A DNA stretch of 64,000 nt. Origin: Myxococcales bacterium. Lineage in GTDB: Bacteria > Lernaellota > Lernaellaia > Lernaellales > Lernaellaceae. Under the pieces are notes generated by a model, which did no database searches, was not told the origin of the DNA, and saw nothing but the letters and a program-made list of their open reading frames with translations. The translations under genes were made by a program, and so were the position numbers. The stretch is taken from assembly GCA_012517325.1 (NCBI GenBank), contig JAAYVF010000085.1, positions 75,673-139,672 of the forward strand. The letters run 5' to 3'. Of this stretch, positions 1 to 64,000 are shown piece by piece; the first letter of the stretch is position 1; the number at the start of each line of letters is the position of its first letter.

Positions 1-301
1 CCATGCCCACCAGGCTCCACAGCACGAACTTGCGGTTCACCAGGATCCAGCCGGCCACGAAAATCGGAATATTGAGAATGAACATCCAGGTGCCGACCGA
101 CAGCACCGGCGTGAGGTAATAGATCAGCAGCGCGATGCCGGCCACGCCCGCCGTCAGCAGTTTGAACGGCACCAGGAACAGGTTGACGCCGGCCGCGGAG
201 ATGAAGCCGCCCAACGCGATCAGAAACATGCGCCAGGCGAACTTCTTCCCGTTGAAGTTGTCCGCGATCAGCCAGGATTTGATTTTTTTCATCGCCGTCA
301 T
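1..301 (-). CDS. YitT/DUF161-family integral membrane protein, N-terminal part (gene runs off the window start)
   Basis: Reverse-strand translation from the ATG near 301 reads MTAMKKIKSWLIADNFNGKKFAWRMFLIALGGFISAAGVNLFLVPFKLLTAGVAGIALLIYYLTPVLSVGTWMF. This hydrophobic multi-TM pattern is typical of the YitT family. Confidence 0.55.
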   Translation of the reverse strand, partial: MTAMKKIKSWLIADNFNGKKFAWRMFLIALGGFISAAGVNLFLVPFKLLTAGVAGIALLIYYLTPVLSVGTWMFILNIPIFVAGWILVNRKFVLWSLVGM

Positions 302-441
302 CCTCTTCGACCGGCCGGGAACGGCCGTCAATCGGGGCGGATCATAATCGGAATGGGCGCGGGTGAAAAGTCGCGAACGCAACTCCGTCTCTTGCGTGGT
401 GACGTCACGCCGTTGCTGGATTTGCTGCTGGAATGGATGAT

Positions 442-618
442 TTACTTTTTCGCCGCTTTTTTCAGCTTCGCCACCACGGCCGGATCGTACATGCAGCACA
501 CGCCCTTCTTTTCGACGGGCTCGATCTTGAGTTCGGCCAGCAGTTTTTTCAGCGCCCCCGACGAAATCCCCAGTTCCTTGGTCAACGCCCCCGACGACAG
601 CAATTTCTTTTCCGCCAT
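442..618 (-). CDS. Small hypothetical protein (58 aa) with an internal duplicated motif
   Basis: Unlisted ORF (below the 60-aa cutoff): MAEKKLLSSGALTKELGISSGALKKLLAELKIEPVEKKGVCCMYDPAVVAKLKKAAKK. Its codon usage looks coding, it contains the repeat SSGAL(T/K)K(E/L)L and a CC pair. It sits between YitT and DUF2284 on the same strand. Confidence 0.35.
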   Translation of the reverse strand: MAEKKLLSSGALTKELGISSGALKKLLAELKIEPVEKKGVCCMYDPAVVAKLKKAAKK

Positions 619-731
619 GCGATCCTCCGGTTGATTCAGTTTGTTTTAGCCGGGATTCAACCCTCACCCCGGCTTCGCCGACCCTCTCCCATTTCCGGGA
701 GAGGGTGAAAACCGCCGCCCTCATCCCGGCT

Positions 732-1286
732 TCAATCCACCAAAAGCAGGCAATACAGATTGATCGGTTCCTCGCGCGAGGTGACGACCTCGATCGGCAG
801 CCCCGCCGCCCGCGCGGTCGAAAACACGTCGATCCCGCAGGCTTCCATCGCCGGGCGGGCGAGGTCCGGGTGGCGGCAGTCGTCGAAGTCGCACTCGTCG
901 CACAGTTCGCACGGGCCGGCGGCGAGGGCGAGGGCGCGTTCGAAGCCGTACAGAAACAACGTCCGTTCGGCCGCGCCCATGATCCGGCGCAAAGGCGGCC
1001 ATTGCCGCACCGATTGAATTTCCGAGGGGAACCGGACCAGTAGGGCCCTACGGTAGCCGGCCAACAGCCGGCGGGTTTCCTCGGGCGAGGGCGAGCGCGG
1101 CGGGCACGTCAGGCAGCCGCCGTACCCGCGGCAACCGAACTTACATTTAGCCAGCACCCAATCGGCGACCGCAACCGCCGCCGCCGGAATTTCCACCACG
1201 TCGCCCGCGCCCCGGCGCTTGAGCAAGGCCTGGACCTTGGCGGGAATAGGACGAAGCCGGCGTTCCGTGTCGTTCATGCAATTCAT
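732..1286 (-). CDS. DUF2284-like predicted metal-binding protein (Cys-rich)
   Basis: ORF translation contains the CKFGCRGYGGCLTCPP and CELCDECDFDDC cysteine clusters typical of the DUF2284 family. Confidence 0.5.
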   Translation of the reverse strand: MNCMNDTERRLRPIPAKVQALLKRRGAGDVVEIPAAAVAVADWVLAKCKFGCRGYGGCLTCPPRSPSPEETRRLLAGYRRALLVRFPSEIQSVRQWPPLRRIMGAAERTLFLYGFERALALAAGPCELCDECDFDDCRHPDLARPAMEACGIDVFSTARAAGLPIEVVTSREEPINLYCLLLVD

Positions 1287-1323
1287 GGATAGCCGAATCG
1301 CTGCGGGATGGCAACGGGCCGGC

Positions 1324-3633
1324 TCAGGCTTTCGGCGGTCGGTTTCGCAAATACTCGTCGATCGCCCGCGCGGCCTTCTTGCCCGCGCCCATCGCCAGGA
1401 TCACCGTTGCCGCGCCGGTCACGATGTCGCCGCCGGCGAAGACGCCGGGGAGGTTGGTCGCGCCGGTTTCCGGGTCGGCGACGATGTTGCCCCACTTGTT
1501 GGTCGCCAAATGCGGCGTCGAACGCGTGAGCAGCGGGTTGGGCCCCTGGCCGATGGCGATGATCGCGATCTGGATGGGGATCACGTGTTCCGACCCGGGC
1601 ACGGCAACCGGGCGGCGGCGGCCTGAAGCGTCGGGCTCGCCGAGTTGCATGGTCTGGCATTCGACGCCCGACAGCCAGCCCTTGCCGTCGTCGATGAACC
1701 GCACGGGGCTGGTGAGCAGGCGGAAATCGACGCCTTCCTCTTCGGCGTTCTCCACTTCCTCGGCGCGCGCCGGCAGTTCTTCCTTGCCGCGGCGGTAGAT
1801 GCAGTACACCTTCTTCGCGCCCAGCCGCAGGGCGATGCGCGCCGCGTCCATCGCCACGTTGCCGCCGCCGAAGACGGCCATCGTGTCGGCAATGCGCACG
1901 GGGGTGTCGTAATCGGGGAAGCGGTAGGCCTTCATCAGGTTGACGCGGGTCAGGAACTCGTTGGCCGAGTAGATGCCGTTGAGGCTTTCGCCCGGGATGT
2001 TCAGGAAGTACGGCAGGCCCGCGCCGGTGCCGATGAAGGCGGCGTCGAAGCCGTGCTCGGTCAGCAGTTCGTCGAGCGTCGCCGCCTTGCCGATGATGTA
2101 GCTGGTGTGGATCTTCGCGCCCAGCCGCTGCACGAATTCGACCTCGCGCCGCACGATTTCCTTGGGCAGGCGGAATTCCGGAATGCCGTACACCAGCACG
2201 CCGCCGAGCGAATGGAAGGCCTCGAACACCTCGACCGCGTGCCCCAGCTTGACCAGGTCGGCGGCGACGGTCAGGCCGGCCGGCCCGGCGCCGATCACGG
2301 CCACTTTCTTGCCGGTGGGGGCCGGCGCGGCGGGCGTTTCGTACACGGCGCGATCGGCCTGGTAATCGGCGACGAAGCGCTCGAGGCGGCCGATGGCGAT
2401 CGGCTGGCCCTTGCGCGCCAGCACGCACACTTCCTCGCATTGCACTTCCTGCGGGCAGACGCGGCCGCAGACCGCCGGCAGGCTGTTGACGGTTTTGATC
2501 AGTTCGGCGGCCCGCAGGTACTCGCCCTGGGTGATCAGCTTGATGAACTCGGGGATCGGCACCTCGACGGGGCAGCCCTTGGTGCAAGGCTTGGCCTTGC
2601 ATTGCAGACAGCGCATCGCCTCGGAGCGGGCCAGCTTGGGCGTGTAGCCCAGCGCCACTTCCTCGAAATTGGTGACGCGCACCCGCGGATCCTGGCGCGG
2701 CATGTCGATCCGGTTTTTCTGCTTCTCAACCGATTCCTTGCCGCCCTCGGTGACCATGTAATCCCACAGCGCGCGGTTTTCCTCCGAGGCGTACATCCGC
2801 TGGCGGGTGAGCAATTCCGCGAAGTCGACCAGGTGGCCGTCGAATTCCGGCCCGTCGACGCAGACGAATTTGACCGCGCCGCCCACGTTCACCCGGCAAG
2901 CGCCGCACATGCCCGAGCCGTCGAGCATGATTGAGTTGAGGCTGACCTCGGTATGGATGTGCTGGGGTTCGGTGACCTTGCAGACGGCGGCCATCATCAC
3001 CACCGGGCCGATCGCCCAGACGCGGTGGAGCGGTTCGCCGCGGGCGATCACGTCGGCCAGCGCGCCGGTCACGAAACCGTGCTTGCCGTAAGAGCCGTCG
3101 TCCGTGCAGACGATCACCTCGTCGCAGAATTCGCGCAGTTCGTTCTCCAGAATGATCTGGTCGCGCTGGCGGGCGCCGATGATCGCCAGGACGCGGTTGC
3201 CGGCCTCCTTGAGGGCCCGCGCGACCGGAAAGATGGGAGCGACGCCCACGCCGCCGCCGATGCAGGCCACGGTGCCGTAGTTGGCGATGCGCGACGGTTC
3301 GCCCAACGGGCCCACCAGATCGAGCAGCAGGTCGCCGGTGACCAATTCGGCCAGGCGGCGGGTCGAGGCGCCGACCGGCTGGAAAATGACGGTGATCCAG
3401 CCTTCGCGGCGGTTGAAATCGACGATGGTCAGCGGCAGGCGTTCGGCTTTTTCGTCCATGCGCAACACGACGAACTGACCGGGCTGGGCCTTGGCGGCCA
3501 GCACCGGCGCCTCGAGCTTGAACTCGATCACCGAACGGTTCAGGTCGCGCCGCTGCAAAATTCGGGTATTGCGGAAACCGTCGCCCTGGCAAGTGCGCTC
3601 GGCGGGGAGTTGATCCGCGTGTGGTGAGTGCAT
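1324..3633 (-). CDS. Fused NfnA/NfnB-like oxidoreductase: N-terminal ferredoxin-NADP reductase-like (PyrK/SudB-type) domain joined to a GltD-like NADPH-dependent glutamate synthase small-chain / sulfide dehydrogenase domain
   Basis: N-terminal half has the FAD/NAD-binding FNR fold plus a C-terminal [2Fe-2S] Cys cluster (CGACRVNVGG...FVCVDGPEF). C-terminal half has the two Cys clusters (CLQCKAKPCTKGCPV; CGRVCPQEVQCEEVC) followed by the GAGPAG FAD/NAD dinucleotide motifs and a GGDIVTGAATVILAMGAGKKAA tail, as in GltD/SudA/NfnB. Confidence 0.8.
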   Translation of the reverse strand: MHSPHADQLPAERTCQGDGFRNTRILQRRDLNRSVIEFKLEAPVLAAKAQPGQFVVLRMDEKAERLPLTIVDFNRREGWITVIFQPVGASTRRLAELVTGDLLLDLVGPLGEPSRIANYGTVACIGGGVGVAPIFPVARALKEAGNRVLAIIGARQRDQIILENELREFCDEVIVCTDDGSYGKHGFVTGALADVIARGEPLHRVWAIGPVVMMAAVCKVTEPQHIHTEVSLNSIMLDGSGMCGACRVNVGGAVKFVCVDGPEFDGHLVDFAELLTRQRMYASEENRALWDYMVTEGGKESVEKQKNRIDMPRQDPRVRVTNFEEVALGYTPKLARSEAMRCLQCKAKPCTKGCPVEVPIPEFIKLITQGEYLRAAELIKTVNSLPAVCGRVCPQEVQCEEVCVLARKGQPIAIGRLERFVADYQADRAVYETPAAPAPTGKKVAVIGAGPAGLTVAADLVKLGHAVEVFEAFHSLGGVLVYGIPEFRLPKEIVRREVEFVQRLGAKIHTSYIIGKAATLDELLTEHGFDAAFIGTGAGLPYFLNIPGESLNGIYSANEFLTRVNLMKAYRFPDYDTPVRIADTMAVFGGGNVAMDAARIALRLGAKKVYCIYRRGKEELPARAEEVENAEEEGVDFRLLTSPVRFIDDGKGWLSGVECQTMQLGEPDASGRRRPVAVPGSEHVIPIQIAIIAIGQGPNPLLTRSTPHLATNKWGNIVADPETGATNLPGVFAGGDIVTGAATVILAMGAGKKAARAIDEYLRNRPPKA

Positions 3634-3658
3634 GTTTTCTTCTCCTTGCCGGTCGCCG

Positions 3659-4078
3659 TTAATGGGAAGCGGTTTTTTCCCGGGTCAACAATTCCTGAAT
3701 CTTGGCCAGCACCACCTTGGGGTTGTAAGGCTTTTCGAAAAAGGCGTCGGTTTTCATCCAGTGGCCGTCGCGTTGCTGATCGAATCCGAACCCGGTTTTT
3801 TCGCGGACCGCCGAAACCATGATGATCGGAATCTCACGCATGACCGGATCGCTTTTGATCGTTTTGGCCACGGTAAAACCGGTGTCGTGGCTCTCGACCA
3901 TCAGATCCAGCAGGATCAGATCGGGCGCGTCGAGCCGGGCGCGCTGCAGCCCCTCGATTCCCGTCTTGGCGGAAATCACCTCGTAACCCTCGTTTTGCAG
4001 CAGCGCCTGGAGGGCGAAAACGACATCCGGGTCATCGTCGATAATCAGAATCCTGTTTTTTTCGCTCATCGGTTCCAT
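3659..4078 (-). CDS. Single-domain response regulator (CheY-like receiver)
   Basis: RILIIDDDPDVVFAL...DLILLDLMV...IPIIMVSA receiver motifs with no output domain. Divergent from the histidine kinase gene. Start could be at 4120, 4078 or 4069. Confidence 0.8.
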   Translation of the reverse strand: MEPMSEKNRILIIDDDPDVVFALQALLQNEGYEVISAKTGIEGLQRARLDAPDLILLDLMVESHDTGFTVAKTIKSDPVMREIPIIMVSAVREKTGFGFDQQRDGHWMKTDAFFEKPYNPKVVLAKIQELLTREKTASH

Positions 4079-4243
4079 CTCCACCGTCGCCGAAACGCGA
4101 CATTCTATTGACGATAACAACGATCCGGCGCCTTTTCTAAGATTTTTTCCGTTTTGTCTAGATTAACCGTCTTCGATAGTTGCTTGGCGACCGCCGCCTT
4201 GTTAGCATGAATAAGTACCTTCTCCGGCGGTAACGAAAAGCGG

Positions 4244-5599
4244 ATGTATGCTTCCACGCACCACCTCCCGGTCGAACAACAACTGGCGATCGCGATTCGT
4301 CTGTTCACCCGGGTCCGCTGGATTCCGCCGCTGGCCATCCTCGGCGGGGGCGTTTTCTTCAAGGAAGTCCTGGGTTTAAATCTCTCCATCGAGGCATTGG
4401 CGCAGATCGCGGTTTGGATCATCGCCTACAACGTATATTTGATGCGGCGGCAAATCTGCAGTACGGGGGCCGCGGTCCCCGATCTGCTGCGTTGCGCCAA
4501 CCTTCACATGTTTTTCGATTATTTTTCAATAACCTTGCTCGTTTACTACACCGGCGGCGTTCTATCGCCGCTCGTGTGGTTCTACTCCATCCACATCATT
4601 ATGTCGTGCATCTTCTTTAAAAGAAAGAAGGTCTTGCTTTGGACCGGCATCTTGTGGCTGGCCCTGGCGGCGTTGTTTCTCGGTGAGTTTTTCGGCTGGC
4701 TGCCGCACCAATGTGTGTACGGCGTGTCGTTTGACGGGTTGCACCGGCGGCCGGGATTCATCCTCGCCGTTCTCGGCGGCGCGGCGCTGCTCTGGGGATC
4801 TCTGATCTGGCTGGTGACGATGATCGTCGAACGTGTCCGCGTGGCCGAACAGGACGAGCGGACTTTGCAGGTTCAATACAAACAGGCCCTGGACGATCTG
4901 ACCGAATCCGAAAAAAGGCGGACTCTGTACCGGCGGGTGCTGACCCACGAACTGCGCAGCCCGGTGGCGGCGGCGCAATCGTTGGTCCGCATCATGAATA
5001 CCGGGGCGTTCGGCGAATTGCCGGAACGGCAGCGCGGGGTGATCGAGCGCGTCGGCAACCGGTTGGATCAAATGGAATTGATGGTGCGCGATCTGCTGAC
5101 CATGGAGCGGATCGGCCGGGAAGAGTTCAAACTCGAAACCGTGCCGCTGGCGCCGCTCCTGAAGGAAATCGTCGAGATGTATCTGCCGCAGATGGAGGAG
5201 CACCGTTTGCGGCAGGAAATCTCGATCGATCCGCAAGCCGTGGCGCTGGCGGATCCGGAGGATCTGCGGACCATTTTCAGCAACCTGATCAGCAACGCGG
5301 TCAAGTACAATCGCGACGAGGGTTTGATCCGAATTCGCGCCGAGGCGCGGGACGGCGCGATCCATCTGGAGATCGCGGATACGGGGATCGGCATCCCCAA
5401 GGGGGATCAAAAACGCTTGTTCGAGGATTTCTACCGGGCGACCAACGCCAAGGAGCATACGGTGCAAGGCACCGGCCTTGGTTTGTCCATCGTTAAAAGC
5501 CTGGTCAGGCAAAACAACGGCCTGATCGAACTGGAAAGTGTGGAAAACCAAGGCACAACCATCCGCCTCGCCCTCCCGCGAGCAACCGGTTCGGACTAG
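4244..5599 (+). CDS. Membrane sensor histidine kinase (HisKA + HATPase_c)
   Basis: Multi-TM N-terminus; H-box HELRSPVAAAQS; N, G1 and G2 boxes (NLISNAVKYN, IADTGIGIP, GTGLGLSIVK). Confidence 0.85.
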   Translation: MYASTHHLPVEQQLAIAIRLFTRVRWIPPLAILGGGVFFKEVLGLNLSIEALAQIAVWIIAYNVYLMRRQICSTGAAVPDLLRCANLHMFFDYFSITLLVYYTGGVLSPLVWFYSIHIIMSCIFFKRKKVLLWTGILWLALAALFLGEFFGWLPHQCVYGVSFDGLHRRPGFILAVLGGAALLWGSLIWLVTMIVERVRVAEQDERTLQVQYKQALDDLTESEKRRTLYRRVLTHELRSPVAAAQSLVRIMNTGAFGELPERQRGVIERVGNRLDQMELMVRDLLTMERIGREEFKLETVPLAPLLKEIVEMYLPQMEEHRLRQEISIDPQAVALADPEDLRTIFSNLISNAVKYNRDEGLIRIRAEARDGAIHLEIADTGIGIPKGDQKRLFEDFYRATNAKEHTVQGTGLGLSIVKSLVRQNNGLIELESVENQGTTIRLALPRATGSD

Positions 5600-6137
5600 G
5601 GTTTACCGGGATTTTTTCTCAATTTCCGACAAATTCAGTGAGACTTGCGATTGATAAAAACTCGATTTGAACGGCACCTGCCGAGCGCCGAACCGGGTTA
5701 CCCAAAACCGGCGATCTGGAAAAGTCCAGGTAAATCAAGGGCCAATATAAGAAATAAACCATCCTTGGATACGAAATTTACCGGCGGAAATGCTTGACAC
5801 CGGAAAAATGATCCGCGTAGAATAAACGAAGGTTGGCTTTGGCGCCCTAGAGGGAGGACGCCAGAAAGTAGAAGGGGACTTTTTTAAGATCTCAGGTTCC
5901 CTGTCGGGTAAATCGGCTTAACGTGAGGATACGGTTCACGATCCTAGCAGGAAACGTGCGCCGTAATTGATCGTTGAATCGTTATCCGTTGCAGGGGGCA
6001 TGACGATCCGCCACTTTTTGCATTTAAACGTGGTCATAACACGTAGGCGGATCGTGATGGGATTGTGAACGGTTGGGCGTCGCTACTCATCCTTGTCGAA
6101 TCAGCCTTGCGACGTCGCACGAAGAAAAGAGGATCTG

Positions 6138-6975
6138 GATGGCAGATCGGTTTAGCAAGCGGAACCGCTTTTTCCTGAAGGCGGGACTGCCGCTGGTTTT
6201 GCTGATGGCTTGCGCCTTCGCGGTCTGGGCCGCTCCGGCGCAAACACCGGACGAGGACGAACCGCCGGCCGAAGATTCGACCCCCGCCCCGTCGCCGACC
6301 CCGCCGCCGTCGCCGACTCCGGCGCCGACTCCGCCCCAGCCTCTGCCGCCGCCGCCGCCGAACGCGACACCGACGCCGATGCCGGCCGCCGAAGCGACCC
6401 CGGCCCCCGCGCCGGCCGCCGAAGCGACCCCGGCCCCCGCACCGGCCGCGCAGACCGAAGTGAAGGTCGAGCGCCTGAACGCGGAACAAATGAACCAGTT
6501 CGAGGAGAGCTTGGTCGACCTGCGCGAACGGATCATGAAAAGCAAGGCGCGGCTGATGCAGCTTCGCGAACAGCTCATGCTCGGCTCGGTTTCGATCATC
6601 AGCCTGAAGATCAATCACAACCACGAGGTGGGCGGCACCTTCAAAATGGAGTCGCTCAGCTACACCCTCGACGGTTTCGAAATTTACTCCGGGGTCAGCA
6701 CGCCGGAAAACGATCTGGAGAAACTGGGCAAGTTCCCGGTCTACGAAGGCAGCCTGCTGCCCGGCGATCACCTGCTGGTGGTCGACATGATTTTCCGCGG
6801 GCGCGGCTATGGCATTTTCAGCTACCTGAATCAATATCTGTTCAAGGTCAAGGCGCGTTATTTGTTTACGGTGGCCGAGGGCGATGTGGTCAACCTAGAC
6901 GTCGTCAGTTACGACGAAGGCAGCTTCCTGACCAGCCTGAAGGATCGCCTGCGCGTCAAGTTCGAAAAGAAATAG
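6138..6975 (+). CDS. Membrane-anchored Pro/Ala/Thr-rich coiled-coil protein, first gene of the Glt-like cluster
   Basis: N-terminal TM/signal (LPLVLLMACAFAVWA), PSPTPPPSPTPAPTPP and a duplicated EATPAPAPAA repeat, a coiled-coil segment, and a beta-rich C-terminal domain. Confidence 0.6.
6387..6446 (+). repeat. 30-bp in-frame tandem repeat (x2) encoding AAEATPAPAP
   Basis: gccgccgaagcgaccccggcccccgcgccggcc is followed immediately by a near-identical copy with one substitution. Confidence 0.8.
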
Positions 6976-6976
6976 A

Positions 6977-9145
6977 GTGAGGCCTAGCGTGCACCGTTCA
7001 TTGGTCGTCGCCTTCGCGCTCGTTTTGGTTCTGGGAATGACGGTGGGGTCATCCGCCAAGGATGAGGGTGGCCCTCTGGTCGATCACCTGAATCAATTGA
7101 ACGTGAAAATCGAGCAACTGCAAAACGAAGTCGCCGACTTGGAAACGAATTTCGGCCGGGAAGTCGACGAGCGCGAACGCCTGATGCTGCAGCGCAGTTT
7201 CGTCGAAGGGCGCGAATTTTTCTACGAGTTGCACGATTACCGGGGCGCTTCCGAGGTCTTTTACGGCATCGTCAACCATCCGTTGGCCTCCTCGCTCCCC
7301 AATTACAACGCGGCGATCTTCTACCTCGCCGATTCGCTTTTCCAAAGCGGCTATTATCCCGAAGCCAAGTCCCAGTACGAGCGGCTGATTCAAAAAGGCC
7401 CGTCCGACTACTATGCCATGAGCCTGATGCGGCTGATCGAAATCGCCGTGGTGCAGCGCAATTATTCCGAGGCCGAACGGCTCTATTCGATCATGCTCTC
7501 GAAATTCCCCGAGGGCGAGGACGGCAGCCTGGGCCGGTACATCATCGGCAAGTCCTATTACGAGCGGGGCGAAACCGCCAAGGCCATCGAAGTCTTCGAT
7601 TCGATCTCCGAGGAAGGATCCTTCCACGCCACCGCGCAGTATTACGCCGCGGTCTTGTTCATCAAACAGAAGAATTTCCAGGAAGCCGTCAATCGGTTGC
7701 GCCGCCTGAAGAAAGAGCTCAAGCACGACGTGGCGAACAAAAAAGCGATTTTCGCCCTGACCCACCTTGCGCTCGCCCGGATTTACTACGAGATGAACGA
7801 CTTCCCGCAGGCGATGGCCAACTATTCCGCCGTCCCCGAGGACTATCAGGATTACCCGGAGGCCTTGTACGAATCGATCTGGGTGTTCATCACCCGGAAC
7901 GATTACCTGCTTAAAGCCATTGAAGACGAACGGGACAGCTACGAAAACATCCTGTTCGATTTCGCCTCGTTCCGCGAAGCGGTGGATTCGCAGGATGACC
8001 AGGAAAGCCTGTCTGAAGTTGTCGCCGAATCCGACAAATTGCAGGCCGATCTCGATGAAATGAAGGGCATGTTCGACGAAGTCGACAGCAGCCTGGCTCG
8101 GTTGCAGGAAGAGGCGATCGGCAGTTTCAACAAACTCGTCCAGGCCGCCCCCAACAGCCCGTTGGTGGCCGACGCCGAAATCCTGGTCGGCAACATCTAT
8201 TCGCAGGTCGAGGACTTCAAAACCGCCGATCAATGGTTCAAACGCCTGAAGCAGAAATACGAAGACTTCTATGCCAGCATCGAGGCCGCGCAGCCGCGGC
8301 TGACCGGCGCCGATTACGTCGGCGTGGTCGCCTCGGCGTCCAGCTCGTTGAGCGACGGTTCGCCGATGTCGCAAGCTTCGTTGCGGGGCCTTCCCGAGGA
8401 AATCGCTTTCTGGCTGGCGGTCGATCCGGACGTCCGGAAAATTTTCGTCCTGTACGACGCGGCGAACAACGAGCGGCAAAACGTCGGCAAAATGCGCGAA
8501 ATGATCGGCGACATCGAAGTGAAACTCCGCGAGCTGGAAGTCGGCGGCGAATATCCGTTCTACCGCGAGGCCAATCGCCGCAGCTTGCAGTACCGTTCCG
8601 AAATCGAAAGCTTCCAGGTCGAATTGCTCAATCTGCGCAACGAAGCCGGGCAGTCGCCGGACGAGGCGGTGAGGAATCACGTCCAATCCGGCGTTAGCGG
8701 CCAGGAAGGCGTGTTGAGCAACCTCCAAAGCCGGCTCGGCTCCCTCAATGTGAAAATCGACGCCAAAAAGCAGGAACGGCTGAACTACTTCCGCCAGGAA
8801 TTGGCGGTTTTACGGCAACCGCTCGACGAATACGACCGGGCCTCCAATGCCCTGATGGCCAGTTCCGGCGGCACCTTGGCCACGGTGGCCGCCGCCGAAA
8901 TGGCCGATATCGAACGGACGGTGGCCGAGTACGTGCAAAAAGCCGATCTGGGCATTATCGACGTGGCGTGGCGCTCGACGCGCGGCTCCTCGCGGGAAAT
9001 CCGCAAGTTGCAGCACCAAATGGAAGAAGAACTGCACCAGCTACAGCGTTCGCAAAGCCCGCAGGAAAGCGCTCCGGCGCCCGCGGATGGCGAAAAGTCT
9101 AATCCGACGCCGCCCGCGCCGTCCGGCGGCGGGAGCGGGTCCTGA
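6977..9145 (+). CDS. Secreted TPR-repeat / coiled-coil protein (GltD/GltE-like periplasmic scaffold)
   Basis: Signal peptide, long coiled coils flanking TPR-like helical repeats, Pro-rich C-terminus. GTG start at 6977. Confidence 0.6.
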   Translation: MRPSVHRSLVVAFALVLVLGMTVGSSAKDEGGPLVDHLNQLNVKIEQLQNEVADLETNFGREVDERERLMLQRSFVEGREFFYELHDYRGASEVFYGIVNHPLASSLPNYNAAIFYLADSLFQSGYYPEAKSQYERLIQKGPSDYYAMSLMRLIEIAVVQRNYSEAERLYSIMLSKFPEGEDGSLGRYIIGKSYYERGETAKAIEVFDSISEEGSFHATAQYYAAVLFIKQKNFQEAVNRLRRLKKELKHDVANKKAIFALTHLALARIYYEMNDFPQAMANYSAVPEDYQDYPEALYESIWVFITRNDYLLKAIEDERDSYENILFDFASFREAVDSQDDQESLSEVVAESDKLQADLDEMKGMFDEVDSSLARLQEEAIGSFNKLVQAAPNSPLVADAEILVGNIYSQVEDFKTADQWFKRLKQKYEDFYASIEAAQPRLTGADYVGVVASASSSLSDGSPMSQASLRGLPEEIAFWLAVDPDVRKIFVLYDAANNERQNVGKMREMIGDIEVKLRELEVGGEYPFYREANRRSLQYRSEIESFQVELLNLRNEAGQSPDEAVRNHVQSGVSGQEGVLSNLQSRLGSLNVKIDAKKQERLNYFRQELAVLRQPLDEYDRASNALMASSGGTLATVAAAEMADIERTVAEYVQKADLGIIDVAWRSTRGSSREIRKLQHQMEEELHQLQRSQSPQESAPAPADGEKSNPTPPAPSGGGSGS

Positions 9146-9146
9146 G

Positions 9147-12100
9147 ATGACGAGGATGAAGCCCATGAAGGCGTGGATGCCCTACCGGCCGTGGATGATC
9201 TCGTTGCTCATCGCGGTTTGTCTGCTCGTCGGCGACGTCGCGCCGGCGGTCATGGCCCAGCAGGATGAGTCCAAAACTCCGCCGCCGGCCAGCCAGCCGA
9301 ATGCCGCGATTCCCGATACCGTGCCGGGAGTGCAGGCGGCGATCGAGCAACTGGAAAAGCAGATCGCCGATCTGGAAAGCGAAGCCGACAAGCTGGTCAG
9401 CGTCAACGATCAGGAAAAACGGCAGGCGATCCGCAAGCAGATCAAGACCTTGCGTTTTCAGATCAAGATTCTTCAAAACCGCATGGATCAATTGCAGCAG
9501 ACCGAATCGCAGGCCGGCGCCATCGCGGTCCGCGAAAAGTACCGTGAGAAAATTCGCGCTTACGAAGCGCAAAAAGCCGCCGTGCGGCGGGAAATCATCG
9601 CCCAGTTCGAAGCCAATCTGGCCCGCAATCCCAATAGCCGGGTCGCCCCCGACATTCTCTGGCGACTCGCCAACCTTTATTTCGAAGAGGCCCACGCCAA
9701 TTACCTCGAAGCCTGGGATCGCTACGAAAAAGAAGCCGACCAGCTCTACCACCAAGGAGCGACCGACGTCGTTCCGGAAGAGCCCAAGCGCAACTACGAG
9801 CGTTCGGTCGAAATTCTCGGCCGCATTCTGAAGGATTACCCGGCCTACGATCAAAAAGACCAGGTGTACTACCTGATGGCCTACTGCCTGCAGGAATCGA
9901 ACGAGGACGACCGTGCCCTCCAGATTTACGATCGGTTGATCAAGGACACTCCCGAATCCGCCTACGTGCCGGAAGCCTACGTGCGGATGGGCGAGATTTA
10001 TTTCGAGCGCGATCAATTCGACAAGGCCATCGAGCGCTACCTGCAACTGATGAAGTACCCGACCTCCAAGTTTTACGACAAAGCCCTCTACAAGCTCGGC
10101 TGGTCGTATTACAAAATGAACGACTACGAGAACTCGGTGAAGTATTTCACCCAGGTTCTCGAGTACTACAAGAACCGTTCGGTGACTTCCCACAAGCGCG
10201 GCAAGGTGGACGACCTGTTGCAGGAATCCATCGATTACATCGCCATCAGCTTCACCGAATCCGAGGGGCAGCAGGGCGGCGCGGCCGCGCTGGCCTTCAT
10301 GAAAAAACTCAACGATCAGGATCTGGGCCGTCAAATCCTGATGAAGGTCGGCGAGGTTTACGACGAACGGACCGACTACGAGCCGGCCCGGCAGGCGTAC
10401 GACGCCTACCTCAAGGCCTTCCCGCTCGGGCCCGAGGTTCCGGATATCTACAGCAAAATCGCGCAAATGTACGAAAAAGAATCGCGTTTTGAGGACGCGG
10501 TCGAGGTTTATACGATGATCGGCAAGGCGCTGGGCCCCGACAGCGAATGGGCGCGGGTCAACGGCCAGCGCGCCGCCGATCTCGAGCGCGCCGCTAAACT
10601 GCGCCAAACTTCCATCATGGCGGCGGCGACCTTCCATCACGAAAAAGCGCAAAACACCTCCGGCGCCGAGCAGCAGGCGCATTACCAAAAGGCCATCGAG
10701 AATTATCAGCTCTACCTGGCCAACTACCCGGACTCCGACAACGCCTACGAATCGGCGTTCAACCTCGCCGAATGCTTCATGGAACTGCAGCAGTACCCGC
10801 AGGCGGCCGATCAATATCAAAAAGTGATCGACATCAAGAAAGACAAGGAACTGTGGACCAACGCCTTGTTCAATAAAGCGAAGGCCTTCGAACTCGAAAT
10901 GGAAAAAGAGGGCGGCCTGCCCAACAAAGAGGCGATCGAGGCGCGCGACAAGAAAATCAGCGAAGGCAAGGGGTCCGAGCAGCCCAAGGGCGTGGCGATC
11001 AAACCGCAACCGCTCAGCGCCACCGCCGGCAAATGGATCGCGGCCCTGGAGCAGCACGTCAACAATCTGCCGGAATCCGATAAAAGTCCGGCCATGCTCT
11101 ACAAAATCGGCGAAATCTATTACCTTTACGGCGATTTCGACAACGCCCGCAAATACTTCGAGGACGTGTTTGCCAAGTATCCGAACAACGAAGTCGTCGC
11201 CTTCGCGACCTACTACTACATCGAATCCTACAAACAGCGCGACGATTACCAAGGCATCATCGCCGCGACCCAGCGCCTGCCCAAGAGCGGCAACACCGGC
11301 ATTTCGGCCGAACAGGTGCAAAGCCTGACCGCCGGCGCAACCTTCAAGATCGCCGAACAAAAACTGCGCGACGCCACCAGCACGACTCCGGTGGACACCA
11401 AGCTCGTGCAGGAAGCGATCAACGAATACGAAAAAGGCATCAAGGAAAATCCGGGCGACAAACTGGCCGACGTCGCGATGCTCAACATCGCGGTCGCCTA
11501 CGAAAATCACCTGAAAGACCTGGTGCGCGCCAACGACGCTTATCTCCGCCTGGCGCGCGATTTCCCCAAAAGCACCCATGCTCCCGAAGCCTTGATGCGC
11601 GCCGCCTACAACTACCAGGTTCTGATCGAATTCGATCAGGCCGCCGGCGCCTACGAAAAATTTTACCAGCAATTCCCCGATAACAAGGACGCCGGTAACG
11701 CCCTGTTCAATGCCGCCGCCCTGCAAGAGGACTCCAAACGGTATTCCTCGGCCAGCCCGCTGTTCGAAACCTACCTGTCCAAGTTCGCCACCGAAACCGA
11801 CGCGGCGGAAGTCGCGTTCACCATCGCCCAGATCCACGAAAAAATGGGTGACAAGTCCGGCGCCGTCGCCGCCTACGAGAATTACGCCAAGCGGGGCAAC
11901 GACGATGCCGCGCGGATGAGCGAAGCCTACTTCCGTTGGGGCTCCATCGAGGACGAGTCCGGACGTTGGAGCGAGGCGGAAAAGCGCTATTTGCAGGCCG
12001 TGGCCGTGTTCGTCAAGGCGCACGAAATCGACGCGAACGTCGAGGCGCGTTACGCTTCCGAGGCGCAGTTCCGCATCGCGATGCACGCCTACGACAGCTA

Positions 12101-12659
12101 CAAGGCCATGGTCTTCACCGGCAACCTGAACAAAGACACCAACATCCTGAAGGAAAAGGCCGAGGCCTTCAAAAAACTGAAAGAGTACTTCGAACAGACC
12201 GTGACCTTCGGCAATTACACCTGGGCCACCGCTTCCTTGCACATGATCGGCGTGATCAACCAGGATTTCGCCGAGGCGCTGCTCAATGCCCCCACGCCCA
12301 AGGATCTGCCGCAGGAACAGCAAGACGAATACCTGTTCAAACTCGAGGAAATCGCCTTCCCCGTGAAGAACCGCGCCCTCGAAGCCTACAAGCAGAACGT
12401 GCAAAAAGGCATCAACGAGCGGCTCATCAACGAATGGATCGTGAAAAGCTTCCTCGAACTGAAAAAGCTCGAACCGGAAACCAAGGAACCGAAATTCGAA
12501 AAGGTCACCGGGCGGGAAACGCCTTCGTTCGCCTTCGCGGATATCGATCTGACCCTGCCGGTCATCCAAACGCCGGCGCCGACCACGCCGCCGGGAGGTA
12601 CGCCTCCGGCCGCTCCCGCCGCGCCACCGGCCGGGGGGAAAAAGGAGGTGGAGGAATGA
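9147..12659 (+). CDS. Large secreted TPR-repeat protein (about 1,170 aa; GltD/AgmU-like)
   Basis: Signal peptide (MISLLIAVCLLVGDVAPAVMA), N-terminal coiled coil, then more than 15 TPR-like repeats with W/Y/F-A-YY motifs. Pro-rich tail. The ATG at 9147 follows the stop of the previous gene. Confidence 0.65.
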   Translation: MTRMKPMKAWMPYRPWMISLLIAVCLLVGDVAPAVMAQQDESKTPPPASQPNAAIPDTVPGVQAAIEQLEKQIADLESEADKLVSVNDQEKRQAIRKQIKTLRFQIKILQNRMDQLQQTESQAGAIAVREKYREKIRAYEAQKAAVRREIIAQFEANLARNPNSRVAPDILWRLANLYFEEAHANYLEAWDRYEKEADQLYHQGATDVVPEEPKRNYERSVEILGRILKDYPAYDQKDQVYYLMAYCLQESNEDDRALQIYDRLIKDTPESAYVPEAYVRMGEIYFERDQFDKAIERYLQLMKYPTSKFYDKALYKLGWSYYKMNDYENSVKYFTQVLEYYKNRSVTSHKRGKVDDLLQESIDYIAISFTESEGQQGGAAALAFMKKLNDQDLGRQILMKVGEVYDERTDYEPARQAYDAYLKAFPLGPEVPDIYSKIAQMYEKESRFEDAVEVYTMIGKALGPDSEWARVNGQRAADLERAAKLRQTSIMAAATFHHEKAQNTSGAEQQAHYQKAIENYQLYLANYPDSDNAYESAFNLAECFMELQQYPQAADQYQKVIDIKKDKELWTNALFNKAKAFELEMEKEGGLPNKEAIEARDKKISEGKGSEQPKGVAIKPQPLSATAGKWIAALEQHVNNLPESDKSPAMLYKIGEIYYLYGDFDNARKYFEDVFAKYPNNEVVAFATYYYIESYKQRDDYQGIIAATQRLPKSGNTGISAEQVQSLTAGATFKIAEQKLRDATSTTPVDTKLVQEAINEYEKGIKENPGDKLADVAMLNIAVAYENHLKDLVRANDAYLRLARDFPKSTHAPEALMRAAYNYQVLIEFDQAAGAYEKFYQQFPDNKDAGNALFNAAALQEDSKRYSSASPLFETYLSKFATETDAAEVAFTIAQIHEKMGDKSGAVAAYENYAKRGNDDAARMSEAYFRWGSIEDESGRWSEAEKRYLQAVAVFVKAHEIDANVEARYASEAQFRIAMHAYDSYKAMVFTGNLNKDTNILKEKAEAFKKLKEYFEQTVTFGNYTWATASLHMIGVINQDFAEALLNAPTPKDLPQEQQDEYLFKLEEIAFPVKNRALEAYKQNVQKGINERLINEWIVKSFLELKKLEPETKEPKFEKVTGRETPSFAFADIDLTLPVIQTPAPTTPPGGTPPAAPAAPPAGGKKEVEE

Positions 12660-13774
12660 GGCGCCGACTGGTCATCCTGATTTCCGTGCTGGTGGTCGTT
12701 GTCTTCGCGGTCGCCTGCGGTTCGGCTCCGCCCAAACCGACCGAAAAGCCCAAGACTTCCCAGGCGCCGATGCAGACGACTCCGGATTTGGTGGGCCCCG
12801 AGGCGGCCCGGACCTACCAGGATCAAGCCAACAACGCCGCGAAAAACGGCGATTGGGCTCGCGCCGAGGAATTGTATTCCAAAGTCATCAAGGCCGATCC
12901 GCGCGTGGCGGAGGCGTATTACAACCGCGGCGTCGCGCGGATCAGACTCGGCAACAACGAAAGCGGCGCCAAGGATATGAAAATGGCGCTGACGCTCCGG
13001 CCCAACCTCGAAGCCGCGTTCGTCAATCTCGGCGCGGCCTATCTGGCCACCGGCCGGTTGAGCGCCGCCTTGCAGCAGTTCAACGCGGTTGTTTCCAAGC
13101 AACCGAACAACCTCGAAGCCAAGAACAATTTGGGCGCCGTTTACATGCGGATGGGCCAATACGATCGCGCCGAAACCATCTTCAAAGAGATCATTCGGCA
13201 GGATTACAAATTCGTGCCCGCCCATGTGAATATGGGATTGGTCTATTTTTACAAGGATTTGCCTCAATTGGCCGAGCGGGTTTTCAAGAACGCCGAAAAG
13301 CTGGACCCGAAAAACTCGGATTTGACCGCGAATTACGGTTACATGCTGCTGAAAATCGGCGAGTTGAGCCTGGCCAAGGTCCAATTCGAAAAATCTTTGA
13401 GAATCAATCCTAACAATGCCTCTGCCTTGACCAATATCGGAGCCTTGGAGATTATGCTTCGGCAGTTCGATAAGGCTCAGGCGCATCTGGATCGCGCGAC
13501 ACAAATCGATCCTTCCAATCCAAACACCTGGAGCAACCTCGGAGTGGCTCGCCGGGCGAGAGGAGATAACGACGGGGCAGAAGCGGCCTACAAAAAGGCG
13601 ATCGAAATCGATCCCAACTTGGCCGAGGCGTACTTAAATTACGGAATTTTCCTGGAAGAAGTGAAACAGGATCGCAAAGGCGCGATCGCGCAATATTCCA
13701 GGTACTGGCAAGCCGCCAAGAACCAATCGGGGACGAATCCGCGGGTTCCCGATTGGATCGACGCGCTTAAATAA
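12656..13774 (+). CDS. TPR-repeat lipoprotein
   Basis: Lipobox ...VFAVACGS; canonical TPRs (AEAYYNRGVARIRLGN, LEAKNNLGAVYMRMGQYDRA, ...). ATGA start/stop overlap with the upstream gene. Confidence 0.7.
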   Translation: MRRRLVILISVLVVVVFAVACGSAPPKPTEKPKTSQAPMQTTPDLVGPEAARTYQDQANNAAKNGDWARAEELYSKVIKADPRVAEAYYNRGVARIRLGNNESGAKDMKMALTLRPNLEAAFVNLGAAYLATGRLSAALQQFNAVVSKQPNNLEAKNNLGAVYMRMGQYDRAETIFKEIIRQDYKFVPAHVNMGLVYFYKDLPQLAERVFKNAEKLDPKNSDLTANYGYMLLKIGELSLAKVQFEKSLRINPNNASALTNIGALEIMLRQFDKAQAHLDRATQIDPSNPNTWSNLGVARRARGDNDGAEAAYKKAIEIDPNLAEAYLNYGIFLEEVKQDRKGAIAQYSRYWQAAKNQSGTNPRVPDWIDALK

Positions 13775-13792
13775 AGCGAAAGGGGTAACGCG

Positions 13793-14038
13793 ATGAAACG
13801 GCACCAGTGGGAAATCGTCATTGCCTTGGCGATTTTGGTCGGTTCGTTGTTGTGCCTCGCCGGAGTAGCCGCCGCGCAAAACTATATGGAACTCGATCCG
13901 ATCGTGGTCGAGGGCCAGATTCAGCGGCCGGAAGCGTCGTATATCATCCAGCGGGCGAATCTCGATTTCGGAATTATCGCGAAAAAACGGAGCTTCATTT
14001 ACAAGATCGAGGAATCGATCGATGGAGCGCCTTTCTGA
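13793..14038 (+). CDS. Small secreted protein (81 aa), position-equivalent to GltF-type small periplasmic components
   Basis: Signal peptide MKRHQWEIVIALAILVGSLLCLAGVAAA. Sits between the TPR lipoprotein and the TolQ-like gene. Confidence 0.4.
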   Translation: MKRHQWEIVIALAILVGSLLCLAGVAAAQNYMELDPIVVEGQIQRPEASYIIQRANLDFGIIAKKRSFIYKIEESIDGAPF

Positions 14039-14136
14039 TTTCGATTGAGCGATCATTTCCGGAAGGACGGGAATGAAGCCGCGAAGCCACGGAGCGCAAG
14101 GAGGAAGAGCACGGTTTTAATTGTCGTCCATCGGTT

Positions 14137-14808
14137 TTGACGAGGAGGAAAACGCGGTTGGGTACATGGTTCTATGAGATGTTCGACAAGGGTGGTTCGG
14201 TCATGTACGTCATCGCGGTTTTCAGCGTGTTGGCCATGGCGATTTCCATCGAGCGAGCGTTTTACATTCTGTTCCGCTACAACATCGATGGGCCGGCCTT
14301 CATGAAGAAGTTGCAGAAGCTGGTGGAGGCGCGCAATTACGACCGGGCGATTCAACTTTGCAACGCCGCTCCGAACGCGGCTTTATCGCGCGTGTTGCGG
14401 GCCGGTTTGTTGAAGGCCGGTCGCGATCAACGCGAGGTCCAGAACGCCGTGGACGAATCGGCGCTCGAGCTGTTGCCGCTGTTGCAGAAGCGCACCGGCT
14501 ACCTCCAGGTGATCGCCAACGTGTCCACGTTGTTGGGTTTGCTCGGCACGATCATCGGGATCATCGATTCGTTTCGCGCCGTCGCCCAGGTGGAAGCGAG
14601 CCAGCGGCAGCAGGCTCTGATGAAAGGTATTTACGTGGCGTTGTACACCACCGCCTTCGGTTTGATGGTCGCGGTGCCGACCCTGGTCGCACATGCCGTG
14701 ATCGACGCCCGGACGGTGAAGATTATCGATGAAATCGATGAATTTTCCGTCAAATTGATCAATTTGTTGGGCGCGATGAAAACCGAAAGCGACAAAAAGG
14801 TCCGCTGA
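14137..14808 (+). CDS. MotA/TolQ/ExbB-family proton channel (AglR-like)
   Basis: Three-TM topology and the conserved C-terminal LYTTAFGLMVAVPTLVAHAVI segment of the MotA/TolQ/ExbB family. True start is uncertain (TTG at 14137/14158 or ATG at 14179). Confidence 0.8.
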   Translation: MTRRKTRLGTWFYEMFDKGGSVMYVIAVFSVLAMAISIERAFYILFRYNIDGPAFMKKLQKLVEARNYDRAIQLCNAAPNAALSRVLRAGLLKAGRDQREVQNAVDESALELLPLLQKRTGYLQVIANVSTLLGLLGTIIGIIDSFRAVAQVEASQRQQALMKGIYVALYTTAFGLMVAVPTLVAHAVIDARTVKIIDEIDEFSVKLINLLGAMKTESDKKVR

Positions 14809-14841
14809 ACGGCGGACGCGGTGGCATGAGGGAGTAAACAC

Positions 14842-15426
14842 ATGGCCGGCCGACCCAGCAAGCGATTGCATTTGCAGCGGGCTCAGGGTGAGATCAACAT
14901 CCTGCCGGTCATGAATGTGATGGCGATTTTGGTGCCTTTTTTGTTGTTGTTCGCTTCGTTCATCAAGCTGACGATCATCGACACCGCCCTGCCGGCGGTG
15001 TCCGGGCCCGGCAGCAAGTACGTCGATGACGCCGAGGCATCGCCGACGCCGCCGCCGATGGAAAAGAAGCTCAATCTGACGGTCGCCATCATGAAGGAAG
15101 GGTTCATGATCGCCGGGATCGGCGGCATTCTCGACATCAACGGCGAGAATAAACCGGACCTCGTCGAGGTCGCGCCCCGGACGATCATCGCCAAGAAGCC
15201 GGACGGCGAATACGATTACGACAAATTGAAAGAAATTCTCATTCGAATCAAAGAGGCTTTTCCAGGACAGAACACGATCATTCTGTTGCCCGAGCCGTCG
15301 GTTCTATACCGGGACATCGTCAAGTTAATGGATGTCGCGCGGACTTATAAGAAGACGACTCCGGACGGAAAAGAAACCGAGGAATTGCTTTTTCCGGCGC
15401 CGGTGCTGGCCGCGCGCCTGATTTAG
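14842..15426 (+). CDS. ExbD/TolR-family protein (AglQ/AglS-like), with insertion
   Basis: N-terminal INILPVMNVMAILVPFLLLFA single-TM motif and a periplasmic domain. Longer than a canonical ExbD. Confidence 0.7.
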   Translation: MAGRPSKRLHLQRAQGEINILPVMNVMAILVPFLLLFASFIKLTIIDTALPAVSGPGSKYVDDAEASPTPPPMEKKLNLTVAIMKEGFMIAGIGGILDINGENKPDLVEVAPRTIIAKKPDGEYDYDKLKEILIRIKEAFPGQNTIILLPEPSVLYRDIVKLMDVARTYKKTTPDGKETEELLFPAPVLAARLI

Positions 15427-15448
15427 TCGCGAGTAGACGGGAGTAGGA

Positions 15449-15961
15449 ATGGCTTTTGCCGCCACCAAACGCAAACGGATCGCCCTGAATCGCCGGCTGG
15501 CCGAGCCGCTGAAGATCACCAGTCTGGTCGACTTGCTGACGATCCTGTTGGTGTTTCTGCTGCAAAGCTATTCGTCCGTCGAATTGACCGTGACGCCTTC
15601 GGAGGATTTGCATTTGCCGGTCAGCATCAATACCAAGGCGCCGATCGAATCGGTGCAATTGCTGCTGTCGACGCAGGCGATCGTCGTCGAAGGCAAGGCC
15701 GTCGCCCGGGTGACGCCCGATTTCGAAATCGAAGACGTCCCGGCGAAGAGCTTGGAAATCCCGGTGGTTTATACCGCGCTCAAGAAGCAGGCGGAAATCG
15801 AGAAACAGCGCGCTCGTCGCTTTGGTCGCGAATTCAACGGCAACATCACCATCCAGGCGCACGAGACACTGCCCTATAAATTGATTGCCAAGGCCATTTT
15901 TACGGCCGGTCGCGCTGAGTTCGGAAACATCAAGTTCATGGCGTTTAAAGCTGAGGATTGA
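15449..15961 (+). CDS. ExbD/TolR-family protein (second paralog)
   Basis: ITSLVDLLTILLVFLL TM motif and an ExbD-like periplasmic domain (ITIQAHETLPYKLIAKAI). Confidence 0.7.
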   Translation: MAFAATKRKRIALNRRLAEPLKITSLVDLLTILLVFLLQSYSSVELTVTPSEDLHLPVSINTKAPIESVQLLLSTQAIVVEGKAVARVTPDFEIEDVPAKSLEIPVVYTALKKQAEIEKQRARRFGREFNGNITIQAHETLPYKLIAKAIFTAGRAEFGNIKFMAFKAED

Positions 15962-16000
15962 TCGTGTTGCCGCGATCAGGTTGCGCGGGGAGAAAGGAAA

Positions 16001-17299
16001 TTGGCGATGCCCGGTGAAACTGCGGCTCGGGTTTTAAAAGTCGGCTTGGTCCAGGACGGCAAGCTCATCGAAGATAGCGTCCTGGGCAGCAGGGAAGGTC
16101 TGACCATCGGCCTGGACCCGACGAATAAATTTTCGATTGCGGAACCTGCGGCGCCTCGTCGGCACATGCTGATCGAATATACCCAACACGGGTATAAGCT
16201 CAATCTGCTACCCGAGATGAAGGGCCGGATGCTGATCGACGACCGGACGATCGAACTGGCCGAATTGATCTCGTCGGGTAAAGCGGTCAAGTCGCCCAAG
16301 GGCGGCTACGAAATGCCGCTCGTCGCCTCCAGCAAAGGCAAGATCGCCATCGGCGGCAGCACGATCCTCTTCCAACTCGTGCCGCCTCCGCCGCCGCCGG
16401 CGATGATGAAACTGCCCAAGGAACTGAAGGCCAGTTTCTTCCGCAACGTCGACATGTTCTTTTTAATCGTGTTGGTGATCAGCGCGGTGTTGCACGCCGC
16501 GATGATTTATTACCTGGAAAACGTCGATTACAACGAAGAAGAGGCGATGAAGGTCGCCACCGAACGGTTCGTCCAGATCGTCGAGGAAGACATCATCGTG
16601 CCCGAGGAGGAAACCCAGGCCGAGGATGAGGAAGGCGGCAAGAAGGGCGGTGGCGGCGGCGGTGGCGGTGGCGGCGGCCAGCAAGCCGTCGAGAACAAGG
16701 GCATCATCGCCGTCATCGGCCGGCTCAGCACGCAGAGCGGCGCCGTGGCCGACTTGCTGTCCGAATCCGGGTTGGGCGGCGATCTGACCAACGCCCTGAA
16801 CAGCATCGGCGGCGTCAAGGTCGGCAAGCCGGGCGACATCGGCATCGGCGGCGGCACCAAAGGATCCGGTTCCGGTCCGGGCGGCGGTTCGGGCGTCGGC
16901 ATCGGCGACATCGGCAATGCCGGCCGGGGCGGCTCCGTCGGCACCGGCGACCGTTCCGAGCGGAAAATCACCGCCAAGCTGTCGACGGCCGACGGCGGTG
17001 TATCGGGCAAAATCGACGCTTCCAAAGTTCGTGGGTACATTCGCAGCCAATTGGGCGGCGTTCGCCATTGTTATGAAATGCAGTTGAAGTCGACTCCGAC
17101 CTTGGAAGGCAAGGTAAAGGTAATGTTCACCATCGGGTCGTCAGGGGACGTAGTCAGTTGCTCGGTCGCACAAAACACCATGGGCAACACGCTGGTCGGC
17201 GATTGCGTTTGTCGCCGCGTTCAGCGCTGGCGTTTCCCGCCGCCGGACGAGGGCACGGTGACGGTGTCGTATACCTTTATCTTCCAGCCCGCGGAATAA
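16001..17299 (+). CDS. GltG/AgmX-like protein: FHA-like N-terminus, TM helix, Gly-rich linker, AgmX/PglI-type (TonB_C-like) Cys-containing C-terminal domain
   Basis: N-terminus has an FHA-like TIGLDPTNKFSI...PRRHMLIEY segment. PPPPPP stretch. TM helix FFLIVLVISAVLHAAMIYY. GGGGGGGGGGG run. C-terminal segment GYIRSQLGGVRHCYEMQL...VSCSV...VGDCVCRRVQRWRFPPP resembles the AgmX/PglI C-terminal domain. Confidence 0.6.
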   Translation: MAMPGETAARVLKVGLVQDGKLIEDSVLGSREGLTIGLDPTNKFSIAEPAAPRRHMLIEYTQHGYKLNLLPEMKGRMLIDDRTIELAELISSGKAVKSPKGGYEMPLVASSKGKIAIGGSTILFQLVPPPPPPAMMKLPKELKASFFRNVDMFFLIVLVISAVLHAAMIYYLENVDYNEEEAMKVATERFVQIVEEDIIVPEEETQAEDEEGGKKGGGGGGGGGGGQQAVENKGIIAVIGRLSTQSGAVADLLSESGLGGDLTNALNSIGGVKVGKPGDIGIGGGTKGSGSGPGGGSGVGIGDIGNAGRGGSVGTGDRSERKITAKLSTADGGVSGKIDASKVRGYIRSQLGGVRHCYEMQLKSTPTLEGKVKVMFTIGSSGDVVSCSVAQNTMGNTLVGDCVCRRVQRWRFPPPDEGTVTVSYTFIFQPAE

Positions 17300-17311
17300 G
17301 GAGGTGGGGTC

Positions 17312-17866
17312 ATGAAAAGATGGACCGTTTTCTTGATCGCCTGCACTCTGCTGACGTGCTTCGCCGCGTCAGGGTGGGCGCAGGATCGGTCGGACCAGAC
17401 AAGTAAAATCGAGCTGGCGAAACAGTACCTGGCATGGATGAAGGCCCAAACCGACCAGTTGGATCAAGAATTGCTGCAAGCGCGACGCGAGCAGAATTCC
17501 AAAAAGATCAACTGCATCGAGGACCGACTGGCCGCGCTCAAGGAAATCATGGGCGAAACGGACGCCATGAATCAACGGTTGCGCGCGTTTTCCATGCAGC
17601 AGCGGCTGACGGAAGCAAACAAGGTTTTCACCAAATTGGCCAACAATCAGCGGTTGGCGGAACAGATCATCAATCTGGTGAAAGATTGCTTCAAGAACAT
17701 CAACGTCGAGGGCGGGTTCGTGGAAACCCTCGAGGAATGGCTGGGCGAGCCGACCGGCGAAGATCGTCCGGGCTATGATCCGACGGAATCGCAACCTCGT
17801 CCGGGAGAACCCGAACCGGTGCCGAATGAGTTCACGCCCGGTCCGGTAAGCGAGGAAGAAGAATAG
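17312..17866 (+). CDS. Secreted coiled-coil protein with Pro-rich tail
   Basis: Signal peptide MKRWTVFLIACTLLTCFAASGWA, heptad-rich middle, C-terminal P/E-rich region. Confidence 0.5.
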   Translation: MKRWTVFLIACTLLTCFAASGWAQDRSDQTSKIELAKQYLAWMKAQTDQLDQELLQARREQNSKKINCIEDRLAALKEIMGETDAMNQRLRAFSMQQRLTEANKVFTKLANNQRLAEQIINLVKDCFKNINVEGGFVETLEEWLGEPTGEDRPGYDPTESQPRPGEPEPVPNEFTPGPVSEEEE

Positions 17867-17931
17867 TAACTGAGAAAACTCAATAATAATGATTATATTT
17901 GAGTTGGCATGCTAATTATCTGAGGAATTAA

Positions 17932-19158
17932 ATGAGGCATGGCTTTATTCGTAAATTACTAATCTTTTTGATCACTCTCGTAGTGTTCAAAGCCTTGCCG
18001 ATTCACGCCCAAGTGGCAGAGACGGATGGTATTCGTTTCGGCGCGTTCTCGATCCACCCGTCGTTGTTCACCGCGATGCGGTACAACGACAACGTGTATT
18101 TCGTGCCGAACAATTACCGGCCCGAGAACGATCGCTCGATCCCGCAAAGCATCGAAAGCGATCTGGTCTTCAACGTCGTACCGGCCGTCCATTTCGATAT
18201 CACCGTGCCCACTTTCAAAACGCGAGTCGGTTACCGCTTCTATAACGACACCTACCTGGGAATGGACGACCCCGACAATCGTCACGACGATCTCAACGCC
18301 AGCAACCATTATTTCAACGGGCTGCTCGATTACAACGCCCCCTTCGGTTTGATGATCGGCGGACAAGACGAGTACGCCATCCTGCAAACCTACGAAGAGA
18401 CCGAGCAGTTTCTCGATTACATGCGCGGCGACCAGACCCACAACGACGCGCGCGGTTGGTTGGGCTTCAAGCACGGGCCGTACGACAACCTGTACTTCAA
18501 AGCCACCTACATCAACCTGATCGACAAATACAAGACGTATCCCGATTACGACAAAATGGGCCAGTACGCCGACGGCGAACTGCGGCTGAAGTTCTTCCCG
18601 CTGACCGCGTGGATCCTGCAAGGCGGCTACGGCCTGATCGACTACGAACGCATCCAGGCCTTCGATTCCAATACCTGGTACGCCATGACCGGCCTGCAGG
18701 GCCAGATCACGACCCACCTGCTGGTGGTCGCCAAGGGCGGCTGGCAGATGGCCGATTACCAGGAAAACGCGGATTTTTCGGGATATCTGGCGGATGCCGA
18801 ATTGACGGCGCTGTTCACCCCGGTGACCCAGTGGACGGTCGGTTATCGCCATCTGTTCCGCGACGCCGCCGACACCAACTATTACACGACGCACGAAGGA
18901 TTCACCCGTTTCAGCTGGTTGTACGGCTCGCGACTGAACACCACGTTTTACGGCAGCTATCAGTACAACGATTTTTCCGAGCCCCTGGATCGTCATGAGG
19001 ATTTCATTCAGGCGGAATTCGATTTGACGTACCGGTTCGTCTACTGGCTCTACATGGGCGGTGGTTACCGGTTGGAATACCGGATCTTCGACGACGGCGA
19101 GGTCCACGAGACGACCACGCGCAACATCGGAACCATTCATTTGCAAGCTCTGTTCTAG
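17932..19158 (+). CDS. Predicted outer-membrane beta-barrel protein leading the polysaccharide-export locus
   Basis: Signal peptide, alternating aromatic/hydrophilic beta-strand patterning, high Y/F/W/D/N content, C-terminal ...LQALF with terminal Phe. Confidence 0.6.
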   Translation: MRHGFIRKLLIFLITLVVFKALPIHAQVAETDGIRFGAFSIHPSLFTAMRYNDNVYFVPNNYRPENDRSIPQSIESDLVFNVVPAVHFDITVPTFKTRVGYRFYNDTYLGMDDPDNRHDDLNASNHYFNGLLDYNAPFGLMIGGQDEYAILQTYEETEQFLDYMRGDQTHNDARGWLGFKHGPYDNLYFKATYINLIDKYKTYPDYDKMGQYADGELRLKFFPLTAWILQGGYGLIDYERIQAFDSNTWYAMTGLQGQITTHLLVVAKGGWQMADYQENADFSGYLADAELTALFTPVTQWTVGYRHLFRDAADTNYYTTHEGFTRFSWLYGSRLNTTFYGSYQYNDFSEPLDRHEDFIQAEFDLTYRFVYWLYMGGGYRLEYRIFDDGEVHETTTRNIGTIHLQALF

Positions 19159-19165
19159 GCTGCCG

Positions 19166-20044
19166 ATGAGAGCGTTACGACTGGCGTTGATCCTAAGCCT
19201 GCTGAGCGCCGCCGTCTGGGCGGCCGAAACCGATTCGTATGTGATCGGCGACGGCGATATCCTCCACATTCTCGTCTACGACGAACCCGATCTCGAACGC
19301 ACGGTCACCGTTCAGCCCGACGGCCTGATCCGGTTTCCGCTGGTTCGTCAACTGCAGGTCGGCGGCCTGAGCGTCCAGGAAGCCGAGCAGCGCCTGGAAG
19401 AGGCACTGGGGCAAAAATACCTCAATGATCCGCAAGTGACGATCACGGTGAAGGAATTCCATTCCAAAAAAGTCTACGTGCTCGGCGCGGTGAAAAATCC
19501 GGGCCTTTATTCGCTGACCGGACCCAGTACGGTGCTGGAAGTGATCTCCAAGGCCGGCGGCACGACCGACAACGGCGACCGCCAGATCCTCTTGGTGCGC
19601 GGCGACAAGCAGAAGCAGGCCGAGGTGAAAAAATTCCTCGAGGAAAAAGGCGCCACCGACGCCGAAGCCATGCGGGAAGCCGGTTTGCAGCCGCCGATCG
19701 TCATCGACGGGCACAAGCTGTTCGACCTGGGCGATACCTCGCAGAATCAGGTGTTGCAGGACGGCGACGTCATTTACGTGCCGCAACTGACCAAGGTCTA
19801 CGTCCTGGGCGAGGTCAAACGCACCGGCAGCATTCCCTACACCGAGGGTCTGACGCTGGTGCAGGCCGTCACTCTGGCGGGCGGGGTCACGGAGATGGCC
19901 AGCAACACCATTTACGTGACGCGCAAGGTCAACGGCAAGGAAGTGCGCATCAAGGCGAAATTCTCCGCCATCCTCGGCGATACCAGCAAGGATATCCTGT
20001 TGCAACCGGCCGACGTGATCGTCGTGAAACGGCGCATTCTGTAG
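19166..20044 (+). CDS. Wza-like polysaccharide export protein (Poly_export + SLBB domains)
   Basis: Signal peptide. IGDGDILHILVYDEPDLERTVTVQPDGLIRFPLVRQLQVGGLSVQEAEQRL matches the Poly_export domain. Two SLBB-like repeats (VYVLGAVKNPG...; VYVLGEVKRTG...). Confidence 0.85.
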   Translation: MRALRLALILSLLSAAVWAAETDSYVIGDGDILHILVYDEPDLERTVTVQPDGLIRFPLVRQLQVGGLSVQEAEQRLEEALGQKYLNDPQVTITVKEFHSKKVYVLGAVKNPGLYSLTGPSTVLEVISKAGGTTDNGDRQILLVRGDKQKQAEVKKFLEEKGATDAEAMREAGLQPPIVIDGHKLFDLGDTSQNQVLQDGDVIYVPQLTKVYVLGEVKRTGSIPYTEGLTLVQAVTLAGGVTEMASNTIYVTRKVNGKEVRIKAKFSAILGDTSKDILLQPADVIVVKRRIL

Positions 20045-20056
20045 GAGAAACGGCGC

Positions 20057-22261
20057 GTGAGCGAATTCGAAAGCAGCTCATTCAATCTGTCCGAAATCGG
20101 CAAAATCCTCTACAAGCGCCGCTGGACGATCGCCGTCTTTTTCCTGGTCGTGACCACGTTCGTCACCCTGGCGACGATGCTGCAAAAAGACGTTTATCTC
20201 GCCACGGCGGTGATCCGCATCGAGTCCGAGGCGCCCAACATCGTCGGCTTCAAAGAAGTGGTGGCGCTGGGCGCCCAGAATTACTGGGCTTCGAAGGAAT
20301 ACTACGAGACGCAGTTCCGCATCATCAAAAGCCGCCCGATTCTCGAACAGGTCATTCAGAAAATGCGTCTAGACGAGAATCCGCCGTTCGCCGGCGCCAG
20401 CGATCCGCCCGAATTGCTGGCCGGCATGGTCAGCGTCAACCCGATTAAAAACAGCCAATTGGTCGAAATCGGCGTCGAGTATTACGACATGAATACCGCC
20501 GTCGAGATCTGCAACATGCTGGTCAAGGTTTACCGCGATCAAAACCTGGCGACCAAGATCGACGCCACCCGTGAGGCGTTGGAGTGGTTGAAAAAGGAAC
20601 GGTCGGGCCGCGCCAACTCGGTCAAGGAAGCCGAGCAGGGGCTCCACCAGTTTCTGGTCGACCACAACATCGTTTCGTTCGAGGAGCGCCAGAACGTGGT
20701 GGCCAAGCGCGTCCAGGATTTGTCCGACGCGTTGACCGAGGCCAAGCGCGCCCGCATCGCCAGCGAGGTCGCCTACAACGAGGCGACCCAACTGAAAAAA
20801 CAGGGCAACGCCCTGGCGATTCCCGAGGTGTTGGACAACAAGCTCATCCAGAACTTGAAGGAAGAGCTGGTGCTGCTCGAAAAAGAAAAGAGCAAGCTGG
20901 CCGCCAAGTGGAAGCCCGATCACCCCGGCATGCAGAAGGTGCAGGGGCAGATCAACGAATTGCAGGACCAGATCGGCAAGGAAATCGATCATCTGATCGA
21001 GGGATTGCGCGCCACCTACACGATGGACCAGTCGCGCGAGAACAAATTGGATTCCGAACTGGAACAGACCAAAAAAGAAGCGCTCGATCTGTCGGACCTC
21101 GAAATCCAGTATCGGGTCAAGAAGCGTGAAGCCGAATCCGAAGGCATGCTCTTCGATGAAATCCAGAAGCGGCAGAAAGAAACCGAAATCAACAAATCGC
21201 TGCCCGACATCACCAACAACGTGCGGATCATCGAGGAAGCCATCGCCCCCGAGCATCCCTCGCCGATCCGGCCGCGCCGGAAACTCAGCATCATCCTGGG
21301 CGCCGTGCTCGGTTTGCTCGGCGGCATCGGGCTCACCTTCTTCCTCGAATACCTCGATACCACCATCAAGAGCGCCGACGACCTCGAACGCAACGTCAAG
21401 GCGCCGTTCCTCGGCATCATTCCCAGCTTCACCACCGACGAGGAGGCCGTCCCCGACGAACTCTTCACGCACCGCTATCCGAAGAGTTCCATCACCGAAA
21501 GTTGCCGGTCCATCCGCACTAATATCAGCTTTTCCTCGGCCGGCAAGCAACTGAAGCGCCTGCTGGTCACCTCGGCCGGCCCGCAGGAAGGCAAATCCAC
21601 CGCCGTGATCAACATGGGCATCATTTTCGCCCAGGGCGGCAAGCGCGTGTTGATCGTCGACTCCGACTTGCGGCGGCCCCGCCTGCACCGCGCGTTCAAG
21701 GTGTCGCGGAAAAAGGGCCTGACCAACGTGATCATGGGCGAGGCGTCGCTCGCCGACGTGATCATCCCCACCGAGGTGCCGGGCGTCAGCCTCATCCCGT
21801 GCGGCCCGATTCCGCCCAACCCCTCCGAGCTTCTCGGCACCGAACGCATGCGCCAGATCAGCAACGACATGGCCGACATGTTCGACCTGGTGCTGTTCGA
21901 TTCGCCGCCGGTCGTCGCGGTCACCGACGCCGTCGTCATGTCCAAAATCGTCGACGGCGTGGTGCTCATCGCCAAGGCCGGCAAGACCACGAGCGAAATC
22001 GTCCGCAAGGCGTCGCGGCAACTCGAGGACGTGCAGGCGCACATCCTCGGCACGGTCATCAACGACTTCAATATCCGCAGCGCCGGCTACCGCTATTACT
22101 ACTATTACTACCACTACCGCTCGCGCGAGGGTGACGAGTCCGGCGGCACGGACAAGGTGGTGCGCAAGCGCGTCAAACGCCGTCACGGCGAGCATCACAG
22201 CGGCGAACATCGCGGCAGCGAATCCTCCGGCGGCGAATCCGGGGGCGAGGGCCAGGCATGA
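20057..22261 (+). CDS. Wzc-like polysaccharide co-polymerase / BY-type tyrosine autokinase
   Basis: Two TM segments flanking a long coiled-coil periplasmic domain. Walker A GPQEGKSTAV, Walker B VLFDSPP, C-terminal tyrosine cluster YRYYYYYYHY. GTG start. Confidence 0.85.
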   Translation: MSEFESSSFNLSEIGKILYKRRWTIAVFFLVVTTFVTLATMLQKDVYLATAVIRIESEAPNIVGFKEVVALGAQNYWASKEYYETQFRIIKSRPILEQVIQKMRLDENPPFAGASDPPELLAGMVSVNPIKNSQLVEIGVEYYDMNTAVEICNMLVKVYRDQNLATKIDATREALEWLKKERSGRANSVKEAEQGLHQFLVDHNIVSFEERQNVVAKRVQDLSDALTEAKRARIASEVAYNEATQLKKQGNALAIPEVLDNKLIQNLKEELVLLEKEKSKLAAKWKPDHPGMQKVQGQINELQDQIGKEIDHLIEGLRATYTMDQSRENKLDSELEQTKKEALDLSDLEIQYRVKKREAESEGMLFDEIQKRQKETEINKSLPDITNNVRIIEEAIAPEHPSPIRPRRKLSIILGAVLGLLGGIGLTFFLEYLDTTIKSADDLERNVKAPFLGIIPSFTTDEEAVPDELFTHRYPKSSITESCRSIRTNISFSSAGKQLKRLLVTSAGPQEGKSTAVINMGIIFAQGGKRVLIVDSDLRRPRLHRAFKVSRKKGLTNVIMGEASLADVIIPTEVPGVSLIPCGPIPPNPSELLGTERMRQISNDMADMFDLVLFDSPPVVAVTDAVVMSKIVDGVVLIAKAGKTTSEIVRKASRQLEDVQAHILGTVINDFNIRSAGYRYYYYYYHYRSREGDESGGTDKVVRKRVKRRHGEHHSGEHRGSESSGGESGGEGQA

Positions 22262-23184
22262 TTCTGGTTACGGGAGGCGCGGGTTTCATCGGCTCGCATC
22301 TGGTGCGCGGTTTGCTCGCGCGCGGCGAGCGCGTCCGTATTTTAGACAATCTTTCTTCCGGCAAGCGGGCCAACATCGCGGGCCTGGACGTCGAGTTCGA
22401 GCCGGCCGATCTGCGCGACGAGGCGGCGGTCGCGGCGGCGGTCCGCGGGGTGGATGCCGTGTATCACCTGGCGGCGGTCGTCAGCGTGCCGCAGACGGTG
22501 GCCGATCCGGCGACCAGCCACGACGTCAACGTGACGGGCACCTATCGCCTGCTCGAAAACGCCCGGCTGGCCGGGGTGCGGCGGTTCATTTTCTCGTCCA
22601 GCGCCGCCGTTTACGGCGACGAGCCGTCGCTGCCGAAGCGCGAAACTTCGCCGCTGGCGCCGCGCAGCCCGTACGCGCTGCACAAATTGATCGGCGAACA
22701 GTATTTGAAACTCTATGCCGACCTCTACGGCATGGACACCATGAGCTTCCGTTACTTCAACGTGTTCGGCCCGCGCCAGGATCCGCTGGGTGCCTATGCG
22801 GCGGCGATTCCGAAGTTCGTCGAAGCCATGGCCGCCGGCGTTTCGCCGACGATCTTCGGCGACGGCCGCCAGACGCGCGATTTCGTCTTCGTGGAAGACG
22901 TGGTCGCCGCCAACCTTGCCGCGCTCAAGGCCGAACGGCCGGCCGGCCGGGTGATCAACGTCGCCGGCGGCAGGCGCATCGATTTGTTGGAGTTGCTTGG
23001 CGCGCTGGAAACGGTGTTTCAACGCGAAGCCAAGCCGGTTTTCGCCGCGCCCCGGCCCGGCGACGTGCGCCACAGCGTGGCGGCGACCGACGAGGCGGCG
23101 GCCTACCTGGGTTTTCACCCCCGGACCTCGCTTACCGAAGGCCTGGCGCAAACCGTGCGGTGGATGCTCCAGAGCGGAGGATGA
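22258..23184 (+). CDS. NAD-dependent sugar epimerase/dehydratase (SDR family, UDP-hexose 4-epimerase-like)
   Basis: VTGGAGFIGSHL Rossmann motif, catalytic YxxxK (YALHKLIGEQY). ATGA overlap with wzc. Confidence 0.85.
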   Translation: MILVTGGAGFIGSHLVRGLLARGERVRILDNLSSGKRANIAGLDVEFEPADLRDEAAVAAAVRGVDAVYHLAAVVSVPQTVADPATSHDVNVTGTYRLLENARLAGVRRFIFSSSAAVYGDEPSLPKRETSPLAPRSPYALHKLIGEQYLKLYADLYGMDTMSFRYFNVFGPRQDPLGAYAAAIPKFVEAMAAGVSPTIFGDGRQTRDFVFVEDVVAANLAALKAERPAGRVINVAGGRRIDLLELLGALETVFQREAKPVFAAPRPGDVRHSVAATDEAAAYLGFHPRTSLTEGLAQTVRWMLQSGG

Positions 23185-23191
23185 GCGTTTT

Positions 23192-24562
23192 ATGGGCCAG
23201 CATGAACGCGATCGGACTTTCTCAGCGATCCTCGAATCGCTGGTCGCGGCGATCGTCGTTCTGTCGGTTGTGCTCTTCGGCGGCAAAGGCCAGCTCTATT
23301 CCAGCCTGCTGAATCTGCTGGGTTTGTTGTTGCTGGGTTTGACGGTGACTCTGCGCCGGCGGCGCGGCGAGCCGCGGCCCGTCTCGCGCCAGCGGCACGT
23401 CTACCAAGAACCGTGGGCCGCGTACGGCCTGCTGGTCGCCTTTCTGCTCGTGCAACTCGCGCAACTGGTTCCGTTGCCGAGCCTGGCGGTGCGCCTGCTG
23501 GCCGGTTGGCGGCCGGACGGCTATTTCGCCCGGTTGACCCCGTATCCCGAGGCCACGATCCGGTCGTTTCTTTCCTGGATTCCGCCGTTCGCGGTGTTTG
23601 CGGCCATCACCGCTCTCTACCACACGCGTCATGAAGTGCGGCGGCTCACGATCGGCCTGTTCCTGCTCGCCGCCGCCGTTTCGCTCTACGGCATCGTTGA
23701 GACGATCAGCGGCCGCGAAGCCATCTGGACGGTGGCGAAACTGGCCTATCGCGGCAGCGTCACCGGCACGTTCATCAATCGCAACAATTTCGCCGCTTTC
23801 GCGGCGCTGGGCCTGGGCGCGGGCCTGGGGCTGATCTTTTACCGCTTGTGGAAGACGGGCGGCACGCCGAGGCAGGAAGGCGGGATCGAGCGGCTGGTGC
23901 TGCTGGTTTTTACGGGCGTGATCTGCCTGCTGGGCATTTTGTTGTCCCGCAGCCGCGGCGGCTTGGCCGGGCTGGTCCTGGCCGGCTTGCCGGTGGCCTG
24001 GTGGCTCGTCGGCCGGCGCTATCACAAGGCGTTCACCCTGCTCGCGGCCGTGATGGTCGTGGTGACGATCGGCATGGGGTTGTGGATCAGCCAGGAACCG
24101 TTGACGCAGCGGTTCAACACCTTGCCGGAAGAGGCGGGGGCGACAGATTCGCGGCCGGCCGCCTGGTGGACGAGCTTGCGGATCGCCGCGCGTGGGCCGC
24201 TGCTGGGCGTCGGGGCCGGCACGTTCGTCGACCAATTCCGCGTGACGCCCGAGACGGGCGTCTTGGTGCGTTACAATCACGCGCATTCCGATCCGCTGGA
24301 GTTTCTGGCGGAAACGGGGTTGATCGGGTTTCTGGCGTTTTACGGCGGGATTTTCTGGACGATGTGGGCGGCGTGGCGCGCGCTGAGCCTGCGCCACAGC
24401 CGTTTTTCCCGGGCGCTGACGATCGGCGCGCTGACCGGTCTGACGGCGGTCTTGTTTCACGGGCTGTACGATTTTCCGCTCCAGATTCCGGGCGTCCGCA
24501 TCCCGTTTTTCGCCCTGCTCGGCGTGGCTTACGTGGCCGCCAACCGGAGGTTGACGCGATGA
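23192..24562 (+). CDS. O-antigen ligase / Wzy_C-family polytopic membrane protein (paralog 1)
   Basis: About 12 predicted TMs. SRSRGGLAGL and large periplasmic loop with the NHAHSDPLEFLAETG motif typical of Wzy_C. Start trimmed from the 22997 ORF to the ATG at 23192. Confidence 0.7.
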   Translation: MGQHERDRTFSAILESLVAAIVVLSVVLFGGKGQLYSSLLNLLGLLLLGLTVTLRRRRGEPRPVSRQRHVYQEPWAAYGLLVAFLLVQLAQLVPLPSLAVRLLAGWRPDGYFARLTPYPEATIRSFLSWIPPFAVFAAITALYHTRHEVRRLTIGLFLLAAAVSLYGIVETISGREAIWTVAKLAYRGSVTGTFINRNNFAAFAALGLGAGLGLIFYRLWKTGGTPRQEGGIERLVLLVFTGVICLLGILLSRSRGGLAGLVLAGLPVAWWLVGRRYHKAFTLLAAVMVVVTIGMGLWISQEPLTQRFNTLPEEAGATDSRPAAWWTSLRIAARGPLLGVGAGTFVDQFRVTPETGVLVRYNHAHSDPLEFLAETGLIGFLAFYGGIFWTMWAAWRALSLRHSRFSRALTIGALTGLTAVLFHGLYDFPLQIPGVRIPFFALLGVAYVAANRRLTR

Positions 24563-25923
24563 GCCGGTCGCCGAACCGATCGCTTTTGTTAACGACGATT
24601 TGGAGCCTGCTCCTGGCGGTGCTGTTCGGGAAAGCTGGCGCCGTCTTTCTCTCGAGCGTGCCCGCGCACGAATTGACCATGGAACGGCGGATGTTGCGCG
24701 AAGCCGGCAAAACGCCGTCCCCCGAGCATTTGATCCACGAATGGTCCAGCCTCTCGCGCGCGCTGTACTGGTCGCCGGGCGATGCCGATTTGTGGTTCCA
24801 ACTGGGCCGCAATCTGCACCGCGTCGCCTTGGCGGATGTCCCGGTTCCCAAGAGTTACCTCGGCGAGATCGGCGCTTTCCTTTCGTTGCCCGCGCCGCAA
24901 CAGCCGGGCGATCAGCGCGAACTGCTGCTGACCGGCGCGATCGCGGCCTACGACCGGGCCGTCGCGGCCAACCAATTGGTGTCGGGCGCGCGCTTCTGGC
25001 GATTGGCGGCGCGGGACGCGATCGCCGCCGACAAACCCGAACCATGGGAAAACGACCTCAAACCGGCGGTGCAAAAGGCGCTGGAGTTCGATCCGAACGA
25101 TCCGGCGGCCTGGCGCGCGGCCGGTGAAATGGCGCTCCGGCACGACGATCCGGATGCCGCGGTGCTCTGGCTCAAAGGGTCGCTGACCGTGAAATTGGAC
25201 GGCCTGGAGCGGGTCGCCGAAACCCTGCTGACCCTACCCGAGGGCAGTCGGCGTTTCGGCGAGGTCATCCCGGAAAAGGCGGAAGCCTGGAAGCGGCTGG
25301 CGCGCTATCTGTTCACGCAATGGCGGGTGCCTTCGGCGGTCGAGGCGTTCGACCATGCCATGCGTCTGGCCGGCACGACCGCGATCCGGCCGCCGGAAGG
25401 GGAAGCGGTTTCCGACGGCGATTTCGCGGACGATTCCGAACGCCTGCTGCATCCCTGGCGCATCGAGGCCGCACGCGGCGTGAAAACGATCCGCCGGGTG
25501 GAACAGCGCCAGCTCGAGGTGGTCTTTCAACGGGGACCGGCCAATTGGTACCATGTCTGGCAAGAAGTGGCGGTCGAGCCGGGACGGAACTATCGGTTGT
25601 CGGCCTCTTTGCAGGTCGACGGTTTTTCCCCCGATGAAACGTTCGGGGTGGAAGCGGTGCATCCCTACGAGATTTCACTGTTCGCCGCCAACGCGCGGTG
25701 TTACGCCGCCGCCGGCCCCTCGTACCGCCAGCCGTTGCCGGTGAGCGACGGCCGTTTTGTCACCGTCGAAACGACGTTCCGGGCGCCGGACGGTGTACGG
25801 GTGCTGATCGTCCGGCCGCGACGATTCGGCGGCGACGAAAAAGCGAGCGGCACGCTCCGCATCCGCGCCGTGTCCCTACGGCAGACGGCCGAGCCGGAGG
25901 ATTCCGCCGTTGACCCGAGTTAG
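24559..25923 (+). CDS. Membrane-anchored hypothetical protein with TPR-like helical region and C-terminal beta-sandwich (carbohydrate-binding-like) domain
   Basis: N-terminal signal anchor (LLLTTIWSLLLAVLFG). Helical repeats with W/A-rich TPR-like motifs. Beta-rich C-terminus. ATGA overlap with the preceding Wzy_C gene. The 5' part of ORF 23848..25923 overlaps the ligase and was trimmed. Confidence 0.45.
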   Translation: MSRSPNRSLLLTTIWSLLLAVLFGKAGAVFLSSVPAHELTMERRMLREAGKTPSPEHLIHEWSSLSRALYWSPGDADLWFQLGRNLHRVALADVPVPKSYLGEIGAFLSLPAPQQPGDQRELLLTGAIAAYDRAVAANQLVSGARFWRLAARDAIAADKPEPWENDLKPAVQKALEFDPNDPAAWRAAGEMALRHDDPDAAVLWLKGSLTVKLDGLERVAETLLTLPEGSRRFGEVIPEKAEAWKRLARYLFTQWRVPSAVEAFDHAMRLAGTTAIRPPEGEAVSDGDFADDSERLLHPWRIEAARGVKTIRRVEQRQLEVVFQRGPANWYHVWQEVAVEPGRNYRLSASLQVDGFSPDETFGVEAVHPYEISLFAANARCYAAAGPSYRQPLPVSDGRFVTVETTFRAPDGVRVLIVRPRRFGGDEKASGTLRIRAVSLRQTAEPEDSAVDPS

Positions 25924-27568
25924 CGTCGTCATCCGCACCTACAACGAAGCGGCGCACATCGAGGCGACGTTGCGCGCCGTCCTGGAGCAGCGCGAGGTCG
26001 AGCCCGAGGTCATCGTCGTCGATTCGGAAAGCACCGACCGGACGCGGGAGCTGGTCGCGGCGTTTCCCGTTCGGTTGATCGTCATCCCGAAAAAAACCTT
26101 TTCTTACGGCCGCGCCCTGAACGCGGGCTTCGCGGCGGCGACCGCTCCCTTCGTCACCAGCCTTTCGGCCCACGCCTTGCCGTTCGACCGGCACTGGCTG
26201 CGCAATCTGGTGCGGCCCCTGGCCGATCCCCTGGTCGACGGCGTGGTCGGCAAGACGCTGCCGCACCCGGATTGCAACCCGTTCGACCGTCGCGGACTGT
26301 TGCGGCAATACGGCGTCGTTTCGGGTTACCTGTGCGACGGGCGGATTCCCGGCTTTTCCAACGCCAACAGCGCCGTTCGGCGCGCCGCCTGGGAAGTCGA
26401 GCCGTTCGACGAGACGCTGCCGTATTCCGAGGACGTGCGCTGGGCCCGGCGGCGGCAGGGGCTGGGCCGTTACCTGGTCTACGCAGCGGACGCGGTGGTC
26501 TACCACAGCCACAACGAGACGCCCGCCGAATTGCGCCGGCGTTTTTGGGGTGAAAGCCGCGCCCGCGAAATCCTCGATCCGCACAATCCGCGCTACCGCG
26601 GCACGGCGCTCGCCTGGGACCTGACCGCCGGAACGCTCTACGATTGGTGGACGCTGGCCCGCGAGCGGCTGCCGTGGCATTGGTGGCCCTTCGCCTGGCG
26701 GCGCCGGGCGGCCATCAACGCCGGGCGCTACGCCGGTTCGCGCGGCATCCAATTGTCGGCCGAGGGGCGTCTGTGGCCCAATCTGCTGCGGCGCGCCTGG
26801 TTGCGCCCCCTGCGTTTTCTGGGCTCGCTGGCCGGCCGCCTCGCGCCCTATCTGGTGGTCTGGACCCGCAAACATCCGCGACCGTTGCATCCGAAGCACC
26901 TGCTGGGCGAGCGCGAGGATCATTACTGGTACGCGCCGGAATTGGCGGGCGGCGCCCGCGCGCTCGATGTCGGTTGCAACGTCGGCGCGCACTCGCACTT
27001 CGCCGCGCGGCAGGGTCTGGCGGTCGTCGGCATGGACGTCGATCCGCGGGCGCTGGGCCACGCGCGGTTTCTGCTGGGCTGGGAAAAAATGCGGCGGGCC
27101 CTGGTCGTCCAGGCCGACGCCGACCGGACTTTTCCGCTGGCGGACGCCGTGTTCGACCGCGTACTGGCCTTCGACGTGATCGAGCACATTGCCGACCCCG
27201 TGCATTTGCTGGCCGAAATCCGGCGCGTGCTGACGCCTGACGGCCTGCTCCTGCTGACCGCGCCGAACGCGGAAACGACCTGGAAAAAACGCTACCGCGC
27301 CGCCGGCCTGCCGTTTTTCGCCGACGTTTCGCACCGGGTGGAATACACGCGCGCCGGCATCGAGAAAACCCTGAACGAGGCGGGCTTCGCGGTGCTGCGC
27401 GACGAACCGATCGTCGCCGATACGCCGGCCGCGCCGTGGTACGATCTGCTCGGCGCGATCAGCCTGAAACTTTATGCCCGGCTGGCGGCGAAAAAGCGCC
27501 GGGCGGCCCTGGCCCGGCCCGCGGACAGCACCGGTTTCCGGCTGGTGGCGCGAAAGGTCGGGAAGTGA
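25910..27568 (+). CDS. Bifunctional family-2 glycosyltransferase / class-I SAM-dependent methyltransferase fusion
   Basis: N-terminus VSVVIRTYNEA...VIVVDSESTD (GT2 DXD region). C-terminus has LDVGCNVGAHS SAM-binding motif I and downstream motifs (VLAFDVIEHIADP, LTPDGLLLLTAPN). TTG start. Confidence 0.75.
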   Translation: MTRVSVVIRTYNEAAHIEATLRAVLEQREVEPEVIVVDSESTDRTRELVAAFPVRLIVIPKKTFSYGRALNAGFAAATAPFVTSLSAHALPFDRHWLRNLVRPLADPLVDGVVGKTLPHPDCNPFDRRGLLRQYGVVSGYLCDGRIPGFSNANSAVRRAAWEVEPFDETLPYSEDVRWARRRQGLGRYLVYAADAVVYHSHNETPAELRRRFWGESRAREILDPHNPRYRGTALAWDLTAGTLYDWWTLARERLPWHWWPFAWRRRAAINAGRYAGSRGIQLSAEGRLWPNLLRRAWLRPLRFLGSLAGRLAPYLVVWTRKHPRPLHPKHLLGEREDHYWYAPELAGGARALDVGCNVGAHSHFAARQGLAVVGMDVDPRALGHARFLLGWEKMRRALVVQADADRTFPLADAVFDRVLAFDVIEHIADPVHLLAEIRRVLTPDGLLLLTAPNAETTWKKRYRAAGLPFFADVSHRVEYTRAGIEKTLNEAGFAVLRDEPIVADTPAAPWYDLLGAISLKLYARLAAKKRRAALARPADSTGFRLVARKVGK

Positions 27569-30500
27569 TGCACGTCGCGCTGCTGACCGATTATTTCGTT
27601 CCCCACGCGCCGGGCGGTGCGGAGTGGAGCGCCCTGGCGTTGGCCGAAGGCCTGGCCGCGCGCGGGGATCGGGTTTCGGTGGTGACGCTCGATCTGGCCG
27701 ACGCCGCCGCGCGACCGGCGGTCGAGCGCCTGGACGGCGAGCTGGCCGGGCGCGGCATCCGGGTCGAGCGGTTGCCCTTCGGCCGGAAAATGAGCGGCGA
27801 ACCACAGACGTTTCCCAGCTACGTTTTCGGCAATCCCTGGACCGAACGGCGATTGTCCGGGCGCGTCGCGGCCGCCGTGGCCGCGTTACGACCCGACGTG
27901 CTGCACGTACAGGGCCTGGGCCTTTTGATTCCCGGCCACTTCGCCGCCCGCGCCCACAACCGACCGCTCCTATTCACCGTGCGCGATTACCGGCCGCTCT
28001 GCCCGGTCGCCATTTGCCTCCATCGGCAGGACGCGCCGCCGCGCGGTTGCGACCGTCGCCGCTTTCGCGCCTGCACCCGCGAGTACCTCGAGATTTACGG
28101 CCTGGCGCTGTCGGCCGCCGCGCGCCTCCGTTATCGGCTGCGTCGCGAGTTGGAATGGTCGGCGCGGCTGCGGCAGGCGCGCGTGTTTCCGGAACTCGAC
28201 GCCGCGGTCTTTGTTTCCGCCGCCGCGCGGCAACATTACCTGGCCGCCGGAATGACCGCCCGCCACCTGGCGGTGATTCACAATCCGCCGGTGCCGGAAA
28301 GCGATTTTGCCGATCCCGATGAGTTGCGCCGCCGCTTCGGCCTGAACGGCCCGGTCGCGCTGTTCGTCGGCCGGTGGTCGCTCGGCAAGGGCGCGGCGGA
28401 AATGAGCCGCGCCTGGGATCTGGTGACGAGCCGGCTGCCCGCCGCGCAGCTCGTGATCGTCGGCCGCCGCGAGTCCGGCGAAACGCCGCTGGACGGCCGG
28501 GTCGTGTTCACCGGACCGCTGCCGCATCGCGAGGTGTTGGGGCTCATGCAGGCCGCCGCCGTGCACGTGCTGCCCTCGCGTTGGCCGGAGCCGTTCAGCC
28601 GCACAGCGCTCGAGGCCATGGCGGCGGCGCGGCCGATCGTCGCCACGGCGGTGGGCGGCAATCCGGAACTGGTGCGCGACGGCGAAACGGGCTGGCTCGT
28701 GCCGCGCGGCGATCCGGCGGCGTTCGCTTCCCGGCTGGCGGATTTGCTGGGCGATCCGGAACGGGCCGAGGCGATGGGCGCGGCGGGACGGGCGCGCCTC
28801 GGCGCGGAGTTATCGGCCGAAAAATCGCTGGCCGAATGGCAGGCGCTTTACGCGGCGGTCGCCGAACGGCGCGGGAAGCTGCTGCGCGTTTGCGCGCCGG
28901 CCACCAGCCTGTCGGAAAAAACCGTGCAGGGCGGCGGCTACTTCCACGTCAAGAATCTGCAGGCGCTGGCGGCGCGGGGCGTCGCGCTGCGCATCCCGCT
29001 GGCTTTCCGTCCCGAATACGAGCCGCGCGAAAATTGGGATGTGCGGCCGATTCCGGTGCGCCGCGCCTACAAGCTCGGCGCGCTCTTGTCCAACCTCGTT
29101 TTCGGCGGCGCGGTCGTCGGGCAAGCGGCGTTTCGCCGGCGATTCGATTTGCTGCGGATCGGCGACCTCTACCACATGGGGCCGGGGCTGCTTCTGGCGG
29201 CGCGGCTGTGCGGCCTGCCGACCTGCGGCGTCCTGCATCACATCGATCACGAGCGCCGCCTCGAAAACGCGGTGGTCGGTTGGACGGCCCGCCGGCTCGA
29301 TTGTCTGACCGTGCCCAGCCGCGCGACCGCCGCGGACGTGGCACGCACCTTCGGCGTCGATCCGCTGCGGATTCGCGTCATCGCCGAAGGAGCGACGATT
29401 TTCGCGGGCGCCGCGGCCGACCGGGCCGAGGCACGGCGGCGGCTGAATCTGCCGGACGGGCCGCTGCTCGGCTTTGTCGGCGGTCTGGAAGCGCGCAAGA
29501 ACGTCGATTTTCTGCTGCGGGCGTTCGCCCTTCTGGCGGCGCAAATTCCCGCTGCGCGGCTGCTGGTGGTCGGCGACGGTTCGCAACGCGCCGCGCTGGA
29601 GGATCAGGCCCGTGCGCTGGGCGTCGGCGATCGCGTAGTCTTCGCGGGGCGGTTGTTCGAGGAAGGTAAGGCCAACGCTTATCGCGCCATGGACCTGTTC
29701 GTCTTTCCGAGCCGCAACGAGGGATTCGGGCTGGCGGTCGCCGAGGCGATGGCGATGGGCGTGCCGCCGGTGGTCAGCGACCGCGGCAGTTTGCCCGAGG
29801 TGGTCGTCGATCGCGTCACCGGGCGCGTGTTGTCGCTCGACGATCCGGCGGCCTGGGTGGCGGCCTGCGGCGAACTGCTGCGCGACGAAAGCGAGCGGGC
29901 CCGGCTTGGCGCGGCGGCGCGGGAGCACGCGGCGACGAACTTCACCTGGGAAGCGAGCGCGGCGGATGCCGAAGCGGCGTTTCGCGCGGTGCTGGCCGAA
30001 AAAAAGGAAATCAACCTCGGCGTGCTGCTCAACTCCGGCGATTCGCTGGCCGTGATGAAGCGCGAGGGGCAGGAGGATCGCTTCGTGCGCTCCTACCTCG
30101 GGCGGTACGCCGCCTCGTTCGACCGGGTTTACGTGTTCTCGTACGGCGACGACCGCTTGCGGCCGTATCCGAACGCCGTCTTCGTGCCCGGACGGCCTCG
30201 CTGGAAAGGCCCGCTCTATGCGGCGCTCGCGCCGTTTCTGCACGCCGCGACCTTCCGCCGGCTGGCGCTCTTGCGCGTGATGCAGACCGGCGCGGCCTTG
30301 CCCGCCGTGCTGGCGCGCCTGCTGTACGGCGTACCGTTCGTCGCGACGTACGGCTATCGCTACGGCGACTTCATGCGGGTCAAGGGCCGCCGGCTTTACG
30401 GCTGGTACCTCGACCGGCTGGAGCGCCTCACGTTCCGCCTCGCCGCGCGGGTGATCGTGACCACGCCCGCCTTGCAGGCGCACGTGGCGCGCTTCGCCAC

Positions 30501-32196
30501 TCCCGAAAAAATCGCGCTCTTGCCCAATGGCGTCGAACTAGATCGCTTTTGTCCCGGCGAGCGGCAGGAATCCGCGGCGAAAAAAACCTTGCTTTTCGTC
30601 GGCCGCCTGACCGCGCAAAAAAAATTGCCCCTGTTGATTGAAGCGCTGGCGCCCTTACGCGATCGCGTCCGGTTGATCTGCGTCGGCGCCGGCGAGGAGG
30701 AAACCGCTTGGCGGCGCCTGGCCGCCGAACATGGCGTGGAGGTCGATTGGCGCGGCGTGGTGCCCAACGAACAGTTGCCGGAAATTTATCGCCGGGCCGA
30801 TCTGTTCGTTCTGCCCAGCCGCGTCGAAGGGCATCCGAAAGCGCTGCTCGAGGCGATGGCCAGCGGCCTGCCGTGCCTCGGAGCCGCCGCGCCGGGCATT
30901 CGCGACGTCCTCACGCATGACGTGGACGGCTGGCTGGCCGAACCGGACCGGGACGCCTGGCGCAAGGCGGTGGAACGGTTGCTGGACGACCCGGCGACGG
31001 CGCGCCGCCTGGGAGACGAGGCGCGGCGGACGGCGTTGTCGCGGTACGATTTGAAGGCGGTGCTGGACCGGGAAATCGAGTTGCTGTGCTCGGTGGTTCG
31101 CGGGCGGACCGGCCGGCCGCGCGTGCGCTTCCTGTTCAACAAGCCGCGCGCGGCGATGCTGGCGGCGGCGCGCGAGGGGCGGTGCCCCGACGAGTTGCTT
31201 TACGGCCTGCGATCGCTGCAGAAACGGGGTTGGGACGCGAGCGCCGGCGACGAGGGTTTCGCCGCTTTCTTCGGCGGCGGTCTGCTCAAGGCGCTGGACA
31301 ACCGGCTCAGTTGCGACGGCCGGCGGACCGGTTTCCATTTGCGGCAGGCCTGGCGGCTGCGCGACGAACTGCGCCGCGCGGATGTCGTGTTCGCGACCGC
31401 CGACAGCTCCGCGCTGCCGGTCTTGTGGCTCAAGCGGCTCGGCCTGCTGACGACGCCCGTCGTCTGCGCCAGCATCGGGCTGGCCGAAACGTTCGCCGCC
31501 GATCGCGGCCCGGTATATCGTTGGTACAAGCGGCTGTTGCCGCTGGCTTCGGCGATTCTGGTCTATTCGCCCGCCGAGGCCGCGGAACTGGGCGCGGCGT
31601 TCGCCTTGCCGCGCGAGAAGGTGCGCTTCGTGCCGTTCGGCGTCGAGTGCGAATTCTTCGCCGGAACCGCCGCACCGGTGGGCCGCCCGTTGGCCTTCGG
31701 CCTGGATCAGCGACGCGATTGGCCGACGTTGTTCGCCGCTCTGCGGCAGGCTGAAATCGAAATGGATGTCCTGACCAACCCGGATTTGCTGCGCGGCCTG
31801 ACGCCGCCGCCCCAGGCGCGGCTGGCGGCGCCCGAGCCGATCGACCGCCTGCGCGACCGCCTGCGCCGCGCGCCGTTTGTGGTGTTGCCGGTGAAAGAGA
31901 ACCTATACAGCGGCGGGACGATCAGCCTGTTGCAGGCGATGGCCGCCGGCCGTGCGGTGATCGTTTCGCGGACCCGCGCCATCGCCGACGGTTACGGCCT
32001 CGCCGATGGCGAAAACTGCCTGCTCGTGCCGCCCGGCGATGTCGCCGCCCTGGCCGCGGCGATCGCCCGCCTGGCGCATGATCCGTCCTTGGCTGCGCGT
32101 TTGGGCGCGGCGGCGCGGGATCACGTCTGCCGGCATTATTCCGTCGAGCGGCTCGCGGCGGCCGTCGATGCGGCCCTGCGGGAGGCGATGCCATGA
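27568..32196 (+). CDS. Giant multi-module glycosyltransferase (four tandem GT4/GT-B modules in one 1,542-aa polypeptide)
   Basis: Four repeats of the GT4 architecture. Each ends in the E(x)7E-type sugar-donor binding region: SRWPEPFSRTALEAMAAARPIVAT; SRNEGFGLAVAEAMAMGVPPVVS; SRVEGHPKALLEAMASGLPCLGA; ENLYSGGTISLLQAMAAGRAVIVS. ATGA overlap with the upstream gene. Confidence 0.8.
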   Translation: MHVALLTDYFVPHAPGGAEWSALALAEGLAARGDRVSVVTLDLADAAARPAVERLDGELAGRGIRVERLPFGRKMSGEPQTFPSYVFGNPWTERRLSGRVAAAVAALRPDVLHVQGLGLLIPGHFAARAHNRPLLFTVRDYRPLCPVAICLHRQDAPPRGCDRRRFRACTREYLEIYGLALSAAARLRYRLRRELEWSARLRQARVFPELDAAVFVSAAARQHYLAAGMTARHLAVIHNPPVPESDFADPDELRRRFGLNGPVALFVGRWSLGKGAAEMSRAWDLVTSRLPAAQLVIVGRRESGETPLDGRVVFTGPLPHREVLGLMQAAAVHVLPSRWPEPFSRTALEAMAAARPIVATAVGGNPELVRDGETGWLVPRGDPAAFASRLADLLGDPERAEAMGAAGRARLGAELSAEKSLAEWQALYAAVAERRGKLLRVCAPATSLSEKTVQGGGYFHVKNLQALAARGVALRIPLAFRPEYEPRENWDVRPIPVRRAYKLGALLSNLVFGGAVVGQAAFRRRFDLLRIGDLYHMGPGLLLAARLCGLPTCGVLHHIDHERRLENAVVGWTARRLDCLTVPSRATAADVARTFGVDPLRIRVIAEGATIFAGAAADRAEARRRLNLPDGPLLGFVGGLEARKNVDFLLRAFALLAAQIPAARLLVVGDGSQRAALEDQARALGVGDRVVFAGRLFEEGKANAYRAMDLFVFPSRNEGFGLAVAEAMAMGVPPVVSDRGSLPEVVVDRVTGRVLSLDDPAAWVAACGELLRDESERARLGAAAREHAATNFTWEASAADAEAAFRAVLAEKKEINLGVLLNSGDSLAVMKREGQEDRFVRSYLGRYAASFDRVYVFSYGDDRLRPYPNAVFVPGRPRWKGPLYAALAPFLHAATFRRLALLRVMQTGAALPAVLARLLYGVPFVATYGYRYGDFMRVKGRRLYGWYLDRLERLTFRLAARVIVTTPALQAHVARFATPEKIALLPNGVELDRFCPGERQESAAKKTLLFVGRLTAQKKLPLLIEALAPLRDRVRLICVGAGEEETAWRRLAAEHGVEVDWRGVVPNEQLPEIYRRADLFVLPSRVEGHPKALLEAMASGLPCLGAAAPGIRDVLTHDVDGWLAEPDRDAWRKAVERLLDDPATARRLGDEARRTALSRYDLKAVLDREIELLCSVVRGRTGRPRVRFLFNKPRAAMLAAAREGRCPDELLYGLRSLQKRGWDASAGDEGFAAFFGGGLLKALDNRLSCDGRRTGFHLRQAWRLRDELRRADVVFATADSSALPVLWLKRLGLLTTPVVCASIGLAETFAADRGPVYRWYKRLLPLASAILVYSPAEAAELGAAFALPREKVRFVPFGVECEFFAGTAAPVGRPLAFGLDQRRDWPTLFAALRQAEIEMDVLTNPDLLRGLTPPPQARLAAPEPIDRLRDRLRRAPFVVLPVKENLYSGGTISLLQAMAAGRAVIVSRTRAIADGYGLADGENCLLVPPGDVAALAAAIARLAHDPSLAARLGAAARDHVCRHYSVERLAAAVDAALREAMP

Positions 32197-34529
32197 TCCG
32201 CCGGCTCGCCGATCGCTTCGACGTGGACCTGTCCTACTACCTGTCGGGCGGTTCGCTGCTGCTCATCGACCAGGGAGTCGGCATGGTCACCGGCCTGGCG
32301 ACCGCCTGGTGCTTCTCGACCTACGCGCCGAAGACGACCTACGGCGCCTACGGCTACATCGGCGCGATCGTCGGCATGCTGTCGCTGATCGCCTTGCCGG
32401 GCGTCAGCCAGGCGATTCAGCGTTCGGCGGCGCGCGGCTTCGACGGCGCCTTCGCGATCGGCATGCGCCAGCGCCTGAAAGCGGGCGGCGTCGCCAGCGT
32501 GATCCTGCTGCTGCTCGGGGCGATCTTTTTCCTCAGCGGCCAGCAGGCGAACGCGGTGGGCGCGCTGGTGGCGTCGGTCCTTTTCCCCTTCGCCTACGCG
32601 ATGGATGATTACCGCAGCGTGCTGTTCGGCAAGCAGCGCTTCGGGTTGTACCTGGCGCTGCACACGATGTTGCAGGTCGCGGTGGCCGCCGGGACGATCG
32701 CGGCGATCCTGCTGTCGTTTTCCTTCCCGGCGATCCTGTTCGCCAACATGGCCTCGCGGGCCGTGGTCAACGGCGCCTGGTGGCTGGCGGTGCAGAAGAC
32801 GGTGATCGCCAACCGCAAGGTGGACGCCGATTTTCGGCGTTACGGTTGGAACCTCAGCCTCGTGGGCATCGTCGGCGGCATCAGCTATCACCTGGATCGC
32901 GTGATCGTCGGCGCGACCCTCGGCCTGGAAACGATGGCCGCCTACGAGTTGTCGTTCCGCCTGACCGAGCCGTTGCGCTCGCTGGGCGTTTTTCTCAACA
33001 AGCTGGTGTTTCCGCGCGCGGTGAAAGTCTCCGGCGCGGCGGTGGCGCGACGGTTCTTATCGCGCACGTTCATCATGAGCGCCGGCCTGGCGGGCCTGGG
33101 CGTGATCGGCGTCTGGCTTTGCGGGCCGGCGATCCGCCTGGTGTTTCCCAATTACCCCGAGGCGATCGGCATGACGCGCTGGATGATCTGGTCGGCGCTG
33201 ATCTCGATTGTGCTGATCTACCTCGAAACCTATTACCTGGCGCAGGAACGTTTCGTCCGCACCTATTACGCGGTCAGCGCCTTGCGGCCGATCGGGATCA
33301 TCGTCCTGCTGCCGTTTTTCATCGCCCGCTGGGGCGCCTACGGCGCGATCGGCGCCAAGCTGCTGGTCCGCGTGTTCGAGGCGGTTTTCCTGGTCGCCAA
33401 GCTGACCGCCGACTGGCTGCTGTTGTGGCGCGAGGAAGCCATCGAAAAGCCGGGTTCGTTGCCGCTCGGCCCGCAGGAATGGGGGCGCTGTCCGTTGTGC
33501 GGCGACCCCGCAACCCGGCCGCGCTGGACCGTCCGCGACCGCCTGCACGGCCTGCCGGGCCGCTTCTCGCTGGTGCAGTGCCGCGGCTGCGGCTTGCTGC
33601 GCCTGCAACCGCGCCTGACGGCGAACGCCGTCGGGCTTTATTACCCGCCGGATTACGGTGCGCACCGGCAGGAAAGGCCGGCGGCGCTGGGGCGGGGGCG
33701 CACGCATCGCTGGCGGCGGCTCTGGGTGGAATGGCTGCTGGCCGGCCGGCCGGGGCCGGGAGAAATCGGCTGGCGGCGCGCCGCGCTCACCTGGCCGGCC
33801 CGGCTGTTCGGGTTGACCGCGGCGGCGCGGTTCAATCCATTCGCGTATCCCGGCGAGGGCCGGCGCCTGCTCGACATCGGTTGCGCCAGCGGCGATTTTC
33901 TGGTGGAAATGCGGGCGCTCGGCTGGGACGCGAGCGGCGTCGAATTCGCCGAGAGCGCGGCGGCGACGGCGCGCGAACGGGGCCTGACGGTCACCGTTGG
34001 TTCGTTCCCCGAGGTGGCCGGGGCGCTGCCGGGCGCTTACGATCTGATCGCCATGCGGCAGGTCGTCGAGCATTTGTCCGATCCGGCGGCGGCGTTGCGG
34101 CAGGTCCGCGAACTGCTGGCGCCGAGCGGCGCGCTGTTGCTGGCGACGCCGCTGGCCGACGGCTGGCTGGCGCGCGCGGCCGGAAGATACTGGTATCCGC
34201 TCGACCCGCCGCGGCATACGATGGTGTTTGATCGCCGGCAACTGGCGGCGCTATTGCGGATCGCCGGTTTCCGGGTGGCGGCGCTGCTGGATCATTCCAG
34301 CACCACGTCCTGGACCCGCAGCCTCGACTATTGGCTGGCGGATCTGCCGTGGAACGCCCGCCCGCCGCGGGTCGACCGGTCGCGGCTGCTTCATCGGCTG
34401 CTGGCCGGACCGACGCGGCTGAGCGACTGGTTCGGGCGGGGTGACGGCGGTATCGTGCTGGCGGTGCGCGACGACGCGCCGGCGGCCGGCTGGGCGCCGC
34501 GCGAGATTCAGGAAGGAAGAGTGCGATGA
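32193..34529 (+). CDS. Wzx-like MOP-superfamily flippase fused to a zinc-ribbon + class-I SAM methyltransferase domain
   Basis: About 410-aa N-terminus with about 12 TMs (polysaccharide biosynthesis/RfbX-like). Then CPLCG...CRGCG zinc ribbon. Then LLDIGCASGDF SAM motif I and VVEHLSDP/LLLATP methyltransferase motifs. ATGA overlap upstream. Confidence 0.75.
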   Translation: MIRRLADRFDVDLSYYLSGGSLLLIDQGVGMVTGLATAWCFSTYAPKTTYGAYGYIGAIVGMLSLIALPGVSQAIQRSAARGFDGAFAIGMRQRLKAGGVASVILLLLGAIFFLSGQQANAVGALVASVLFPFAYAMDDYRSVLFGKQRFGLYLALHTMLQVAVAAGTIAAILLSFSFPAILFANMASRAVVNGAWWLAVQKTVIANRKVDADFRRYGWNLSLVGIVGGISYHLDRVIVGATLGLETMAAYELSFRLTEPLRSLGVFLNKLVFPRAVKVSGAAVARRFLSRTFIMSAGLAGLGVIGVWLCGPAIRLVFPNYPEAIGMTRWMIWSALISIVLIYLETYYLAQERFVRTYYAVSALRPIGIIVLLPFFIARWGAYGAIGAKLLVRVFEAVFLVAKLTADWLLLWREEAIEKPGSLPLGPQEWGRCPLCGDPATRPRWTVRDRLHGLPGRFSLVQCRGCGLLRLQPRLTANAVGLYYPPDYGAHRQERPAALGRGRTHRWRRLWVEWLLAGRPGPGEIGWRRAALTWPARLFGLTAAARFNPFAYPGEGRRLLDIGCASGDFLVEMRALGWDASGVEFAESAAATARERGLTVTVGSFPEVAGALPGAYDLIAMRQVVEHLSDPAAALRQVRELLAPSGALLLATPLADGWLARAAGRYWYPLDPPRHTMVFDRRQLAALLRIAGFRVAALLDHSSTTSWTRSLDYWLADLPWNARPPRVDRSRLLHRLLAGPTRLSDWFGRGDGGIVLAVRDDAPAAGWAPREIQEGRVR

Positions 34530-36046
34530 GTCCGGGCGGTTGGCGGGATCTGGGCGGGGCGGGGCTGGAGCGCGGGTTGCGTTCGGCCGGCCGCTCGCTG
34601 GCCCTGATGCCGCGCCAGATCTTCGACGTCATCATCCTGCTGCTGGGCGCGATGGTGATGATCTACCTGTTCATCTACCGGGCGCCGTATTACGCCGTCG
34701 GTTTCGTCGTCGTGCTGTTCGCCGTGTTGTTTCTCATGCGCCAGCCGGTCAACCTCAGCTACGCGCTGTTCGCCCTGATCCCCGTCTACTGGATGAACCT
34801 GCTCGGCCAAAGCCTGCGCGTGGTGACGGTGCTGACGTTGATCGGTTTTACCTATCATCTCGGTCGTGCCGTCCTGCGGCGCCAGCGCGGTCTGTACAAT
34901 ACGGTTTACCTGGGCTTCCTGCTCTACCTGATCACCTGCCTGTTCAGCCTGTTCAATTCCGCCAGCATCGCGGAGGAAAGCTGGCCGGGCATCAAATATT
35001 TTCTGTTGGCGCTGATGCTGATGTTCGTCCTGACGGCGAGCCTCAAGACCGAGCGCGACCTGCGCATCCTGTTCTGGATCCTCTTGCTGTGGGGGCTCGT
35101 CGAATCCGTGTTGGGGCTGTTGCAGACGCTGGTTTCGCCGCGCTTCTATCTCGCGCAGACCTACCTGTCGATCATCGACGCCTACAGCGTCGGCGGGGTT
35201 CGCCGCGCGTCGGGCACCTTCCAGATCGGGCCGCGTTACGCGATGTACCTGATGGGACCGCTGGCGCTGGTGGTCGCCGGCCTGTTTTCGGGCCGGATCC
35301 TGAGCCGCCGCACCTGGTTGCTGTTTCTGGTGCCGCTGGTCGGCGGCGTGTTCGTCAGCCTGACGCGCATCGCGGTCGGCTTGAGCTTCGCCTATCTGGT
35401 GCTGTTCAATTTCTTCGAGCGCCGCCGCAAGGCGTTGATCGCCAGCCTCGCCGGCCTGCTCCTGGCCGCGGTGGTGGTGGCCACCGTGCTGGTCGTGCTG
35501 CCCGCCGACGTGAAGGGCGCGTTCATGCAGCGGTTCACCGAGAAAGACGACGAAATCTACACCGACCGGTTGTACTTCCTGTGGAACGCGCTGGGCGCCT
35601 TCAGCGAGCATCCGTTTCTCGGCATCGGCGTGGGCACCTACGAGGGCCGATCGTGGGAATTCATGCAGAAGTACCCGTTGCCGTGGCGGCAGTACCGCTG
35701 GGATGTCGCGGCGCAATGGAGCATGCCCGAGACGGTGCCGGTGCACAACGAGTACGGGCGCATGCTCGCCGAGCAAGGCCTGTTTTCGCTGCCGGTCTTT
35801 CTCTTTTTGCTCTGGGCGGCGTTTCGGAATCTGTGGTTCGTCATCCACGAGACGCAACGGCCGCTGGTTCGGCTGTGGGGCGTCGCCGTGGCGATGTACC
35901 TGAGTGCCATGGTGGTCTATTGGTATTTCCACGAGTATTTCATGGAGGAGCCCTATACCTCCATCATGCCTTTCGCGTTGAGCGTCATTCTGTACAATTT
36001 CGTCCGAAGGGAAGTGGCGGAACGTGCGAGCGGCGAAACGTCCTAA
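34526..36046 (+). CDS. O-antigen ligase / Wzy_C-family polymerase-like membrane protein (paralog 2)
   Basis: Polytopic. LTRIAVGLSFAYL and periplasmic loop FSEHPFLGIGVGTYEG characteristic of Wzy_C. ATGA overlap upstream. Confidence 0.75.
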   Translation: MSPGGWRDLGGAGLERGLRSAGRSLALMPRQIFDVIILLLGAMVMIYLFIYRAPYYAVGFVVVLFAVLFLMRQPVNLSYALFALIPVYWMNLLGQSLRVVTVLTLIGFTYHLGRAVLRRQRGLYNTVYLGFLLYLITCLFSLFNSASIAEESWPGIKYFLLALMLMFVLTASLKTERDLRILFWILLLWGLVESVLGLLQTLVSPRFYLAQTYLSIIDAYSVGGVRRASGTFQIGPRYAMYLMGPLALVVAGLFSGRILSRRTWLLFLVPLVGGVFVSLTRIAVGLSFAYLVLFNFFERRRKALIASLAGLLLAAVVVATVLVVLPADVKGAFMQRFTEKDDEIYTDRLYFLWNALGAFSEHPFLGIGVGTYEGRSWEFMQKYPLPWRQYRWDVAAQWSMPETVPVHNEYGRMLAEQGLFSLPVFLFLLWAAFRNLWFVIHETQRPLVRLWGVAVAMYLSAMVVYWYFHEYFMEEPYTSIMPFALSVILYNFVRREVAERASGETS

Positions 36047-37097
36047 AATCCTCTTTCTGGCCAATTGGCCCCGGACGACGCGCGAACCCGAGCGGTTCGC
36101 GTTTTTCGCCCATTGGCGCAGCCGGCCGCTGGTGCGGTTCTTCGGCACATTCGCGCTCGGGCCGGTGACGCGGTTCGAGAAGCAAACGCTGCGTTTCTAC
36201 CTGCTGCAACCGCTGGCGGCGTTGTTCCTGGCACCGTTTTACGACGCGGTGGTGGCGTTTTCCTCGCAGTCGGGCCTGCCGTTCGCGCTGTTGCTCCGGC
36301 TTTGTTTCTGGATGCGGACCCGGCTGATCGTTTTCGACGTCGAATCGTTCGGCCGCGCCGAACGCGGCGTCAAACTGGCGCTGACCCGCTTCGCCGCGCG
36401 CCGCATCGATTGGGTCGTTTATGCCGCCAGCGGCCAGGCCGCCTATTACGACCGGCATTTTCCGTTTTTAGCCGCCCGCCGTTCGTTCGTGCCGATCGGC
36501 ATCGGCGGCTACGAAAAACGGCAGCCGGACGACGCCGGGCGCGACGGCCCGGTGGTCGTGCCGGGCAAGCACGGCGCCGCCTTTCGCGACTGGGCGACCT
36601 TTCTGCGCGCCGCCGCGACGATCGGCGACGCGGTCGAGTTTGTCATCGTCGGCCGCGACGAACTGCCCGCCGCCGAACGGGACGGCGTGCCGATTCCACC
36701 GAACGTTCGTCTGCTTCCTTACGTGCCGCTCGATCGCCTGCAGGAAATCCTGGAAACCGCGCGGTTCGTCGTCCTGCCGCTGCCGGATCGCGCCCAGAGC
36801 CTCGGGCAGTTGACCATCCTCTTCGCCATGGCCATGGGCCGCGCCGTGGTGGCGGCGCGGACGGTCGGCGTGCGCGATTACCTGCGCGAAGGCGAGACGG
36901 GCCTCGGCTACCGGCCGGGCGACGCCGCCGAACTGGCCGATTGCCTGCGCCGGATGCTGGCCGATCCGGACCGGACGATCGCCTGGGGCCGCCGCGCGCG
37001 CGAATTGTACCGCGAGGAATTCGGCGACGAACGGATGGGCCGCCGCTGGGAAGAGATCTATTGCCGTGTCGTGGGGCGGACACCGCCCGCCGATTAA
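36024..37097 (+). CDS. GT4-family glycosyltransferase
   Basis: KILFLANW N-terminal start and a C-terminal GT-B donor-binding region (LPDRAQSLGQLTILFAMAMGRAVV). GTG start overlapping the Wzy_C stop. Confidence 0.7.
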   Translation: MRAAKRPKILFLANWPRTTREPERFAFFAHWRSRPLVRFFGTFALGPVTRFEKQTLRFYLLQPLAALFLAPFYDAVVAFSSQSGLPFALLLRLCFWMRTRLIVFDVESFGRAERGVKLALTRFAARRIDWVVYAASGQAAYYDRHFPFLAARRSFVPIGIGGYEKRQPDDAGRDGPVVVPGKHGAAFRDWATFLRAAATIGDAVEFVIVGRDELPAAERDGVPIPPNVRLLPYVPLDRLQEILETARFVVLPLPDRAQSLGQLTILFAMAMGRAVVAARTVGVRDYLREGETGLGYRPGDAAELADCLRRMLADPDRTIAWGRRARELYREEFGDERMGRRWEEIYCRVVGRTPPAD

Positions 37098-38569
37098 CCT
37101 AGGAAACGCCACAGGTCGTAGCGCTCCAGCAGTTCGTGGAGGCGCGCGTTGATGTCGTGGTTGTCGCAGTGATGGCACGCCTCGTCGTACAGGCGGCTGC
37201 CGTCGCGCAGGGTGACCTCGCCGGCGCCGCGCAGATTCTTGGCGGCCAGCCGGGCGCGCTGGTAGGCCGGGCCGCGCCAGAGGTCGGCGAACGGACCGTC
37301 GGCGAGCCGCGCCACCGGCTTCACGGTGCAGCAGAAGGACAGGTCGCCGTTCGATTTTGCCAGGCCCAGGGCCCAGCCGATGAAGCAGCCTTTTTCCACG
37401 AAAACATCGCCGGACCAGCGGTCGGGCCGGTTGCCGGCCTGTTGGAGCTGAAACGCGAGGCCTTCCCACAAGGATAATCCGCGGCGGCGGCAGCGTTCGG
37501 CGATCTCGGGCAATTGCGCGCGCAGCCGGGTCAGATCGTCGGCGGACAGCGCCAGGTCGCGGTTGTAATCGTCGATGCGCAGCAATTGGGCGCGAAACGC
37601 GTCGAATCCCCAATCGGCGGCGAGGTCGATCATCGCCAGAATTTCACGGACGTTGGGGCCGCAAATCACGTTGACCATCGCGGCGGTCGGTTGATTTTTC
37701 CCGCCGGCGCGCCGCCGGGCGAAGAAAGACCGCAGGTTGTCGCGCAAGGTCTGCCAATCCGCCTCGTCGACCGCGGCGTGCAGCGCGGCGTAGGTCCGCG
37801 GGGTCGCGGCACTGATCGTGCAGAACATTTCGTCGGCGCCCGAGTCGAGCACGGCCGCGGCGCGCGCCTCGTCGAGCAACAAGCCGTTGGTAAAAAAATT
37901 GACGCGCAAGCCGTGCGCCTTCGCCGTCCGGACCATGGCGTCGAAATCCGGGTGCAGCGTCGGCTCGCCGTTGGCCAGGATGGTGATGCCGTCCGTGCCC
38001 AGCCGGGCCAGATCGGCGACCGTCCGCGCGAATACTTCGAAAGGCAGTTGCTCGGCGAGGAATTTGCGGCCGGGACGGCGGCCGGGCGAGTGGATGTTGC
38101 AATAGCGGCAGCGGGCGTTGCAACGATTGACGACTTCGAAGACGAACCAGTGCGGCCCGATCAGGACCGTGTCGCAGATGACGCCCAGCAGACGCAGCAG
38201 GTCGGGCTCAGTGGCCGGGTTCGCCAGCCGGGAGACCTGCGCCAACAACGGGCGCAGCAGCGGATCGTCCACTTCGAAGCGGACGCCGTGCGGCGCGCCG
38301 AGGCGTTCCAGCAAGGCGAGATGCGTTTCGAACCGCTCGGCCAGGCTCGCGGCCGGATGCGGATCGAGCGAGGCGATGTCCGCCGTGCCGCCCCGGCGGG
38401 CGAGCGCCAGCGAGGTGATCGCCCCGGCGGCGAAGACGTTGCCCCGGCGCAACGCGACGCGCACCGCCTCCGCCGTGGCCAGTTCGGCGTCGGCCGCCGC
38501 GAACGAACCGGCGCGGCCGGCCAGACGGTCGTGCAGTTCGGGTTCGTGGCCGAGCAGCGTCACGGCCAT
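37094..38569 (-). CDS. Radical SAM / SPASM-domain enzyme, paralog 1, with about 170-aa N-terminal extension
   Basis: CNARCRYC (Cx3Cx2C) radical-SAM cluster. GEPTLHP glycine-rich SAM motif. C-terminal Cys-rich SPASM-like region (FCCTVKP...CHHCDNH). Start trimmed to MAVTLL at 38569 to avoid a 200-nt overlap. Confidence 0.75.
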   Translation of the reverse strand: MAVTLLGHEPELHDRLAGRAGSFAAADAELATAEAVRVALRRGNVFAAGAITSLALARRGGTADIASLDPHPAASLAERFETHLALLERLGAPHGVRFEVDDPLLRPLLAQVSRLANPATEPDLLRLLGVICDTVLIGPHWFVFEVVNRCNARCRYCNIHSPGRRPGRKFLAEQLPFEVFARTVADLARLGTDGITILANGEPTLHPDFDAMVRTAKAHGLRVNFFTNGLLLDEARAAAVLDSGADEMFCTISAATPRTYAALHAAVDEADWQTLRDNLRSFFARRRAGGKNQPTAAMVNVICGPNVREILAMIDLAADWGFDAFRAQLLRIDDYNRDLALSADDLTRLRAQLPEIAERCRRRGLSLWEGLAFQLQQAGNRPDRWSGDVFVEKGCFIGWALGLAKSNGDLSFCCTVKPVARLADGPFADLWRGPAYQRARLAAKNLRGAGEVTLRDGSRLYDEACHHCDNHDINARLHELLERYDLWRFLG

Positions 38570-40122
38570 GCCGGCGGCTCCCGGCGTAAAAACGGCCGCA
38601 AACCGTAGCGGTCCAGATCGGCCAGCGCCTGGTTGATGAACTCGTAATTGCCGCAGGAGTCGCAATCCGGCCCCAGCAACGGCCCGCCGCAGCTTTCGTC
38701 GGTCAGGTCGGGATTGACCGCCGCTGAAAACGCCTTGGCGGCCTGGCGTAATTTGCGGTAGCGCTCCGCGAACCACAGGTCGCGGAACCGGCCGCGCCGC
38801 AGCGAGCCGACGATCTTGTCGTGGCAGCAGAAACTGATCCGGCCGTCGGTGAAACTACGGCTGAAAAACCAGCCGGCCAGGCAGCCGCTGTTTTGATAGA
38901 GGTCGCGGCTCCACAAATCCGGCGTCGCGCCGTCGGGCCGCCCGATCACCTCGCCGATCCGGGCCAACTGAAAGTCGATGTTGGCGACGACAGCGATGCC
39001 GTGCCGTTCGGCGACGAGCCGCGCCCGCTCGATCTGGCGCCGCGCCTCCGCGTATTGCTCGGGGGTGATCAACAAATCGCGCATGCTATCACCGCACAGG
39101 TGCATCACCTGGTAGCGAACCGCGTCGACGCCGATCTCCGCCGCCAGGTCCATCGCGGCCTCGCACTCGTGCGCGTTCAGGCGGTTGATCACGTGCGCCA
39201 TGATGAGGTAGGGCTTGTGGCGCCGCGCCCGCTTCTTTTTGACCAGGTCGGCGAACTGCCGGAGCATCGCGGCGTACTTTTCCGGACCGTGCGCCGGTTG
39301 CTGTCGCGCGAAGGTCGCGGCGGTGGCGGCCGAGAGCGACCAGTACAGAATGTTCAGGTCGGTTTCGACGAACAGGTCGGCGAACCGTTCATCGAGCGCC
39401 AGCCCGTTGGAAAAGACGGTCAGCGACAGATCCTTGCCGCGCACCAGCCGCACGAGCTCGGCGAAATTCGGATGCAACAGCGGTTCGCCCTCGCCGGAAA
39501 ACAAAATGTCCTCGCGTGTGCCGATCGCCGCCAGGTCGTCGACTAGTTCGGTGAAGAGGTCGAGATCGACCAGCCGGGTCGCCCAGCCCTCGGTGAAGCG
39601 CCGGCCGCGGATCGGCTTTTTGGGCTGAACCAGGAGCGGCGAGTGCAGCCCGCAGAAAATGCAATTGGTGTTGCAGCGGTTCGAGATGTCCAGGTGAAAG
39701 GTGTGCGGGCCGATAAAGCAGCCGTCCGACACCGCGCCCAGCAGGCGCAGCAGATTCGGCCGGGTGGCCGGCGTCAGGTGGGCGTCGTAACGGGCCAGCA
39801 GTTCGTTCAATTCGGGCGACGGATCGGCGACGGCGACCGGCGTGCCCGCCAGGCGCGCGCGTAACTCCTCCAGATGCCGCCGGAACGGTTCGCCCAGTCG
39901 CTGATGGTCGGCGGGTTGAAAATCGGGCAGGGCGAGGCCGACGCCGCGTAGCGACAACGGCAGGCGGGCGGTCCGCCCCAGCCGCCAGAAGTTCGCCGGG
40001 GTCGGCACGAGCCGGGCCGGCGCGCCGTCGCGCAGCGCCGCCACCGCCGCCGCGAAGGCTCCGGCGCCCGCGAACGAATCGTTCTCGGCCGGGCTGTCGG
40101 CGTAGAACAGCGCTTCAGTCAT
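38560..40122 (-). CDS. Radical SAM / SPASM-domain enzyme, paralog 2
   Basis: CNTNCIFC cluster. GEGEPLLHP. SPASM-like C-terminus (FCCHDKIV...CGGPLLGPDCDSCGNY). N-terminal region is alignable with paralog 1 (LLRLLG....IGPH.F....NRCN). Start is at 40122 (MTEALF) or 40173. Confidence 0.75.
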   Translation of the reverse strand: MTEALFYADSPAENDSFAGAGAFAAAVAALRDGAPARLVPTPANFWRLGRTARLPLSLRGVGLALPDFQPADHQRLGEPFRRHLEELRARLAGTPVAVADPSPELNELLARYDAHLTPATRPNLLRLLGAVSDGCFIGPHTFHLDISNRCNTNCIFCGLHSPLLVQPKKPIRGRRFTEGWATRLVDLDLFTELVDDLAAIGTREDILFSGEGEPLLHPNFAELVRLVRGKDLSLTVFSNGLALDERFADLFVETDLNILYWSLSAATAATFARQQPAHGPEKYAAMLRQFADLVKKKRARRHKPYLIMAHVINRLNAHECEAAMDLAAEIGVDAVRYQVMHLCGDSMRDLLITPEQYAEARRQIERARLVAERHGIAVVANIDFQLARIGEVIGRPDGATPDLWSRDLYQNSGCLAGWFFSRSFTDGRISFCCHDKIVGSLRRGRFRDLWFAERYRKLRQAAKAFSAAVNPDLTDESCGGPLLGPDCDSCGNYEFINQALADLDRYGLRPFLRREPPAWP

Positions 40123-40276
40123 CGGCGGCTCCGTCAACAGTCTGTTGAAAAAGGCCGTCCTGGCCTTTTTCAACCGCGCTCAACAAAAAGCGTGGTTTTT
40201 CTTTCGCTTCATTTTCGGCAACTTCGGAAGTTGCCGAAAATGGCGATCCATCCCTGGATCGCACGCCGGGTGTTTT

Positions 40277-41293
40277 TCAACACCCGTCTAAAAAGCGCTC
40301 GTGGGCGGCCGGCGTGAATACGCGGAACGCGCAGCCCGCGCATGGGAAATCGGCCGGACCTTCGCCCAGCGTCCATTGCCGCGCGGCGATCAGCGGCGGG
40401 GCGTTCCACAGCGTCAGCAGGTCGTCGGCGGGCAGCCGGCCCAACAGCACGCGCGGCAGCGGCGCGACGAACATCGCCGAACAGCAGCCTTGCACCCAGC
40501 CGTCGTGGCGCACGGCCAGCAGGCGATAGGGCTGCTCGCACGGCGCCGTACCGGATAAAGGCGGCAGAGCGAGTTCGACGTTTTTTTCGCGGGCGAGTCG
40601 CGCGGCTTGGGCGAAGACCGACGCGGCCCGGTCGGGAAAACGCAGCACGCTTTGGCCGGCCTGCCGGCGCGTGTAAATTTTTTGATGGTGGACCGCGACG
40701 AAGCCCGCGCCGTTGGCCGCGGCAAATTCGATCAGGCGCGGCAGTTCGTCCAGGTTGTCGATTTGCAGCGTCACGTTGAAGCCGGCCCTGGCGGCCGGCG
40801 CGAGGACGCGAAAGAACGTCAGGTTGTCGAGCACCTCGCGCAAGGTAACGCCGCGGCGGGCCAGCATTCCGCGGTCGTCGGCTGCGTCGACGCTCAGCAG
40901 CAACTCGCCCAACCCGACATCGGCCAGTTCGCGCGCTTTCTCGGCGGTCAAGTCGCCGCCGCCCGTGATCAGCACGGTATGACAGCCGGCGGCGGCCGCC
41001 CGCGCGACGATCGCCGCCGTGAGCGGCGCCAGCAGGGGCTCGCCGTAGCCGCCGACCAACACGCGCTCGGCGAGCGGAAAATGCTCGGCCAGGCGGTCGA
41101 GCAGGGCGGGAGTCAGGTCGCCGAGCGGGTTGGCGGCAGCGTCGTAATAGGATCGCGCGCAGGTCGCGCAACGCCGGCGGCAGCGGTTGGTCGCCTCGAT
41201 TTGCAGCTCGACCGGCAGCGCCGTCAGGCGCGTCCGTCCCTGGGCGCGTTCGGTGGCCAGCAAGTCGGCGTTGCGGCGGCGCGGCTCGCTCAT
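40277..41293 (-). CDS. Radical SAM enzyme, paralog 3 (shorter, with Cys-rich C-terminus)
   Basis: CRRRCATC cluster. GYGEPLL. C-terminal CCSAMF...CAGCAF. ATGA overlap with the upstream ABC ATPase gene. Confidence 0.7.
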   Translation of the reverse strand: MSEPRRRNADLLATERAQGRTRLTALPVELQIEATNRCRRRCATCARSYYDAAANPLGDLTPALLDRLAEHFPLAERVLVGGYGEPLLAPLTAAIVARAAAAGCHTVLITGGGDLTAEKARELADVGLGELLLSVDAADDRGMLARRGVTLREVLDNLTFFRVLAPAARAGFNVTLQIDNLDELPRLIEFAAANGAGFVAVHHQKIYTRRQAGQSVLRFPDRAASVFAQAARLAREKNVELALPPLSGTAPCEQPYRLLAVRHDGWVQGCCSAMFVAPLPRVLLGRLPADDLLTLWNAPPLIAARQWTLGEGPADFPCAGCAFRVFTPAAHERFLDGC

Positions 41294-42531
41294 GACTCGT
41301 CCAGCTTGTCCAGTTCCCAACGATTGACAAGCCGCACAATGCCGCCGCCGTCCAACCGGGAGCTTTCCATTTTGATCACATGTAGGAACTGGCGGATGTC
41401 GTAAGGCGTTTTGACCAGGAAGCTCTGGTATTCGTCGGGCCAGATGCCGATGTTGGCGTAGTATTCGCCCTTGAGCAGGTTCATCTCTGGAAACGTGCAG
41501 CGCGCCTCGTAGCGGCCGAGCATCCGGCCGTAATTCAGATCATGCCGGTAGGTGTTGGTCCCGGCGGCCAGCAGGCCGTCGTTGCGCAGGAATTGCAGCC
41601 GCAGGCAGGGATTGTCGATTTCCTCGTCGGCCGAGAAGCGTACCCGCACGGTGAGCGGTGCGCCGCATTGGAACGTGTCGGTTTCGCGGCCGTCGCCGTC
41701 GAGAAAGGCCACGTCCAGAATGGTGACCTTGCCGAGGCGTTCGGCGCAGCCGTTCAGTTCCCGGTCGTTCACCGGCAGTGGCGCGGCATCGACCCGGCTG
41801 TAGCGTTCGTTGCACTCGCGAACGTACGCCGCGACGACGTCCTCGGTGCGGCCGAGCCGGCCGATGCGCCCTTCCTGCAAGAGCAGGATGCGATCGCAGA
41901 ACGCCGCGACTTCCGACAGGTTGTGGCTCGAAACGATGATCGTTTTTTCGGTGTCTTTGAAGACGCGGATGGCGGAAATGCATTTGCGCTGGAACAGGTA
42001 GTCGCCGACCGAAAGCACCTCGTCGACCAGGAGCACGTCGAACGGCACGTGGATCGCCACGGAAAAGCCCAGGCGCACGGTCATGCCGGTGCTGTAGGTC
42101 TTGATCGGGTGGTCGATGCGGTCGCCGAGCCCCGAGAATTCGTGGATCACCGGAAACAGCGCCTCGGTTTGGGCGGTGGTCAGCCCGAGGAGGGCGCACT
42201 TGGTGAAGACGTTCTGGCGGCCGGAAAATTCGGGATTGAAACCGGTGGCCGGGTCGAGGATGTAGCTGACCTCGCCGTCGATTTCGATTTCGCCCGCGGT
42301 GGGGAACGACGTGCGCGCCAGGATTTTCAGCAGGGTGGACTTGCCGCTGCCGTTGTCGCCGATGACTCCCAGGCACTCACCTTTTTCGACGGTGAAATTG
42401 ACGTCGTCGAGCGCCCGCTTGATCTCGTGGTAGCGGCGGTTGTTGAGCGTCAGCAGCTCCTTGAATTTCTGCCCGCGCCGACTGTAGATCTGATAATCCT
42501 TGGTCAGGTTGCGGACTTCGACCGCCTTCAT
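41290..42531 (-). CDS. Wzt/TagH/KpsT-type polysaccharide-export ABC transporter ATP-binding protein with C-terminal beta-sandwich (Wzt_C-like) extension
   Basis: Walker A GDNGSGKST, signature YSTGMTVRLGF, Walker B VLLVDE, H-loop SSHN, about 170-aa C-terminal extension. N-terminal part of ORF 41290..43626 is wrong-frame readthrough and was trimmed to MKAVEV. Confidence 0.8.
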   Translation of the reverse strand: MKAVEVRNLTKDYQIYSRRGQKFKELLTLNNRRYHEIKRALDDVNFTVEKGECLGVIGDNGSGKSTLLKILARTSFPTAGEIEIDGEVSYILDPATGFNPEFSGRQNVFTKCALLGLTTAQTEALFPVIHEFSGLGDRIDHPIKTYSTGMTVRLGFSVAIHVPFDVLLVDEVLSVGDYLFQRKCISAIRVFKDTEKTIIVSSHNLSEVAAFCDRILLLQEGRIGRLGRTEDVVAAYVRECNERYSRVDAAPLPVNDRELNGCAERLGKVTILDVAFLDGDGRETDTFQCGAPLTVRVRFSADEEIDNPCLRLQFLRNDGLLAAGTNTYRHDLNYGRMLGRYEARCTFPEMNLLKGEYYANIGIWPDEYQSFLVKTPYDIRQFLHVIKMESSRLDGGGIVRLVNRWELDKLDES

Positions 42532-43748
42532 GCGCGCTCCAGCAATGCGTTCCAGACGCCGGCCGCCAAGGCGCGGCGCCGGTACTGGTCGTTGAGGATG
42601 TAATTGTAGCAGTAATCGCATTCCTCGTCGCGCAGCCGATTGCCGGCCGGCAGGAGCAGGTTGCCGCCGCGGGGAAAGTCCAGAGCGGCTCGACGGGCCG
42701 CGGCCGATTCCGGGCCGTACCAATAATCGGCCAGCGACTGCCGGCGGGCGTCGCCGAGGAATTTCAGCCCGCAGCAAAAACTGATCGCGCCGTCGCGGCG
42801 GATGCGCAGCATTTCGAGTCCGGCGAAACACGGCCAGCGGTCGTAGAGGCCGCGGGTGTACAGTCCGCTTTCCGGCTCCACGTGGTCGAGCTGGAATTCG
42901 ATGTTGTCGTGGATCGCCACGCCCGCCAGGGTGGCCAGCCGGCGCGCTTCGCGGATTTCCAGCCGGATCGATTCGATTTCCGGGGCGTCCAGGCGCAGCG
43001 GCCGCGCGGCCTCGTTGATTTCGGTGAGCTTGTACTGCACCTCGTCCGCGCCCAGCTCGATGGCGCGGCGGATCATCGGCAACACCTCGCGGACGTTGCG
43101 CTTGTTGAGTACGTGGATGATCCCGACCCGCGGGCCGCCCGGGCGGCGGGCCAGGGCGGCGATCGACGCCTCGATCGGCGCGAACAACTCCGGCGCCATT
43201 TCCGGCCGGAACGCGGCCCAGGTTTCGGCCGTGGCGGCGCTGAGCGAAAAATTGATCTGCGCGTCGGCGGCATCGGCGAACAGATCGACGACCTCCGCGG
43301 TCCAACCCAGGCCGTTGGTCGCCATTTCGAACCGCAACGGCGCCGCCTTGAGCGCCACGACCAGGTCGACGAAGCGGGTGTGGCACAGGTTTTCGCCGGC
43401 GCCGACGACGGTGAGCTGTTCGGCGCCGAGCGCGGCTGTTTCGTCGATCAGCCGCCGCGCCAGGTCGAAGGGCATTTCCTCGTCGCGCCACGCCTCGCGC
43501 CCCTGAATGTAGGGCGAATGGTCGCGGCAATAGACGCAGTTGAGGTTGCAGCGACCGACCACGTCGAGAATGACCAGACGCGGCCCGACTAAGGCCCGGC
43601 CCGCGAGCGCGCCCAGCAGGCGCCAATCGGCCCGGCGGTCGGCTTCCGGCCGGTTTTCGTCGGCCGCTTCCCGCAACAGGCGCCGCACCGCCGGGTCGGC
43701 GGGCAGGAGACCGGCGATTTCGTCGGGATTCGGCAACGGGCGGTTCAT
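42528..43748 (-). CDS. Radical SAM / SPASM-domain enzyme, paralog 4
   Basis: CNLNCVYC cluster. GAGENLCH. SPASM-like C-terminus (FCCGLKF...CDYCYNY). ATGA overlap with the downstream ABC ATPase. Confidence 0.75.
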   Translation of the reverse strand: MNRPLPNPDEIAGLLPADPAVRRLLREAADENRPEADRRADWRLLGALAGRALVGPRLVILDVVGRCNLNCVYCRDHSPYIQGREAWRDEEMPFDLARRLIDETAALGAEQLTVVGAGENLCHTRFVDLVVALKAAPLRFEMATNGLGWTAEVVDLFADAADAQINFSLSAATAETWAAFRPEMAPELFAPIEASIAALARRPGGPRVGIIHVLNKRNVREVLPMIRRAIELGADEVQYKLTEINEAARPLRLDAPEIESIRLEIREARRLATLAGVAIHDNIEFQLDHVEPESGLYTRGLYDRWPCFAGLEMLRIRRDGAISFCCGLKFLGDARRQSLADYWYGPESAAARRAALDFPRGGNLLLPAGNRLRDEECDYCYNYILNDQYRRRALAAGVWNALLERA

Positions 43749-43850
43749 CGGGCCATTATAAAGCAGTTGGCAACGATTCCGAATCGGTATTTTCCAGCGG
43801 CATCCGGTCGCAACATGAAAATGAAGCCTGCCCGCGGCCGGGGAACGGCG

Positions 43851-44906
43851 TTAAAGCCCGTTCTTCTTGGCCCGCAGCAATAGAATCAGGAAGAACGGGC
43901 CGCCGATCGTGGCGGTCAGAACGCCGACGGGAATCTCGGCGGGGCCCAGGAACGTGCGGGCGAGGGCGTCGCAGAGGATGAGAAACCCGGCGCCGGCCAG
44001 CGCGGCGGCGGGCAACAGGATCCGGTGGTCCGGCCCGACGAGCAGGCGCACCGCGTGCGGCACGAGCAGGCCGACGAAACCGATCGGCCCGGCCAGCGCG
44101 ACCATCAGGCCGGTGAGCAGCGACGCGGACCCGTAGGCGAGGCGCTGCACGTTTCGCACGTTCACGCCGCGGGCGGCGGCGATTTCCGGCCCGAGGCTGA
44201 GTTGGTTGAGCGCGCCGGCCAGGGCCAGCAGCACCGCCAACGCGGCGGCGTATCCCAGGCCGATGAAAACGAGGCCGGCGCGCGCGGCGGTCGTGCCCTG
44301 CCAGAAATTCGCGCTCACCATGACGTCCAGCGCGCCCATCATCCAGCGCAACATTTGAAAGGTCTCGGTGTAGTCGGCCAGGTAAAAGACCAGCAGGATT
44401 TCCGCCGCGAAGAAGTAGCTGATCGTCACTCCCGCCAACACCAGCAGGGTCGCGGAAAGCACGCCGCGCGTCCGCGCCAGCCGGTAGACCAGCCAGACCG
44501 TGGCCGCGCTGCCGGCGAGGGAAGCCAGGACGATCGGCGAGACGCCCAGGGCCGTCGCGCCCAGCCCGAATTTGATCGCCAGCACCGCGCCGAAAGCGCC
44601 GCCCGAGGAGATGCCCAGCGTGAACGGCTCGGCCAGCGGATTGCGCAACAGCGCCTGGAAGGTCGTGCCCGCCGCGGCCAGCGCCGCGCCGACCAGCGCG
44701 GCGAGCAGCACGCGCGGCAAGCGCGTCAGGAAAAAGATGCTCGCGTTCAGGTTGCCGGCCAGGTCGTGCCGCTGCGCCCAGGCGTCGAGCGGATCGATCG
44801 TCACCGGCCCGATCGCCGGCCCGCCGATCAGCGCGAACAGGAAAAATGCGACAAACGGCGCCAGGCCGAGCAGCAGCCGCCGGGGAGTCAGCGCGCCTTT
44901 CAACAT
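43851..44906 (-). CDS. FecCD/BtuC-family ABC importer permease (cobalamin/iron-chelate type)
   Basis: About 9 TMs, conserved LNxxxLG / TLGISSGGAFGAVLAI region of FecCD-family permeases. Confidence 0.8.
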   Translation of the reverse strand: MLKGALTPRRLLLGLAPFVAFFLFALIGGPAIGPVTIDPLDAWAQRHDLAGNLNASIFFLTRLPRVLLAALVGAALAAAGTTFQALLRNPLAEPFTLGISSGGAFGAVLAIKFGLGATALGVSPIVLASLAGSAATVWLVYRLARTRGVLSATLLVLAGVTISYFFAAEILLVFYLADYTETFQMLRWMMGALDVMVSANFWQGTTAARAGLVFIGLGYAAALAVLLALAGALNQLSLGPEIAAARGVNVRNVQRLAYGSASLLTGLMVALAGPIGFVGLLVPHAVRLLVGPDHRILLPAAALAGAGFLILCDALARTFLGPAEIPVGVLTATIGGPFFLILLLRAKKNGL

Positions 44907-45688
44907 GACTCGTCCTCCACCGGCAGGATGTACGCTGTCCGGCCGTCGGCGCGCCGGCCGATTTCGATGCCCACCTGGTAGACATCGCGCAGCAGGGCCG
45001 GTTGCAGCACCTCAACGGGCGGGCCGTCGGCGACGATGCCGCCGCGCGCCAGCAGAATCACCCGCGGGCAATAGCGCGCCGCGAGGTTCAGATCGTGGGT
45101 GACCAGCAGGACGGTCAGGCCGTGTTCGCGGTTGCGGCGGCCGAGCGCGGCCAGCAGCGCCGTCTGGTGGCGCAAGTCCATCGACGCGGTCGGCTCGTCC
45201 AGCAGCAGGGTTTCGGGTTCCTGTGCCAGGGCGGCGGCCACGACGACGCGCTGCCGTTCGCCGCCGGACAGCTCCAACACGTTGCGCTCGGCCAGATCGG
45301 CGATTTCCATCGCCGCCAACGCGGCTTGCGCGGCGGCCTGATCGGGCTCGCGATCAAAGGGCGACCAGCCGCGGTGCGGATGGCGGGCCAGCAGGACGTA
45401 CTGCGCGACCGTGAACGGAAAATGAAAGGCCGGCGACTGCGGCGCCACGGCCAGATGCCGCGCCAGTTCGACCGGCGCCCAATCCGCCAACGGCCGTTCG
45501 TTGCAGGCGACCGTGCCGCGTCGCGGGCGCAGGTAGCCGCTCAGGATTTTCAGCAAGGTCGACTTGCCCGCGCCGTTGGGCCCCACCAGGGCCGCCATTT
45601 CGCCCGCGGCGACCGCCAGGCTGACGTCGCGCAGGATAGGCGGCGCGGCGTAGGCGAAATCGACGTGCGCGGCTTCGAGGCGCTTCAT
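44900..45688 (-). CDS. ABC importer ATP-binding protein (BtuD/FecE-like)
   Basis: Walker A GPNGAGKSTLL, signature LSGGERQR, Walker B LLLDEPT. Start trimmed to MKRLEAAHVDF. Confidence 0.85.
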   Translation of the reverse strand: MKRLEAAHVDFAYAAPPILRDVSLAVAAGEMAALVGPNGAGKSTLLKILSGYLRPRRGTVACNERPLADWAPVELARHLAVAPQSPAFHFPFTVAQYVLLARHPHRGWSPFDREPDQAAAQAALAAMEIADLAERNVLELSGGERQRVVVAAALAQEPETLLLDEPTASMDLRHQTALLAALGRRNREHGLTVLLVTHDLNLAARYCPRVILLARGGIVADGPPVEVLQPALLRDVYQVGIEIGRRADGRTAYILPVEDESC

Positions 45689-46583
45689 CGCGGCGGCTCC
45701 GGGACGGGGTGCAGCAGCGCGGCCATCCGGCGGGCGATCTCCGCCATGCGCAGGCCGGAAGTGACCGCGTCGGGATCGGCGATCAGAAAAACGCGGTCGG
45801 CCTTCACGGCCCGCAAATAGGGCAGAGCGCGCCACAATGCCCGCTCGCGCTCCTGGGCCGCGGGCGAATCGTCCGCGCCCGGCAACAGCGCCACGATCGC
45901 CTCGGGATCCAGGCGCAGGATTTCCTCCTGGCCGAGTTGCGGATAGGCGATCGGCGAATCGAGCAGGGCGTTCGCCCCGCCGGCGATGGTCAGCAGTTCG
46001 TCGAGGAAGGTGCCCTTGGCCGCGGCGAAGATCCCGCGCAGCTCGCCGGGGTTATGGCCGATGACCAGCAACGTGCGCGCCGGCGGTTGTTTCTTGACGT
46101 GGTCGGTGACGGTTTGCAGGTCGTTTTGCAGACGCTCGACGAGCGCCTGTCCGGCCGGGACGCGGCCGAGTTTTTCGGCGATGGCGGCGATGGCGGTGTA
46201 GGCGTCGGCGATCGTTTCGGTCGGCAGGGCAAGCACGGGCAGGCCCAGCGCGACAAGCCGTTCGCGCTGCGCTTGCATCGATGATTTCACCAGCACGAGG
46301 TCCGGCCGCAGGGCGAAGATGCGCTCGTAGTTCGCGTCCAGCGCCGCGCCGACCTCGACTGCTTGCGGCGAAAGCCCGGCGGTCGGGCAGAAGGGCGTCC
46401 GGCCGACCACGCGATCGCCCGCGCCCAGCGCGACGACGATTTGCGTGAAGCTGGGCAGCAGCGAGACGATGCGCGCCGGCGCGGCGGCGGGCGGGGGGGC
46501 GGCAGGCCCGGGCGCGCAGGCGAAGCACAGCGCGATCAACGCCGGCAACCAGCAGGCCCGAATTCGCCGCCGAGGTCGCATGG
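45685..46583 (-). CDS. Periplasmic substrate-binding protein (BtuF/FecB-like, cluster A-2)
   Basis: Signal peptide/lipobox (ALIALCFACAPG), RIVSLLPSFTQIVVALGAGDRVVG motif typical of BtuF-like PBPs. Confidence 0.75.
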
Positions 46584-46665
46584 GATACTCCGTATCGGGT
46601 GGCATCGTTCGGCGCCATGATGGTCCGGCGCCGCGGGCACTGTCAAGTAAAACGGCGGTTCCGGG

Positions 46666-47817
46666 TCAGAAGGAAAACGCCAGGGAAGCGAGCAGGGAGG
46701 CCGCGGGCGCGATCGTCTCGCCGTCGTGCGGTCCGCCGCGATAGGTTTCGTCGAACCAGGTAATCCGCCCGGCCAACGCCGCGTCCACGTCGTTGATCGG
46801 GTGAAAGCCCAGCCCGGCCAGGAGGCCCCAAAAGCCGTCCCGGTCGGCCGCGAGCGTCTCGCCGTCGAGGCGGCTGGCGGCGCGCCCCCGGCCGCTCGAA
46901 TCGAGGTCGGGGTCGAACCGCTCGCCCCGCGCGAACGGCTCGAACCAGGGCCACGGTTTGACCGACAGCCAGCCGGTGGCCGCCATCCCATTGCTGGTCG
47001 GCTTTTGGCGCTCGCGCCCCCAATGAGAATCGAGGCTGCCTTCCAGGCCGGCGTTGATGTACCGGCAGCGATAGTGCAGAAGCGCCATGCCGACGGCGTC
47101 GCGGTCGAGCGCCGGCCCGGGCGGATCTTCGCTGGTGTTGTAACGCCCGCCGAGCGACAACGAAAAATGGCCCAGCACGCCGGCCGCGAACGCCGGCACG
47201 AAGGTCACCCGGCCTTCGCCGGCTTTCTGCTTGGAAGCCTCGAAATCCTGCGCGCCGTTCCCGCTGTCGATTTGCGCCCGGTACGAGCCGTAATGGCCCG
47301 GAAAATCGCCCTTCACCGCGAGGCCCACGTCGGTCAGTTGTCCCAGCCAGCCGGCCCGCTCGGCCAGCAGCCGGTCGACGAAACGAAAGCCGTTCGCCTG
47401 GTCGACGAACCCGATCCACGGCGTTTCGATGATGCCGGCGTCTACGCCGACATACGTTTTCGGCTGCCAGTTCAGGTGGGCGTAACGCAGCACCAGCGCG
47501 AAGCGGCCGGCGTCGGGCGTGGTCACGTCCTCCAATTTTCCGTCGCCATTGACGTCAGCCTGATAATCGTGGACGCGTTCGACGTCGGTGGCCAGGTGCG
47601 CCAGCCAGTTCGGCTGCGGCTCGCCGAACAGTTCCAGGCGCGCACGGGTGATGTCGAACGCGGAAAAGTCGTTGTTGCTCGAGCGCGGATCGTACGCCGA
47701 ATCGTAGGTCGGCAAAGTGTAGCTGTACTGGAAATAGACGTCGCCCCCGACGTCCACCGCCCAGGCCGGCGCGGCGCCGCCGAGCAACAGCAAAAGAATG
47801 AGGACGCGCTTTTTCAT
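46666..47817 (-). CDS. Outer-membrane porin-like beta-barrel protein
   Basis: Signal peptide MKKRVLILLLLLGGAAPAWA. Beta-strand patterning. C-terminal ...LASLAFSF with terminal Phe. Confidence 0.6.
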   Translation of the reverse strand: MKKRVLILLLLLGGAAPAWAVDVGGDVYFQYSYTLPTYDSAYDPRSSNNDFSAFDITRARLELFGEPQPNWLAHLATDVERVHDYQADVNGDGKLEDVTTPDAGRFALVLRYAHLNWQPKTYVGVDAGIIETPWIGFVDQANGFRFVDRLLAERAGWLGQLTDVGLAVKGDFPGHYGSYRAQIDSGNGAQDFEASKQKAGEGRVTFVPAFAAGVLGHFSLSLGGRYNTSEDPPGPALDRDAVGMALLHYRCRYINAGLEGSLDSHWGRERQKPTSNGMAATGWLSVKPWPWFEPFARGERFDPDLDSSGRGRAASRLDGETLAADRDGFWGLLAGLGFHPINDVDAALAGRITWFDETYRGGPHDGETIAPAASLLASLAFSF

Positions 47818-47896
47818 GGCACCCTGCCGTGAGGATCAGGCCGATTCTAGCCGGAAGGCCGCAGGGTGGGAAGACGGACCGGCCGGGCGATCGCGG

Positions 47897-49951
47897 CTAT
47901 TTCGGTTTCTTCACCGCCGCGTTGCGCGCGATCATATTTTTGATCGTCACGTCCTGTTCGCCGTCGATCTCGACCAGGCGCGTATGGAAGGCGCCCTGCA
48001 ATTCCGGCATGGTTTTCTTCGCGTCGGGAAGCGCGGACAGGAGGAAATCCAGCCCCAGCCCCTTGAGCTTTTTGACGGTCGGGATGCCGCGCGAATCCCA
48101 GCCGCGGGTTTTGTAATAAACCGGCAGCATCGCGCCGAGCGCCACCTTCGTCGCGGGATTTTTCGGATCCTGCGGCTCCTTGGTCAGCCGGTCGGGCAAC
48201 CGGTTTTCGACCAGGCCCTCGCGGATGTTGAACATGCGTTCGAGGTTGTACACCCGGTCGCCGGCCGCCAGGAATTCGCCGAGGCTCATCTTCATGCCGG
48301 TCAGGGTGCCGATGACCTTCGAATGCGGGATCAACGGCAGGTGGAACGGGATCATGCCGGCGGGCAGGTTGAGGACCATTCCCAGCACTCCGCCCGAACC
48401 GCGCAGTGTGATGTCCAGCACCTTGGCCATCGTGCCGTACGGCTTCACCTTGCTGGCGATGCCCGGCAGCACGGCGTAGCTCGTGAAAATGCAGGTGCCG
48501 CAGGCGCTGATCGCGTCGAAGGCGTTTTGCTGAAAAATCGCCAACTGCGGCTTGCCGAGCGTCGAAAGTGGGCTGACGTTCACCGGCCCGAGATTTTCGA
48601 AATAGATCATGTAGCCGGCGTTGAGGTGGCAACCGCCGCGGTTGGCCGTGGCGTAACCCAAGCCCATGCCCGCCGAGCGCCGCGGTTCGTAGGCGGCCAG
48701 TTCCAACCCTTTGCTGTGAATGGCGAAGGCCTCGCCGCCGTATTTCCACGACAGCCGCATGGCGCCCTCGGCCAGGTCGTTGCCCAGCCCGCGCCGATGC
48801 GCAATGTCCTCGATGAGCGGCGCGATCCGCGCGGCGTCGCCCCATTGCAGGTCGCTTTTCAACAATCCCTTTTCGGTCAGCTCGGTGGCGAAATCGATGA
48901 CGCTGCCGGCACTGATGGTGTCCAGCCCCATTTTGTCCAGTAGGTAGTTCCACTCGCAGATTTTCCACAGATCGCGATTGCCGAAATTGGAACCGAACAT
49001 GCCGACGGTTTCGTACTCCGGCCCTTTGACTTCCTTGCCGTTGATTTCGACGACGCGGGCGCAGCGGATCGGGCAGCTCAGGCAACCGGTGTTTTTCTTC
49101 AGGTGCTTTTTCACCAGGGCTTCACCGTCGATCTCGTCGGTGAACTCGTAGGAGCCTTTTTGGAAATTGCGGGTCGGCAAAACCGACAGGATGTTCGCCT
49201 TGCCCATCATGCCCAGGGTGCCGTAGGCGGGCAGGGTGCCGCCGGTGGCCGGATGGGCCTTGAGCAGGTCGATCCATTCCTTGATGACTTTTTTGTATTC
49301 CTCGGGATTGGGGATCGGAATTTTTTTCTTGCCGCTGGCGACCAGCGCCTTGATCATCTTGCTGCCCATCACCGCGCCGACGCCGCCGCGCCCGTGCGCG
49401 CGTTCGCCGCTGATGATGCAGGCGAACCGGACGAGGTTTTCGCCGGCCGGGCCGATCACCATCTGGCCGATGTTCTTGCCGTGCCGTTTGGCGAGGACGG
49501 CCTGCGTTTCCTCGGTGTCCAGGCCCCACAAATCGGCGGCGTCGTGAATCTCGATTTTATCCTCGGTGATCTCGATGTAGATCGGCTGCCTGGCCTTGCC
49601 GGCCAGCACCAGCGCGTCGTAACCGGCCCGCTTGAGGTTGATGCCGAAGGTGCCGCCGGAATTCGAGGACATGACCCCGCCGGTCAGCGGGCTTTTGCAC
49701 GAAACGTTGAAGCGGCTCGAACACGGCGCGCCCGTTCCCGTGAGCGGCGCGGTGGTGATCACCAGCAGGTTTTCCTCGCCGAGCGGATCGATACCCGGCT
49801 TGAGATGGTCCCAGATGATTTTCGTACCGAGGCCTTTGTTGCCCAGAAACAATTCGCGGTCGCGGTCGGAGATCTCGAACGGGCGATGCGTGCCCTGGTC
49901 CAGGTCCATCCACAGGGCTTCGCCCATGTAACCGCCGTATTTGGTCGCCAT
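47897..49951 (-). CDS. Aldehyde:ferredoxin oxidoreductase family (tungsten/pterin-dependent AOR)
   Basis: N-terminal AOR_N domain (LWMDLDQG...). Two C-terminal alpha domains. [4Fe-4S] ligand region. Overall length 684 aa typical of AOR. Confidence 0.85.
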   Translation of the reverse strand: MATKYGGYMGEALWMDLDQGTHRPFEISDRDRELFLGNKGLGTKIIWDHLKPGIDPLGEENLLVITTAPLTGTGAPCSSRFNVSCKSPLTGGVMSSNSGGTFGINLKRAGYDALVLAGKARQPIYIEITEDKIEIHDAADLWGLDTEETQAVLAKRHGKNIGQMVIGPAGENLVRFACIISGERAHGRGGVGAVMGSKMIKALVASGKKKIPIPNPEEYKKVIKEWIDLLKAHPATGGTLPAYGTLGMMGKANILSVLPTRNFQKGSYEFTDEIDGEALVKKHLKKNTGCLSCPIRCARVVEINGKEVKGPEYETVGMFGSNFGNRDLWKICEWNYLLDKMGLDTISAGSVIDFATELTEKGLLKSDLQWGDAARIAPLIEDIAHRRGLGNDLAEGAMRLSWKYGGEAFAIHSKGLELAAYEPRRSAGMGLGYATANRGGCHLNAGYMIYFENLGPVNVSPLSTLGKPQLAIFQQNAFDAISACGTCIFTSYAVLPGIASKVKPYGTMAKVLDITLRGSGGVLGMVLNLPAGMIPFHLPLIPHSKVIGTLTGMKMSLGEFLAAGDRVYNLERMFNIREGLVENRLPDRLTKEPQDPKNPATKVALGAMLPVYYKTRGWDSRGIPTVKKLKGLGLDFLLSALPDAKKTMPELQGAFHTRLVEIDGEQDVTIKNMIARNAAVKKPK

Positions 49952-50006
49952 CAGCTCTCCTTGCCGGTCACGGCCGGCGATCGATCGATCGATGTACGGG
50001 GCGCGC

Positions 50007-50264
50007 TCAACCGCCGCCGAGCGGAGGGAAGAAGACCAGGTCGTCGCCGTCCGCCACTCGGGTGCTGGTGCCCTTCAGAAACGTGACGTTGTTGCCGTTT
50101 AAAATCACGTTGGACATATTCAGCAAGCGAATGAAATCGGCGTTGCCGCGAAATCGTTCTTCCAAGCGACGCACCGCGTCACCGACCGTGCCGGCGGAAA
50201 CTTCGACGCCGTCCACTCCGGCCGCGTTGCGCAGGGTCGAAAAGAACCTGATTTTTACCGACAT
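50007..50264 (-). CDS. MoaD/ThiS-family sulfur-carrier protein
   Basis: 85 aa ending ...FFPPLGGG (C-terminal Gly-Gly). Immediately downstream of AOR. Confidence 0.7.
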   Translation of the reverse strand: MSVKIRFFSTLRNAAGVDGVEVSAGTVGDAVRRLEERFRGNADFIRLLNMSNVILNGNNVTFLKGTSTRVADGDDLVFFPPLGGG

Positions 50265-50344
50265 TTCACGACTCCACCGCGAGAGTATAGGAAATCATGG
50301 TGGAGCCGATTTTAAGTGTCAATGGAAAAAAAAAGCATAATAAA

Positions 50345-50836
50345 TCAGGGGTAAAGTCGAACGTTCGCGCGGGATTCGTTCGATAAAAGGCCGGCCAGTT
50401 CCGCGATCGTGGCTTGTCGCCCTGGGTGTCGCCAGTCGGGGGCGATTTCCGCCAGCGGAATCAGCACGAACGCGCGGTCGGCCATTTCCGGATGGGGGAG
50501 GGTCAGCCGCGGATCGTCGAGCGCCAACTCGTCGTACAGCAGCAAATCGAGGTCGAGGGTGCGATCCGCCCAGCGCGCGGCGCGCTCGCGGTGATGCCGC
50601 GCCTCGACGGCCAGCAGCGCCGCCAGCAGTTCGCGCGGCGGCAACGCGGTTTCCAGCACGGCGCAGGCGTTGATGAACCGCCGCAACGCCACGCCGCCGA
50701 CCGGTTCGCTTTCGTAGAGCCGGCTGGCGCGGAGCAGGCGCGTTGACGGCAACCGGTCGAGATCTTCCAGTGCCGCCCGCACGGTCGCCACGCGATCCCC
50801 CAGACTGCTGCCGATACCGATTGCCGCTTGCGCCAT
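50345..50836 (-). CDS. folK: 2-amino-4-hydroxy-6-hydroxymethyldihydropteridine pyrophosphokinase (HPPK)
   Basis: AAIGIGSSLGD...ALEDL...LYESEPVG...LDLDLLLYD...LPHPEM motifs of HPPK. Start trimmed to MAQAAIG. Confidence 0.85.
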   Translation of the reverse strand: MAQAAIGIGSSLGDRVATVRAALEDLDRLPSTRLLRASRLYESEPVGGVALRRFINACAVLETALPPRELLAALLAVEARHHRERAARWADRTLDLDLLLYDELALDDPRLTLPHPEMADRAFVLIPLAEIAPDWRHPGRQATIAELAGLLSNESRANVRLYP

Positions 50837-50909
50837 GCCCGCACGATAGCACAAAACCGGATCCGGCGGACATTGCCTTTCCCCGCGTTCATCCGCTAGA
50901 GTAAACGCC

Positions 50910-51551
50910 ATGCGACGCATCGGCTTGTTCGGCGGGACCTTCAACCCGATTCACCTGGGGCATCTGCGGGTGGCGGAAGAGGTACGCGAGGCTCAGGCGC
51001 TGGACCGGGTGATTTTCATTCCCGCCGCCGATCCGCCGCATAAAAACGGCTTGGCGATCATACCGGTCGCGCACCGGCTGGCGATGACCCGATTGGCGGT
51101 GACGGATGACCCGTCCTTTGCCGTCAGCGATTTCGAGGCGAACCGCGCCGAAAAAAGCTTTTCGCTTTATACGATCCGCCATTTCCGCGAGACCACGCCC
51201 GCGGCGCGGCTGTTTTTCATCATCGGCGCCGACGCCTTCGCGGAAATCACCACCTGGCACCGTTGGGAAGAGGTCATCCGGGAGGTTTCCTTCGTGGTGA
51301 TGACCCGCCCCGGCAGCCGGATCGGCCACCCCGCCGAGGCCCTTCCCAAGGAATGGGCCGGACGCATCGAAACGGTGTCTGAATCATTGTATCATGTCGA
51401 TAATAAAGAGGAAATCATCTTTCAGCCGGTGACCAGCCTCGAGATTTCCAGCTCTGATATCCGGCGCCGCCGGCAGGAAGGCGGCTCGATCCGCTTTTTG
51501 GTGTCCCCCGCGGTGGAAGACTACATTCGCGTGAACCATCTTTATGAATAA
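50910..51551 (+). CDS. nadD: Nicotinate-nucleotide adenylyltransferase
   Basis: IGLFGGTFNPIHLGHL (H/TxGH motif) and the SxxxR C-terminal motif (ISSSDIRRR). Confidence 0.9.
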   Translation: MRRIGLFGGTFNPIHLGHLRVAEEVREAQALDRVIFIPAADPPHKNGLAIIPVAHRLAMTRLAVTDDPSFAVSDFEANRAEKSFSLYTIRHFRETTPAARLFFIIGADAFAEITTWHRWEEVIREVSFVVMTRPGSRIGHPAEALPKEWAGRIETVSESLYHVDNKEEIIFQPVTSLEISSSDIRRRRQEGGSIRFLVSPAVEDYIRVNHLYE

Positions 51552-51653
51552 TTCAATATTGGCTTGTTCCGGCCTGCCTGATGGTATATATTGTGCGCGC
51601 TGCCAGGTTCTTATTGGGGGTAGGGTCGGGGATTGCATCGCGGAGTGATTGGC

Positions 51654-52856
51654 ATGAGACCCTTTTTCCATTCAGCGCTTCTTCTCTTCTCACTTTTGCT
51701 GATGGTTTCGTTCACGGCCTGCGATAACGCATCCGATGAAGCCGATTCCGATCATGCCTCCGTATCCGATCAGGCGGCGCCCGACGATTTGAGCGGCGCC
51801 GATGACGACACCGATCAGGACGACAACCTGGAGGCGGGCGACGCGCCCGACGATCAGATTTACGAACCGCCGCTCGGTGATAATCCGGCGTTCGGCTACG
51901 GCCCGTACAAAGTCGTTCAGCGTCTGGTTCACCTGCCCGAACCTTATCAGGATCGGACGGCCTATCTGTTCGTTCCCGAAAGCGACGACAAAGCCGACGA
52001 GGGCCCGTATCCGACGATCGTCTGGGGCCACGGCATTTACAGCGCCAACTGGCCGATCGGCCAGCGCGAGATGTTCGAACGCCAGGCCAGCCGAGGGTAC
52101 CTGGTCGTTTACCCGAACATGGACGTGCCGTTTCCGTTCCCGGAGGAAGATTCGGTTACGAAGGGGATCATCACTTATCTGGCGGCCATCAAAAAAGCCG
52201 TGAAGATGGGGCTGGCCGATCCCGACCGGATCATCTTCGGCGGATACAGTTTCGGGGCGCGCATCGCGGCGTTGGCGACGGCGCTGACCACCGGCATGGA
52301 CCGGTTGGACATCTGGCCGAATCCGATCGCCTGCGTCTTCGAGGCGCTGCCCGACTTCACCGATTCCGAAGGCGTCTGGCCACCGGTTACCTTTTACGGT
52401 CCGCGGCCGAGCGAATGGGCGCCGCTGATCGATCCGTCCATCCCGATCACGGTGATCTGCGCCGAGGACGACCGGACGGTGCTGACCTACGACAAGAAAA
52501 CCGGCGAGCCGGAAAATGGCGCGTATTTCTTCGAACAACTGCCGAGCGAATTCGCCCAGCTCATTATTTTGAAAAGCGGATCGACCTCCAACGACAAGGC
52601 GCAGCACTCGACCTTCATGGCGCCCACCGTCCGATCGCTCGACGCGCTCGATTTGTGGGGCCACATCAAGATCGTCGCCGGCATCACGAACTTCCATTTC
52701 AAGCACCGCAACCGCGAATGGGCCTACGGTTTCATGCGCGCCATCGGCGGCCTGGATCACGCCAACCAGCCGATGATCCACGAGGTTTACGAACGCCATA
52801 ACGGTCAAGACAGCCAGACCTTGCCGCCCGAGGACAACAGCTTCGGCGTCGAATAA
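51654..52856 (+). CDS. Secreted alpha/beta-hydrolase-fold lipoprotein (dienelactone-hydrolase/PAF-acetylhydrolase-like)
   Basis: Lipobox ...SFTACDN. GxSxG nucleophile elbow GGYSFGARIA. Acidic low-complexity linker near the N-terminus. Confidence 0.6.
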   Translation: MRPFFHSALLLFSLLLMVSFTACDNASDEADSDHASVSDQAAPDDLSGADDDTDQDDNLEAGDAPDDQIYEPPLGDNPAFGYGPYKVVQRLVHLPEPYQDRTAYLFVPESDDKADEGPYPTIVWGHGIYSANWPIGQREMFERQASRGYLVVYPNMDVPFPFPEEDSVTKGIITYLAAIKKAVKMGLADPDRIIFGGYSFGARIAALATALTTGMDRLDIWPNPIACVFEALPDFTDSEGVWPPVTFYGPRPSEWAPLIDPSIPITVICAEDDRTVLTYDKKTGEPENGAYFFEQLPSEFAQLIILKSGSTSNDKAQHSTFMAPTVRSLDALDLWGHIKIVAGITNFHFKHRNREWAYGFMRAIGGLDHANQPMIHEVYERHNGQDSQTLPPEDNSFGVE

Positions 52857-52890
52857 CTCCGCCGAAACCCCTCACTTTTTGAAGGTCGAC

Positions 52891-52918
52891 GCGCCGGTTT
52901 TTCCGGCGCGTTTTTTAT
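52891..52918 (+). terminator. Rho-independent terminator after the hydrolase gene
   Basis: GCGCCGG-TTTTT-CCGGCGC stem-loop followed by GTTTTTTAT. Confidence 0.7.
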
Positions 52919-53044
52919 GGTCCGGAACCGGTCCCCGGCCGGTCCGCCGCCCGTTTTCCTCTTGACGCCCCGGCGGGGTCCGTCTAGCATTTCCGTTCTA
53001 TTGCAAGGGGTCTTTATCCGGAGCGATCGGGACAGATTCGATTT

Positions 53045-53336
53045 CGGCGCGTGAACAGGCCGCGCTAGGCGGGGAGCCAGCGGTGCCCTGTACCCTCAAT
53101 CCGCTATAGAGGGGCGGAATCCCCGACCGAGGCCTTAGCGCGCAGTGCCGGTCCGTTACCCCGGGTCAGCGGGTTGGGCCCCACGCGGCAGACGCCTCCG
53201 AACCGTGTCAGATCCGGAAGGAAGCAGCACTAAGGAGGAACGTCTGGGCGCCGTGGGTTACCTGACCAACGCCCTCGGGGAAGAACGCGACATTGCGGGC
53301 GGGTCGAAGAAGGGTGCGCGGCCTGTTGACGCGCCG
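53045..53336 (+). ncRNA. ffs: Signal recognition particle RNA, apparently the long (Alu-domain-containing) form
   Basis: Domain-IV consensus GUGUCAGAUCCGGAAGGAAGCAGCACUAAGGAG at 53201-53240 (compare E. coli GGUCAGGUCCGGAAGGAAGCAGCCAAGGCAG). 5' segment GCGCGUGAACAGGCCGCGC (53047-53065) is complementary to 3' segment GCGCGGCCUGUUGACGCGC (53316-53334). Conserved position immediately upstream of dnaX. Confidence 0.75.
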
Positions 53337-53399
53337 GACGAGCGCCGGACCGGCGGCTGAATCCCGATCGCCAAGGTTCGCTCACAAAGGTGCGCCGGA

Positions 53400-55085
53400 A
53401 TGTCCTATCTGGTTTTGGCCCGCAAGTATCGCCCGCAGACCTTCGCCGACCTCGTCGGCCAGGAACACGTGACCCGCACCCTGACCAACGCCATCGCCCT
53501 GGGCCGCATCGCCCACGGCTATTTGTTCACGGGCACGCGCGGCGTCGGCAAGACGACGGTCGCCCGCATCTTCGCCAAGTCGCTCAATTGCGAGGCCGCC
53601 CAGGGACCGACCGCTACACCGTGCGGCCAGTGCCCGTCCTGCAAGGAAATCGCCGCCTCGGCCAGCCCCGACGTCTTCGAGATCGACGCCGCTTCCAACA
53701 CCGGCGTCGACGACGTGCGCGAGCTGCGCGAAAACGTCAAGTACCTGCCGGCGCGCGGCCGCTACAAGGTGTACATCATCGACGAAGTGCACATGCTCTC
53801 GAAAAGCGCCTTCAACGCGCTGCTCAAAACCCTCGAGGAGCCGCCGCCGCACGTCGTCTTCATTTTCGCCACCACCGAACCGCACCGCATCCCCGAGACG
53901 GTGCTGTCGCGTACGCAACAATACGAATTCAAGATGATCGGCCTGGCGCCGATCGCCGCTTACCTGCAAAAGCTGATGGACGCCGAGGGCGTCGCCGTGC
54001 CGCGCGACGTGCTGATGCTCGTGGCCCGCAAGGCCGCCGGCAGCGTGCGCGACGGGCTGTCGTACATGGACCAGGTGCTGTCCTACGGTCCCGACCGGCC
54101 GCTCGCCGAAATCGCCGACGTGCTGGGCGTGGTGGATCGCCAGGCGCTGCTCGACATTTCCGCCGCGGTGCTCAAGGCCGAGCCGGTTGCGCTGCTCGAC
54201 GTGCTGCAACGGATGGGCGCGGCCAACTGGGACGTCAAGGATTTTCTCGCCGACCTGCTCGAGCACTTCCGCAACCTCGTCGCCGTCAAGGTGGCGCGCC
54301 AGCCGGAATTGCTGATCGACGCCGGCCAGGCCGAGCTTGCCGCGCTGGCCGCCCAGGTGAAGGACACGGCGCTGGAAACGCTCGAGCACCTGTTTTTCCT
54401 GCTCGCCGATTCCGAGGAGCTGGTGCTGCGCAGCGGCCAGCCGCGCCTCGTGCTCGAAATGACCCTCGTGCGCCTGGCTCAGGGCGCCAAGGTGACCTCG
54501 CTGGACAACCTCGTCGCGCGGATCGCCGAATGGAAGAGCGGCCTGGAAGCGGGCGGGCCCGGCCCGGCCGCGCGGCCCTTCGAAAGCCGGCCGTTGCCGC
54601 CCCGGCCCGGCGAAAAGCCGCCGGTCGCCCCGGAAGCTCCGGCCGCGAAACCGGCGGCGGAAGCCGGCGATCCGCTGGCCGATCCGGCGGCGGCGCTGGC
54701 GGCGGCGCTGCTGCGGCAACGGCCGACGCTGGCGAAGGTGCTGGACGGGCACGCGGTGAAATTGGCGGGCGAGCGCCTGACGATTTCGTTGCCCAAGGGG
54801 TATCCGCATCGCTCGTTCGAACTGGAACTCGAGTTCGTCACCGGCGTGGCGCGCGAATTGTTCGGCCCCCGGGTCACGGTCGCGCTGGAGGCGGTCGAGG
54901 GCCCCGGCGGGGCCAACAGCGTGCAGGACCAGATGAACGCCCGGCGCGCGGCGCAGGAACGGACCAAGACGGTGCAGCGCGAGACGATGAATCATCCGGC
55001 GGTGCAATGGCTGAAGGAAATCTTTCCCGAGGCGGAAATCAGCGTTAAAGTGAAAGAGCCCGCGGAGACCGCGGAACCCGAATAA
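53400..55085 (+). CDS. dnaX: DNA polymerase III subunits gamma/tau
   Basis: YRPQTFADLVGQEHV...GTRGVGKTT (Walker A), Zn-module CGQCPSC, Walker B IIDEVHMLS. Confidence 0.95.
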   Translation: MSYLVLARKYRPQTFADLVGQEHVTRTLTNAIALGRIAHGYLFTGTRGVGKTTVARIFAKSLNCEAAQGPTATPCGQCPSCKEIAASASPDVFEIDAASNTGVDDVRELRENVKYLPARGRYKVYIIDEVHMLSKSAFNALLKTLEEPPPHVVFIFATTEPHRIPETVLSRTQQYEFKMIGLAPIAAYLQKLMDAEGVAVPRDVLMLVARKAAGSVRDGLSYMDQVLSYGPDRPLAEIADVLGVVDRQALLDISAAVLKAEPVALLDVLQRMGAANWDVKDFLADLLEHFRNLVAVKVARQPELLIDAGQAELAALAAQVKDTALETLEHLFFLLADSEELVLRSGQPRLVLEMTLVRLAQGAKVTSLDNLVARIAEWKSGLEAGGPGPAARPFESRPLPPRPGEKPPVAPEAPAAKPAAEAGDPLADPAAALAAALLRQRPTLAKVLDGHAVKLAGERLTISLPKGYPHRSFELELEFVTGVARELFGPRVTVALEAVEGPGGANSVQDQMNARRAAQERTKTVQRETMNHPAVQWLKEIFPEAEISVKVKEPAETAEPE

Positions 55086-55096
55086 AAGGAGGCGCC

Positions 55097-55414
55097 ATGT
55101 CCAAGGGTGGTCTGGGCAATATCATGAAAATGGCCCAAAAGGCCCAGCAGCAGATGATGCAGGTGCAGGAAGAACTGGCCGCGAAGCACGTCGAGGCCAG
55201 CGCCGGCGGCGGCATGGTCAAGGCGGTGGTCAACGGCAAGCAGGAAGTGATTTCGATCCGCCTCGAGAAGGACGCGGTCGATCCGAACGACGTCGAAATG
55301 CTGCAGGATCTGATCGTTGCCGCCGTCAACGAGGCGCTGCGCAAGGCGCAGGAAATGATGACCGCCGAAATGCAGAAGGTCACCGGCGGCATGAACATCC
55401 CCGGCCTCTTCTAG
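55097..55414 (+). CDS. ybaB: YbaB/EbfC-family nucleoid-associated protein
   Basis: MMKMAQKAQQQMMQVQEELA...GGGMVKAVVNGKQE canonical YbaB sequence. dnaX-ybaB-recR synteny. Confidence 0.9.
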   Translation: MSKGGLGNIMKMAQKAQQQMMQVQEELAAKHVEASAGGGMVKAVVNGKQEVISIRLEKDAVDPNDVEMLQDLIVAAVNEALRKAQEMMTAEMQKVTGGMNIPGLF

Positions 55415-55416
55415 CC

Positions 55417-56028
55417 ATGCTGTTCGACGAAGGCCTGCTCAAGGAACTGGTGCTCCGGCTCACCACGCTGCCGGGCGTCGGCCGCAAGACCGCCGAACGC
55501 CTCGCCATGCACATCCTGCGCGCGCCCGCCGACGACATCCACGCCCTGGTCGCCGCGATGCTGGAAGTGAAAGAGAAAATGCAGCTCTGCCGGGAGTGCT
55601 TCAACCTGACCGACACGCAGCCGTGCCGTATCTGCGCCGACGACCGGCGGCGCAGCGACGTGCTGTGCGTGGTCGAGCAGCCGCAGGACACGATGGTGCT
55701 CGAGAAATCCGGCGCGTTCGGCGGCCGCTATCACGTGTTGCACGGCGCGCTGTCGCCGCTGGACAACGTCGGGCCCGAGGAACTGCGCATCGCCGAGCTG
55801 CTGGCGCGCGTCGACGCGGGCGGAGTCCGCGAGGTCATCCTCGCCACCAACCCGAATCGCGACGGCGAGGCGACGGCCTCCTATCTGGCCGATCTGCTCA
55901 AGGGCCGCGGGGTGGAGGTCACGCGCATCGCCCACGGCGTGCCCGTCGGCTCCGATCTCGAGTACGCCGACAGCGTCACGCTGAAAATGAGCCTGGAGGG
56001 CCGCCGGAAAGTGACCTCCTCCACTTGA
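55417..56028 (+). CDS. recR: Recombination protein RecR
   Basis: LPGVGRKTAERLAMHIL helix-hairpin-helix, C4 zinc finger CRECFNLTDTQPCRIC, Toprim domain. Confidence 0.9.
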   Translation: MLFDEGLLKELVLRLTTLPGVGRKTAERLAMHILRAPADDIHALVAAMLEVKEKMQLCRECFNLTDTQPCRICADDRRRSDVLCVVEQPQDTMVLEKSGAFGGRYHVLHGALSPLDNVGPEELRIAELLARVDAGGVREVILATNPNRDGEATASYLADLLKGRGVEVTRIAHGVPVGSDLEYADSVTLKMSLEGRRKVTSST

Positions 56029-56090
56029 ACGAGGGCTGTGATACAATGTCGCGGTAAGCGGCGCGCCGTTCGCTGGGGGACGAAGGCAAA

Positions 56091-56675
56091 ATGACGCTCA
56101 TCAATTACGAAAACCGGGAGATCAACTTCAAGATCGTCTATTTCGGGCCGGCCCAGGTGGGCAAGTCCGACAACTTGAAGTACGTCTATCACCGGACGCC
56201 GCCCGAGAAGCGCGGCGAACTGGTGCTGCTCTCGGGCGAGGACGGCCGCACCACGTTCTTCGATTTTCTGCCGCTGTTTCTGGGCAAGATGGGCGAATTC
56301 ACCGCGCGGCTGCACCTGTACACGCTGCCCGGCTCGCTGCGGCTCGATACCAACCGCCGCCTGATTCTGAAGGGCGTCGACGGCCTGGTGTTCGTCGCCG
56401 ACTCGCGCCGCGAACGGCTCGACGAAAACCTCGCCGCCCTCGACGCGATGCGCCGCCAGTTGCGCGAATGCGGCTACGACTTCGGCCGCCTGCCGCTCGT
56501 GCTGCAATACAACATGCGCGACTTCGATTCGAGCCTCGCGCCCGACGACCTCTCGCGCATCCTCAATCCCGAGGCCAAACCCGCCTTCCCCGCCAACGCC
56601 CGCACCGGCCACGGCGTCCTCGAAACCCTCAAATCCGTCAGTCTGCAAGTTCTGAGCAAGCTGGGCGAGAAGTAG
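56091..56675 (+). CDS. mglA: MglA-like small Ras-superfamily GTPase
   Basis: Near full-length collinearity with Myxococcus MglA: INYxxREINxKIVYxGP..GKS..L.Y.Y; LFFDFLPL; RLHLYTLPG; RRLILKGVDGLVFVADS; LVLQYNMRDF. Confidence 0.8.
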   Translation: MTLINYENREINFKIVYFGPAQVGKSDNLKYVYHRTPPEKRGELVLLSGEDGRTTFFDFLPLFLGKMGEFTARLHLYTLPGSLRLDTNRRLILKGVDGLVFVADSRRERLDENLAALDAMRRQLRECGYDFGRLPLVLQYNMRDFDSSLAPDDLSRILNPEAKPAFPANARTGHGVLETLKSVSLQVLSKLGEK

Positions 56676-56769
56676 GGCGAAAACCCGTCGCGATCGGTAT
56701 CGCAAACGATGGGTTGCATGATATGGACAGAATAATTTTCTTCGTTGGTCGTGAATAAATAAATAAAAT

Positions 56770-56812
56770 GTTGGTGGGCATTATCGCGGTCAATGCCCAC
56801 CAACTTATTTGT
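56770..56812. terminator. Bidirectional rho-independent terminator between mglA-like gene and the convergent island gene
   Basis: GTTGGTGGGCATT-atcgcggtc-AATGCCCACCAAC perfect 13-bp stem. T-rich tract on both sides (TTATTTGTG downstream; AATAAATAAATAAAAT upstream). Confidence 0.7.
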
Positions 56813-56822
56813 GAAGCCGTAG

Positions 56823-57290
56823 TTAATCGTCAGACTGTGCTTTCATACAAATCGCATAAGCTCGGACTTGACCGGAGGAGCCAGTGTTGTTTACGTAGGC
56901 GCAAGAACAGCGGTCACTGGCGTTGGGAAATTCTACCGCAGTCATTCCACGAAGAAGGTAATCGCCCGCGTTTTCTGCAATGCATTGACAAGAAACCGCA
57001 ATGTCGCCAGTTTCGCAATTGGGGGAATACACGGTATTTTCTTCACCGGCCGCAAGAGTTAAGAAGCTGCCTGCCGTCTTGTAAACAATCGGCCCGTCTT
57101 CAATCGCGTTTGCGAGGTAGGTGAAATTCTCGTTTACTTCCGAAGCCACCGCGGTCGATCCGGCCGTGAAGGTGTGAGGTAAACTAAGTGCGAAAAGGCC
57201 ATGGCGCCCTGTAGCGTAAACGGTGATCGAGGATGCGATGACCGCAACAAACGCGGCAACCATCAAAATCAGCAAGTATCCCTTTTTCAT
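56823..57290 (-). CDS. Small secreted Cys-containing protein (hypothetical), low-GC island
   Basis: Signal peptide MKKGYLLILMVAAFVAVIASSITVYA. Six Cys in the mature part. AT-rich codon usage distinct from the flanking genome. Confidence 0.5.
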   Translation of the reverse strand: MKKGYLLILMVAAFVAVIASSITVYATGRHGLFALSLPHTFTAGSTAVASEVNENFTYLANAIEDGPIVYKTAGSFLTLAAGEENTVYSPNCETGDIAVSCQCIAENAGDYLLRGMTAVEFPNASDRCSCAYVNNTGSSGQVRAYAICMKAQSDD

Positions 57291-57339
57291 GATAGATTCT
57301 CCTGAGTGAAGTACAAGGTTTATTCCGTTTGTCTTGAGC

Positions 57340-57669
57340 TTAACCCCAAGTATTCAGGTCCCAATGACCCTCGCCCCAAATTAGTGTGTCTGGGCTCGTA
57401 TCGTTGTCATTGTCGTCATTGTCGTCGTTGTTATCATTGTCGTCGTTGTCATCGTTATTATCATCGTCATCGTCGTCATTATCATCATTGTTGTCATTGT
57501 CGTTGTCGTCATCATTGATGCTGTCGTCATCGCTCTCGCTATCATTATCGCCCGTGTTATTGCTATCATCGTCGTCATCGCCTGATTCCTGGAAACATGC
57601 AGGCATTGTGATTACCAACGCAAATGACAGCAAACTGAGTAATGTGAGCATTTTCATCTTGTGTCGCAT
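57340..57669 (-). CDS. Small lipoprotein with extreme Asp/Asn low-complexity repeat
   Basis: Signal/lipobox ...ITMPAC. About 70 residues of D/N/S repeats (DDNDDDDDDNNDDNDDNDNNDDNDDNDND). C-terminal LIWGEGHWDLNTWG. Confidence 0.5.
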   Translation of the reverse strand: MRHKMKMLTLLSLLSFALVITMPACFQESGDDDDDSNNTGDNDSESDDDSINDDDNDNDNNDDNDDDDDDNNDDNDDNDNNDDNDDNDNDTSPDTLIWGEGHWDLNTWG

Positions 57670-57754
57670 ATTCCTCTCTCCTTTCTATCTCAGATTTTTT
57701 TCAAAACCTGACAAATCTGGATAGTCGCTATCGGCGTGTTATATTTCTATGTTG

Positions 57755-58408
57755 CTAATTATTGCCGCCACGAACGCAACGCACGTTGGATGATTGTCCG
57801 CCATCGCCCTCGTCCTTATCATGGCCGCCAACCTGGGCATTGCAAAAATCGATGCCTATCGCGCCATTACCGCTACCCCCAGATATGGCCGCGGAAGTCC
57901 AAAACCACCCACAGCCACTAGGCGGAGCTCCAGGAACACCAGAATATCCTTCTCCCCAATAGCAGTTCGGAGATCCCGGACCCTGATCAATGGCACAGCC
58001 ATCGCACGAAGAGTTTACACAAGTATCGATGTCGGTGCATGAATCGGTGAATGGACAACTTCCTCCGGGTTGGGTTGCAGAACATCCGACAATAAATGAG
58101 CGTAACTCCTCGACTGATGGTAAACGCCAATCAGAATGTCCATTCAAATCCAAATTCTTACAGTAGGTGACCGCGTCTCCCCAGTCGATGAATTCGGTGT
58201 TTGGCGGATCTTGCCATTCAAGTTGATCATCGTCATCATCCGAGTTGTTATCGTCATCTGAAACATCATCATTGTCGTTATCGTTGTCGTTATCGTTGTC
58301 GTTATCGTTGTCGTCATCGTCGTCGGCTTCGCTGAAGCAAGCGGAAACGACGAAAATGGCAATCGCGCTCAACATCAAGAGGAGTGCGAGGCAAAGGGCT
58401 TTATTCAT
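57755..58408 (-). CDS. Lipoprotein with (DN)n acidic repeat and DUF1566/Lcl-C-terminal-like domain
   Basis: Lipobox ...VVSAC. DDDDDNDNDNDNDNDNDND repeat. C-terminal domain with the WGDAVTYCKNL...HSDWRLPSVEELRSFIV signature of DUF1566-type domains, followed by a Cys/Gly-rich tail. Confidence 0.55.
   Translation of the reverse strand: MNKALCLALLLMLSAIAIFVVSACFSEADDDDDNDNDNDNDNDNDNDDVSDDDNNSDDDDDQLEWQDPPNTEFIDWGDAVTYCKNLDLNGHSDWRLPSVEELRSFIVGCSATQPGGSCPFTDSCTDIDTCVNSSCDGCAIDQGPGSPNCYWGEGYSGVPGAPPSGCGWFWTSAAISGGSGNGAIGIDFCNAQVGGHDKDEGDGGQSSNVRCVRGGNN
58270..58325 (-). repeat. Hexanucleotide (GTTATC/GTTGTC)n microsatellite encoding (Asp-Asn)n
   Basis: Plus strand reads gtcgttatcgttgtcgttatcgttgtcgttatcgttgtcgtc. 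On the coding (minus) strand this is GAC-AAC/GAT-AAC repeats, i.e. DNDNDNDN. Confidence 0.8.
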
Positions 58409-58438
58409 GGTAGTCCTCCGTTCCTTTTTGGTTTTCGG

Positions 58439-59239
58439 TCAGAATCTCAGACTCATCAGCAAACCTGTTTCCCGTAGGGATGCAGTGGGCACCAAGAGAA
58501 AATCAAATGATTTTCCCGATACCTTGGTCTTGGATGTAGATGGCGTTGAAGTGAGAAAAAGATAGGTAGAGATACCGAGCAGAACCGCGGCACTGCCAGC
58601 CAGGACATAGGAAGACATGGCAAGGTTTTTTGTGTTTTGCCAATGCATATCTCGATCATCCCAGTCTTTGTTCGACGCGGCATCCTTTTGCAGTCGGTCT
58701 TCGTTGAGAGCCAAACCAAAAAGTGTTCCGCCGGCCAAAGCACTCGCCGAACCCAAGCCCAGAGTGGTCCAAGCGGCGATCCGCTTTCCGGAAGATACCT
58801 TGTTCGCCGGCTTTGTTAAGACCTTCTTGGTATCCGTTGCTTCCTTTTCCAACAACAAACGCGCCTCGTGTAAAACCTGGATCACCTTGGGCGATGTGGT
58901 TTGCGAATCCAAACTGATGAAGGAATCGAGCTTCAATGCCGCCGTCATTTCGTTGATCGCGGCATCGCGATTTCCCTCCACCAATTTCAGTTTACTCAGC
59001 AGCACGTGTATCTCGGCTTGTTCCTGGGCCGTGCATAAGGCAGGCTCAGCCAGAACCTCGCTCAGAAGCCCGGAGGATTCCGCGTACTTCATGTCCTGAT
59101 AAAGGCTGTTGCCCTTGGCCAAGATCTCGGAACAGATGGATGAGGCGCTTGCCGCAAGCGGAGTTCCGCAAACCAGCAGCACTATCAACGCCAGAATTTG
59201 CATCCCAATAAAAAACGTTCGCATGGTGTCCTTTTTCAC
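58439..59239 (-). CDS. Hypothetical secreted/membrane protein with TPR-like N-domain and C-terminal TM segment
   Basis: Signal peptide. Helical region (YQDMKYAESSGLLSEVL...). Hydrophobic segments near the C-terminus. Ends in ...SLRF. Confidence 0.4.
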   Translation of the reverse strand: MKKDTMRTFFIGMQILALIVLLVCGTPLAASASSICSEILAKGNSLYQDMKYAESSGLLSEVLAEPALCTAQEQAEIHVLLSKLKLVEGNRDAAINEMTAALKLDSFISLDSQTTSPKVIQVLHEARLLLEKEATDTKKVLTKPANKVSSGKRIAAWTTLGLGSASALAGGTLFGLALNEDRLQKDAASNKDWDDRDMHWQNTKNLAMSSYVLAGSAAVLLGISTYLFLTSTPSTSKTKVSGKSFDFLLVPTASLRETGLLMSLRF

Positions 59240-59269
59240 CTCCTTTCCATAGTATTTACTCGTGTTGAA

Positions 59270-59626
59270 TTATTGACAACCGCACATCTGGATCATTTGT
59301 TGCCTAGCAACCTCGACCTCCGACTCCGCGACGCTTTTCGCGGTAGCGCCGGCCGCAACTCCAGCCAAGGCGTTCCATACGTTTTTCTGTTGAGACGATT
59401 GATAATCCGAGAAGGTTTTTCCAGCGATTATGGCAGAGAGTGCCGCGGATTTTTGACGGTAGTTATTTTGTGCCCATTTGCATCGTTCGGCACAAGACTC
59501 CGGCGAAACATAGGATGGCTGAGGATCATACCTGGGAGCCGGGGCACTCGAACAGGCAATGGTATAGTAGGGTATAACAAAAAAAAGCAGCAACGATACA
59601 ACGAAAAGCAATGACCTATTTCCCAT
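59270..59626 (-). CDS. Small lipoprotein (hypothetical)
   Basis: Lipobox ...YYTIACSS. Cys-containing mature part. Start trimmed to MGNRSLLF. Confidence 0.4.
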   Translation of the reverse strand: MGNRSLLFVVSLLLFFVIPYYTIACSSAPAPRYDPQPSYVSPESCAERCKWAQNNYRQKSAALSAIIAGKTFSDYQSSQQKNVWNALAGVAAGATAKSVAESEVEVARQQMIQMCGCQ

Positions 59627-59844
59627 GGACAATCCTCCTTTTGCATCTATTTTCATTTACGAAAGAAGGACTAATCAACAAATGTGCCAAATGGCTTGTG
59701 TTGAATGGATTATGCGAAAGTAATTGATATCATGGGAAAATAAATTGAGTAATGCATTGGATGGTATTTCGAAAGAGCAAATTAAATTGTGCCTTTCGTC
59801 ACGAAATGAGTAGATTGGTTACAAATTGCGAGTAAAAGATTCGA

Positions 59845-61386
59845 CTAATTTGTCGCGGGCCATTTCGTCAAGCTGGATATTTTCCCGGGATAGATCGTCA
59901 ATGAATAAAGGGCGGACGTGCTAAGTTTAGGGTTTTTTAAAGTGATTGAATGTGGCCCCGCCGACAACGCGATTTTTCCTGTCGGGCTGGTGTCTTTGTA
60001 AACACCGTCAACATAGACCTCGGCATAGGGGTTTAGGTCGCCGACGATCAGGTAACCCGGCTCGGCGGTCGGCGTTGGTGTCGGAACGGGAGTCGATTCG
60101 GGTGTCAGCGCGGGTTTAACCGTGAACTGGGGAATAGCAGGAGTCGGCGTCGGCTTTTTCACGATCGGCAGTGTTTCGGTTTTCAGCGGTATTTCCGGTG
60201 GGAGAACGATATCCGGAGTCGGGTTCATCGGCTCAACAGTCGGTGTGGGCGGTGGATTTGCGATTTCATTTTCCGGCGCGGTCGGCGAAGTGGTTTCAGG
60301 TCTAAAAGCGATCGCGATCGCCGCCAGAATTACTAGGATGACGAGGGCCGCGACGGGCCAGTGCCAACGCACAGTGATGCGGCTTCGAGCGCTGGCGGGG
60401 GCATCGTGATTGACGGTCAAGGTTTCCCCGGTAAAACGCCGTTCCACTATTTCCTCGACTGGCGATTCTTCGGGGGAGCAGAATTCGGCATAGGCATCGC
60501 GTAACAAGGTACTTGGCGAGGGGGCTAGTTCTGCTTGGATTTGTTCGATTTCCGCCAACATGTCGGCTGCCGAAGTAAAACGATCGGCCGGATTCTTGGC
60601 CAAGGCGCGTTTGATCGTTTGTTCGATGGCCGACGGAACATCGGCCCGGCTGGACGGTGGAGGATAATCGCCAGTGACGATTTTCGCCAGCAATCCCGAA
60701 ATAGAATCCGCTTGAAATGGTTTTTCTCCGGTGATCATCTCATAGAGCAGGATGCCCATCGAAAAAAGATCGGTTCGAACATCGAGCGATTTGCTTTCAA
60801 TCTGTTCGGGAGCGAGGTAGTGCAATTTGCCTTTAACGGTGCCAACTTGACTTTGGCTATCGGCAAACATGGCTTTGGCCAGTCCGAAGTCGGTGATTTT
60901 AACCTCACCCTCGCGGGAAATCATGATGTTGTTGGGCGTCAGGTCACGATGGATAATACCCAAACTTTGTCCTTTTTCATCGGTGCGGCGATGTGCGTAA
61001 TCAAGTCCACGAAGTATTTCAATCGCCAGTCGCAGCACTACGCGCAATGGCAATTTACCGTCTTTTTGCCGCGCGCTGTAAATGAGTTGCTGCAAATCGC
61101 GTCCATCGATAAATTCCATAACGAGATACAACAGGTCGCCGTCAACATTGAAATCGAAAACCTGGACGATGTTTTGGTGATTGAGGGCGGCGAGAATCTT
61201 GGCTTCGCGACGGAACATTTTTTCATATTCCGGTTTTTCGGCATGCGTGGGACGAATGGTTTTCACCACGCATTGCCGTTCGATACCGCCCGCGAACGAG
61301 CACTTGGCAAGGAAAACCTGGCCCATCCCTCCTTCGGCAAGCGGACGGATGATTTTATAAGGGCCGATGTTCAGTGGTTTTGCCAA
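59845..61386 (-). CDS. Hanks-type Ser/Thr protein kinase with TM helix and Pro/Thr-rich extracellular C-terminal domain
   Basis: GxGxxG-like EGGMGQV, VAIK-like CVVKTI, HRDLTPNN catalytic loop, DFG, APE motifs. TM WPVAALVILVILAAIAIAF. PT-rich linker. Beta-rich C-terminus. Confidence 0.85.
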   Translation of the reverse strand: MAKPLNIGPYKIIRPLAEGGMGQVFLAKCSFAGGIERQCVVKTIRPTHAEKPEYEKMFRREAKILAALNHQNIVQVFDFNVDGDLLYLVMEFIDGRDLQQLIYSARQKDGKLPLRVVLRLAIEILRGLDYAHRRTDEKGQSLGIIHRDLTPNNIMISREGEVKITDFGLAKAMFADSQSQVGTVKGKLHYLAPEQIESKSLDVRTDLFSMGILLYEMITGEKPFQADSISGLLAKIVTGDYPPPSSRADVPSAIEQTIKRALAKNPADRFTSAADMLAEIEQIQAELAPSPSTLLRDAYAEFCSPEESPVEEIVERRFTGETLTVNHDAPASARSRITVRWHWPVAALVILVILAAIAIAFRPETTSPTAPENEIANPPPTPTVEPMNPTPDIVLPPEIPLKTETLPIVKKPTPTPAIPQFTVKPALTPESTPVPTPTPTAEPGYLIVGDLNPYAEVYVDGVYKDTSPTGKIALSAGPHSITLKNPKLSTSALYSLTIYPGKISSLTKWPATN

Positions 61387-61397
61387 GTCGCCTCGCT

Positions 61398-63248
61398 CTA
61401 AAGGGTGTATTTCTTGATTTTGGCCGCCAGGGTTTTTCGAGTTATCCCGAGTTCGGCGGCGGTATTCGATTTATGCCAATGATATTTTCCCAACGCGGCC
61501 AAAATACGAGCGCGCTCCAATTGTTCGATTTCCTTTTCCAATGGACCGTCTTGTTTCAACGCGTAATGATCCTCGCTTCCCGATTCTACGTCGGGCGTTT
61601 CGTCGTCGCCGGCCAGGAGGAGATGCGCCGGTTCGATCAGCGAATCGTCAGCCAGATAAAGGGCGCGTTCGATGACGTTTTTCAATTCGCGCACGTTTCC
61701 CGGCCATGCATAACGACTCATTGCCGCCAACGCTTCGACGGAAAAACCGGTTACTCGGGTACTGACCTTGCCGCGCAACTCGCGCAAAAAATAGTCGCTT
61801 AGTTCAGGGATGTCGTCGGCGTGCTCGCGTAAGGCCGGTAAACGAAGCGACAAGACGTGCAGGCGATAGAATAAATCCTGACGAAAAGTACCTTCCCGCA
61901 GCATTTGTGGCAGATCGCGATTGGTGGCGGCAATGATTCGCACCGATACGCGAACGGTTTTATCGTCGCCGATCGGGCGCACTTCGCCGGTTTCCAACAC
62001 TCGCAACAGCTTGGCTTGCATTGCCAGGGGCATTTCTCCGATTTCATCCAGAAACAACGAACCGCCATCGGTCATTTGAAACAGACCGTGCCGGTCGTGA
62101 TTCGCCGAGGTGAAAGCTCCCTTGGCATGGCCGAATAATTCATCCTCGATCAGGTCTTTCGGTAAAGCGGCGCAGTTTACCGCGTTGAAGGGACGGTTGG
62201 CGCGGTTGGATAATAAATGAATCATTCGAGCGGCGAGTTCCTTGCCGGTGCCGCTTTCTCCGTTAATCAACACCGAGGATTCACCTTTGCGGGCGAATTT
62301 TTCAAGCGTCTCGCGCGTTTCGGTCAGGCGCGGACTGGAACCGATCAGGCGATAACCATCCAAACGATCCTGCAACTCAAGATTGGCCGAACGCAAGTCA
62401 ACAATGGTTCGCCATTGAAGCAGCAAGGAACCGAGGATCGCTCCGATTGCCGCCATAAAAGCGAGATCGTTTTTAGTAAATGCTTTTACCAGTGAACGGG
62501 TATCGGCATATAAAATGCCCGATAACCGTTCGCCCACACCCAGCGGCACACAGGCCACGGATTTGGTTCGCGTATTGATAACACTGGTTTTGTCCTGCAA
62601 CGTCGATTCCAGAGCGGCGTTTTGTAAAAGCAGGGCTTTTCGGCTTTTGATGACCTTGGTCAGGATGGTACGGGACAGGAGAAATGGTTCTGTTTCGCCG
62701 GTGAAAGAACGAAAGAAACCTTGGGTTAGGGTATCGTTTTCCACTAGTCCGAAATAGGTATGCTCGGCGCCCAATTGTTCGCCCATGGCTTCAAGCACTA
62801 GCGGCGCCAGCGCTCGCGGCTGATTCATTGTTGCGGCATTCGCCGCCAAGTCGTAAAGGAAATGCAATCGTTCCTGTTCGGCCGTCAGGGTATCGGTTTG
62901 AAATAAATAAGTTTCTTCCGAAACATGGGGAGCAATCGCGGTTTCGGTCGGCGGATCGAGATAGAAAATCGCGTTGATGTTGCCAAATGAAAGCCGATCA
63001 CCATTTTGCAGTAAGATCCGGTCGATGGTTTCCTGGTTTCGGCGAGTCCCGTTTTTACTGCCGAGATCCTTGAGCCAAAAAGCGCCGTTTTCATGTTGAA
63101 TCAGCGCATGCCGGCGCGAAACGCTGCCGTCGCCCAGACAAATCTCGCAAGTATCGTCGCGACCGACGGCTACTGTCTTTTTCGTCAGATCATAATAGTC
63201 ATTGATCCGAGAGGATTTAATAAAAACCAAAACCGCCATCGGCAACAT
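61398..63248 (-). CDS. Sigma-54-dependent transcriptional activator with N-terminal FHA and GAF domains
   Basis: FHA motifs (VAVGRDDTCEICLGDGSVSRRHALI...NGT). GAF-like middle region. AAA+ sigma54 interaction domain (GESGTGKE, GAFTSA/GAFTGA-type motif, ESELFGH-like). C-terminal Fis-type HTH. Confidence 0.8.
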   Translation of the reverse strand: MLPMAVLVFIKSSRINDYYDLTKKTVAVGRDDTCEICLGDGSVSRRHALIQHENGAFWLKDLGSKNGTRRNQETIDRILLQNGDRLSFGNINAIFYLDPPTETAIAPHVSEETYLFQTDTLTAEQERLHFLYDLAANAATMNQPRALAPLVLEAMGEQLGAEHTYFGLVENDTLTQGFFRSFTGETEPFLLSRTILTKVIKSRKALLLQNAALESTLQDKTSVINTRTKSVACVPLGVGERLSGILYADTRSLVKAFTKNDLAFMAAIGAILGSLLLQWRTIVDLRSANLELQDRLDGYRLIGSSPRLTETRETLEKFARKGESSVLINGESGTGKELAARMIHLLSNRANRPFNAVNCAALPKDLIEDELFGHAKGAFTSANHDRHGLFQMTDGGSLFLDEIGEMPLAMQAKLLRVLETGEVRPIGDDKTVRVSVRIIAATNRDLPQMLREGTFRQDLFYRLHVLSLRLPALREHADDIPELSDYFLRELRGKVSTRVTGFSVEALAAMSRYAWPGNVRELKNVIERALYLADDSLIEPAHLLLAGDDETPDVESGSEDHYALKQDGPLEKEIEQLERARILAALGKYHWHKSNTAAELGITRKTLAAKIKKYTL

Positions 63249-63251
63249 CCT

Positions 63252-63779
63252 CTATTTCAAGAAATGTGCATATACTCTGGCTCGTTCCACATAATGTTTA
63301 GCAGCTTTGGTGATACGCTTCAGATCACTTTCCGTCAAGGCGCGTTTGACGACGGCGGGGACGCCGGCGACGAGGCTGCGCGGGGGGACGATCATCCTTT
63401 CGGGGACGACCGCGCCGGCGGCGACGATGGATTCGGCGCCGATTTCGCAGCCGTCGAGCAGGATGGCGCCCATGCCGATCATGCAGCGGTCGCCGATCGT
63501 GCAGCCGTGCAGGATGGCGCGGTGGCCGACGGTGACGTCGTCGCCGATCGTCAGCGGACCGATCCAGCTCGTTTCGTGGCAGACCGTCAAATCCTGGATG
63601 TTGGTGCGCGCGCCGATGACCACCGGGTGTTCGTCGCCGCGGACGACCGCGCCGAACCAGAGGCTCGACTCCGGGCCGAGCGTCACGTCGCCGACGACCA
63701 CCGCGCCGGGGGCGACGAACGCGGTCGGATCGAGGCGCGGCCGGGTTTCACCGAAGGGAAGGATCAAGGTGTCGTTCAT
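63252..63779 (-). CDS. Gamma-class carbonic anhydrase-like hexapeptide-repeat protein (PaaY/YrdA family)
   Basis: Left-handed beta-helix hexapeptide repeats (VVVGDVTLG, VVIGARTNIQD, VTVGHRAILHGCTIG) with conserved His ligands. Start trimmed to MNDTLILPF. Confidence 0.75.
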   Translation of the reverse strand: MNDTLILPFGETRPRLDPTAFVAPGAVVVGDVTLGPESSLWFGAVVRGDEHPVVIGARTNIQDLTVCHETSWIGPLTIGDDVTVGHRAILHGCTIGDRCMIGMGAILLDGCEIGAESIVAAGAVVPERMIVPPRSLVAGVPAVVKRALTESDLKRITKAAKHYVERARVYAHFLK

Positions 63780-63937
63780 GGTTTCAATCCTTGCCGGCGA
63801 CCAGCACGGCTTTGGCCGTCGGCCGTCCAAAACCGTGGCACCCATTTAAGAGGAAGGATCAAGATGTCGTTCATGGTTTCAATCCTTGCCGGCGACCAGC
63901 ACGGCTTTGGCCGTCGGCCGTCCAAAACCGTGGCACC
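63761..63937. repeat. Tandem direct duplication (2 x about 83 bp, about 98% identical) covering the start codon and 5' region of the gamma-CA-like gene
   Basis: ggatcaaggtgtcgttcatggtttcaatccttgccggcgaccagcacggctttggccgtcggccgtccaaaaccgtggcaccc at 63761-63843 recurs as ggatcaagatgtcgttcatgg...gtggcaccc at 63855-63937. Confidence 0.85.
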
Positions 63938-64000
63938 CGATCATTGGTTCAATCTTTCCCTTGAGACGGTTCGTCAGCCGTTGGGGGTTTTGCCTTTTTT

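What the first reader, a model, noticed from the sequence alone, without database searches (positions are those of the whole stretch)
6138..17299. Agl-Glt-like (gliding-motility-type) trans-envelope machine cluster
A single co-directional cluster contains exactly the component classes of the Myxococcus xanthus gliding motor and its G1 scaffold. These are one MotA/TolQ/ExbB-like channel (14137-14808), two TolR/ExbD-like proteins (14842-15426, 15449-15961), three consecutive secreted TPR proteins including a lipoprotein (6977-13774), a small secreted protein in the position of GltF (13793-14038), and a GltG/AgmX-like protein with the Cys-containing AgmX/PglI-type C-terminal domain (16001-17299). 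An MglA-like GTPase is encoded at 56.1 kb. The AglRQS-like trio is not followed by TonB or by Tol-Pal partners (TolA/TolB/Pal), which argues against ordinary TonB or Tol systems. In an organism with anaerobe markers (Nfn, AOR) this would be a gliding- or Nfs-like envelope conveyor outside classical myxobacteria, and its cargo is unknown.
Basis: partly seen in the sequence, partly recalled or inferred. Interest (0 to 1): 0.75.

Follow-up and report, generated by a model that had tools for sequence, protein, structure and literature searches.

The report
Glt-like envelope motor joined to polysaccharide export
The gene cluster is real and related to the Myxococcus gliding machine, but it matches a non-motility paralogue of that machine (G4) and sits in one gene array with a polysaccharide export pore, so it more likely handles a secreted sugar polymer than moves the cell.

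Summary
There is one MotA/TolQ/ExbB channel, two ExbD/TolR proteins, three secreted TPR proteins, a small secreted protein, and a 432-aa protein that passes the AgmX/PglI C-terminal model (101 bits, cutoff 40).

The window most likely comes from a relative of Candidatus Lernaella (phylum Lernaellota). The cluster is not the gliding machine. It fails the GltG, GltE, GltC and GltJ equivalog cutoffs, and no gliding-specific "Group A" genes were found among the window ORFs annotated.

It is collinear, gene by gene, with the Myxococcus xanthus G4 paralogous cluster (MXAN_1923-1919, function unknown). The collinearity includes the two genes that follow G4 in M. xanthus, wzpB and wzaB, which form the outer-membrane translocon for biosurfactant polysaccharide.

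In the window the array runs without a break into an outer-membrane barrel, a class-3 OPX, a Wzc-type kinase and a Wzx/Wzy biosynthesis locus, about 31 kb in all. An OPX gene lies 1.8-2.9 kb downstream of the GltG-like gene in 18 of 20 informative loci from Lernaellota, Myxococcota and a gammaproteobacterial MAG.

Best reading: a proton-driven, TonB-like "core" Agl-Glt module coupled to polysaccharide export. It is a new member of a known kind and gives a testable lead.

The parts
5794..5823 (+). Promoter-like site (TTGACA-18-TAGAAT, 11 of 12 matches) in the 540-bp gap upstream of the first gene of the array
   Evidence: It is the only strong + strand match in 5400-24000. This is a consensus match only, and its function is not shown.
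6139..6975 (+). g1: secreted 278-aa protein. It has a signal peptide, a Pro/Ala-rich disordered linker, a long helix and a C-terminal beta-sandwich. It is the conserved first gene of G4-type clusters and has no Pfam family.
6977..9145 (+). g2: secreted 722-aa TPR protein in the GltC position
   Evidence: TPR Pfam families. GltC model NF033756 at 38 bits, far below the 450 cutoff. Weak match to the C-terminal part of MXAN_1923, E 1e-4. Conserved position in related loci.
9147..12659 (+). g3: secreted 1170-aa TPR protein, GltD-like. Orthologue-level match to the M. xanthus G4 protein MXAN_1922.
   Evidence: 28% identity over 1067 aa to MXAN_1922, E 5e-117. Same NCBIfam hit profile as MXAN_1922.
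12656..13774 (+). g4: 372-aa TPR lipoprotein, GltE-like
   Evidence: GltE model aligned over nearly its full length, 134 bits, below the 225 cutoff. MXAN_1921 E 2e-28. Lipobox FAVAC read from the sequence.
13793..14038 (+). g5: 81-aa secreted protein in the GltF position
   Evidence: 44% identity over 55 aa to MXAN_1920, E 1e-16. MXAN_1920 itself hits the CglF/GltF model weakly, 32.8 bits against a cutoff of 90. g5 has no direct family hit.
14137..14808 (+). g6: 223-aa MotA/TolQ/ExbB-type channel subunit, AglR-like in size and context
   Evidence: PF01618 94.4 bits. TolQ 64.7/221 and ExbB 41.7/206, both below cutoff. Equidistant from solved ExbB (37.7 bits) and TolQ (37.2 bits).
14842..15426 (+). 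g7: 194-aa ExbD/TolR-like subunit whose transmembrane Asp is replaced by Asn (PVMNVM)
   Evidence: PF02472 38.3 bits. The Asn is conserved in all 8 orthologues from Lernaellota-like and Myxococcota loci. Same length as Anaeromyxobacter AglS, 194 aa.
15449..15961 (+). g8: 170-aa ExbD/TolR-like subunit that keeps the transmembrane Asp (SLVDLL)
   Evidence: PF02472 33.2 bits. The Asp is conserved in all orthologues.
16001..17299 (+). g9: GltG-like TonB-family transducer. Domains in order: cytoplasmic FHA-fold domain, TM helix with an S-x3-H-x6-L motif, about 140 aa of disordered Gly-rich periplasmic linker, and a Cys-containing AgmX/PglI (TonB-CTD-like) domain.
17312..17866 (+). g10: 184-aa secreted, helix-rich protein with an acidic Pro-rich tail. 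Weak homologue of MXAN_1917.
   Evidence: No family hit above noise. MXAN_1917 E 1e-5. Same position in Lernaellota-like and M. xanthus loci and, with weak matches (E about 1e-5), in three Polyangiaceae loci.
17932..19158 (+). g11: 408-aa outer-membrane beta-barrel, Wzp-like partner of the OPX
   Evidence: Pfam BBP2_2 24.8 bits, cutoff 23.7. 20% identity over 377 aa to WzpB/MXAN_1916, E 1e-11. Ends in the aromatic ...QALF. Lies immediately upstream of the OPX, as in M. xanthus.
19163..20044 (+). g12: 293-aa class-3-type OPX (Poly_export + SLBB + SLBB_2, no C-terminal Wza helix)
   Evidence: Pfam. Best solved relative is M. xanthus sWzaB, 9N9A, 96.7 bits. WzaB E 9e-20. Has no lipobox and no C-terminal Phe-Phe, unlike WzaB.
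20057..22261 (+). g13: 734-aa PCP-2a/Wzc-type co-polymerase with a BY-kinase and a C-terminal Tyr cluster
   Evidence: Wzz, GNVR and AAA_31 domains; TIGR01007 202 bits, cutoff 108. YRYYYYYYHY read from the translation.
22258..37097 (+). Co-directional polysaccharide biosynthesis genes: epimerase (22258-23184), Wzy_C (23192-24562), TPR membrane protein (24559-25923), GT2+methyltransferase (25910-27568), 4xGT4 ORF (27436-32196), Wzx+methyltransferase (32193-34529), Wzy_C (34526-36046), GT1 (36024-37097)
   Evidence: The Lernaella locus L001 has the same order up to the end of the locus, in the GT2+methyltransferase gene.
3659..5599 (.). Receiver-only response regulator (3659-4120, minus strand) and membrane histidine kinase (4244-5599, plus strand) just upstream. 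Possible regulators; the link to the array is not shown.
   Evidence: Conservation upstream of related loci could not be assessed.

Best explanation
The region encodes a G4-type Agl-Glt 'core' envelope complex built into a Wzx/Wzy polysaccharide locus.

Shown by sequence and homology:
- A TolQ/ExbB-like channel (g6) with a heteromeric pair of TolR/ExbD-like plugs. One keeps the protonatable Asp (g8) and one carries Asn (g7).
- A TonB/TolA-like transducer (g9) with an FHA fold on the cytoplasmic side, an S-x3-H TM helix, a long disordered periplasmic linker and a TonB-CTD-like head.
- Periplasmic or OM-associated TPR scaffolds homologous to GltD, GltE and (weakly) GltC, and a small GltF-position protein.
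- Directly after these, an OM beta-barrel homologous to WzpB, a class-3 OPX homologous to WzaB, a Wzc-type kinase, and the glycosyltransferase, flippase and polymerase genes.

Inferred, by analogy with the published AlphaFold model of Agl-Glt and with TolQRA and TonB:
- Proton flow through a g6(5):g7:g8 stator drives conformational work in g9.
- The linker of g9 wraps the GltD-like pillar (g3). The pillar, with g4 and g5, connects through the GltC-like protein (g2) to the only OM barrel encoded in the array, the Wzp/OPX translocon.

The work is therefore spent on the polysaccharide. It either gates or ratchets export through the translocon, or moves and anchors the export site and the nascent polymer as Agl-Nfs does for the spore coat. 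The cargo is the polymer made by the same array, not the cell body.
For: Family assignments.

Collinear full-length homology to M. xanthus MXAN_1923-1915: g3~1922 E 5e-117; g9~1919 E 1e-55; g4~1921 E 2e-28; g5~1920 E 1e-16; g11~WzpB E 1e-11; g12~WzaB E 9e-20.

The M. xanthus G4 paralogues score against the G1 equivalog models almost exactly as the window proteins do.

An OPX gene lies 1.8-2.9 kb downstream of the GltG-like gene in 18 of 20 informative loci (Lernaellota-like, Myxococcota, one gammaproteobacterial MAG), plus one more context. An FHA-extended, G1/Nfs-like cluster has no OPX and serves as a single contrast case.

The array has gaps of 98 bp or less, one strong promoter-like site upstream and no intergenic terminator-like sites.

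g9 model: FHA + TM + disordered linker + TonB-CTD. The TonB/TolA-like S-x3-H-x6-L TM motif is shared with MXAN_1919.

Literature:
- AglR binds GltG and NfsG, and Agl-Nfs acts on the Exo polysaccharide exported by a Wza-type system (PMC3858216).
- Predicted structural model of AglR5QS-GltG-GltD-GltC-OM barrels (PMC11761067).
- The core complex is 'of unknown function' and not sufficient for motility (PMC3169522).
Against: Everything rests on gene order and homology. There are no expression or interaction data, and the organism is uncultured.

In M. xanthus a polar insertion in MXAN_1922 gave no appreciable gliding or twitching defect (PMC3169522). BPS-pathway mutants, by contrast, show swarm phenotypes (PMC7310880). 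G4 may therefore be dispensable for BPS export, or wzpB and wzaB may have their own promoter. BPS itself was not measured.

Published work on the WzaB-WzpB-WzcB translocon describes it without any Glt-like partner (PMC12819527).

Two informative loci (L006, L012) lack an OPX next to the GltG-like gene, and many Myxococcota loci lack the motor genes in the cluster.

The GltC assignment of g2 is weak. g12 lacks the lipid anchor and the C-terminal Phe-Phe that WzaB uses to bind WzpB.
Confidence: 0.6

Rival explanations
1. It is a genuine gliding-motility (focal-adhesion) machine, as in M. xanthus Agl-Glt. It moves the cell over surfaces under the control of the MglA-like GTPase.
For: The motor, GltC/D/E/F/G-position genes and an MglA homologue (200 bits) are all in the window.
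Against: All G1/G2 equivalog cutoffs are missed. The cluster is collinear with the non-motility G4 paralogue. No Group A homologues (GltA/B/H/I/J/K, CglB) turned up among the window ORFs annotated. Luciano et al. showed that core genes are not sufficient for motility. g9 lacks the extra N-terminal FHA domain that binds GltI in GltG. The MglA-like protein lacks the catalytic Gln and an adjacent MglB, and lies among replication and repair genes.
Confidence: 0.06
2. It is an Nfs-like surface conveyor that acts only after export. The polymer leaves through the OPX/barrel unaided, and the motor then drags or wraps it around the cell to build a compact capsule-like layer.
For: The only experimentally characterised non-motility relative, Agl-Nfs, works this way with the Exo (Wza-type) system (PMC3858216). 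The same genetic link to an OPX is seen here.
Against: Nfs contains GltA/B-type OM barrels (NfsA/B) that are missing here. The only OM barrel in the array is the Wzp-like export porin. The polymer linked to G4 in M. xanthus (BPS) is released from the cell, not retained on its surface (PMC7310880).
Confidence: 0.2
3. It is an ordinary TonB-ExbBD or Tol-like system (uptake or envelope integrity) that merely happens to lie beside a polysaccharide locus.
For: g9 passes the TonB C-terminal domain thresholds. ExbB-ExbD-ExbD-TonB is a common operon type. g3 gives YbgF/CpoB-type TPR hits.
Against: TolQ, ExbB and ExbD equivalog cutoffs are missed by wide margins. There is no TonB-dependent receptor, TolA, TolB or Pal in the array. 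The YbgF score comes from 7 repeated TPR stretches, and MXAN_1922 gives the same hits. The adjacency to an OPX is conserved across phyla at a fixed distance.
Confidence: 0.07
4. It is a trans-envelope signalling device. The FHA domain of g9 and the upstream kinase and regulator sense the state of the export apparatus and regulate polymer synthesis, without doing mechanical work on the polymer.
For: FHA fold in g9. A BY-kinase and a two-component pair lie nearby. M. xanthus G4 carries a cNMP-binding protein.
Against: The full stator with a conserved protonatable Asp, together with large periplasmic scaffolds, is retained in several lineages. In the GltG model the membrane-proximal FHA domain docks on the stator rather than signalling.
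Confidence: 0.05

Closest known systems
Myxococcus xanthus G4 cluster (MXAN_1923-1919) together with MXAN_1917, wzpB (MXAN_1916) and wzaB (MXAN_1915)
   Same: Same gene order and homology gene by gene: GltC-like, GltD-like, GltE-like, small protein, GltG-like, small secreted protein, OM barrel, class-3 OPX. The scores against the G1 equivalog models are nearly identical.
   Different: The window carries the AglRQS-like motor inside the cluster and has g1 upstream; the fetched M. xanthus locus is cut inside MXAN_1923, so a g1 homologue there could not be checked. It lacks the cNMP-binding gene MXAN_1918. It continues directly into the PCP and the whole Wzx/Wzy pathway, whereas the M. xanthus BPS genes lie 1 Mbp away. 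The window OPX is longer (293 vs 204 aa), is not a lipoprotein and has no C-terminal Phe-Phe. The function of G4 is unknown.
Agl-Glt 'core complex' of Luciano et al. 2011 (gltC, D, E, G + aglR, Q, S in one locus in Gamma- and Betaproteobacteria, Geobacter and Fibrobacter)
   Same: The same seven component classes sit in a single co-directional locus, with extra genes that have no G1/G2 counterpart. It is found outside the gliding myxobacteria.
   Different: It occurs in a phylum not covered in 2011 (Lernaellota). I could not fetch the 2011 genomes, so I cannot say whether those loci also carry an OPX.
Agl-Nfs spore-coat assembly machine with the Exo (Wza/Wzc-type) export system of M. xanthus
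   Same: A Glt paralogue powered by a TolQR-like motor and functionally tied to a polysaccharide exported by a class-3 OPX plus barrel.
   Different: Nfs has GltA/B-like OM barrels and is encoded apart from exo. Here the export genes are in the same array and no GltA/B-like genes were seen.
Agl-Glt gliding (bacterial focal adhesion) machine, G1+G2+M1
   Same: Homologous motor, GltG-type transducer (FHA-TM-linker-TonB-CTD), GltD/E scaffolds and a GltF-position protein.
   Different: Fails every equivalog cutoff. The Group A parts (GltA/B/H/I/J/K, CglB) are missing from the window. g9 has one FHA domain rather than two.
TonB-ExbB-ExbD and TolQ-TolR-TolA energy transducers
   Same: Channel of the MotA/TolQ/ExbB family and plugs of the ExbD/TolR family. 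Transducer with an S-x3-H TM helix, an extended linker and a TonB/TolA-like C-terminal domain.
   Different: Two different plug subunits, one with Asn in place of the Asp. The transducer has a cytoplasmic FHA domain. The partners are TPR scaffolds and a polysaccharide translocon rather than TonB-dependent receptors or TolB-Pal.
Composite class-3 OPX / Wzp beta-barrel polysaccharide translocon (EpsY/EpsX, ExoA/ExoB, WzaB/WzpB)
   Same: A short OPX without the Wza C-terminal helix, encoded next to a barrel of about 400 aa, followed by a PCP.
   Different: None of the OPX papers I searched mention Glt-like or TonB-like neighbours. Here such neighbours are conserved upstream.

Membership tests
Agl-Glt core complex (Luciano 2011) | One MotA/TolQ/ExbB-type and two TolR/ExbD-type genes (aglR, Q, S classes) in the locus | tested here: met
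   PF01618 94.4 bits; PF02472 38.3 and 33.2 bits
Agl-Glt core complex (Luciano 2011) | GltG-class transmembrane protein with a TonB-like, AgmX/PglI-type C-terminus | tested here: met
   NF033768 101.1 bits vs cutoff 40; FHA-TM-linker-TonB-CTD model
Agl-Glt core complex (Luciano 2011) | GltD-, GltE- and GltC-class TPR proteins in the same locus | tested here: met
   GltD class: E 5e-117 to MXAN_1922. GltE class: E 2e-28 to MXAN_1921 and a full-length alignment to the GltE model. GltC class: supported only weakly (38 bits; E 1e-4 to part of MXAN_1923) and by position
Agl-Glt core complex (Luciano 2011) | The TolQ-like protein falls in the AglR clade rather than the TolQ, ExbB or MotA clades | not testable with these tools
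   No AglR reference sequence could be obtained. Indirect evidence only: the TolQ and ExbB cutoffs are failed, and g6 is equidistant from solved ExbB and TolQ
M. xanthus G4-type cluster with wzpB and wzaB | Collinear homologues of MXAN_1923, 1922, 1921, 1920, 1919, 1917, 1916 and 1915 | tested here: met
   All eight are matched in order on L026 (CP017174.1)
Agl-Glt gliding machine (G1/G2/M1 orthologues) | Proteins reach the NCBIfam equivalog cutoffs for GltG, GltE, GltC and GltJ | tested here: not met
   153/650, 134/225, 38/450, 27/450
Agl-Glt gliding machine (G1/G2/M1 orthologues) | Group A genes present (gltA, B, H, I, J, K; cglB adhesin) | tested here: inconclusive
   None appeared among the annotated ORFs of the 64-kb window or in locus L001. 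The rest of the genome cannot be searched.
TonB-ExbB-ExbD system | ExbB and ExbD equivalogs, and a TonB-dependent receptor as partner | tested here: not met
   ExbB 41.7/206.2; ExbD_2 16.5/123.45. No Plug or TonB_dep_Rec protein in the array
TonB-ExbB-ExbD system | TonB C-terminal domain | tested here: met
Tol-Pal system | TolQ equivalog with TolA, TolB and Pal neighbours | tested here: not met
   TolQ 64.7/221. No TolA, TolB or Pal in the array. The YbgF hits of g3 are 7 TPR stretches, and CpoB scores 49.5/383.
Class-3 OPX + Wzp composite translocon | OPX with Poly_export and SLBB domains but no C-terminal OM-spanning helix | tested here: met
   Only Poly_export, SLBB and SLBB_2 are found, and the protein ends with SLBB_2. 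Best solved match is sWzaB, 9N9A.
Class-3 OPX + Wzp composite translocon | Adjacent Wzp-type OM beta-barrel | tested here: met
   BBP2_2 24.8 vs 23.7 (marginal); E 1e-11 over 377 aa to WzpB; stop lies 5 bp before the OPX start. The strand number was not modelled.
Class-3 OPX + Wzp composite translocon | N-terminal lipidation and C-terminal Phe-Phe of the OPX (as in WzaB) | tested here: not met
   Signal peptide ...AAVWA/AETD without Cys; C-terminus ...VVKRRIL (vs PMC12819527)
XrtA/PEP-CTERM exopolysaccharide system | EpsE/pepcterm_export, EpsF/G and TIGR03016 barrel equivalogs, plus an exosortase | tested here: not met
   159.5/262.65, 151.3/180, 178/422.75 and 26.1/90.85. No exosortase among the annotated ORFs.

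The most novel reading that the evidence does not exclude
The ancestral and still widespread job of the Agl-Glt 'core' may be to couple proton-motive force, through a TonB-like transducer and TPR scaffolds, directly to a class-3 OPX/Wzp outer-membrane translocon. That would be an energised step in Wzx/Wzy polysaccharide secretion. The M. xanthus G4 cluster would then be the unrecognised partner of WzpB/WzaB in BPS export, and gliding and spore-coat machines would be later derivatives.
Probability: 0.3. Interest if true: 0.8.

Novelty: new member of a known kind. Interest (0 to 1): 0.55.

Why it matters
Two questions have been open since 2011: what the stand-alone Agl-Glt core complex does, and what the M. 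xanthus G4 cluster does. How class-3 OPX/porin translocons are opened and powered is also unsettled.

This window, with about 20 related loci from at least three lineages, shows the core genes fused into one array with such a translocon. In the Lernaellota loci the array continues into a polysaccharide biosynthesis pathway.

The collinear arrangement in M. xanthus was described as an 'orphan-like' wzaB and an uncharacterised G4. That gives a direct, genetically tractable test: do G4 mutants alter BPS secretion?

The result also supports the published idea that gliding and spore-coat machines derive from a capsule-type system. It extends the family to the uncultured phylum Lernaellota.

Tried and rejected
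- A 20-sequence GltG alignment was too diverse for the locus search. A 12-sequence alignment worked.
- The cluster-member look-up gave no organism names.
- The afdb50 fold library was unavailable, so no M. xanthus AlphaFold match could be sought.
- g11 has no sequence match in the PDB.
- Sun et al. 2011 (PMC3088616) is not held. I therefore could not check whether M. xanthus AglS also has Asn in place of the TM Asp.
- No AglR, AglQ or AglS reference sequences could be obtained, so the proposed phylogeny of the TolQ-like protein was not done.
- Rfam found no riboswitch in the 540-bp leader.
- A PEP-CTERM/exosortase system was considered and rejected: scores are below the cutoffs and no exosortase was found.
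- A horizontally acquired island was considered because GC is 0.55-0.60 here against 0.65-0.72 downstream. This was rejected as the main cause. GC3 differs only slightly (0.71-0.84 vs 0.82-0.91), while GC1 and GC2 differ strongly. The difference therefore reflects amino-acid composition.
- Literature searches for 'G4 cluster' and for MXAN_1917-1924 found no paper linking G4 to wzaB or wzpB. Agrebi et al. 2015 (Nat Rev Microbiol 13:318) is not held and could not be checked.

Full report
**What is in the sequence.** Between 6.1 and 22.3 kb all long ORFs with coding-like composition lie on the + strand. Gaps are 98 bp or less and several stop/start codons overlap. The genes in order are:
- g1, 6139-6975: secreted, 278 aa.
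- g2, 6977-9145: TPR, 722 aa.
- g3, 9147-12659: TPR, 1170 aa.
- g4, 12656-13774: TPR lipoprotein.
- g5, 13793-14038: secreted, 81 aa.
- g6, 14137-14808: MotA/TolQ/ExbB family.
- g7, 14842-15426, and g8, 15449-15961: both ExbD/TolR family.
- g9, 16001-17299: 432 aa.
- g10, 17312-17866: secreted, 184 aa.
- g11, 17932-19158: outer-membrane barrel.
- g12, 19163-20044: OPX.
- g13, 20057-22261: Wzc-type PCP with BY-kinase.

The array then continues co-directionally to about 37.1 kb. It encodes an epimerase, two Wzy_C proteins, a TPR membrane protein, a GT2-methyltransferase, a 1586-aa ORF with four GT4 modules, a Wzx-methyltransferase and a GT1. One strong promoter-like site (5794-5823) lies in the 540-bp gap upstream of g1. 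No terminator-like site falls between genes. Rfam finds nothing in the leader.

**Check of the observation.** The 432-aa protein hits NF033768 (AgmX/PglI C-terminal domain) at 101 bits against a cutoff of 40. The TolQ-like and TolR-like proteins miss the TolQ (64.7/221), ExbB (41.7/206) and ExbD equivalog cutoffs. g6 is equally distant from solved ExbB and TolQ chains. One statement needs correcting. The trio is followed by a TonB-family protein, because g9 also passes the generic TonB C-terminal thresholds. The MglA-like gene at 56091-56675 is real, with 200 bits to M. xanthus MglA.

**Where the window comes from.** The closest named relative of g9 is from Candidatus Lernaella stagnicola (69% identity), in phylum Lernaellota, formerly FEN-1099. 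The Lernaella contig carries the same 14 genes in the same order, followed by Wzy_C, TPR and GT2-methyltransferase genes. The paper that named the phylum does not mention gliding, TonB or exopolysaccharide for it (PMC9324843). The window probably belongs to another member of this phylum.

**What it is related to.** Luciano et al. 2011 split the M. xanthus gliding genes into two groups. Group A genes are restricted to Myxococcales and Bdellovibrionales (gltA, B, F, H, I, J, K). Group B is a 'core complex' (gltC, D, E, G plus aglR, Q, S). The core complex is found as a single locus in Gamma- and Betaproteobacteria, Geobacter and Fibrobacter. Its function is unknown and it is not sufficient for motility (PMC3169522; PMC3858216). 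The window cluster has exactly the core classes.

Against the NCBIfam equivalog models built on the true gliding proteins it fails everywhere: GltG 153/650, GltE 134/225, GltC 38/450, GltJ 27/450. As a calibration I scored the M. xanthus G4 paralogues against the same models. They behave almost identically:
- MXAN_1919: GltG 161, tail domain 107.
- MXAN_1921: GltE 111.
- MXAN_1922: the same YbgF, BamD and CpoB-type TPR hits as g3.

**Link to M. xanthus G4 and the BPS translocon.** Table S3 of Luciano et al. lists G4 as MXAN_1919 (447 aa), 1920 (91), 1921 (490, TPR), 1922 (1111, TPR) and 1923 (809). mglA and mglB are MXAN_1925 and 1926. MXAN_1915 and 1916 are WzaB and WzpB, the class-3 OPX and 18-stranded porin of the biosurfactant polysaccharide (BPS) pathway. 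Islam et al. called wzaB 'orphan-like' because it lies 1.016 Mbp from the other BPS genes (PMC7310880; PMC9603273).

To test this with sequence I took these steps:
1. I rebuilt the sWzaB sequence from the PDB alignment (9N9A).
2. I recovered the exact Myxococcus protein (P0194).
3. I fetched its locus, L026 (CP017174.1, 2.19-2.21 Mb).

In that locus nine genes are co-directional and tightly spaced: 809 aa (cut by the locus end), 1111, 495, 91, 447, 148 (cNMP-binding), 203, 421 (WzpB) and 204 aa (WzaB). The window proteins match them in the same order:

| Window gene | M. xanthus match | Identity / length | E-value |
|---|---|---|---|
| g3 | MXAN_1922 | 28% over 1067 aa | 5e-117 |
| g4 | MXAN_1921 | 26% over 356 aa | 2e-28 |
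| g5 | MXAN_1920 | 44% over 55 aa | 1e-16 |
| g9 | MXAN_1919 | 32% over 458 aa | 1e-55 |
| g10 | MXAN_1917 | 23% over 151 aa | 1e-5 |
| g11 | WzpB | 20% over 377 aa | 1e-11 |
| g12 | WzaB | 25% over 182 aa | 9e-20 |
| g2 | available part of MXAN_1923 | 22% over 115 aa | 1e-4 |

The window cluster is therefore a G4-type module. It differs in having the motor genes inside it, and the PCP and biosynthesis genes follow directly.

**Conservation of the link to export.** It returned 21 loci: Lernaellota-like MAGs, many Myxococcota MAGs (Polyangia, Sandaracinaceae and others) and one MAG labelled Gammaproteobacteria. I searched their ORFs with the window proteins. The order g1-g2-g3-g4-(g5)-(motor)-g9-(g10)-barrel-OPX recurs.

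Among 20 independent loci with about 3 kb or more of sequence downstream of the GltG-like gene, 18 have an OPX gene starting 1.8-2.9 kb after it. L006 and L012 do not. Two further contexts agree. One has no DNA available. The other also carries the motor and a PCP (L027). A cluster built around a longer, FHA-extended GltG-like protein has 266-aa and 294-aa genes upstream and no OPX. This is the pattern expected of G1/Nfs-type clusters, and it serves as a single contrast case. The motor genes are inside the cluster in the Lernaellota-like loci except L006, and in L009, L010, L013 and L027. They are absent from most Polyangia loci and from M. xanthus.

**Anatomy of the parts.**
- *g9 TM helix.* It carries S161-x3-H165-x6-L172. 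This motif is shared with MXAN_1919 and most homologues. From established knowledge of TonB and TolA, it corresponds to the SHLS face that contacts ExbB or TolQ.
- *g7 and g8.* The two ExbD-like proteins are not equivalent. The g8 family keeps the transmembrane Asp. The g7 family has Asn at that position in every orthologue, including those from Myxococcota. This fits a heterodimeric plug like the AglQ/AglS pair predicted inside an AglR pentamer. I could not check the M. xanthus residues themselves.
- *g1.* It founds a family of at least 1599 proteins without a Pfam model. Its fold is a generic beta-sandwich behind a long helix.
- *GltG-like family size.* g9 has 262 representatives at 50% identity with E of 1e-30 or better.

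**How it most likely works.** The parts list and its link to the translocon genes are shown. The assembly is inferred. By analogy with TolQ5R2-TolA and the AglR5QS-GltG model, g6 would form the proton channel, plugged by g7 and g8, and g9 would bind it through its TM helix and FHA domain. The disordered linker of g9 would cross the peptidoglycan and wrap the GltD-like pillar g3. g4 and g5 would stabilise this. The GltC-like g2 would dock onto an outer-membrane barrel.

In Glt and Nfs that barrel is GltA/B or NfsA/B. Here the only barrel encoded is the Wzp-like porin, with its OPX. I therefore commit to the reading that the motor's work is delivered to the polysaccharide translocon or to the nascent polymer. 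My confidence in this coupling is about 0.6. Whether it gates or ratchets export, or distributes and anchors the polymer after export as Agl-Nfs does, cannot be decided from sequence.

**Evidence against.**
- A polar insertion in MXAN_1922 had no appreciable motility phenotype. BPS was not measured.
- The recent mechanistic work on WzaB, WzpB and WzcB needs no Glt-like factor to explain assembly.
- g12 lacks the lipid anchor and the Phe-Phe motif used by WzaB.
- Two loci lack the OPX.
- The GltC assignment of g2 is weak.

**Rivals.**
- *A true gliding machine* is unlikely (0.06). The reasons are the failed equivalog cutoffs, the absence of Group A genes in the window, the single FHA domain, the kinship with G4, and the character of the MglA-like gene. 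That gene sits among dnaX, ybaB and recR, has no MglB next to it, and has Ser in place of the catalytic Gln (PGS for PGQ) and NMRD for NKRD.
- *An ordinary TonB or Tol system* beside an unrelated locus is unlikely (0.07), given the failed cutoffs, the missing partners and the conserved fixed-distance synteny.
- *A purely Nfs-like post-export conveyor* (0.2) and *a signalling device* (0.05) remain possible.

**Known or new.** The kind of system is known: the core complex, G4, and the published capsule-origin hypothesis of Agrebi et al. 2015. That paper is cited in PMC4546325 but is not held, so I could not check its content. Three things appear to be unreported in the texts I could search:
1. 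The presence of the system in Lernaellota.
2. The complete single-array form, with scaffold, motor, translocon, PCP and biosynthesis genes together.
3. The explicit, sequence-verified collinearity with M. xanthus G4-wzpB-wzaB, and its conservation across lineages.

I file it as a new member of a known kind, with a useful and testable functional lead.

**Limits.**
- I could not build a phylogeny of the TolQ-like protein.
- I could not search the rest of the genome.
- The 2011 Geobacter, gammaproteobacterial and Fibrobacter loci could not be fetched.
- The related loci were collected with a motif from g9, so they sample the G4-type subfamily only.
- The barrel's strand number and all protein-protein contacts are untested.

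Noticed in passing
window 56091-56675 (+): The MglA homologue (200 bits to M. xanthus MglA) has PGS where MglA has PGQ, so the catalytic Gln is missing. It also has NMRD for NKRD and GPAQVGKS for the P-loop. It sits after dnaX (53400-55085), ybaB (55097-55414) and recR (55417-56028), with no Roadblock/MglB gene beside it.
   Followed up: partly
L026 1-10615 (M. xanthus CP017174.1, 2186130-2206744, reversed): In M. xanthus, wzpB and wzaB are the last two genes of a nine-gene, tightly spaced, co-directional array. The array begins with the G4 genes and includes a cNMP-binding protein (148 aa). wzaB is called 'orphan-like' in the literature. By locus tags in Luciano's tables, mglA and mglB (MXAN_1925/1926) lie just beyond MXAN_1924.
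   Followed up: partly
window 14842-15426 versus 15449-15961, and their orthologues in L001, L004, L005, L007, L009, L010, L013: The two ExbD-like subunits are fixed in different states. One always has Asn and the other always has Asp at the transmembrane proton-binding position, in both Lernaellota-like and Myxococcota loci.
   Followed up: partly
window 6139-6975: g1 founds a large family (at least 1599 proteins at E 1e-5 or better, mostly Polyangiaceae) with no Pfam model. It has an invariant RG-x-GYG-x-FSYL-x-x-Y-x-F motif in a beta-sandwich.
   Followed up: partly
window 25910-34529 (+): Unusual fusions occur in the biosynthesis part: a GT2-methyltransferase (552 aa), a single 1586-aa ORF with four GT4 modules, and a Wzx-type flippase fused to a methyltransferase (778 aa). 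No initiating phosphoglycosyl transferase was seen in the window.
   Followed up: partly
window 37094-43626 (-): Three radical-SAM proteins lie next to a Wzt-like ABC ATPase with a Wzt_C carbohydrate-binding domain, on the strand opposite the polysaccharide array. A FecCD/ABC/periplasmic-binding-protein uptake system follows at 43851-46605.
   Followed up: no
window 53060-53321 (+): Large (Alu-domain-containing) bacterial SRP RNA, 149.9 bits (gathering score 60).
   Followed up: no
window 57340-58408 (-): Two small secreted proteins have very long Asp/Asn-rich low-complexity runs, and one ends in an Lcl_C domain. They lie in the lowest-GC part of the window (0.48-0.53).
   Followed up: no
window 4001-22000 versus 22001-48000: GC is 0.55-0.60 in the Glt-like/export part and 0.65-0.72 in the glycosyltransferase part. 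The difference lies mainly in codon positions 1 and 2 (amino-acid composition), not position 3, so it is weak evidence for recent transfer.
   Followed up: partly

What the first reader, a model, noticed from the sequence alone, without database searches (positions are those of the whole stretch)
27568..32196. Single 1,542-aa polypeptide carrying four tandem GT4 glycosyltransferase modules
Four complete GT-B/GT4 units, each with its own E(x)7E-type donor-binding signature, are fused in one ORF with no intervening stops. This was checked across the whole ORF by the continuity of the translated frame and the recurrence of the motif four times. Bacterial GTs are normally encoded separately, and dual-module GTs are uncommon. 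A four-module assembly-line GT that could build a tetrasaccharide processively is highly unusual.
Basis: seen in the sequence. Interest (0 to 1): 0.65.

Follow-up and report, generated by a model that had tools for sequence, protein, structure and literature searches.

The report
Four fused GT4 glycosyltransferases, last fusion lineage-specific
One 1,542-residue gene in an exopolysaccharide gene cluster really does encode four different sugar-adding enzymes joined end to end, but relatives already join two or three of them and only the last join is special to this genome, so it is an extreme case of a known habit, not a new kind of machine.

Summary
The ORF is real. It runs 27568-32196 (+), 1,542 aa, with no stop, and is identical to NCBI NLH49881.1 (Myxococcales MAG). 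It holds four complete GT-B/GT4 modules, each passing the Pfam N- and C-domain cut-offs. The modules share only 28-35% identity, so they are four different enzymes and not recent duplicates.

One detail is wrong. Only modules 1-3 carry a canonical EX7E motif. Module 4 belongs to a conserved subfamily with S/T and Q at those two positions, although its model is a confident GT4 fold.

About 17 related loci show a stepwise fusion series:
- M1 | M2-M3 | M4
- M1-M2-M3 | M4
- M1-M2-M3-M4, seen only in this window

In every relative, M4 is a separate gene starting at or within a few bases of the M3 stop. In the window the stop, the start codon and the Shine-Dalgarno motif have all been replaced, in frame and at equal length. 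That points to an evolved fusion and not a sequencing error.

The operon context is Wza, Wzc, Wzx-methyltransferase and two Wzy-like proteins. This indicates stepwise assembly of a lipid-linked repeat unit, not processive polymerisation. Multi-module glycosyltransferases are known, for example WbdA with two or three modules. Interest is modest.

The parts
27568..32196 (+). Complete ORF, 1,542 aa, four fused GT4 modules (identical to NLH49881.1)
27568..28878 (+). Module 1 (aa 1-437). GT4 with an enlarged N-domain insertion carrying invariant C145, C150, H152 and C169. Has the GG loop (G16, G17), R269/K274 and EX7E at E341-E349 (nt 28588-28614).
28879..30009 (+). Module 2 (aa 438-814). The strongest GT4 match. 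Has GGG 455-457, R643/K644 and EX7E at E718-E726 (nt 29719-29745).
30010..31113 (+). Module 3 (aa 815-1182). GT4 with R1013/K1018 and EX7E at E1087-E1095 (nt 30826-30852).
31114..32193 (+). Module 4 (aa 1183-1542). Divergent GT4 subfamily. The EX7E position reads S1448...Q1456 (nt 31909-31935) within the conserved motif VLPV[RK]xNxY[ST]G[AG]TxxLLQAMA. It is a stand-alone gene in every relative examined.
31099..31116 (+). M3-M4 fusion scar. ACC (31108-31110) sits where relatives have TAA/TGA. GGC (31111-31113) sits where they have the CCG spacer. CGG (31114-31116) sits where they have ATG. Upstream, CGCGGGCGG replaces the GAGGGA/GGAGG Shine-Dalgarno motif of relatives.
25910..27568 (+). Upstream gene: GT2 glycosyltransferase fused to a SAM methyltransferase. 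Its stop overlaps the ATG of the four-module ORF.
32193..34529 (+). Downstream gene: Wzx-type flippase (Polysacc_synt) fused to a SAM methyltransferase, with an ATGA overlap.
34526..36046 (+). Wzy_C polymerase/ligase-like membrane protein (second of two)
36024..37097 (+). Separate further GT-B (GT1/GT4-like) glycosyltransferase, the sixth GT domain in the operon
19061..25923 (+). Upstream operon genes. Wza-type exporter (19061-20044), Wzc-type chain-length determinant/tyrosine kinase (20057-22261), NAD-dependent sugar epimerase/dehydratase (22258-23184), first Wzy_C protein (within 22997-24562) and a TPR protein (within 23848-25923).

Best explanation
This is a genuine single polypeptide made of four different retaining GT-B (GT4-family) glycosyltransferases joined head to tail. 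Each junction is the C-terminal helix of one module followed by 3-4 residues and then the first beta-strand of the next.

It sits in a tightly overlapping operon for a Wzx/Wzy-type exopolysaccharide: Wza, Wzc, epimerase, Wzy-like, GT2-methyltransferase, this gene, Wzx-methyltransferase, Wzy-like and one more GT.

The most likely function (inferred) is as follows. At the cytoplasmic face of the inner membrane, each module uses its own nucleotide-sugar site to add one particular sugar in one linkage to an undecaprenyl-diphosphate-linked repeat unit. The polypeptide therefore supplies up to four consecutive or neighbouring steps of repeat-unit assembly. Fusion would enforce equal stoichiometry and co-localisation. 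The unit would then be flipped by Wzx, polymerised by Wzy and exported by Wzc/Wza.

The four-module state arose by stepwise gene fusion (shown). M2-M3 is the oldest fusion. M1 joined in one clade. In this genome's lineage alone, the in-frame stop-spacer-start between M3 and the adjacent M4 gene was converted to sense codons.
For: ORF continuity and coupling to neighbours.

Four full GT4 modules above Pfam cut-offs.

M1-M3 align to solved retaining GT4 enzymes (MshA 3c4q, PimB' 3oka, 6kih, BshA) with EX7E intact. The GG, R/K and EX7E residues are invariant in 8 orthologues.

The M4 AlphaFold model has pLDDT 94 and pTM 0.92. Its best structural matches are MshA, methylmannose mannosyltransferase 7qsg, PglA and GlgM, with TM about 0.7. 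M4 keeps every residue that is invariant in its 35-member family.

Modules are only 28-35% identical to each other.

Fusion series:
- M1 | M2-M3 | M4 in L007, L008, L079, L080 and L082.
- M1-M2-M3 | M4 in L001, L003, L004, L006 and L074.
- M3 | M4 separate in all other loci.
Sources. Stand-alone two-module M2-M3 proteins at 34-47% identity, and stand-alone M4 proteins, appear.

Junction: the nearest relative, L074 (73-79% identity), reads GAG GGA CGA TAA CCG ATG. The window reads CGC GGG CGG ACC GGC CGG. The length is the same, 8 of the 9 bases of stop-spacer-start differ, and the SD motif is lost.

The AF2 model of M1-M3 (pLDDT 84.6, pTM 0.63) shows helix, 3 residues, then strand at both conserved junctions. 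The M4 model starts its first strand at residue 3.

Operon context and synteny.
Against: - No biochemical data exist. Donor sugars, acceptors and the order of action are unknown.
- No initiating phosphoglycosyltransferase was found in the parts of the window scanned.
- M4 lacks both EX7E glutamates, so its catalytic competence is inferred only from conservation and fold.
- The four-module form rests on one assembled MAG contig. Reads could not be inspected, and the contig was not retrievable from the contig index.
- A Wzt-like ABC ATPase with a Wzt_C domain lies about 9 kb downstream on the other strand. This leaves some room for a different export route.
Confidence: 0.75

Rival explanations
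1. WbdA-like polymerase. The multi-GT4 protein would act iteratively as a cytoplasmic polymerase of an ABC-transporter-dependent glycan. The fused methyltransferases would cap the chain, and the nearby Wzt-like ATPase, through its C-terminal carbohydrate-binding domain, would recognise the capped end.
For: WbdA polymerases carry two or three mannosyl GT modules, one per linkage type. Chains in those systems are terminated by methyl or phospho-methyl groups added by the separate terminating enzyme WbdD (PMC11231755). The window has an ABC_tran + Wzt_C protein at about 41290-42500 (-). Two methyltransferase domains sit in the GT operon.
Against: The GT operon itself encodes Wzx, two Wzy_C proteins, Wzc and Wza, and this set is syntenic in all relatives. 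No Wzm permease was found beside the Wzt-like gene, which is embedded among radical-SAM genes on the opposite strand. No coiled-coil WbdD-like terminator was seen. The modules are four divergent enzymes, and two further GTs are encoded in the operon, which fits a complex repeat unit.
Confidence: 0.1
2. Artefact. The M3-M4 join is a sequencing or assembly error in a MAG, and the organism really has a three-module gene plus a separate M4 gene like all its relatives.
For: The four-module form is seen in a single contig or cluster with one member. All roughly 17 relatives are unfused. Reads are unavailable, and the contig is not in the contig index.
Against: The junction has exactly the same length as in L074, L001 and L003, so there is no indel to blame. 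8 of the 9 bases of stop-spacer-start differ from the closest relative, and the upstream SD motif is also changed. A single base-call error cannot produce this. There is no stop in any frame across 31080-31140. The same protein sequence is listed from the NCBI, ENA and Logan sources.
Confidence: 0.04
3. Three active enzymes plus a non-catalytic fourth module. On this reading M4 and its stand-alone orthologues have lost transferase chemistry and act as a scaffold, an acceptor- or lipid-binding partner, or a regulator of M1-M3.
For: Both EX7E glutamates are replaced (S/T266, Q274 in M4 numbering) throughout the M4 family. M4 is the weakest Pfam match.
Against: M4 models as a confident, complete GT-B fold. 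A different but strictly conserved motif lies in the donor-site loop (N263, Y265 and T269 invariant, Q274 in 31 of 35). Invariant G196, D198 and R201 lie in the stretch where canonical GT4 enzymes carry their GRxxxxKG phosphate-binding loop; this placement was judged by eye, not from a residue-level alignment. Conservation of pocket residues argues for ligand binding and probably catalysis.
Confidence: 0.15

Closest known systems
WbdA polymannose polymerases (E. coli O9a/O8, K. pneumoniae O3/O5)
   Same: One polypeptide containing two (O9/O3) or three (O8/O5) glycosyltransferase modules, one module per linkage type (PMC11231755).
   Different: WbdA works in an ABC-transporter-dependent pathway as an iterating polymerase with a WbdD terminator. 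The gene here lies in a Wzx/Wzy/Wzc/Wza operon, has four modules, and its fourth module lacks EX7E. Sequence orthology to WbdA was not tested.
Three-module orthologues of this protein (P0002-P0008, 1,177-1,186 aa, 57-64% identity; the truncated L074 gene, 74-79%)
   Same: They share M1-M2-M3 order, linkers, catalytic residues and the whole operon synteny.
   Different: In all of them M4 is a separate gene of 358-361 aa that starts at or within a few bases of the M3 stop and has its own SD and ATG/GTG.
Single-module retaining GT4 enzymes with solved structures (MshA 3c4q, PimA 2gej, PimB' 3oka, BshA 5d00, PglA 8dqd, ManT 7qsg)
   Same: Each module has the same two-Rossmann GT-B fold. M1-M3 also share the EX7E and R/K donor-site residues.
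   Different: These are stand-alone proteins of about 360-440 aa. Identity to the modules is low (11-20% in the structural alignments for M4).
Predicted four-GT-domain proteins of giant viruses (Moumouvirus australiensis ma468, 1,666 aa; Tupanvirus R496)
   Same: Four glycosyltransferase domains are predicted in one polypeptide (PMC10117803).
   Different: They are viral and uncharacterised, with unspecified or mixed GT families. No relationship to this protein was tested.

Membership tests
CAZy GT4-type GT-B glycosyltransferase (each module) | N-terminal GT4 domain (PF13439/PF13579) plus C-terminal GT1 domain (PF00534/PF13692), both above the Pfam gathering score | tested here: met
   All four separately scanned pieces pass for both halves. 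M4 is the weakest (PF13692 52.5 bits, PF13439 37.3 bits).
CAZy GT4-type GT-B glycosyltransferase (each module) | Two-Rossmann GT-B fold | tested here: met
   M4 model: pLDDT 94, Foldseek top hits MshA, ManT, PglA and GlgM with TM about 0.7. M1-M3 model: pLDDT 84.6 with alternating beta/alpha elements in six domains.
CAZy GT4-type GT-B glycosyltransferase (each module) | EX7E motif in the C-terminal domain | tested here: not met
   Met in M1 (E341/E349), M2 (E718/E726) and M3 (E1087/E1095), and invariant in 8 orthologues. Not met in M4: S and Q occupy those positions, and this is conserved in 35 family members. M4 is therefore GT4-like by fold and profile but atypical.
CAZy GT4-type GT-B glycosyltransferase (each module) | Basic residue(s) binding the donor diphosphate at the start of the C-domain (GRxxxxKG-type loop) | tested here: inconclusive
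   R269/K274, R643/K644 and R1013/K1018 are invariant in M1-M3. M4 has invariant G196, D198 and R201 in the corresponding stretch of sequence. This placement was judged by eye from primary sequence, and no alignment of that loop to a solved GT4 was made. The role of these residues is inferred from position only.
CAZy GT4-type GT-B glycosyltransferase (each module) | Retaining transfer from an NDP-sugar | not testable with these tools
   Needs enzyme assays.
WbdA-type multi-module polymerase of ABC-transporter-dependent glycans | Several GT modules in one polypeptide | tested here: met
   Four modules.
WbdA-type multi-module polymerase of ABC-transporter-dependent glycans | Encoded with a Wzm/Wzt exporter and a chain terminator; no Wzx/Wzy | tested here: not met
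   The operon has Wzx-MT, two Wzy_C proteins, Wzc and Wza. A Wzt-like ATPase lies about 9 kb away on the other strand, with no Wzm found.
Repeat-unit glycosyltransferase of a Wzx/Wzy-dependent polysaccharide locus | Co-operonic with Wzx flippase, Wzy polymerase, PCP/tyrosine kinase and OPX exporter | tested here: met
   The same set is syntenic in relatives.
Repeat-unit glycosyltransferase of a Wzx/Wzy-dependent polysaccharide locus | An initiating phosphoglycosyltransferase in the locus | tested here: not met
   No Bac_transf or MraY-type hit among the ORFs scanned in the window. It may be encoded elsewhere.
PEP-CTERM/XrtA-system glycosyltransferase (TIGR03088 stp2) and EpsE (NF041876) | Score above the curated NCBIfam cut-off | tested here: not met
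   310 bits summed over four modules, against cut-offs of 409 and 400. Neighbouring genes also fall below the PEP-CTERM family cut-offs.

The most novel reading that the evidence does not exclude
The family could be a natural series (1+2+1, then 3+1, then 4 modules) of a fixed multi-enzyme assembly line for a lipid-linked repeat unit in a Wzx/Wzy pathway. On this reading the modules pack in a defined geometry and hand the growing glycan from site to site. The separate M1 and M4 proteins of relatives would dock in the same positions that they occupy when fused. That would make the window protein a ready-made single-chain model of a glycosyltransferase complex that is otherwise only presumed to exist.
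Probability: 0.25. Interest if true: 0.5.

Novelty: new variant of a known kind. Interest (0 to 1): 0.3.

Why it matters
How the soluble glycosyltransferases of Wzx/Wzy pathways are organised at the membrane is poorly known. They might act as free enzymes or as ordered complexes.

This family provides natural two-, three- and four-module single chains of the same enzymes, alongside unfused orthologues. That gives a simple handle for structural work on such complexes. It may also help engineering of multi-step glycan synthesis from one gene.

It is also a clean example of how overlapping or adjacent stop and start codons in tightly coupled operons become gene fusions. Beyond that it is an ordinary, uncharacterised exopolysaccharide locus in an uncultured bacterium.

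Tried and rejected
I used M2-M4 instead.
- Looking up the contig of P0001 returned nothing on record, so neither independent assemblies nor reads could be examined.
- A mixed alignment meant to model M3-M4 (A4) mis-registered the three-module proteins by one module and was discarded. I modelled M4 alone and M1-M3 instead.
- The M4-only homology search did not return the window protein itself. This shows the word-index search can miss long fusions. The uniqueness claim therefore rests on the full-length search, the exhaustive search and direct inspection of about 17 loci.
- The promoter and terminator scan of the operon was uninformative: 0 promoter-like sites, and terminator-like hits scattered inside genes.
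- Literature searches for multi-GT4 fusions in Wzy-dependent pathways found nothing specific.
- PEP-CTERM/XrtA membership was considered and rejected because all hits were below the cut-offs.
- Recent tandem duplication was considered as the origin of the modules and rejected, because they are only 28-35% identical.
- The Wzt-like gene could not be checked in relatives because their fetched loci end before that distance.


Full report

The six-frame ORF list shows an open frame on the + strand that ends at 32196. Its longest form starts at GTG 27436. The ATG at 27568 overlaps the TGA of the upstream gene (…GAA GTG ATG CAC…).

The stop at 32194-32196 overlaps the ATG of the next gene (CC ATG A). 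The ORF is therefore embedded in a translationally coupled operon. The protein is identical to NCBI NLH49881.1, 'MAG: glycosyltransferase family 4 protein [Myxococcales bacterium]', from a 156.5-kb contig.

Pfam finds four stretches each of the GT4 N-terminal families (PF13439, PF13579) and the GT1 C-terminal families (PF00534, PF13692), with E-values down to 5e-120. I cut the protein at the obvious boundaries:

| Module | Residues |
|---|---|
| M1 | 1-437 |
| M2 | 438-814 |
| M3 | 815-1182 |
| M4 | 1183-1542 |

Each piece independently passes the gathering cut-offs for both halves of a GT-B enzyme. The four-module architecture is therefore confirmed.

**2. What is wrong in the observation?**

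The EX7E claim holds only three times. The motif sits at the expected place in M1 (E341…E349), M2 (E718…E726) and M3 (E1087…E1095). The other three regex hits lie elsewhere and are chance matches.

Alignments to solved GT4 enzymes confirm the placement in M1-M3. In M4 the aligned residues are Ser and Gln: …LYSGGTISLLQAMA… against …LYEGFSLPAVEAMA… of 7qsg.

In an alignment of 35 M4-family proteins the local signature is VLPV[RK]xNxY[ST]G[AG]TxxLLQAMA. N263, Y265 and T269 are invariant and Q274 is present in 31 of 35. M4 is nevertheless a complete GT-B enzyme by fold. Its AlphaFold model has pLDDT 94 and pTM 0.92. The best PDB matches are MshA, the methylmannose-polysaccharide mannosyltransferase 7qsg, PglA and GlgM, at TM about 0.7.

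**3. The modules are different enzymes.**

Pairwise identity between modules is 28-35% over partial alignments. The ORF is therefore not an array of recent duplicates. It is a concatenation of four distinct GT4 lineages, as expected if each makes a different linkage.

In eight orthologues the GG loop, the R/K pair and both glutamates of M1-M3 are invariant. The AlphaFold model of M1-M3 (pLDDT 84.6, pTM 0.63) shows six alternating alpha/beta domains. At both internal junctions the last helix of one module (417-436, 794-812) is followed after three residues by the first strand of the next (440-442, 816-820).

The M3-M4 junction has the same form. M3's last helix is 1162-1181, and M4's first strand starts at its residue 3.

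**4. Where the fusion came from.**

The closest relatives found with the full-length query are 1,177-1,186 aa and cover only 76% of the protein, which corresponds to M1-M3.

Their contigs show the same operon. Immediately after the three-module gene comes a separate GT4 gene of 358-360 aa, starting 1-3 nt after the stop. That gene is the orthologue of M4 at 60-65% identity. It aligns from its first residue: MPRVLMLFNKPRA against the window's RPRVRFLFNKPRA.

An M4-only search returned 37 relatives, all stand-alone at 320-428 aa. The nearest (P0173, 73% identity) again follows a fused M1-M2-M3 gene.

tblastn of the four modules against loci from the contig index, from GTDB genomes and from JGI/ENA metagenomes gave the frame of each module in about 17 related loci:

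| State | Loci |
|---|---|
| M1 \| M2-M3 \| M4 | L007, L008, L079, L080, L082 |
| M1-M2-M3 \| M4 | L001/L002, L003, L004, L006, L074 |
| M3 \| M4 separate, contig truncated upstream | L005, L009, L075-L078, L081 |
| M1-M2-M3-M4 | window only |

In L007 and L008, M1 ends …GEGRS-TGA and M2 starts at a TTG two bases later.

The exhaustive HMMER search of 1.84 billion representatives with M2-M4 found the following:
- the three-module representative;
- several two-module M2-M3 proteins of 741-758 aa at 34-47% identity;
- many stand-alone M3-like and M4-like proteins;
- no other protein whose match spans the M3-M4 junction among the best 150.

The order of events is therefore M2-M3 first, then M1, then M4 in this lineage only.

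**5. Is the last fusion an artefact?**

The junction alignment shows the following.

| Source | Sequence |
|---|---|
| L074 | …GTG GTC GAG GGA CGA TAA CCG ATG CCG CGC GTT… |
| window | …GTG GTT CGC GGG CGG ACC GGC CGG CCG CGC GTG… |

The two have the same length and frame. The stop has become Thr, the spacer Gly and the ATG Arg, with 8 of these 9 bases different. The Shine-Dalgarno-like GAGGGA/GAAGGA/GGAGG that precedes M4 in all five aligned relatives has been degraded to GCGGGCGG.

No stop occurs in any frame across 31080-31140. No single miscall or indel can produce this pattern. I put an assembly or sequencing artefact at about 4%, but reads could not be examined.

**6. Context and likely mechanism.**

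The + strand operon reads as follows:
- a BBP2-type outer-membrane barrel
- a Wza-type exporter
- a Wzc-type co-polymerase/tyrosine kinase (TIGR01007 above its cut-off)
- a sugar epimerase/dehydratase
- a Wzy_C protein
- a TPR protein
- a GT2-methyltransferase fusion
- the four-module GT4
- a Wzx-methyltransferase fusion
- a second Wzy_C protein
- one more GT-B enzyme

This set is syntenic in the relatives. It is the gene complement of a Wzx/Wzy-dependent exopolysaccharide pathway.

By established knowledge of such pathways, the cytoplasmic glycosyltransferases add sugars one at a time to an undecaprenyl-diphosphate-linked repeat unit before flipping and polymerisation. I therefore infer that each module contributes one defined transfer. 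Fusion would serve stoichiometry and proximity, not processivity.

What is shown and what is inferred:
- Shown: architecture, fold, motif conservation, fusion history and operon context.
- Inferred: substrates, order of action and any channeling.

No initiating phosphoglycosyltransferase was found in the scanned ORFs.

**7. Rivals.**

- *WbdA-like polymerase in an ABC-transporter pathway.* This is suggested by the multi-module architecture (PMC11231755), the methyltransferase domains, and a Wzt-like ATPase with a Wzt_C domain about 9 kb downstream. However, that gene lies among four radical-SAM/SPASM genes on the other strand with no Wzm permease, while the GT operon has its own Wzx and Wzy. 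I give this about 0.1.
- *Non-catalytic M4.* This is possible because the EX7E glutamates are missing. The strict conservation of an alternative pocket motif and the intact fold argue against it. I give this about 0.15.
- *Artefact.* About 0.04.

**8. Comparison with what is known.**

Multi-module glycosyltransferases are well established. WbdA has two or three mannosyl GT modules, one per linkage. WbbM, WbbY and the K. pneumoniae O7 and O12 proteins have two.

Among the largest multi-GT4 proteins in my top-150 list, all six that I scanned carry three GT4 modules plus other domains such as methyltransferase, deacetylase or DUF2206. Four predicted GT domains in one chain have been noted in giant viruses (ma468, Tupanvirus R496).

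I found no characterised bacterial protein with four GT4 modules and none in a Wzx/Wzy context. A proper census was not possible with the tools.

The locus resembles PEP-CTERM/XrtA-type EPS loci in its best NCBIfam hits, but all fall below the curated cut-offs. It is not a member.

**9. Verdict.**

The ORF and its four GT4 modules are real. The fourth module is atypical. The four-module state is the last, lineage-specific step of a fusion series that is otherwise conserved.

It is a new variant of a known kind, the multi-module glycosyltransferase. It has modest interest (0.3), mainly as a natural single-chain model of a repeat-unit assembly complex.

Noticed in passing
window 32193-34529 (+): A Wzx-type flippase (Polysacc_synt, aa 23-275) is fused to a C-terminal SAM methyltransferase (aa 551-696). 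The fusion is conserved at 47-81% identity in near-full-length matches in nine relatives (L009 is more distant, at 37%). A membrane flippase carrying a cytoplasmic sugar-modifying domain is itself an unusual architecture.
   Followed up: partly
window 25910-27568 (+): A GT2 glycosyltransferase is fused to a SAM methyltransferase (552 aa), conserved at 69-74% identity in relatives. The operon as a whole is rich in fusions.
   Followed up: partly
window 27997-28077 (M1 aa 144-170): The enlarged N-domain insertion of module 1 carries C145, C150, H152 and C169, invariant in 8 orthologues (LCPxxxCLH…C). It is a possible metal-binding site. The AlphaFold model has low confidence there (pLDDT <50 at 151-154).
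   Followed up: no
window 37094-43748 (-): Four radical-SAM/SPASM genes lie convergent to the GT operon (37094-38776, 38560-40173, 40277-41320, 42528-43748). An ABC ATPase with a Wzt_C carbohydrate-binding domain (about 41290-42500) sits between them, and no Wzm permease was found. Two of the four (37094-38776 and 38560-40173) have clear syntenic orthologues in relatives at 60-73% identity. The 42528 gene matches relatives only at 27-31%, and the 40277 gene gave no match. The role of these genes in the polysaccharide is unknown.
   Followed up: partly
window 22997-24562 and 34526-36046 (+): There are two different Wzy_C (O-antigen ligase/polymerase-like) membrane proteins in one operon. The first weakly resembles the exosortase-associated 'O-glycosylation ligase' TIGR03097 (48 bits, cut-off 188).
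   Followed up: no
window 6977-13774 (+) and 4000-22000 overall: Very large TPR-repeat ORFs (722 aa, 1,190 aa and an overlapping 612 aa) are followed by ExbD- and TonB-like genes. This region has clearly lower G+C (0.55-0.60, against 0.65-0.71 for 22-48 kb) and strongly positive AT skew.
   Followed up: no
L001 19491-21531, L003 19485-20775: Relatives carry a beta-helix (NosD-like) gene and a GDSL lipase/esterase gene between the last GT and the radical-SAM genes. The window and its closest relative L074 lack both.
   Followed up: no
(tool behaviour): The word-indexed homology search with M4 alone did not return the 1,542-aa window protein, which contains M4 at 100% identity. Long fusion proteins can therefore be missed by that route.
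   Followed up: yes

What the first reader, a model, noticed from the sequence alone, without database searches (positions are those of the whole stretch)
32193..34529. Wzx-type flippase fused to a Zn-ribbon SAM-dependent methyltransferase
The N-terminal 410 aa form a 12-TM MOP/Wzx flippase. The C-terminal 360 aa contain a CxxC...CxxC zinc ribbon and a complete class-I methyltransferase fold (LLDIGCASGDF motif I). Coupling lipid-linked repeat-unit flipping with methylation in one protein suggests methylation is performed on the undecaprenyl-linked intermediate at the membrane. I do not recognise this architecture as a described one.
Basis: partly seen in the sequence, partly recalled or inferred. 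Interest (0 to 1): 0.6.

Follow-up and report, generated by a model that had tools for sequence, protein, structure and literature searches.

The report
Polysaccharide flippase fused to methyltransferase
A membrane protein that flips sugar building blocks across the cell membrane is joined in one chain to a methyl-adding enzyme; this rare, undescribed arrangement occurs in a few uncultured bacteria and suggests that decorating and exporting the building block are physically coupled.

Summary
ORF 32193-34529 (+) encodes one uninterrupted 778-aa protein. Residues 1-418 are a 12-helix Wzx-type MOP flippase (Pfam Polysacc_synt; TM-score 0.72 to solved WzxE). A ~10-residue tether follows, then a four-cysteine zinc ribbon, a linker with a near-invariant YYPxDY motif, and a class I SAM methyltransferase with intact cofactor motifs. 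Topology puts the methyltransferase in the cytoplasm. The fusion is real and under selection: 16 full-length homologues (45-81% identity) lie in the same gene cassette. It is also rare: 2 of 1.84 billion protein representatives and 4 of 185,579 reference species, all uncultured (Lernaellota/FEN-1099-like). In related cassettes the two halves are separate, abutting genes, and in one a non-homologous methyltransferase fills the same slot. Most likely the methyltransferase modifies the lipid-linked repeat unit at the flippase entrance; the substrate is inferred, not shown. Unexpectedly, a subgroup of six homologues has lost the SAM-binding motifs yet keeps the domain, the zinc ribbon and a fusion-specific C-terminal tail, so the C-half also has a non-catalytic role. 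No paper describing this architecture was found. It is a new variant of known kinds, of moderate interest.

The parts
32193..34529 (+). Whole fusion gene (778 aa plus stop). Its start overlaps the upstream stop by 4 nt (ATGA) and its stop overlaps the downstream start by 4 nt (ATGA). A GGAGG sits 8 nt before the ATG.
32193..33446 (+). Flippase half, aa 1-418: 12 TM helices, Wzx-type MOP fold, N-in/C-in topology.
   Evidence: Pfam PF01943/PF13440; AF2 helices; Foldseek to WzxE 9g9p, TM-score 0.72 normalised to target, 414 columns; K/R 19 inside vs 3 outside
33447..33476 (+). Tether, aa 419-428. It is the least conserved segment (21-28% identity) but nearly constant in length, and has low pLDDT.
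33477..33617 (+). Four-cysteine zinc ribbon, aa 429-475 (C433, C436, C463, C466), forming a three-stranded beta-ribbon in the model.
   Evidence: Cysteines invariant in 16/16 fusion proteins and C463/C466 conserved in all 119 aligned stand-alone relatives; AF2 strands 441-448, 457-463, 469-471
33618..33842 (+). Linker, aa 476-550. It carries the YYPPDY motif (aa 483-488) and basic, Trp-rich helices.
   Evidence: Y484 and Y488 are 98% and 96% conserved in 119 stand-alone relatives
33843..34292 (+). Class I SAM methyltransferase core, aa 551-700. Motif I is LLDIGCASGD (559-568), the post-I acidic residue is in GVE (aa 581-583), motif II is YDLIAMRQVVEHLSDP, motif III is LLAPSGALLLATP.
   Evidence: Pfam PF13489 99.6 bits; PDB sequence hits 2p7h, 3cc8, UbiG, MtmC; motif table
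34293..34469 (+). Post-core helices and the last beta-strand, aa 701-759, including the GDGG turn. This region also aligns in the stand-alone relatives.
34470..34526 (+). Fusion-specific C-terminal tail, aa 760-778 (RDDAPAAGWAPREIQEGRVR). It is conserved in both subgroups and absent from stand-alone methyltransferases.
   Evidence: D761, R770 and E771 are invariant; the aa 750-778 region is 58-70% identical within and between subgroups; P0024 and the L004 MTase end before it
27436..32196 (+). Upstream gene: four GT4 glycosyltransferase modules in one ORF. The true start is probably MHVALL near 27568. It is translationally coupled to the fusion gene.
25910..27568 (+). GT2 glycosyltransferase fused to a second methyltransferase that has no zinc ribbon.
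34526..36046 (+). Downstream Wzy_C-family membrane protein (polymerase or ligase-like), translationally coupled to the fusion gene.
19061..23184 (+). Export and precursor genes of the same locus: Wza-type OPX (19061-20044), PCP-2a with BY-kinase (20057-22261), GalE/TviC-like SDR epimerase (22258-23184).

Best explanation
The gene encodes the Wzx flippase of a Wza/Wzc/Wzx/Wzy-type exopolysaccharide pathway. A complete, catalytically competent SAM-dependent glycan methyltransferase module has been fused to its cytoplasmic C-terminus. [quoted passage not shown] In solved WzxE the C-terminal tail lies next to the cytoplasmic entrance of the lumen, and its authors propose that the substrate pyrophosphate is first recruited there. 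The proposed mechanism is as follows. The repeat unit is assembled on undecaprenyl-PP by the GT2-MTase and the five GT4 modules. The tethered module then methylates it, most likely O-methylation of a late or terminal sugar. The unit is then handed directly into the flippase, flipped, and polymerised by the Wzy-like protein encoded next. Shown here: the architecture, the topology, intact SAM motifs, conservation, synteny and the split-gene forms. Inferred: the substrate, the order of events and any gating. The subgroup with a dead methyltransferase shows that the C-half also has a non-catalytic role, such as docking, substrate reading or partner binding.
For: Architecture and fold. Cytoplasmic placement: 12 helices plus 19 vs 3 K/R; WzxE termini are cytoplasmic and its C-terminal tail sits at the lumen entrance (PMC11706664). 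Not an artefact: 16 full-length homologues at 45-81% identity align continuously through the junction. Sole MOP protein found in a complete Wzx/Wzy locus: Wza, PCP/BY-kinase, two Wzy_C genes, 1 GT2 and 5 GT4 modules. The cassette is syntenic in Ca. Lernaella (L001) and in L002/L003. Split forms: in L018, the same cassette, a 414-aa flippase (38% identity) abuts a 588-aa MTase whose first 332 aa match the C-half at 37% identity, E 1e-50, including the zinc ribbon. In L004 a 427-aa flippase (36%) overlaps by 17 nt a 333-aa Zn-ribbon MTase (32%, E 3e-48). In L017 a non-homologous Methyltransf_24 enzyme sits between flippase and Wzy. Overall 3 of 5 informative stand-alone flippase relatives are followed directly by a methyltransferase. 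Only the flippase-adjacent MTase carries the Zn-ribbon/YYxxDY module; the other cluster MTases do not. Stand-alone relatives of the module lie in glycan-assembly loci beside GTs, not beside NDP-deoxysugar genes.
Against: There is no direct evidence for the substrate. The best fold matches of the C-half are MtmC, KijD1 and TcaB9, which methylate soluble dTDP-sugars. The closest stand-alone MTase (P0167, 53% identity) is not next to a flippase, and two stand-alone flippase relatives have no adjacent MTase, so the link is lineage-specific. Subgroup B keeps the fusion without SAM motifs, so catalysis is dispensable for whatever keeps the halves together. The AF2 pTM is only 0.57 and the tether has low pLDDT, so the relative orientation of the domains is not established. 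No priming phosphoglycosyl transferase was found in the window.
Confidence: 0.55

Rival explanations
1. The methyltransferase module acts on a soluble nucleotide-sugar precursor, like the Zn-ribbon C3-methyltransferases TcaB9, MtmC and KijD1. On this view the fusion to the flippase only co-localises or co-regulates the two activities.
For: The top Foldseek hits of the C-half are MtmC 4rv9, KijD1 5t6b and TcaB9 3ndi, with about 360 aligned columns spanning the ribbon and the SAM domain. These also appear in the sequence and profile searches.
Against: Identity is only 15-16% and TM-score 0.45. Sequence alignment covers only the Rossmann core. Pfam Methyltransf_13 (Zn domain) and Methyltransf_14 (C-terminal sugar-binding domain) are not hit in the window protein or in any of 30 relatives. 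After the core only about 80 residues remain. The only SDR enzyme found in the cluster scores best as a GalE/TviC-type epimerase, not a 4,6-dehydratase, and no Rml-type genes were seen in any sampled context.
Confidence: 0.15
2. The C-half is mainly a non-catalytic accessory domain of the flippase: a substrate reader, a docking platform for the glycosyltransferases or BY-kinase, or a regulator. Methyl transfer in the window protein would be vestigial or secondary.
For: Six of 16 family members (P0011-P0017, also L009 and L010) lack motif I, the beta2 acidic residue and strand beta3. They still keep full-length ORFs, the four cysteines and the tail (58-59% identity), while the flippase half is as conserved as in subgroup A (62% vs 63%). 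The subgroup-B model still folds (pLDDT 80-90) and still weakly matches MTases. The conserved tail is specific to the fusion proteins. There is a precedent: mycobacterial MurJ carries a fused intracellular pseudokinase domain (PMC6180346).
Against: In the window protein and nine other subgroup-A members, every SAM motif is intact and the Rossmann core is 63% conserved, as high as the flippase half. That argues catalysis is under selection in this protein.
Confidence: 0.15
3. The methyltransferase targets something other than the glycan, for example a lipid or polyprenyl head group, or a protein of the export machinery.
For: The Rossmann core resembles UbiG (a polyprenyl-quinol methylase) and phospholipid N-methyltransferases about as well as it resembles sugar methyltransferases.
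Against: Those similarities are generic to the Methyltransf_11/23 core. All sampled relatives of the whole module sit in glycan loci beside glycosyltransferases. In L004, methyltransferases alternate one-to-one with GT4 genes.
Confidence: 0.1
4. The fusion is an assembly or annotation artefact, such as a lost stop codon or a chimeric contig.
For: The source is a metagenome-assembled genome. In relatives the two halves exist as adjacent genes whose ends abut or overlap.
Against: The same uninterrupted architecture occurs in 17 protein clusters from independent samples and assemblers (NCBI, JGI, ENA, Logan), down to 45% identity. A conserved-length tether and a conserved fusion-specific tail are present. 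It also occurs in 4 separate reference-species MAGs.
Confidence: 0.02

Closest known systems
Wzx flippases of Wzx/Wzy-dependent pathways (solved example: E. coli WzxE, PDB 9g9p/9g97; PMC11706664)
   Same: 12 TM helices; a Polysacc_synt Pfam match; TM-score 0.72 to WzxE; both termini cytoplasmic; encoded with Wzy, PCP and OPX genes.
   Different: Described Wzx proteins are stand-alone, about 400-500 aa. This one carries a 356-aa enzyme module on its C-terminus. Where WzxE has a C-terminal arginine cluster, this family has a conserved R-E-E followed by the tether.
Stand-alone Zn-ribbon/YYPxDY Methyltransf_23 proteins of glycan loci (uncharacterised; e.g. P0024, P0167, L004 8762-9763)
   Same: The whole C-half (ribbon, YYPxDY linker, Rossmann core, GDGG strand) aligns end to end at 30-53% identity. 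At least 119 were retrieved here.
   Different: They are soluble or separate proteins, and none has been studied experimentally as far as I could find. They lack the conserved RDDAPxAGWAPRE tail. The same module also occurs fused to GT2 (P0128), duplicated (P0028), or followed by a second MTase (P0040, L018).
NDP-hexose C3-methyltransferases TcaB9, MtmC and KijD1
   Same: An N-terminal four-Cys zinc ribbon followed by a class I SAM domain. They are the best structural neighbours of the C-half.
   Different: Only 15-16% identity. There is no Methyltransf_13/14 signature and no large C-terminal sugar-nucleotide domain. These enzymes are soluble and belong to antibiotic deoxysugar pathways.
Mycobacterial MurJ (MviN) with fused intracellular pseudokinase domain (Gee et al. 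2012, as cited in PMC6180346)
   Same: A MOP-superfamily lipid-linked-glycan flippase with an extra cytoplasmic (pseudo)enzyme domain on its C-terminal side. It is the closest architectural precedent, especially for subgroup B.
   Different: It is a 14-TM MurJ, not a Wzx. Its appended domain is a kinase fold with a regulatory role through FhaA, not a methyltransferase.
TacF 'gatekeeper' MOP flippase of S. pneumoniae (PMC13385700), and WbdD/Wzt in ABC-dependent O-antigen export (PMC3482155)
   Same: In both systems export depends on a cytoplasmic decoration of the lipid-linked glycan: phosphocholine for TacF, and a terminal methyl or phosphomethyl group for WbdD/Wzt.
   Different: In those systems the decorating enzyme and the transporter are separate proteins. 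Here writer and transporter form one chain, and no gating has been shown.

Membership tests
MOP superfamily, Wzx/PST-type flippase | Sequence match to the Polysacc_synt family above the curated threshold | tested here: met
   PF01943: 50.9 bits vs cutoff 28.2. PF13440: 26.4 bits vs cutoff 23. No MurJ or MatE hit.
MOP superfamily, Wzx/PST-type flippase | 12 transmembrane helices with both termini cytoplasmic | tested here: met
   12 long helices in the AF2 model. K/R count is 19 in the even loops vs 3 in the odd loops. This is prediction only, not experimental mapping.
MOP superfamily, Wzx/PST-type flippase | Fold superposes on an experimentally solved Wzx | tested here: met
   WzxE 9g9p_A: TM-score 0.72 normalised to target, 414 columns, E 1.4e-7. 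This is better than MATE (0.61).
MOP superfamily, Wzx/PST-type flippase | Encoded with Wzy, a polysaccharide co-polymerase and an OPX exporter | tested here: met
   Wza 19061-20044, PCP/BY-kinase 20057-22261, Wzy_C at 22997-24562 and 34526-36046. It is the only MOP protein found in the locus.
MOP superfamily, Wzx/PST-type flippase | Translocates polyprenyl-PP-linked repeat units | not testable with these tools
   Needs complementation or in vitro flipping assays.
Class I SAM-dependent methyltransferase (Methyltransf_23) | Sequence match above the curated threshold and a Rossmann fold | tested here: met
   PF13489: 99.6 bits vs cutoff 27. The model has alternating beta/alpha elements across 558-700 plus strand 752-759. 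PDB MTase matches were found.
Class I SAM-dependent methyltransferase (Methyltransf_23) | SAM-binding motifs: motif I (D/E)xGxGxG-like, an acidic residue at the end of beta2, and motifs II and III | tested here: met
   LLDIGCASGD, GVE, YDLIAMRQVVEHLSDP and LLAPSGALLLATP are present in the window protein and in P0002-P0010. They are NOT met in P0011-P0017, L009 and L010.
Class I SAM-dependent methyltransferase (Methyltransf_23) | Binds SAM and transfers a methyl group | not testable with these tools
   Needs biochemistry.
TcaB9/MtmC/KijD1 NDP-hexose C3-methyltransferases | N-terminal four-Cys zinc domain preceding the SAM domain | tested here: met
   C433/C436/C463/C466. Foldseek alignments of about 360 columns span both parts.
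TcaB9/MtmC/KijD1 NDP-hexose C3-methyltransferases | Pfam Methyltransf_13 (Zn domain) and Methyltransf_14 (C-terminal substrate domain) signatures | tested here: not met
   Neither appears, even at E up to 10 for the window C-half, and neither appears in any of 30 relatives. Profile-to-PDB alignment covers only the Rossmann core.
TcaB9/MtmC/KijD1 NDP-hexose C3-methyltransferases | Genomic association with NDP-4-keto-6-deoxyhexose synthesis genes | tested here: inconclusive
   The one SDR enzyme in the cluster scores best as GalE/TviC (197 and 184 bits) and lower as dTDP-glucose 4,6-dehydratase (160 bits); all are below the cutoffs. No nucleotidyltransferase was seen.
WbdD-type chain-terminating methyltransferase | Kinase domain and coiled coil; acts in an ABC-transporter-dependent pathway | tested here: not met
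   No kinase or coiled-coil Pfam hit. The protein is an integral MOP flippase in a Wzx/Wzy locus.

The most novel reading that the evidence does not exclude
The C-terminal module may be a licensing checkpoint for flipping. It would write (subgroup A) or merely read and bind (subgroup B pseudo-enzymes) a mark on the completed lipid-linked repeat unit, and only then release the unit into the flippase lumen. That would be a single-chain, Wzx-pathway counterpart of decoration-gated export, as in TacF/phosphocholine or WbdD/Wzt, with the fusion-specific conserved tail acting as the coupling element.
Probability: 0.2. Interest if true: 0.75.

Novelty: new variant of a known kind. Interest (0 to 1): 0.5.

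Why it matters
Two questions about the Wzx/Wzy pathway remain open. How do Wzx flippases select complete, correctly decorated repeat units? Do they physically contact the cytoplasmic assembly enzymes? The WzxE structure paper states that the translocation mechanism remains unclear. A natural covalent fusion of a tailoring enzyme to the flippase C-terminus, which in WzxE lies next to the proposed substrate entry site, is a ready-made construct for studying that hand-over by cryo-EM and biochemistry. The family also offers natural controls: catalytically dead variants (subgroup B) and split variants (L018, L004). If methylation proves to be coupled to flipping, this would be the first writer-transporter fusion described in this pathway, and a possible tool for glyco-engineering uniformly methylated polymers. 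If not, it is still a clean Rosetta-stone link. It would assign a large uncharacterised Zn-ribbon methyltransferase family to late, membrane-proximal glycan modification.

Tried and rejected
- The alignment of stand-alone flippases (A2) was too divergent for a locus scan. I used the fusion alignment instead.
- I tested whether the linker between ribbon and Rossmann core is a hydrophobic membrane anchor in stand-alone relatives. Mean hydropathy peaks at only about 1.0, at low column occupancy, so I dropped this as evidence for a lipid-linked substrate.
- I did not compute dN/dS for subgroup B. At 45-55% protein identity, synonymous sites are saturated. I relied on retained full-length ORFs and region-wise conservation instead.
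- NCBIfam gave no specific family for either half; the best hit was DVU_1556, 38 bits against a cutoff of 155.
- PDB sequence search of the flippase half found nothing. Only fold comparison worked.
- The closest stand-alone MTase (P0167) turned out not to be flippase-linked, which weakens any claim of a universal association.
- Eight literature searches found no description of a Wzx-methyltransferase fusion. The one recent paper mentioning both terms (PMC13390465) describes separate proteins.
- The artefact hypothesis was rejected on the basis of conservation.
Full report
OBSERVATION. The ORF at 32193..34529 (+) is real. It has an ATG start, 778 codons and no internal stop. Many chance ORFs overlap in this 65-70% GC region, but this one has a GC3 of 0.88 against a GC2 of 0.52. 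Its N-terminus MIRRLA... is shared by all homologues. Pfam finds Polysacc_synt (aa 23-275; 50.9 bits against a cutoff of 28.2) and Methyltransf_23 (aa 551-696; 99.6 bits against 27). The protein is identical to NLH49882.1, which NCBI names only 'methyltransferase domain-containing protein [Myxococcales bacterium]'.

ANATOMY. The AlphaFold2 model (16-sequence alignment, mean pLDDT 83.5, pTM 0.57) shows these parts in order:
- Twelve long helices: 13-44, 47-66, 85-114, 118-134, 150-173, 178-203, 214-242, 245-272, 282-317, 324-350, 352-380 and 382-418.
- A low-confidence tether, aa 419-428.
- A three-stranded beta-ribbon carrying C433, C436, C463 and C466.
- A helical linker, aa 477-547, containing YYPPDY (483-488).
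- A Rossmann domain, aa 558-700.
- Two helices and a final strand (752-759).
- A short tail.

Foldseek against the PDB superposes the N-half on the solved lipid III flippase WzxE (9g9p; TM-score 0.72 normalised to the target, 414 columns). It superposes the C-half best on the zinc-ribbon sugar C3-methyltransferases MtmC, KijD1 and TcaB9 (about 360 columns, TM-score 0.45, 15-16% identity) and on small class I methyltransferases such as 2p7h (0.68). All SAM motifs are intact in the window protein: LLDIGCASGD, GVE, YDLIAMRQVVEHLSDP and LLAPSGALLLATP.

TOPOLOGY. With the helices of the model, the loops predicted to be cytoplasmic hold 19 Lys/Arg in 98 residues. The periplasmic loops hold 3 in 60 residues. 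WzxE has 12 TM helices with both termini cytoplasmic. Its C-terminal tail lies next to the cytoplasmic entrance of the lumen, where its authors propose the pyrophosphate is first recruited (PMC11706664). The methyltransferase module is therefore cytoplasmic, where SAM is available, and is tethered by about 10 residues to that position. This is prediction plus homology, not experiment.

IS THE FUSION REAL, AND HOW COMMON IS IT? A search of 5.8 billion protein clusters found 16 further full-length fusion proteins at 45-81% identity from NCBI, JGI, ENA and Logan assemblies. They align without a break through the junction. The tether is poorly conserved (21-28% identity) but nearly constant in length. 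A profile search of 1.84 billion 50%-identity representatives returned 67,581 hits. Among the best 150, only two are full-length fusions. The rest are mostly stand-alone flippases of about 420 aa or stand-alone Zn-ribbon methyltransferases of about 340 aa, with a few fragments and other architectures. A scan of one genome for each of 185,579 species found five loci, all in uncultured MAGs, one named fen_1099 (= Lernaellota). Four of these are fusions and one is an unfused flippase. One homologue is from Candidatus Lernaella stagnicola. The fusion is thus genuine and maintained by selection, but rare and lineage-restricted.

TWO SUBGROUPS. This was unexpected. The window protein and nine other members (P0002-P0010) keep every SAM motif. 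Six members (P0011, P0012, P0013, P0015, P0016, P0017; also loci L009 and L010) differ in three ways:
- Motif I is degenerate (for example LLTLGVAPAT, LLLIGDSATN).
- The beta2 acidic residue is lost.
- About 19 residues covering strand beta3 are deleted.

Their flippase halves are as conserved as those of subgroup A (62% against 63%). Their ORFs remain full length, the four cysteines are invariant, and the C-terminal tail (RDDAPxAGWAPRE; D761, R770 and E771 invariant) stays 58-59% identical. Their Rossmann region drops to 42%. A model of P0012 still predicts a folded, one-strand-smaller domain (pLDDT about 80-90). That model still hits WzxE first (TM-score 0.65-0.68), but it hits methyltransferases only weakly (E about 1e-4, against 1e-9 for the window protein). 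The alignment behind that model is dominated by subgroup A, so this is weak evidence. The tail is absent from stand-alone relatives. These members look like pseudo-methyltransferases, so the C-half must also serve a non-catalytic purpose.

CONTEXT. The window encodes a complete Wzx/Wzy-type locus:
- A beta-barrel protein (17932-19158).
- Wza-type OPX (19061-20044).
- PCP-2a with BY-kinase (20057-22261).
- A GalE/TviC-like SDR (22258-23184).
- Wzy_C protein no. 1 and a TPR protein.
- A GT2-methyltransferase fusion (25910-27568).
- Four GT4 modules in one ORF (to 32196).
- The flippase-methyltransferase.
- Wzy_C protein no. 2 (34526-36046).
- A fifth GT4 (36024-37097).

The fusion gene overlaps both neighbours by ATGA and has a GGAGG 8 nt upstream of its start. 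It is the only MOP protein found in the locus. The same gene order is found in Ca. Lernaella (L001, subgroup A) and in L002/L003 (subgroup B). Only the way the GT4 modules are fused differs.

SPLIT FORMS. These are Rosetta-stone evidence for a functional link.
- L018 carries the same cassette. A 414-aa flippase (38% identical to the N-half) abuts a 588-aa methyltransferase. The first 332 residues of that protein match the C-half at 37% identity, E 1e-50, including the ribbon. Wzy_C and a GT4 follow.
- In L004 a 427-aa flippase (36%) overlaps by 17 nt a 333-aa Zn-ribbon/YYREDY methyltransferase (32%, E 3e-48). That cluster alternates GT4-MTase-GT4-MTase-GT4-MTase-GT4. Only the flippase-adjacent methyltransferase has the ribbon module.
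- In L017 the slot between flippase and Wzy holds a non-homologous Methyltransf_24 enzyme.
- L019 and L011 have no adjacent methyltransferase, and L016 is too short to judge.

So 3 of 5 informative relatives have a methyltransferase directly after the flippase. Conversely, the closest stand-alone methyltransferase (P0167, 53%) is not beside a flippase. Other stand-alone members sit in glycan loci beside GT2/GT4, ABC-2 transporter, PCP, acyltransferase and AsnB-like genes. None sits beside NDP-deoxysugar genes.

WHAT THE C-HALF IS RELATED TO. The module (ribbon + YYPxDY linker + Methyltransf_23 core) is a large, uncharacterised family. I collected 119 stand-alone members, in which C463 and C466 are conserved in all and Y484 and Y488 are 96-98% conserved. 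The module also occurs fused to GT2 (P0128), duplicated (P0028), or followed by a second methyltransferase (P0040). By sequence, no solved structure and no Pfam family covers anything but the Rossmann core. Methyltransf_13 and Methyltransf_14, the signatures of the TcaB9 family, are not hit. The resemblance to TcaB9, MtmC and KijD1 is therefore architectural, not a family membership.

MECHANISM. The best-supported reading (confidence about 0.55) is a bifunctional protein. The tethered cytoplasmic methyltransferase would modify the completed, or nearly completed, undecaprenyl-PP-linked repeat unit at the mouth of the flippase. The unit would then be flipped and polymerised by the Wzy-like protein encoded next. 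Shown: architecture, intact motifs, cytoplasmic placement, conservation, synteny and the split forms. Inferred: substrate identity, O- versus C-methylation, the order of events and any gating. The rivals are:
- An NDP-sugar substrate (0.15).
- A mainly non-catalytic accessory role (0.15 for this protein; likely true of subgroup B).
- A non-glycan target (0.1).
- An artefact (0.02).

COMPARISON WITH KNOWN SYSTEMS. The protein passes every computational membership test for a Wzx-type MOP flippase and for a class I SAM methyltransferase. It fails the tests for the TcaB9 family and for WbdD. Precedents exist for the separate ideas:
- A MOP flippase with an appended cytoplasmic pseudo-enzyme: mycobacterial MurJ with its pseudokinase domain (PMC6180346).
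- A MOP flippase that monitors a cytoplasmic decoration: TacF and phosphocholine (PMC13385700).
- Methylation-coupled export in the ABC pathway: WbdD (PMC3482155).

In none of these are the decorating enzyme and the flippase one polypeptide. Eight full-text searches found no description of a Wzx-methyltransferase fusion. I could not screen InterPro or AFDB architectures, so independent fusions elsewhere are not excluded.

VERDICT. This is a new variant of known kinds: a rare, conserved domain architecture with natural split and catalytically dead variants. Interest is 0.5. It is not revolutionary, because enzyme fusions are common in glycan loci. It is nonetheless a useful natural handle on the unresolved question of how Wzx flippases receive and select their substrates.

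Noticed in passing
window 27436-32196 (+): A single ORF carries four complete GT4 glycosyltransferase modules (1586 aa as listed; the true start is probably MHVALL near 27568). The same four modules are split 1184+360 aa in L001, 435+749+360 aa in L002, and fused differently again in L018 (GT2+GT4, 2xGT4, GT4). This cassette repeatedly fuses and splits its enzymes.
   Followed up: partly
window 25910-27568 (+): A second methyltransferase in the locus is fused to a GT2 glycosyltransferase (552 aa). It has no zinc ribbon. The segment before its MTase core, HPKHLLGEREDHYWY, recurs in a stand-alone MTase of L004 (1457-2242). The polymer may therefore be methylated at two positions.
   Followed up: partly
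L002 20468-22238 (runs off the locus end); also L003 20389-22159: A 1312-aa predicted protein combines MurG (Glyco_transf_28 N and C domains), MurJ and HEAT repeats. That is the last cytoplasmic enzyme of lipid II synthesis fused to the lipid II flippase, the same 'last enzyme plus flippase' logic as the finding, in a genome that carries a subgroup-B fusion. A quick literature search found no description of it.
   Followed up: no
window 37094-43748 (-): This is a block of four radical SAM proteins, three of them with a SPASM domain (37094-38776, 38560-40173, 40277-41320, 42528-43748), plus a Wzt-like ABC ATPase with a Wzt_C carbohydrate-binding domain (inside ORF 41290-43626). The block is conserved next to the cassette in L001 and L002. 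There an ABC-2 permease is adjacent; in the window the next genes are FecCD and Peripla_BP_2 instead, so no partner permease was seen.
   Followed up: partly
window 22997-24562 and 34526-36046 (+): One polysaccharide locus holds two Wzy_C-family (O-antigen polymerase or ligase-like) membrane proteins, both conserved in L001 and L002. Which is the polymerase, and what the other does, is open.
   Followed up: no
L002 12245-14442: In the subgroup-B cassette (dead methyltransferase), a radical SAM/SPASM gene and an Acyl_transf_3 acyltransferase are inserted between the fusion gene and Wzy. This may be a replacement of methylation by another decoration.
   Followed up: no
L017 2684-3544: A non-homologous methyltransferase (Methyltransf_24, 286 aa) occupies the slot between a related stand-alone flippase and Wzy. 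The 'methyltransferase after flippase' position therefore looks functionally conserved even when the enzyme family changes.
   Followed up: partly
window 4000-22000 vs 22000-48000: There is a composition step. GC is 55-60% with positive AT skew across the TPR, ExbB/ExbD/TonB, Wza and PCP genes. GC is 66-71% across the biosynthetic cassette and the radical SAM block. In L001 the cassette and its flank have similar GC (0.65 and 0.64).
   Followed up: partly
whole window; 47897-49951 (-): NCBI labels the source MAG 'Myxococcales bacterium'. However, the homologues with an informative lineage name are from Ca. Lernaella stagnicola and a fen_1099 MAG (phylum Lernaellota); the others are labelled only 'bacterium' or 'uncultured bacterium'. 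The window also encodes an aldehyde:ferredoxin oxidoreductase, an enzyme noted as abundant in Lernaellota MAGs (PMC9324843). The taxonomic label may be wrong.
   Followed up: no
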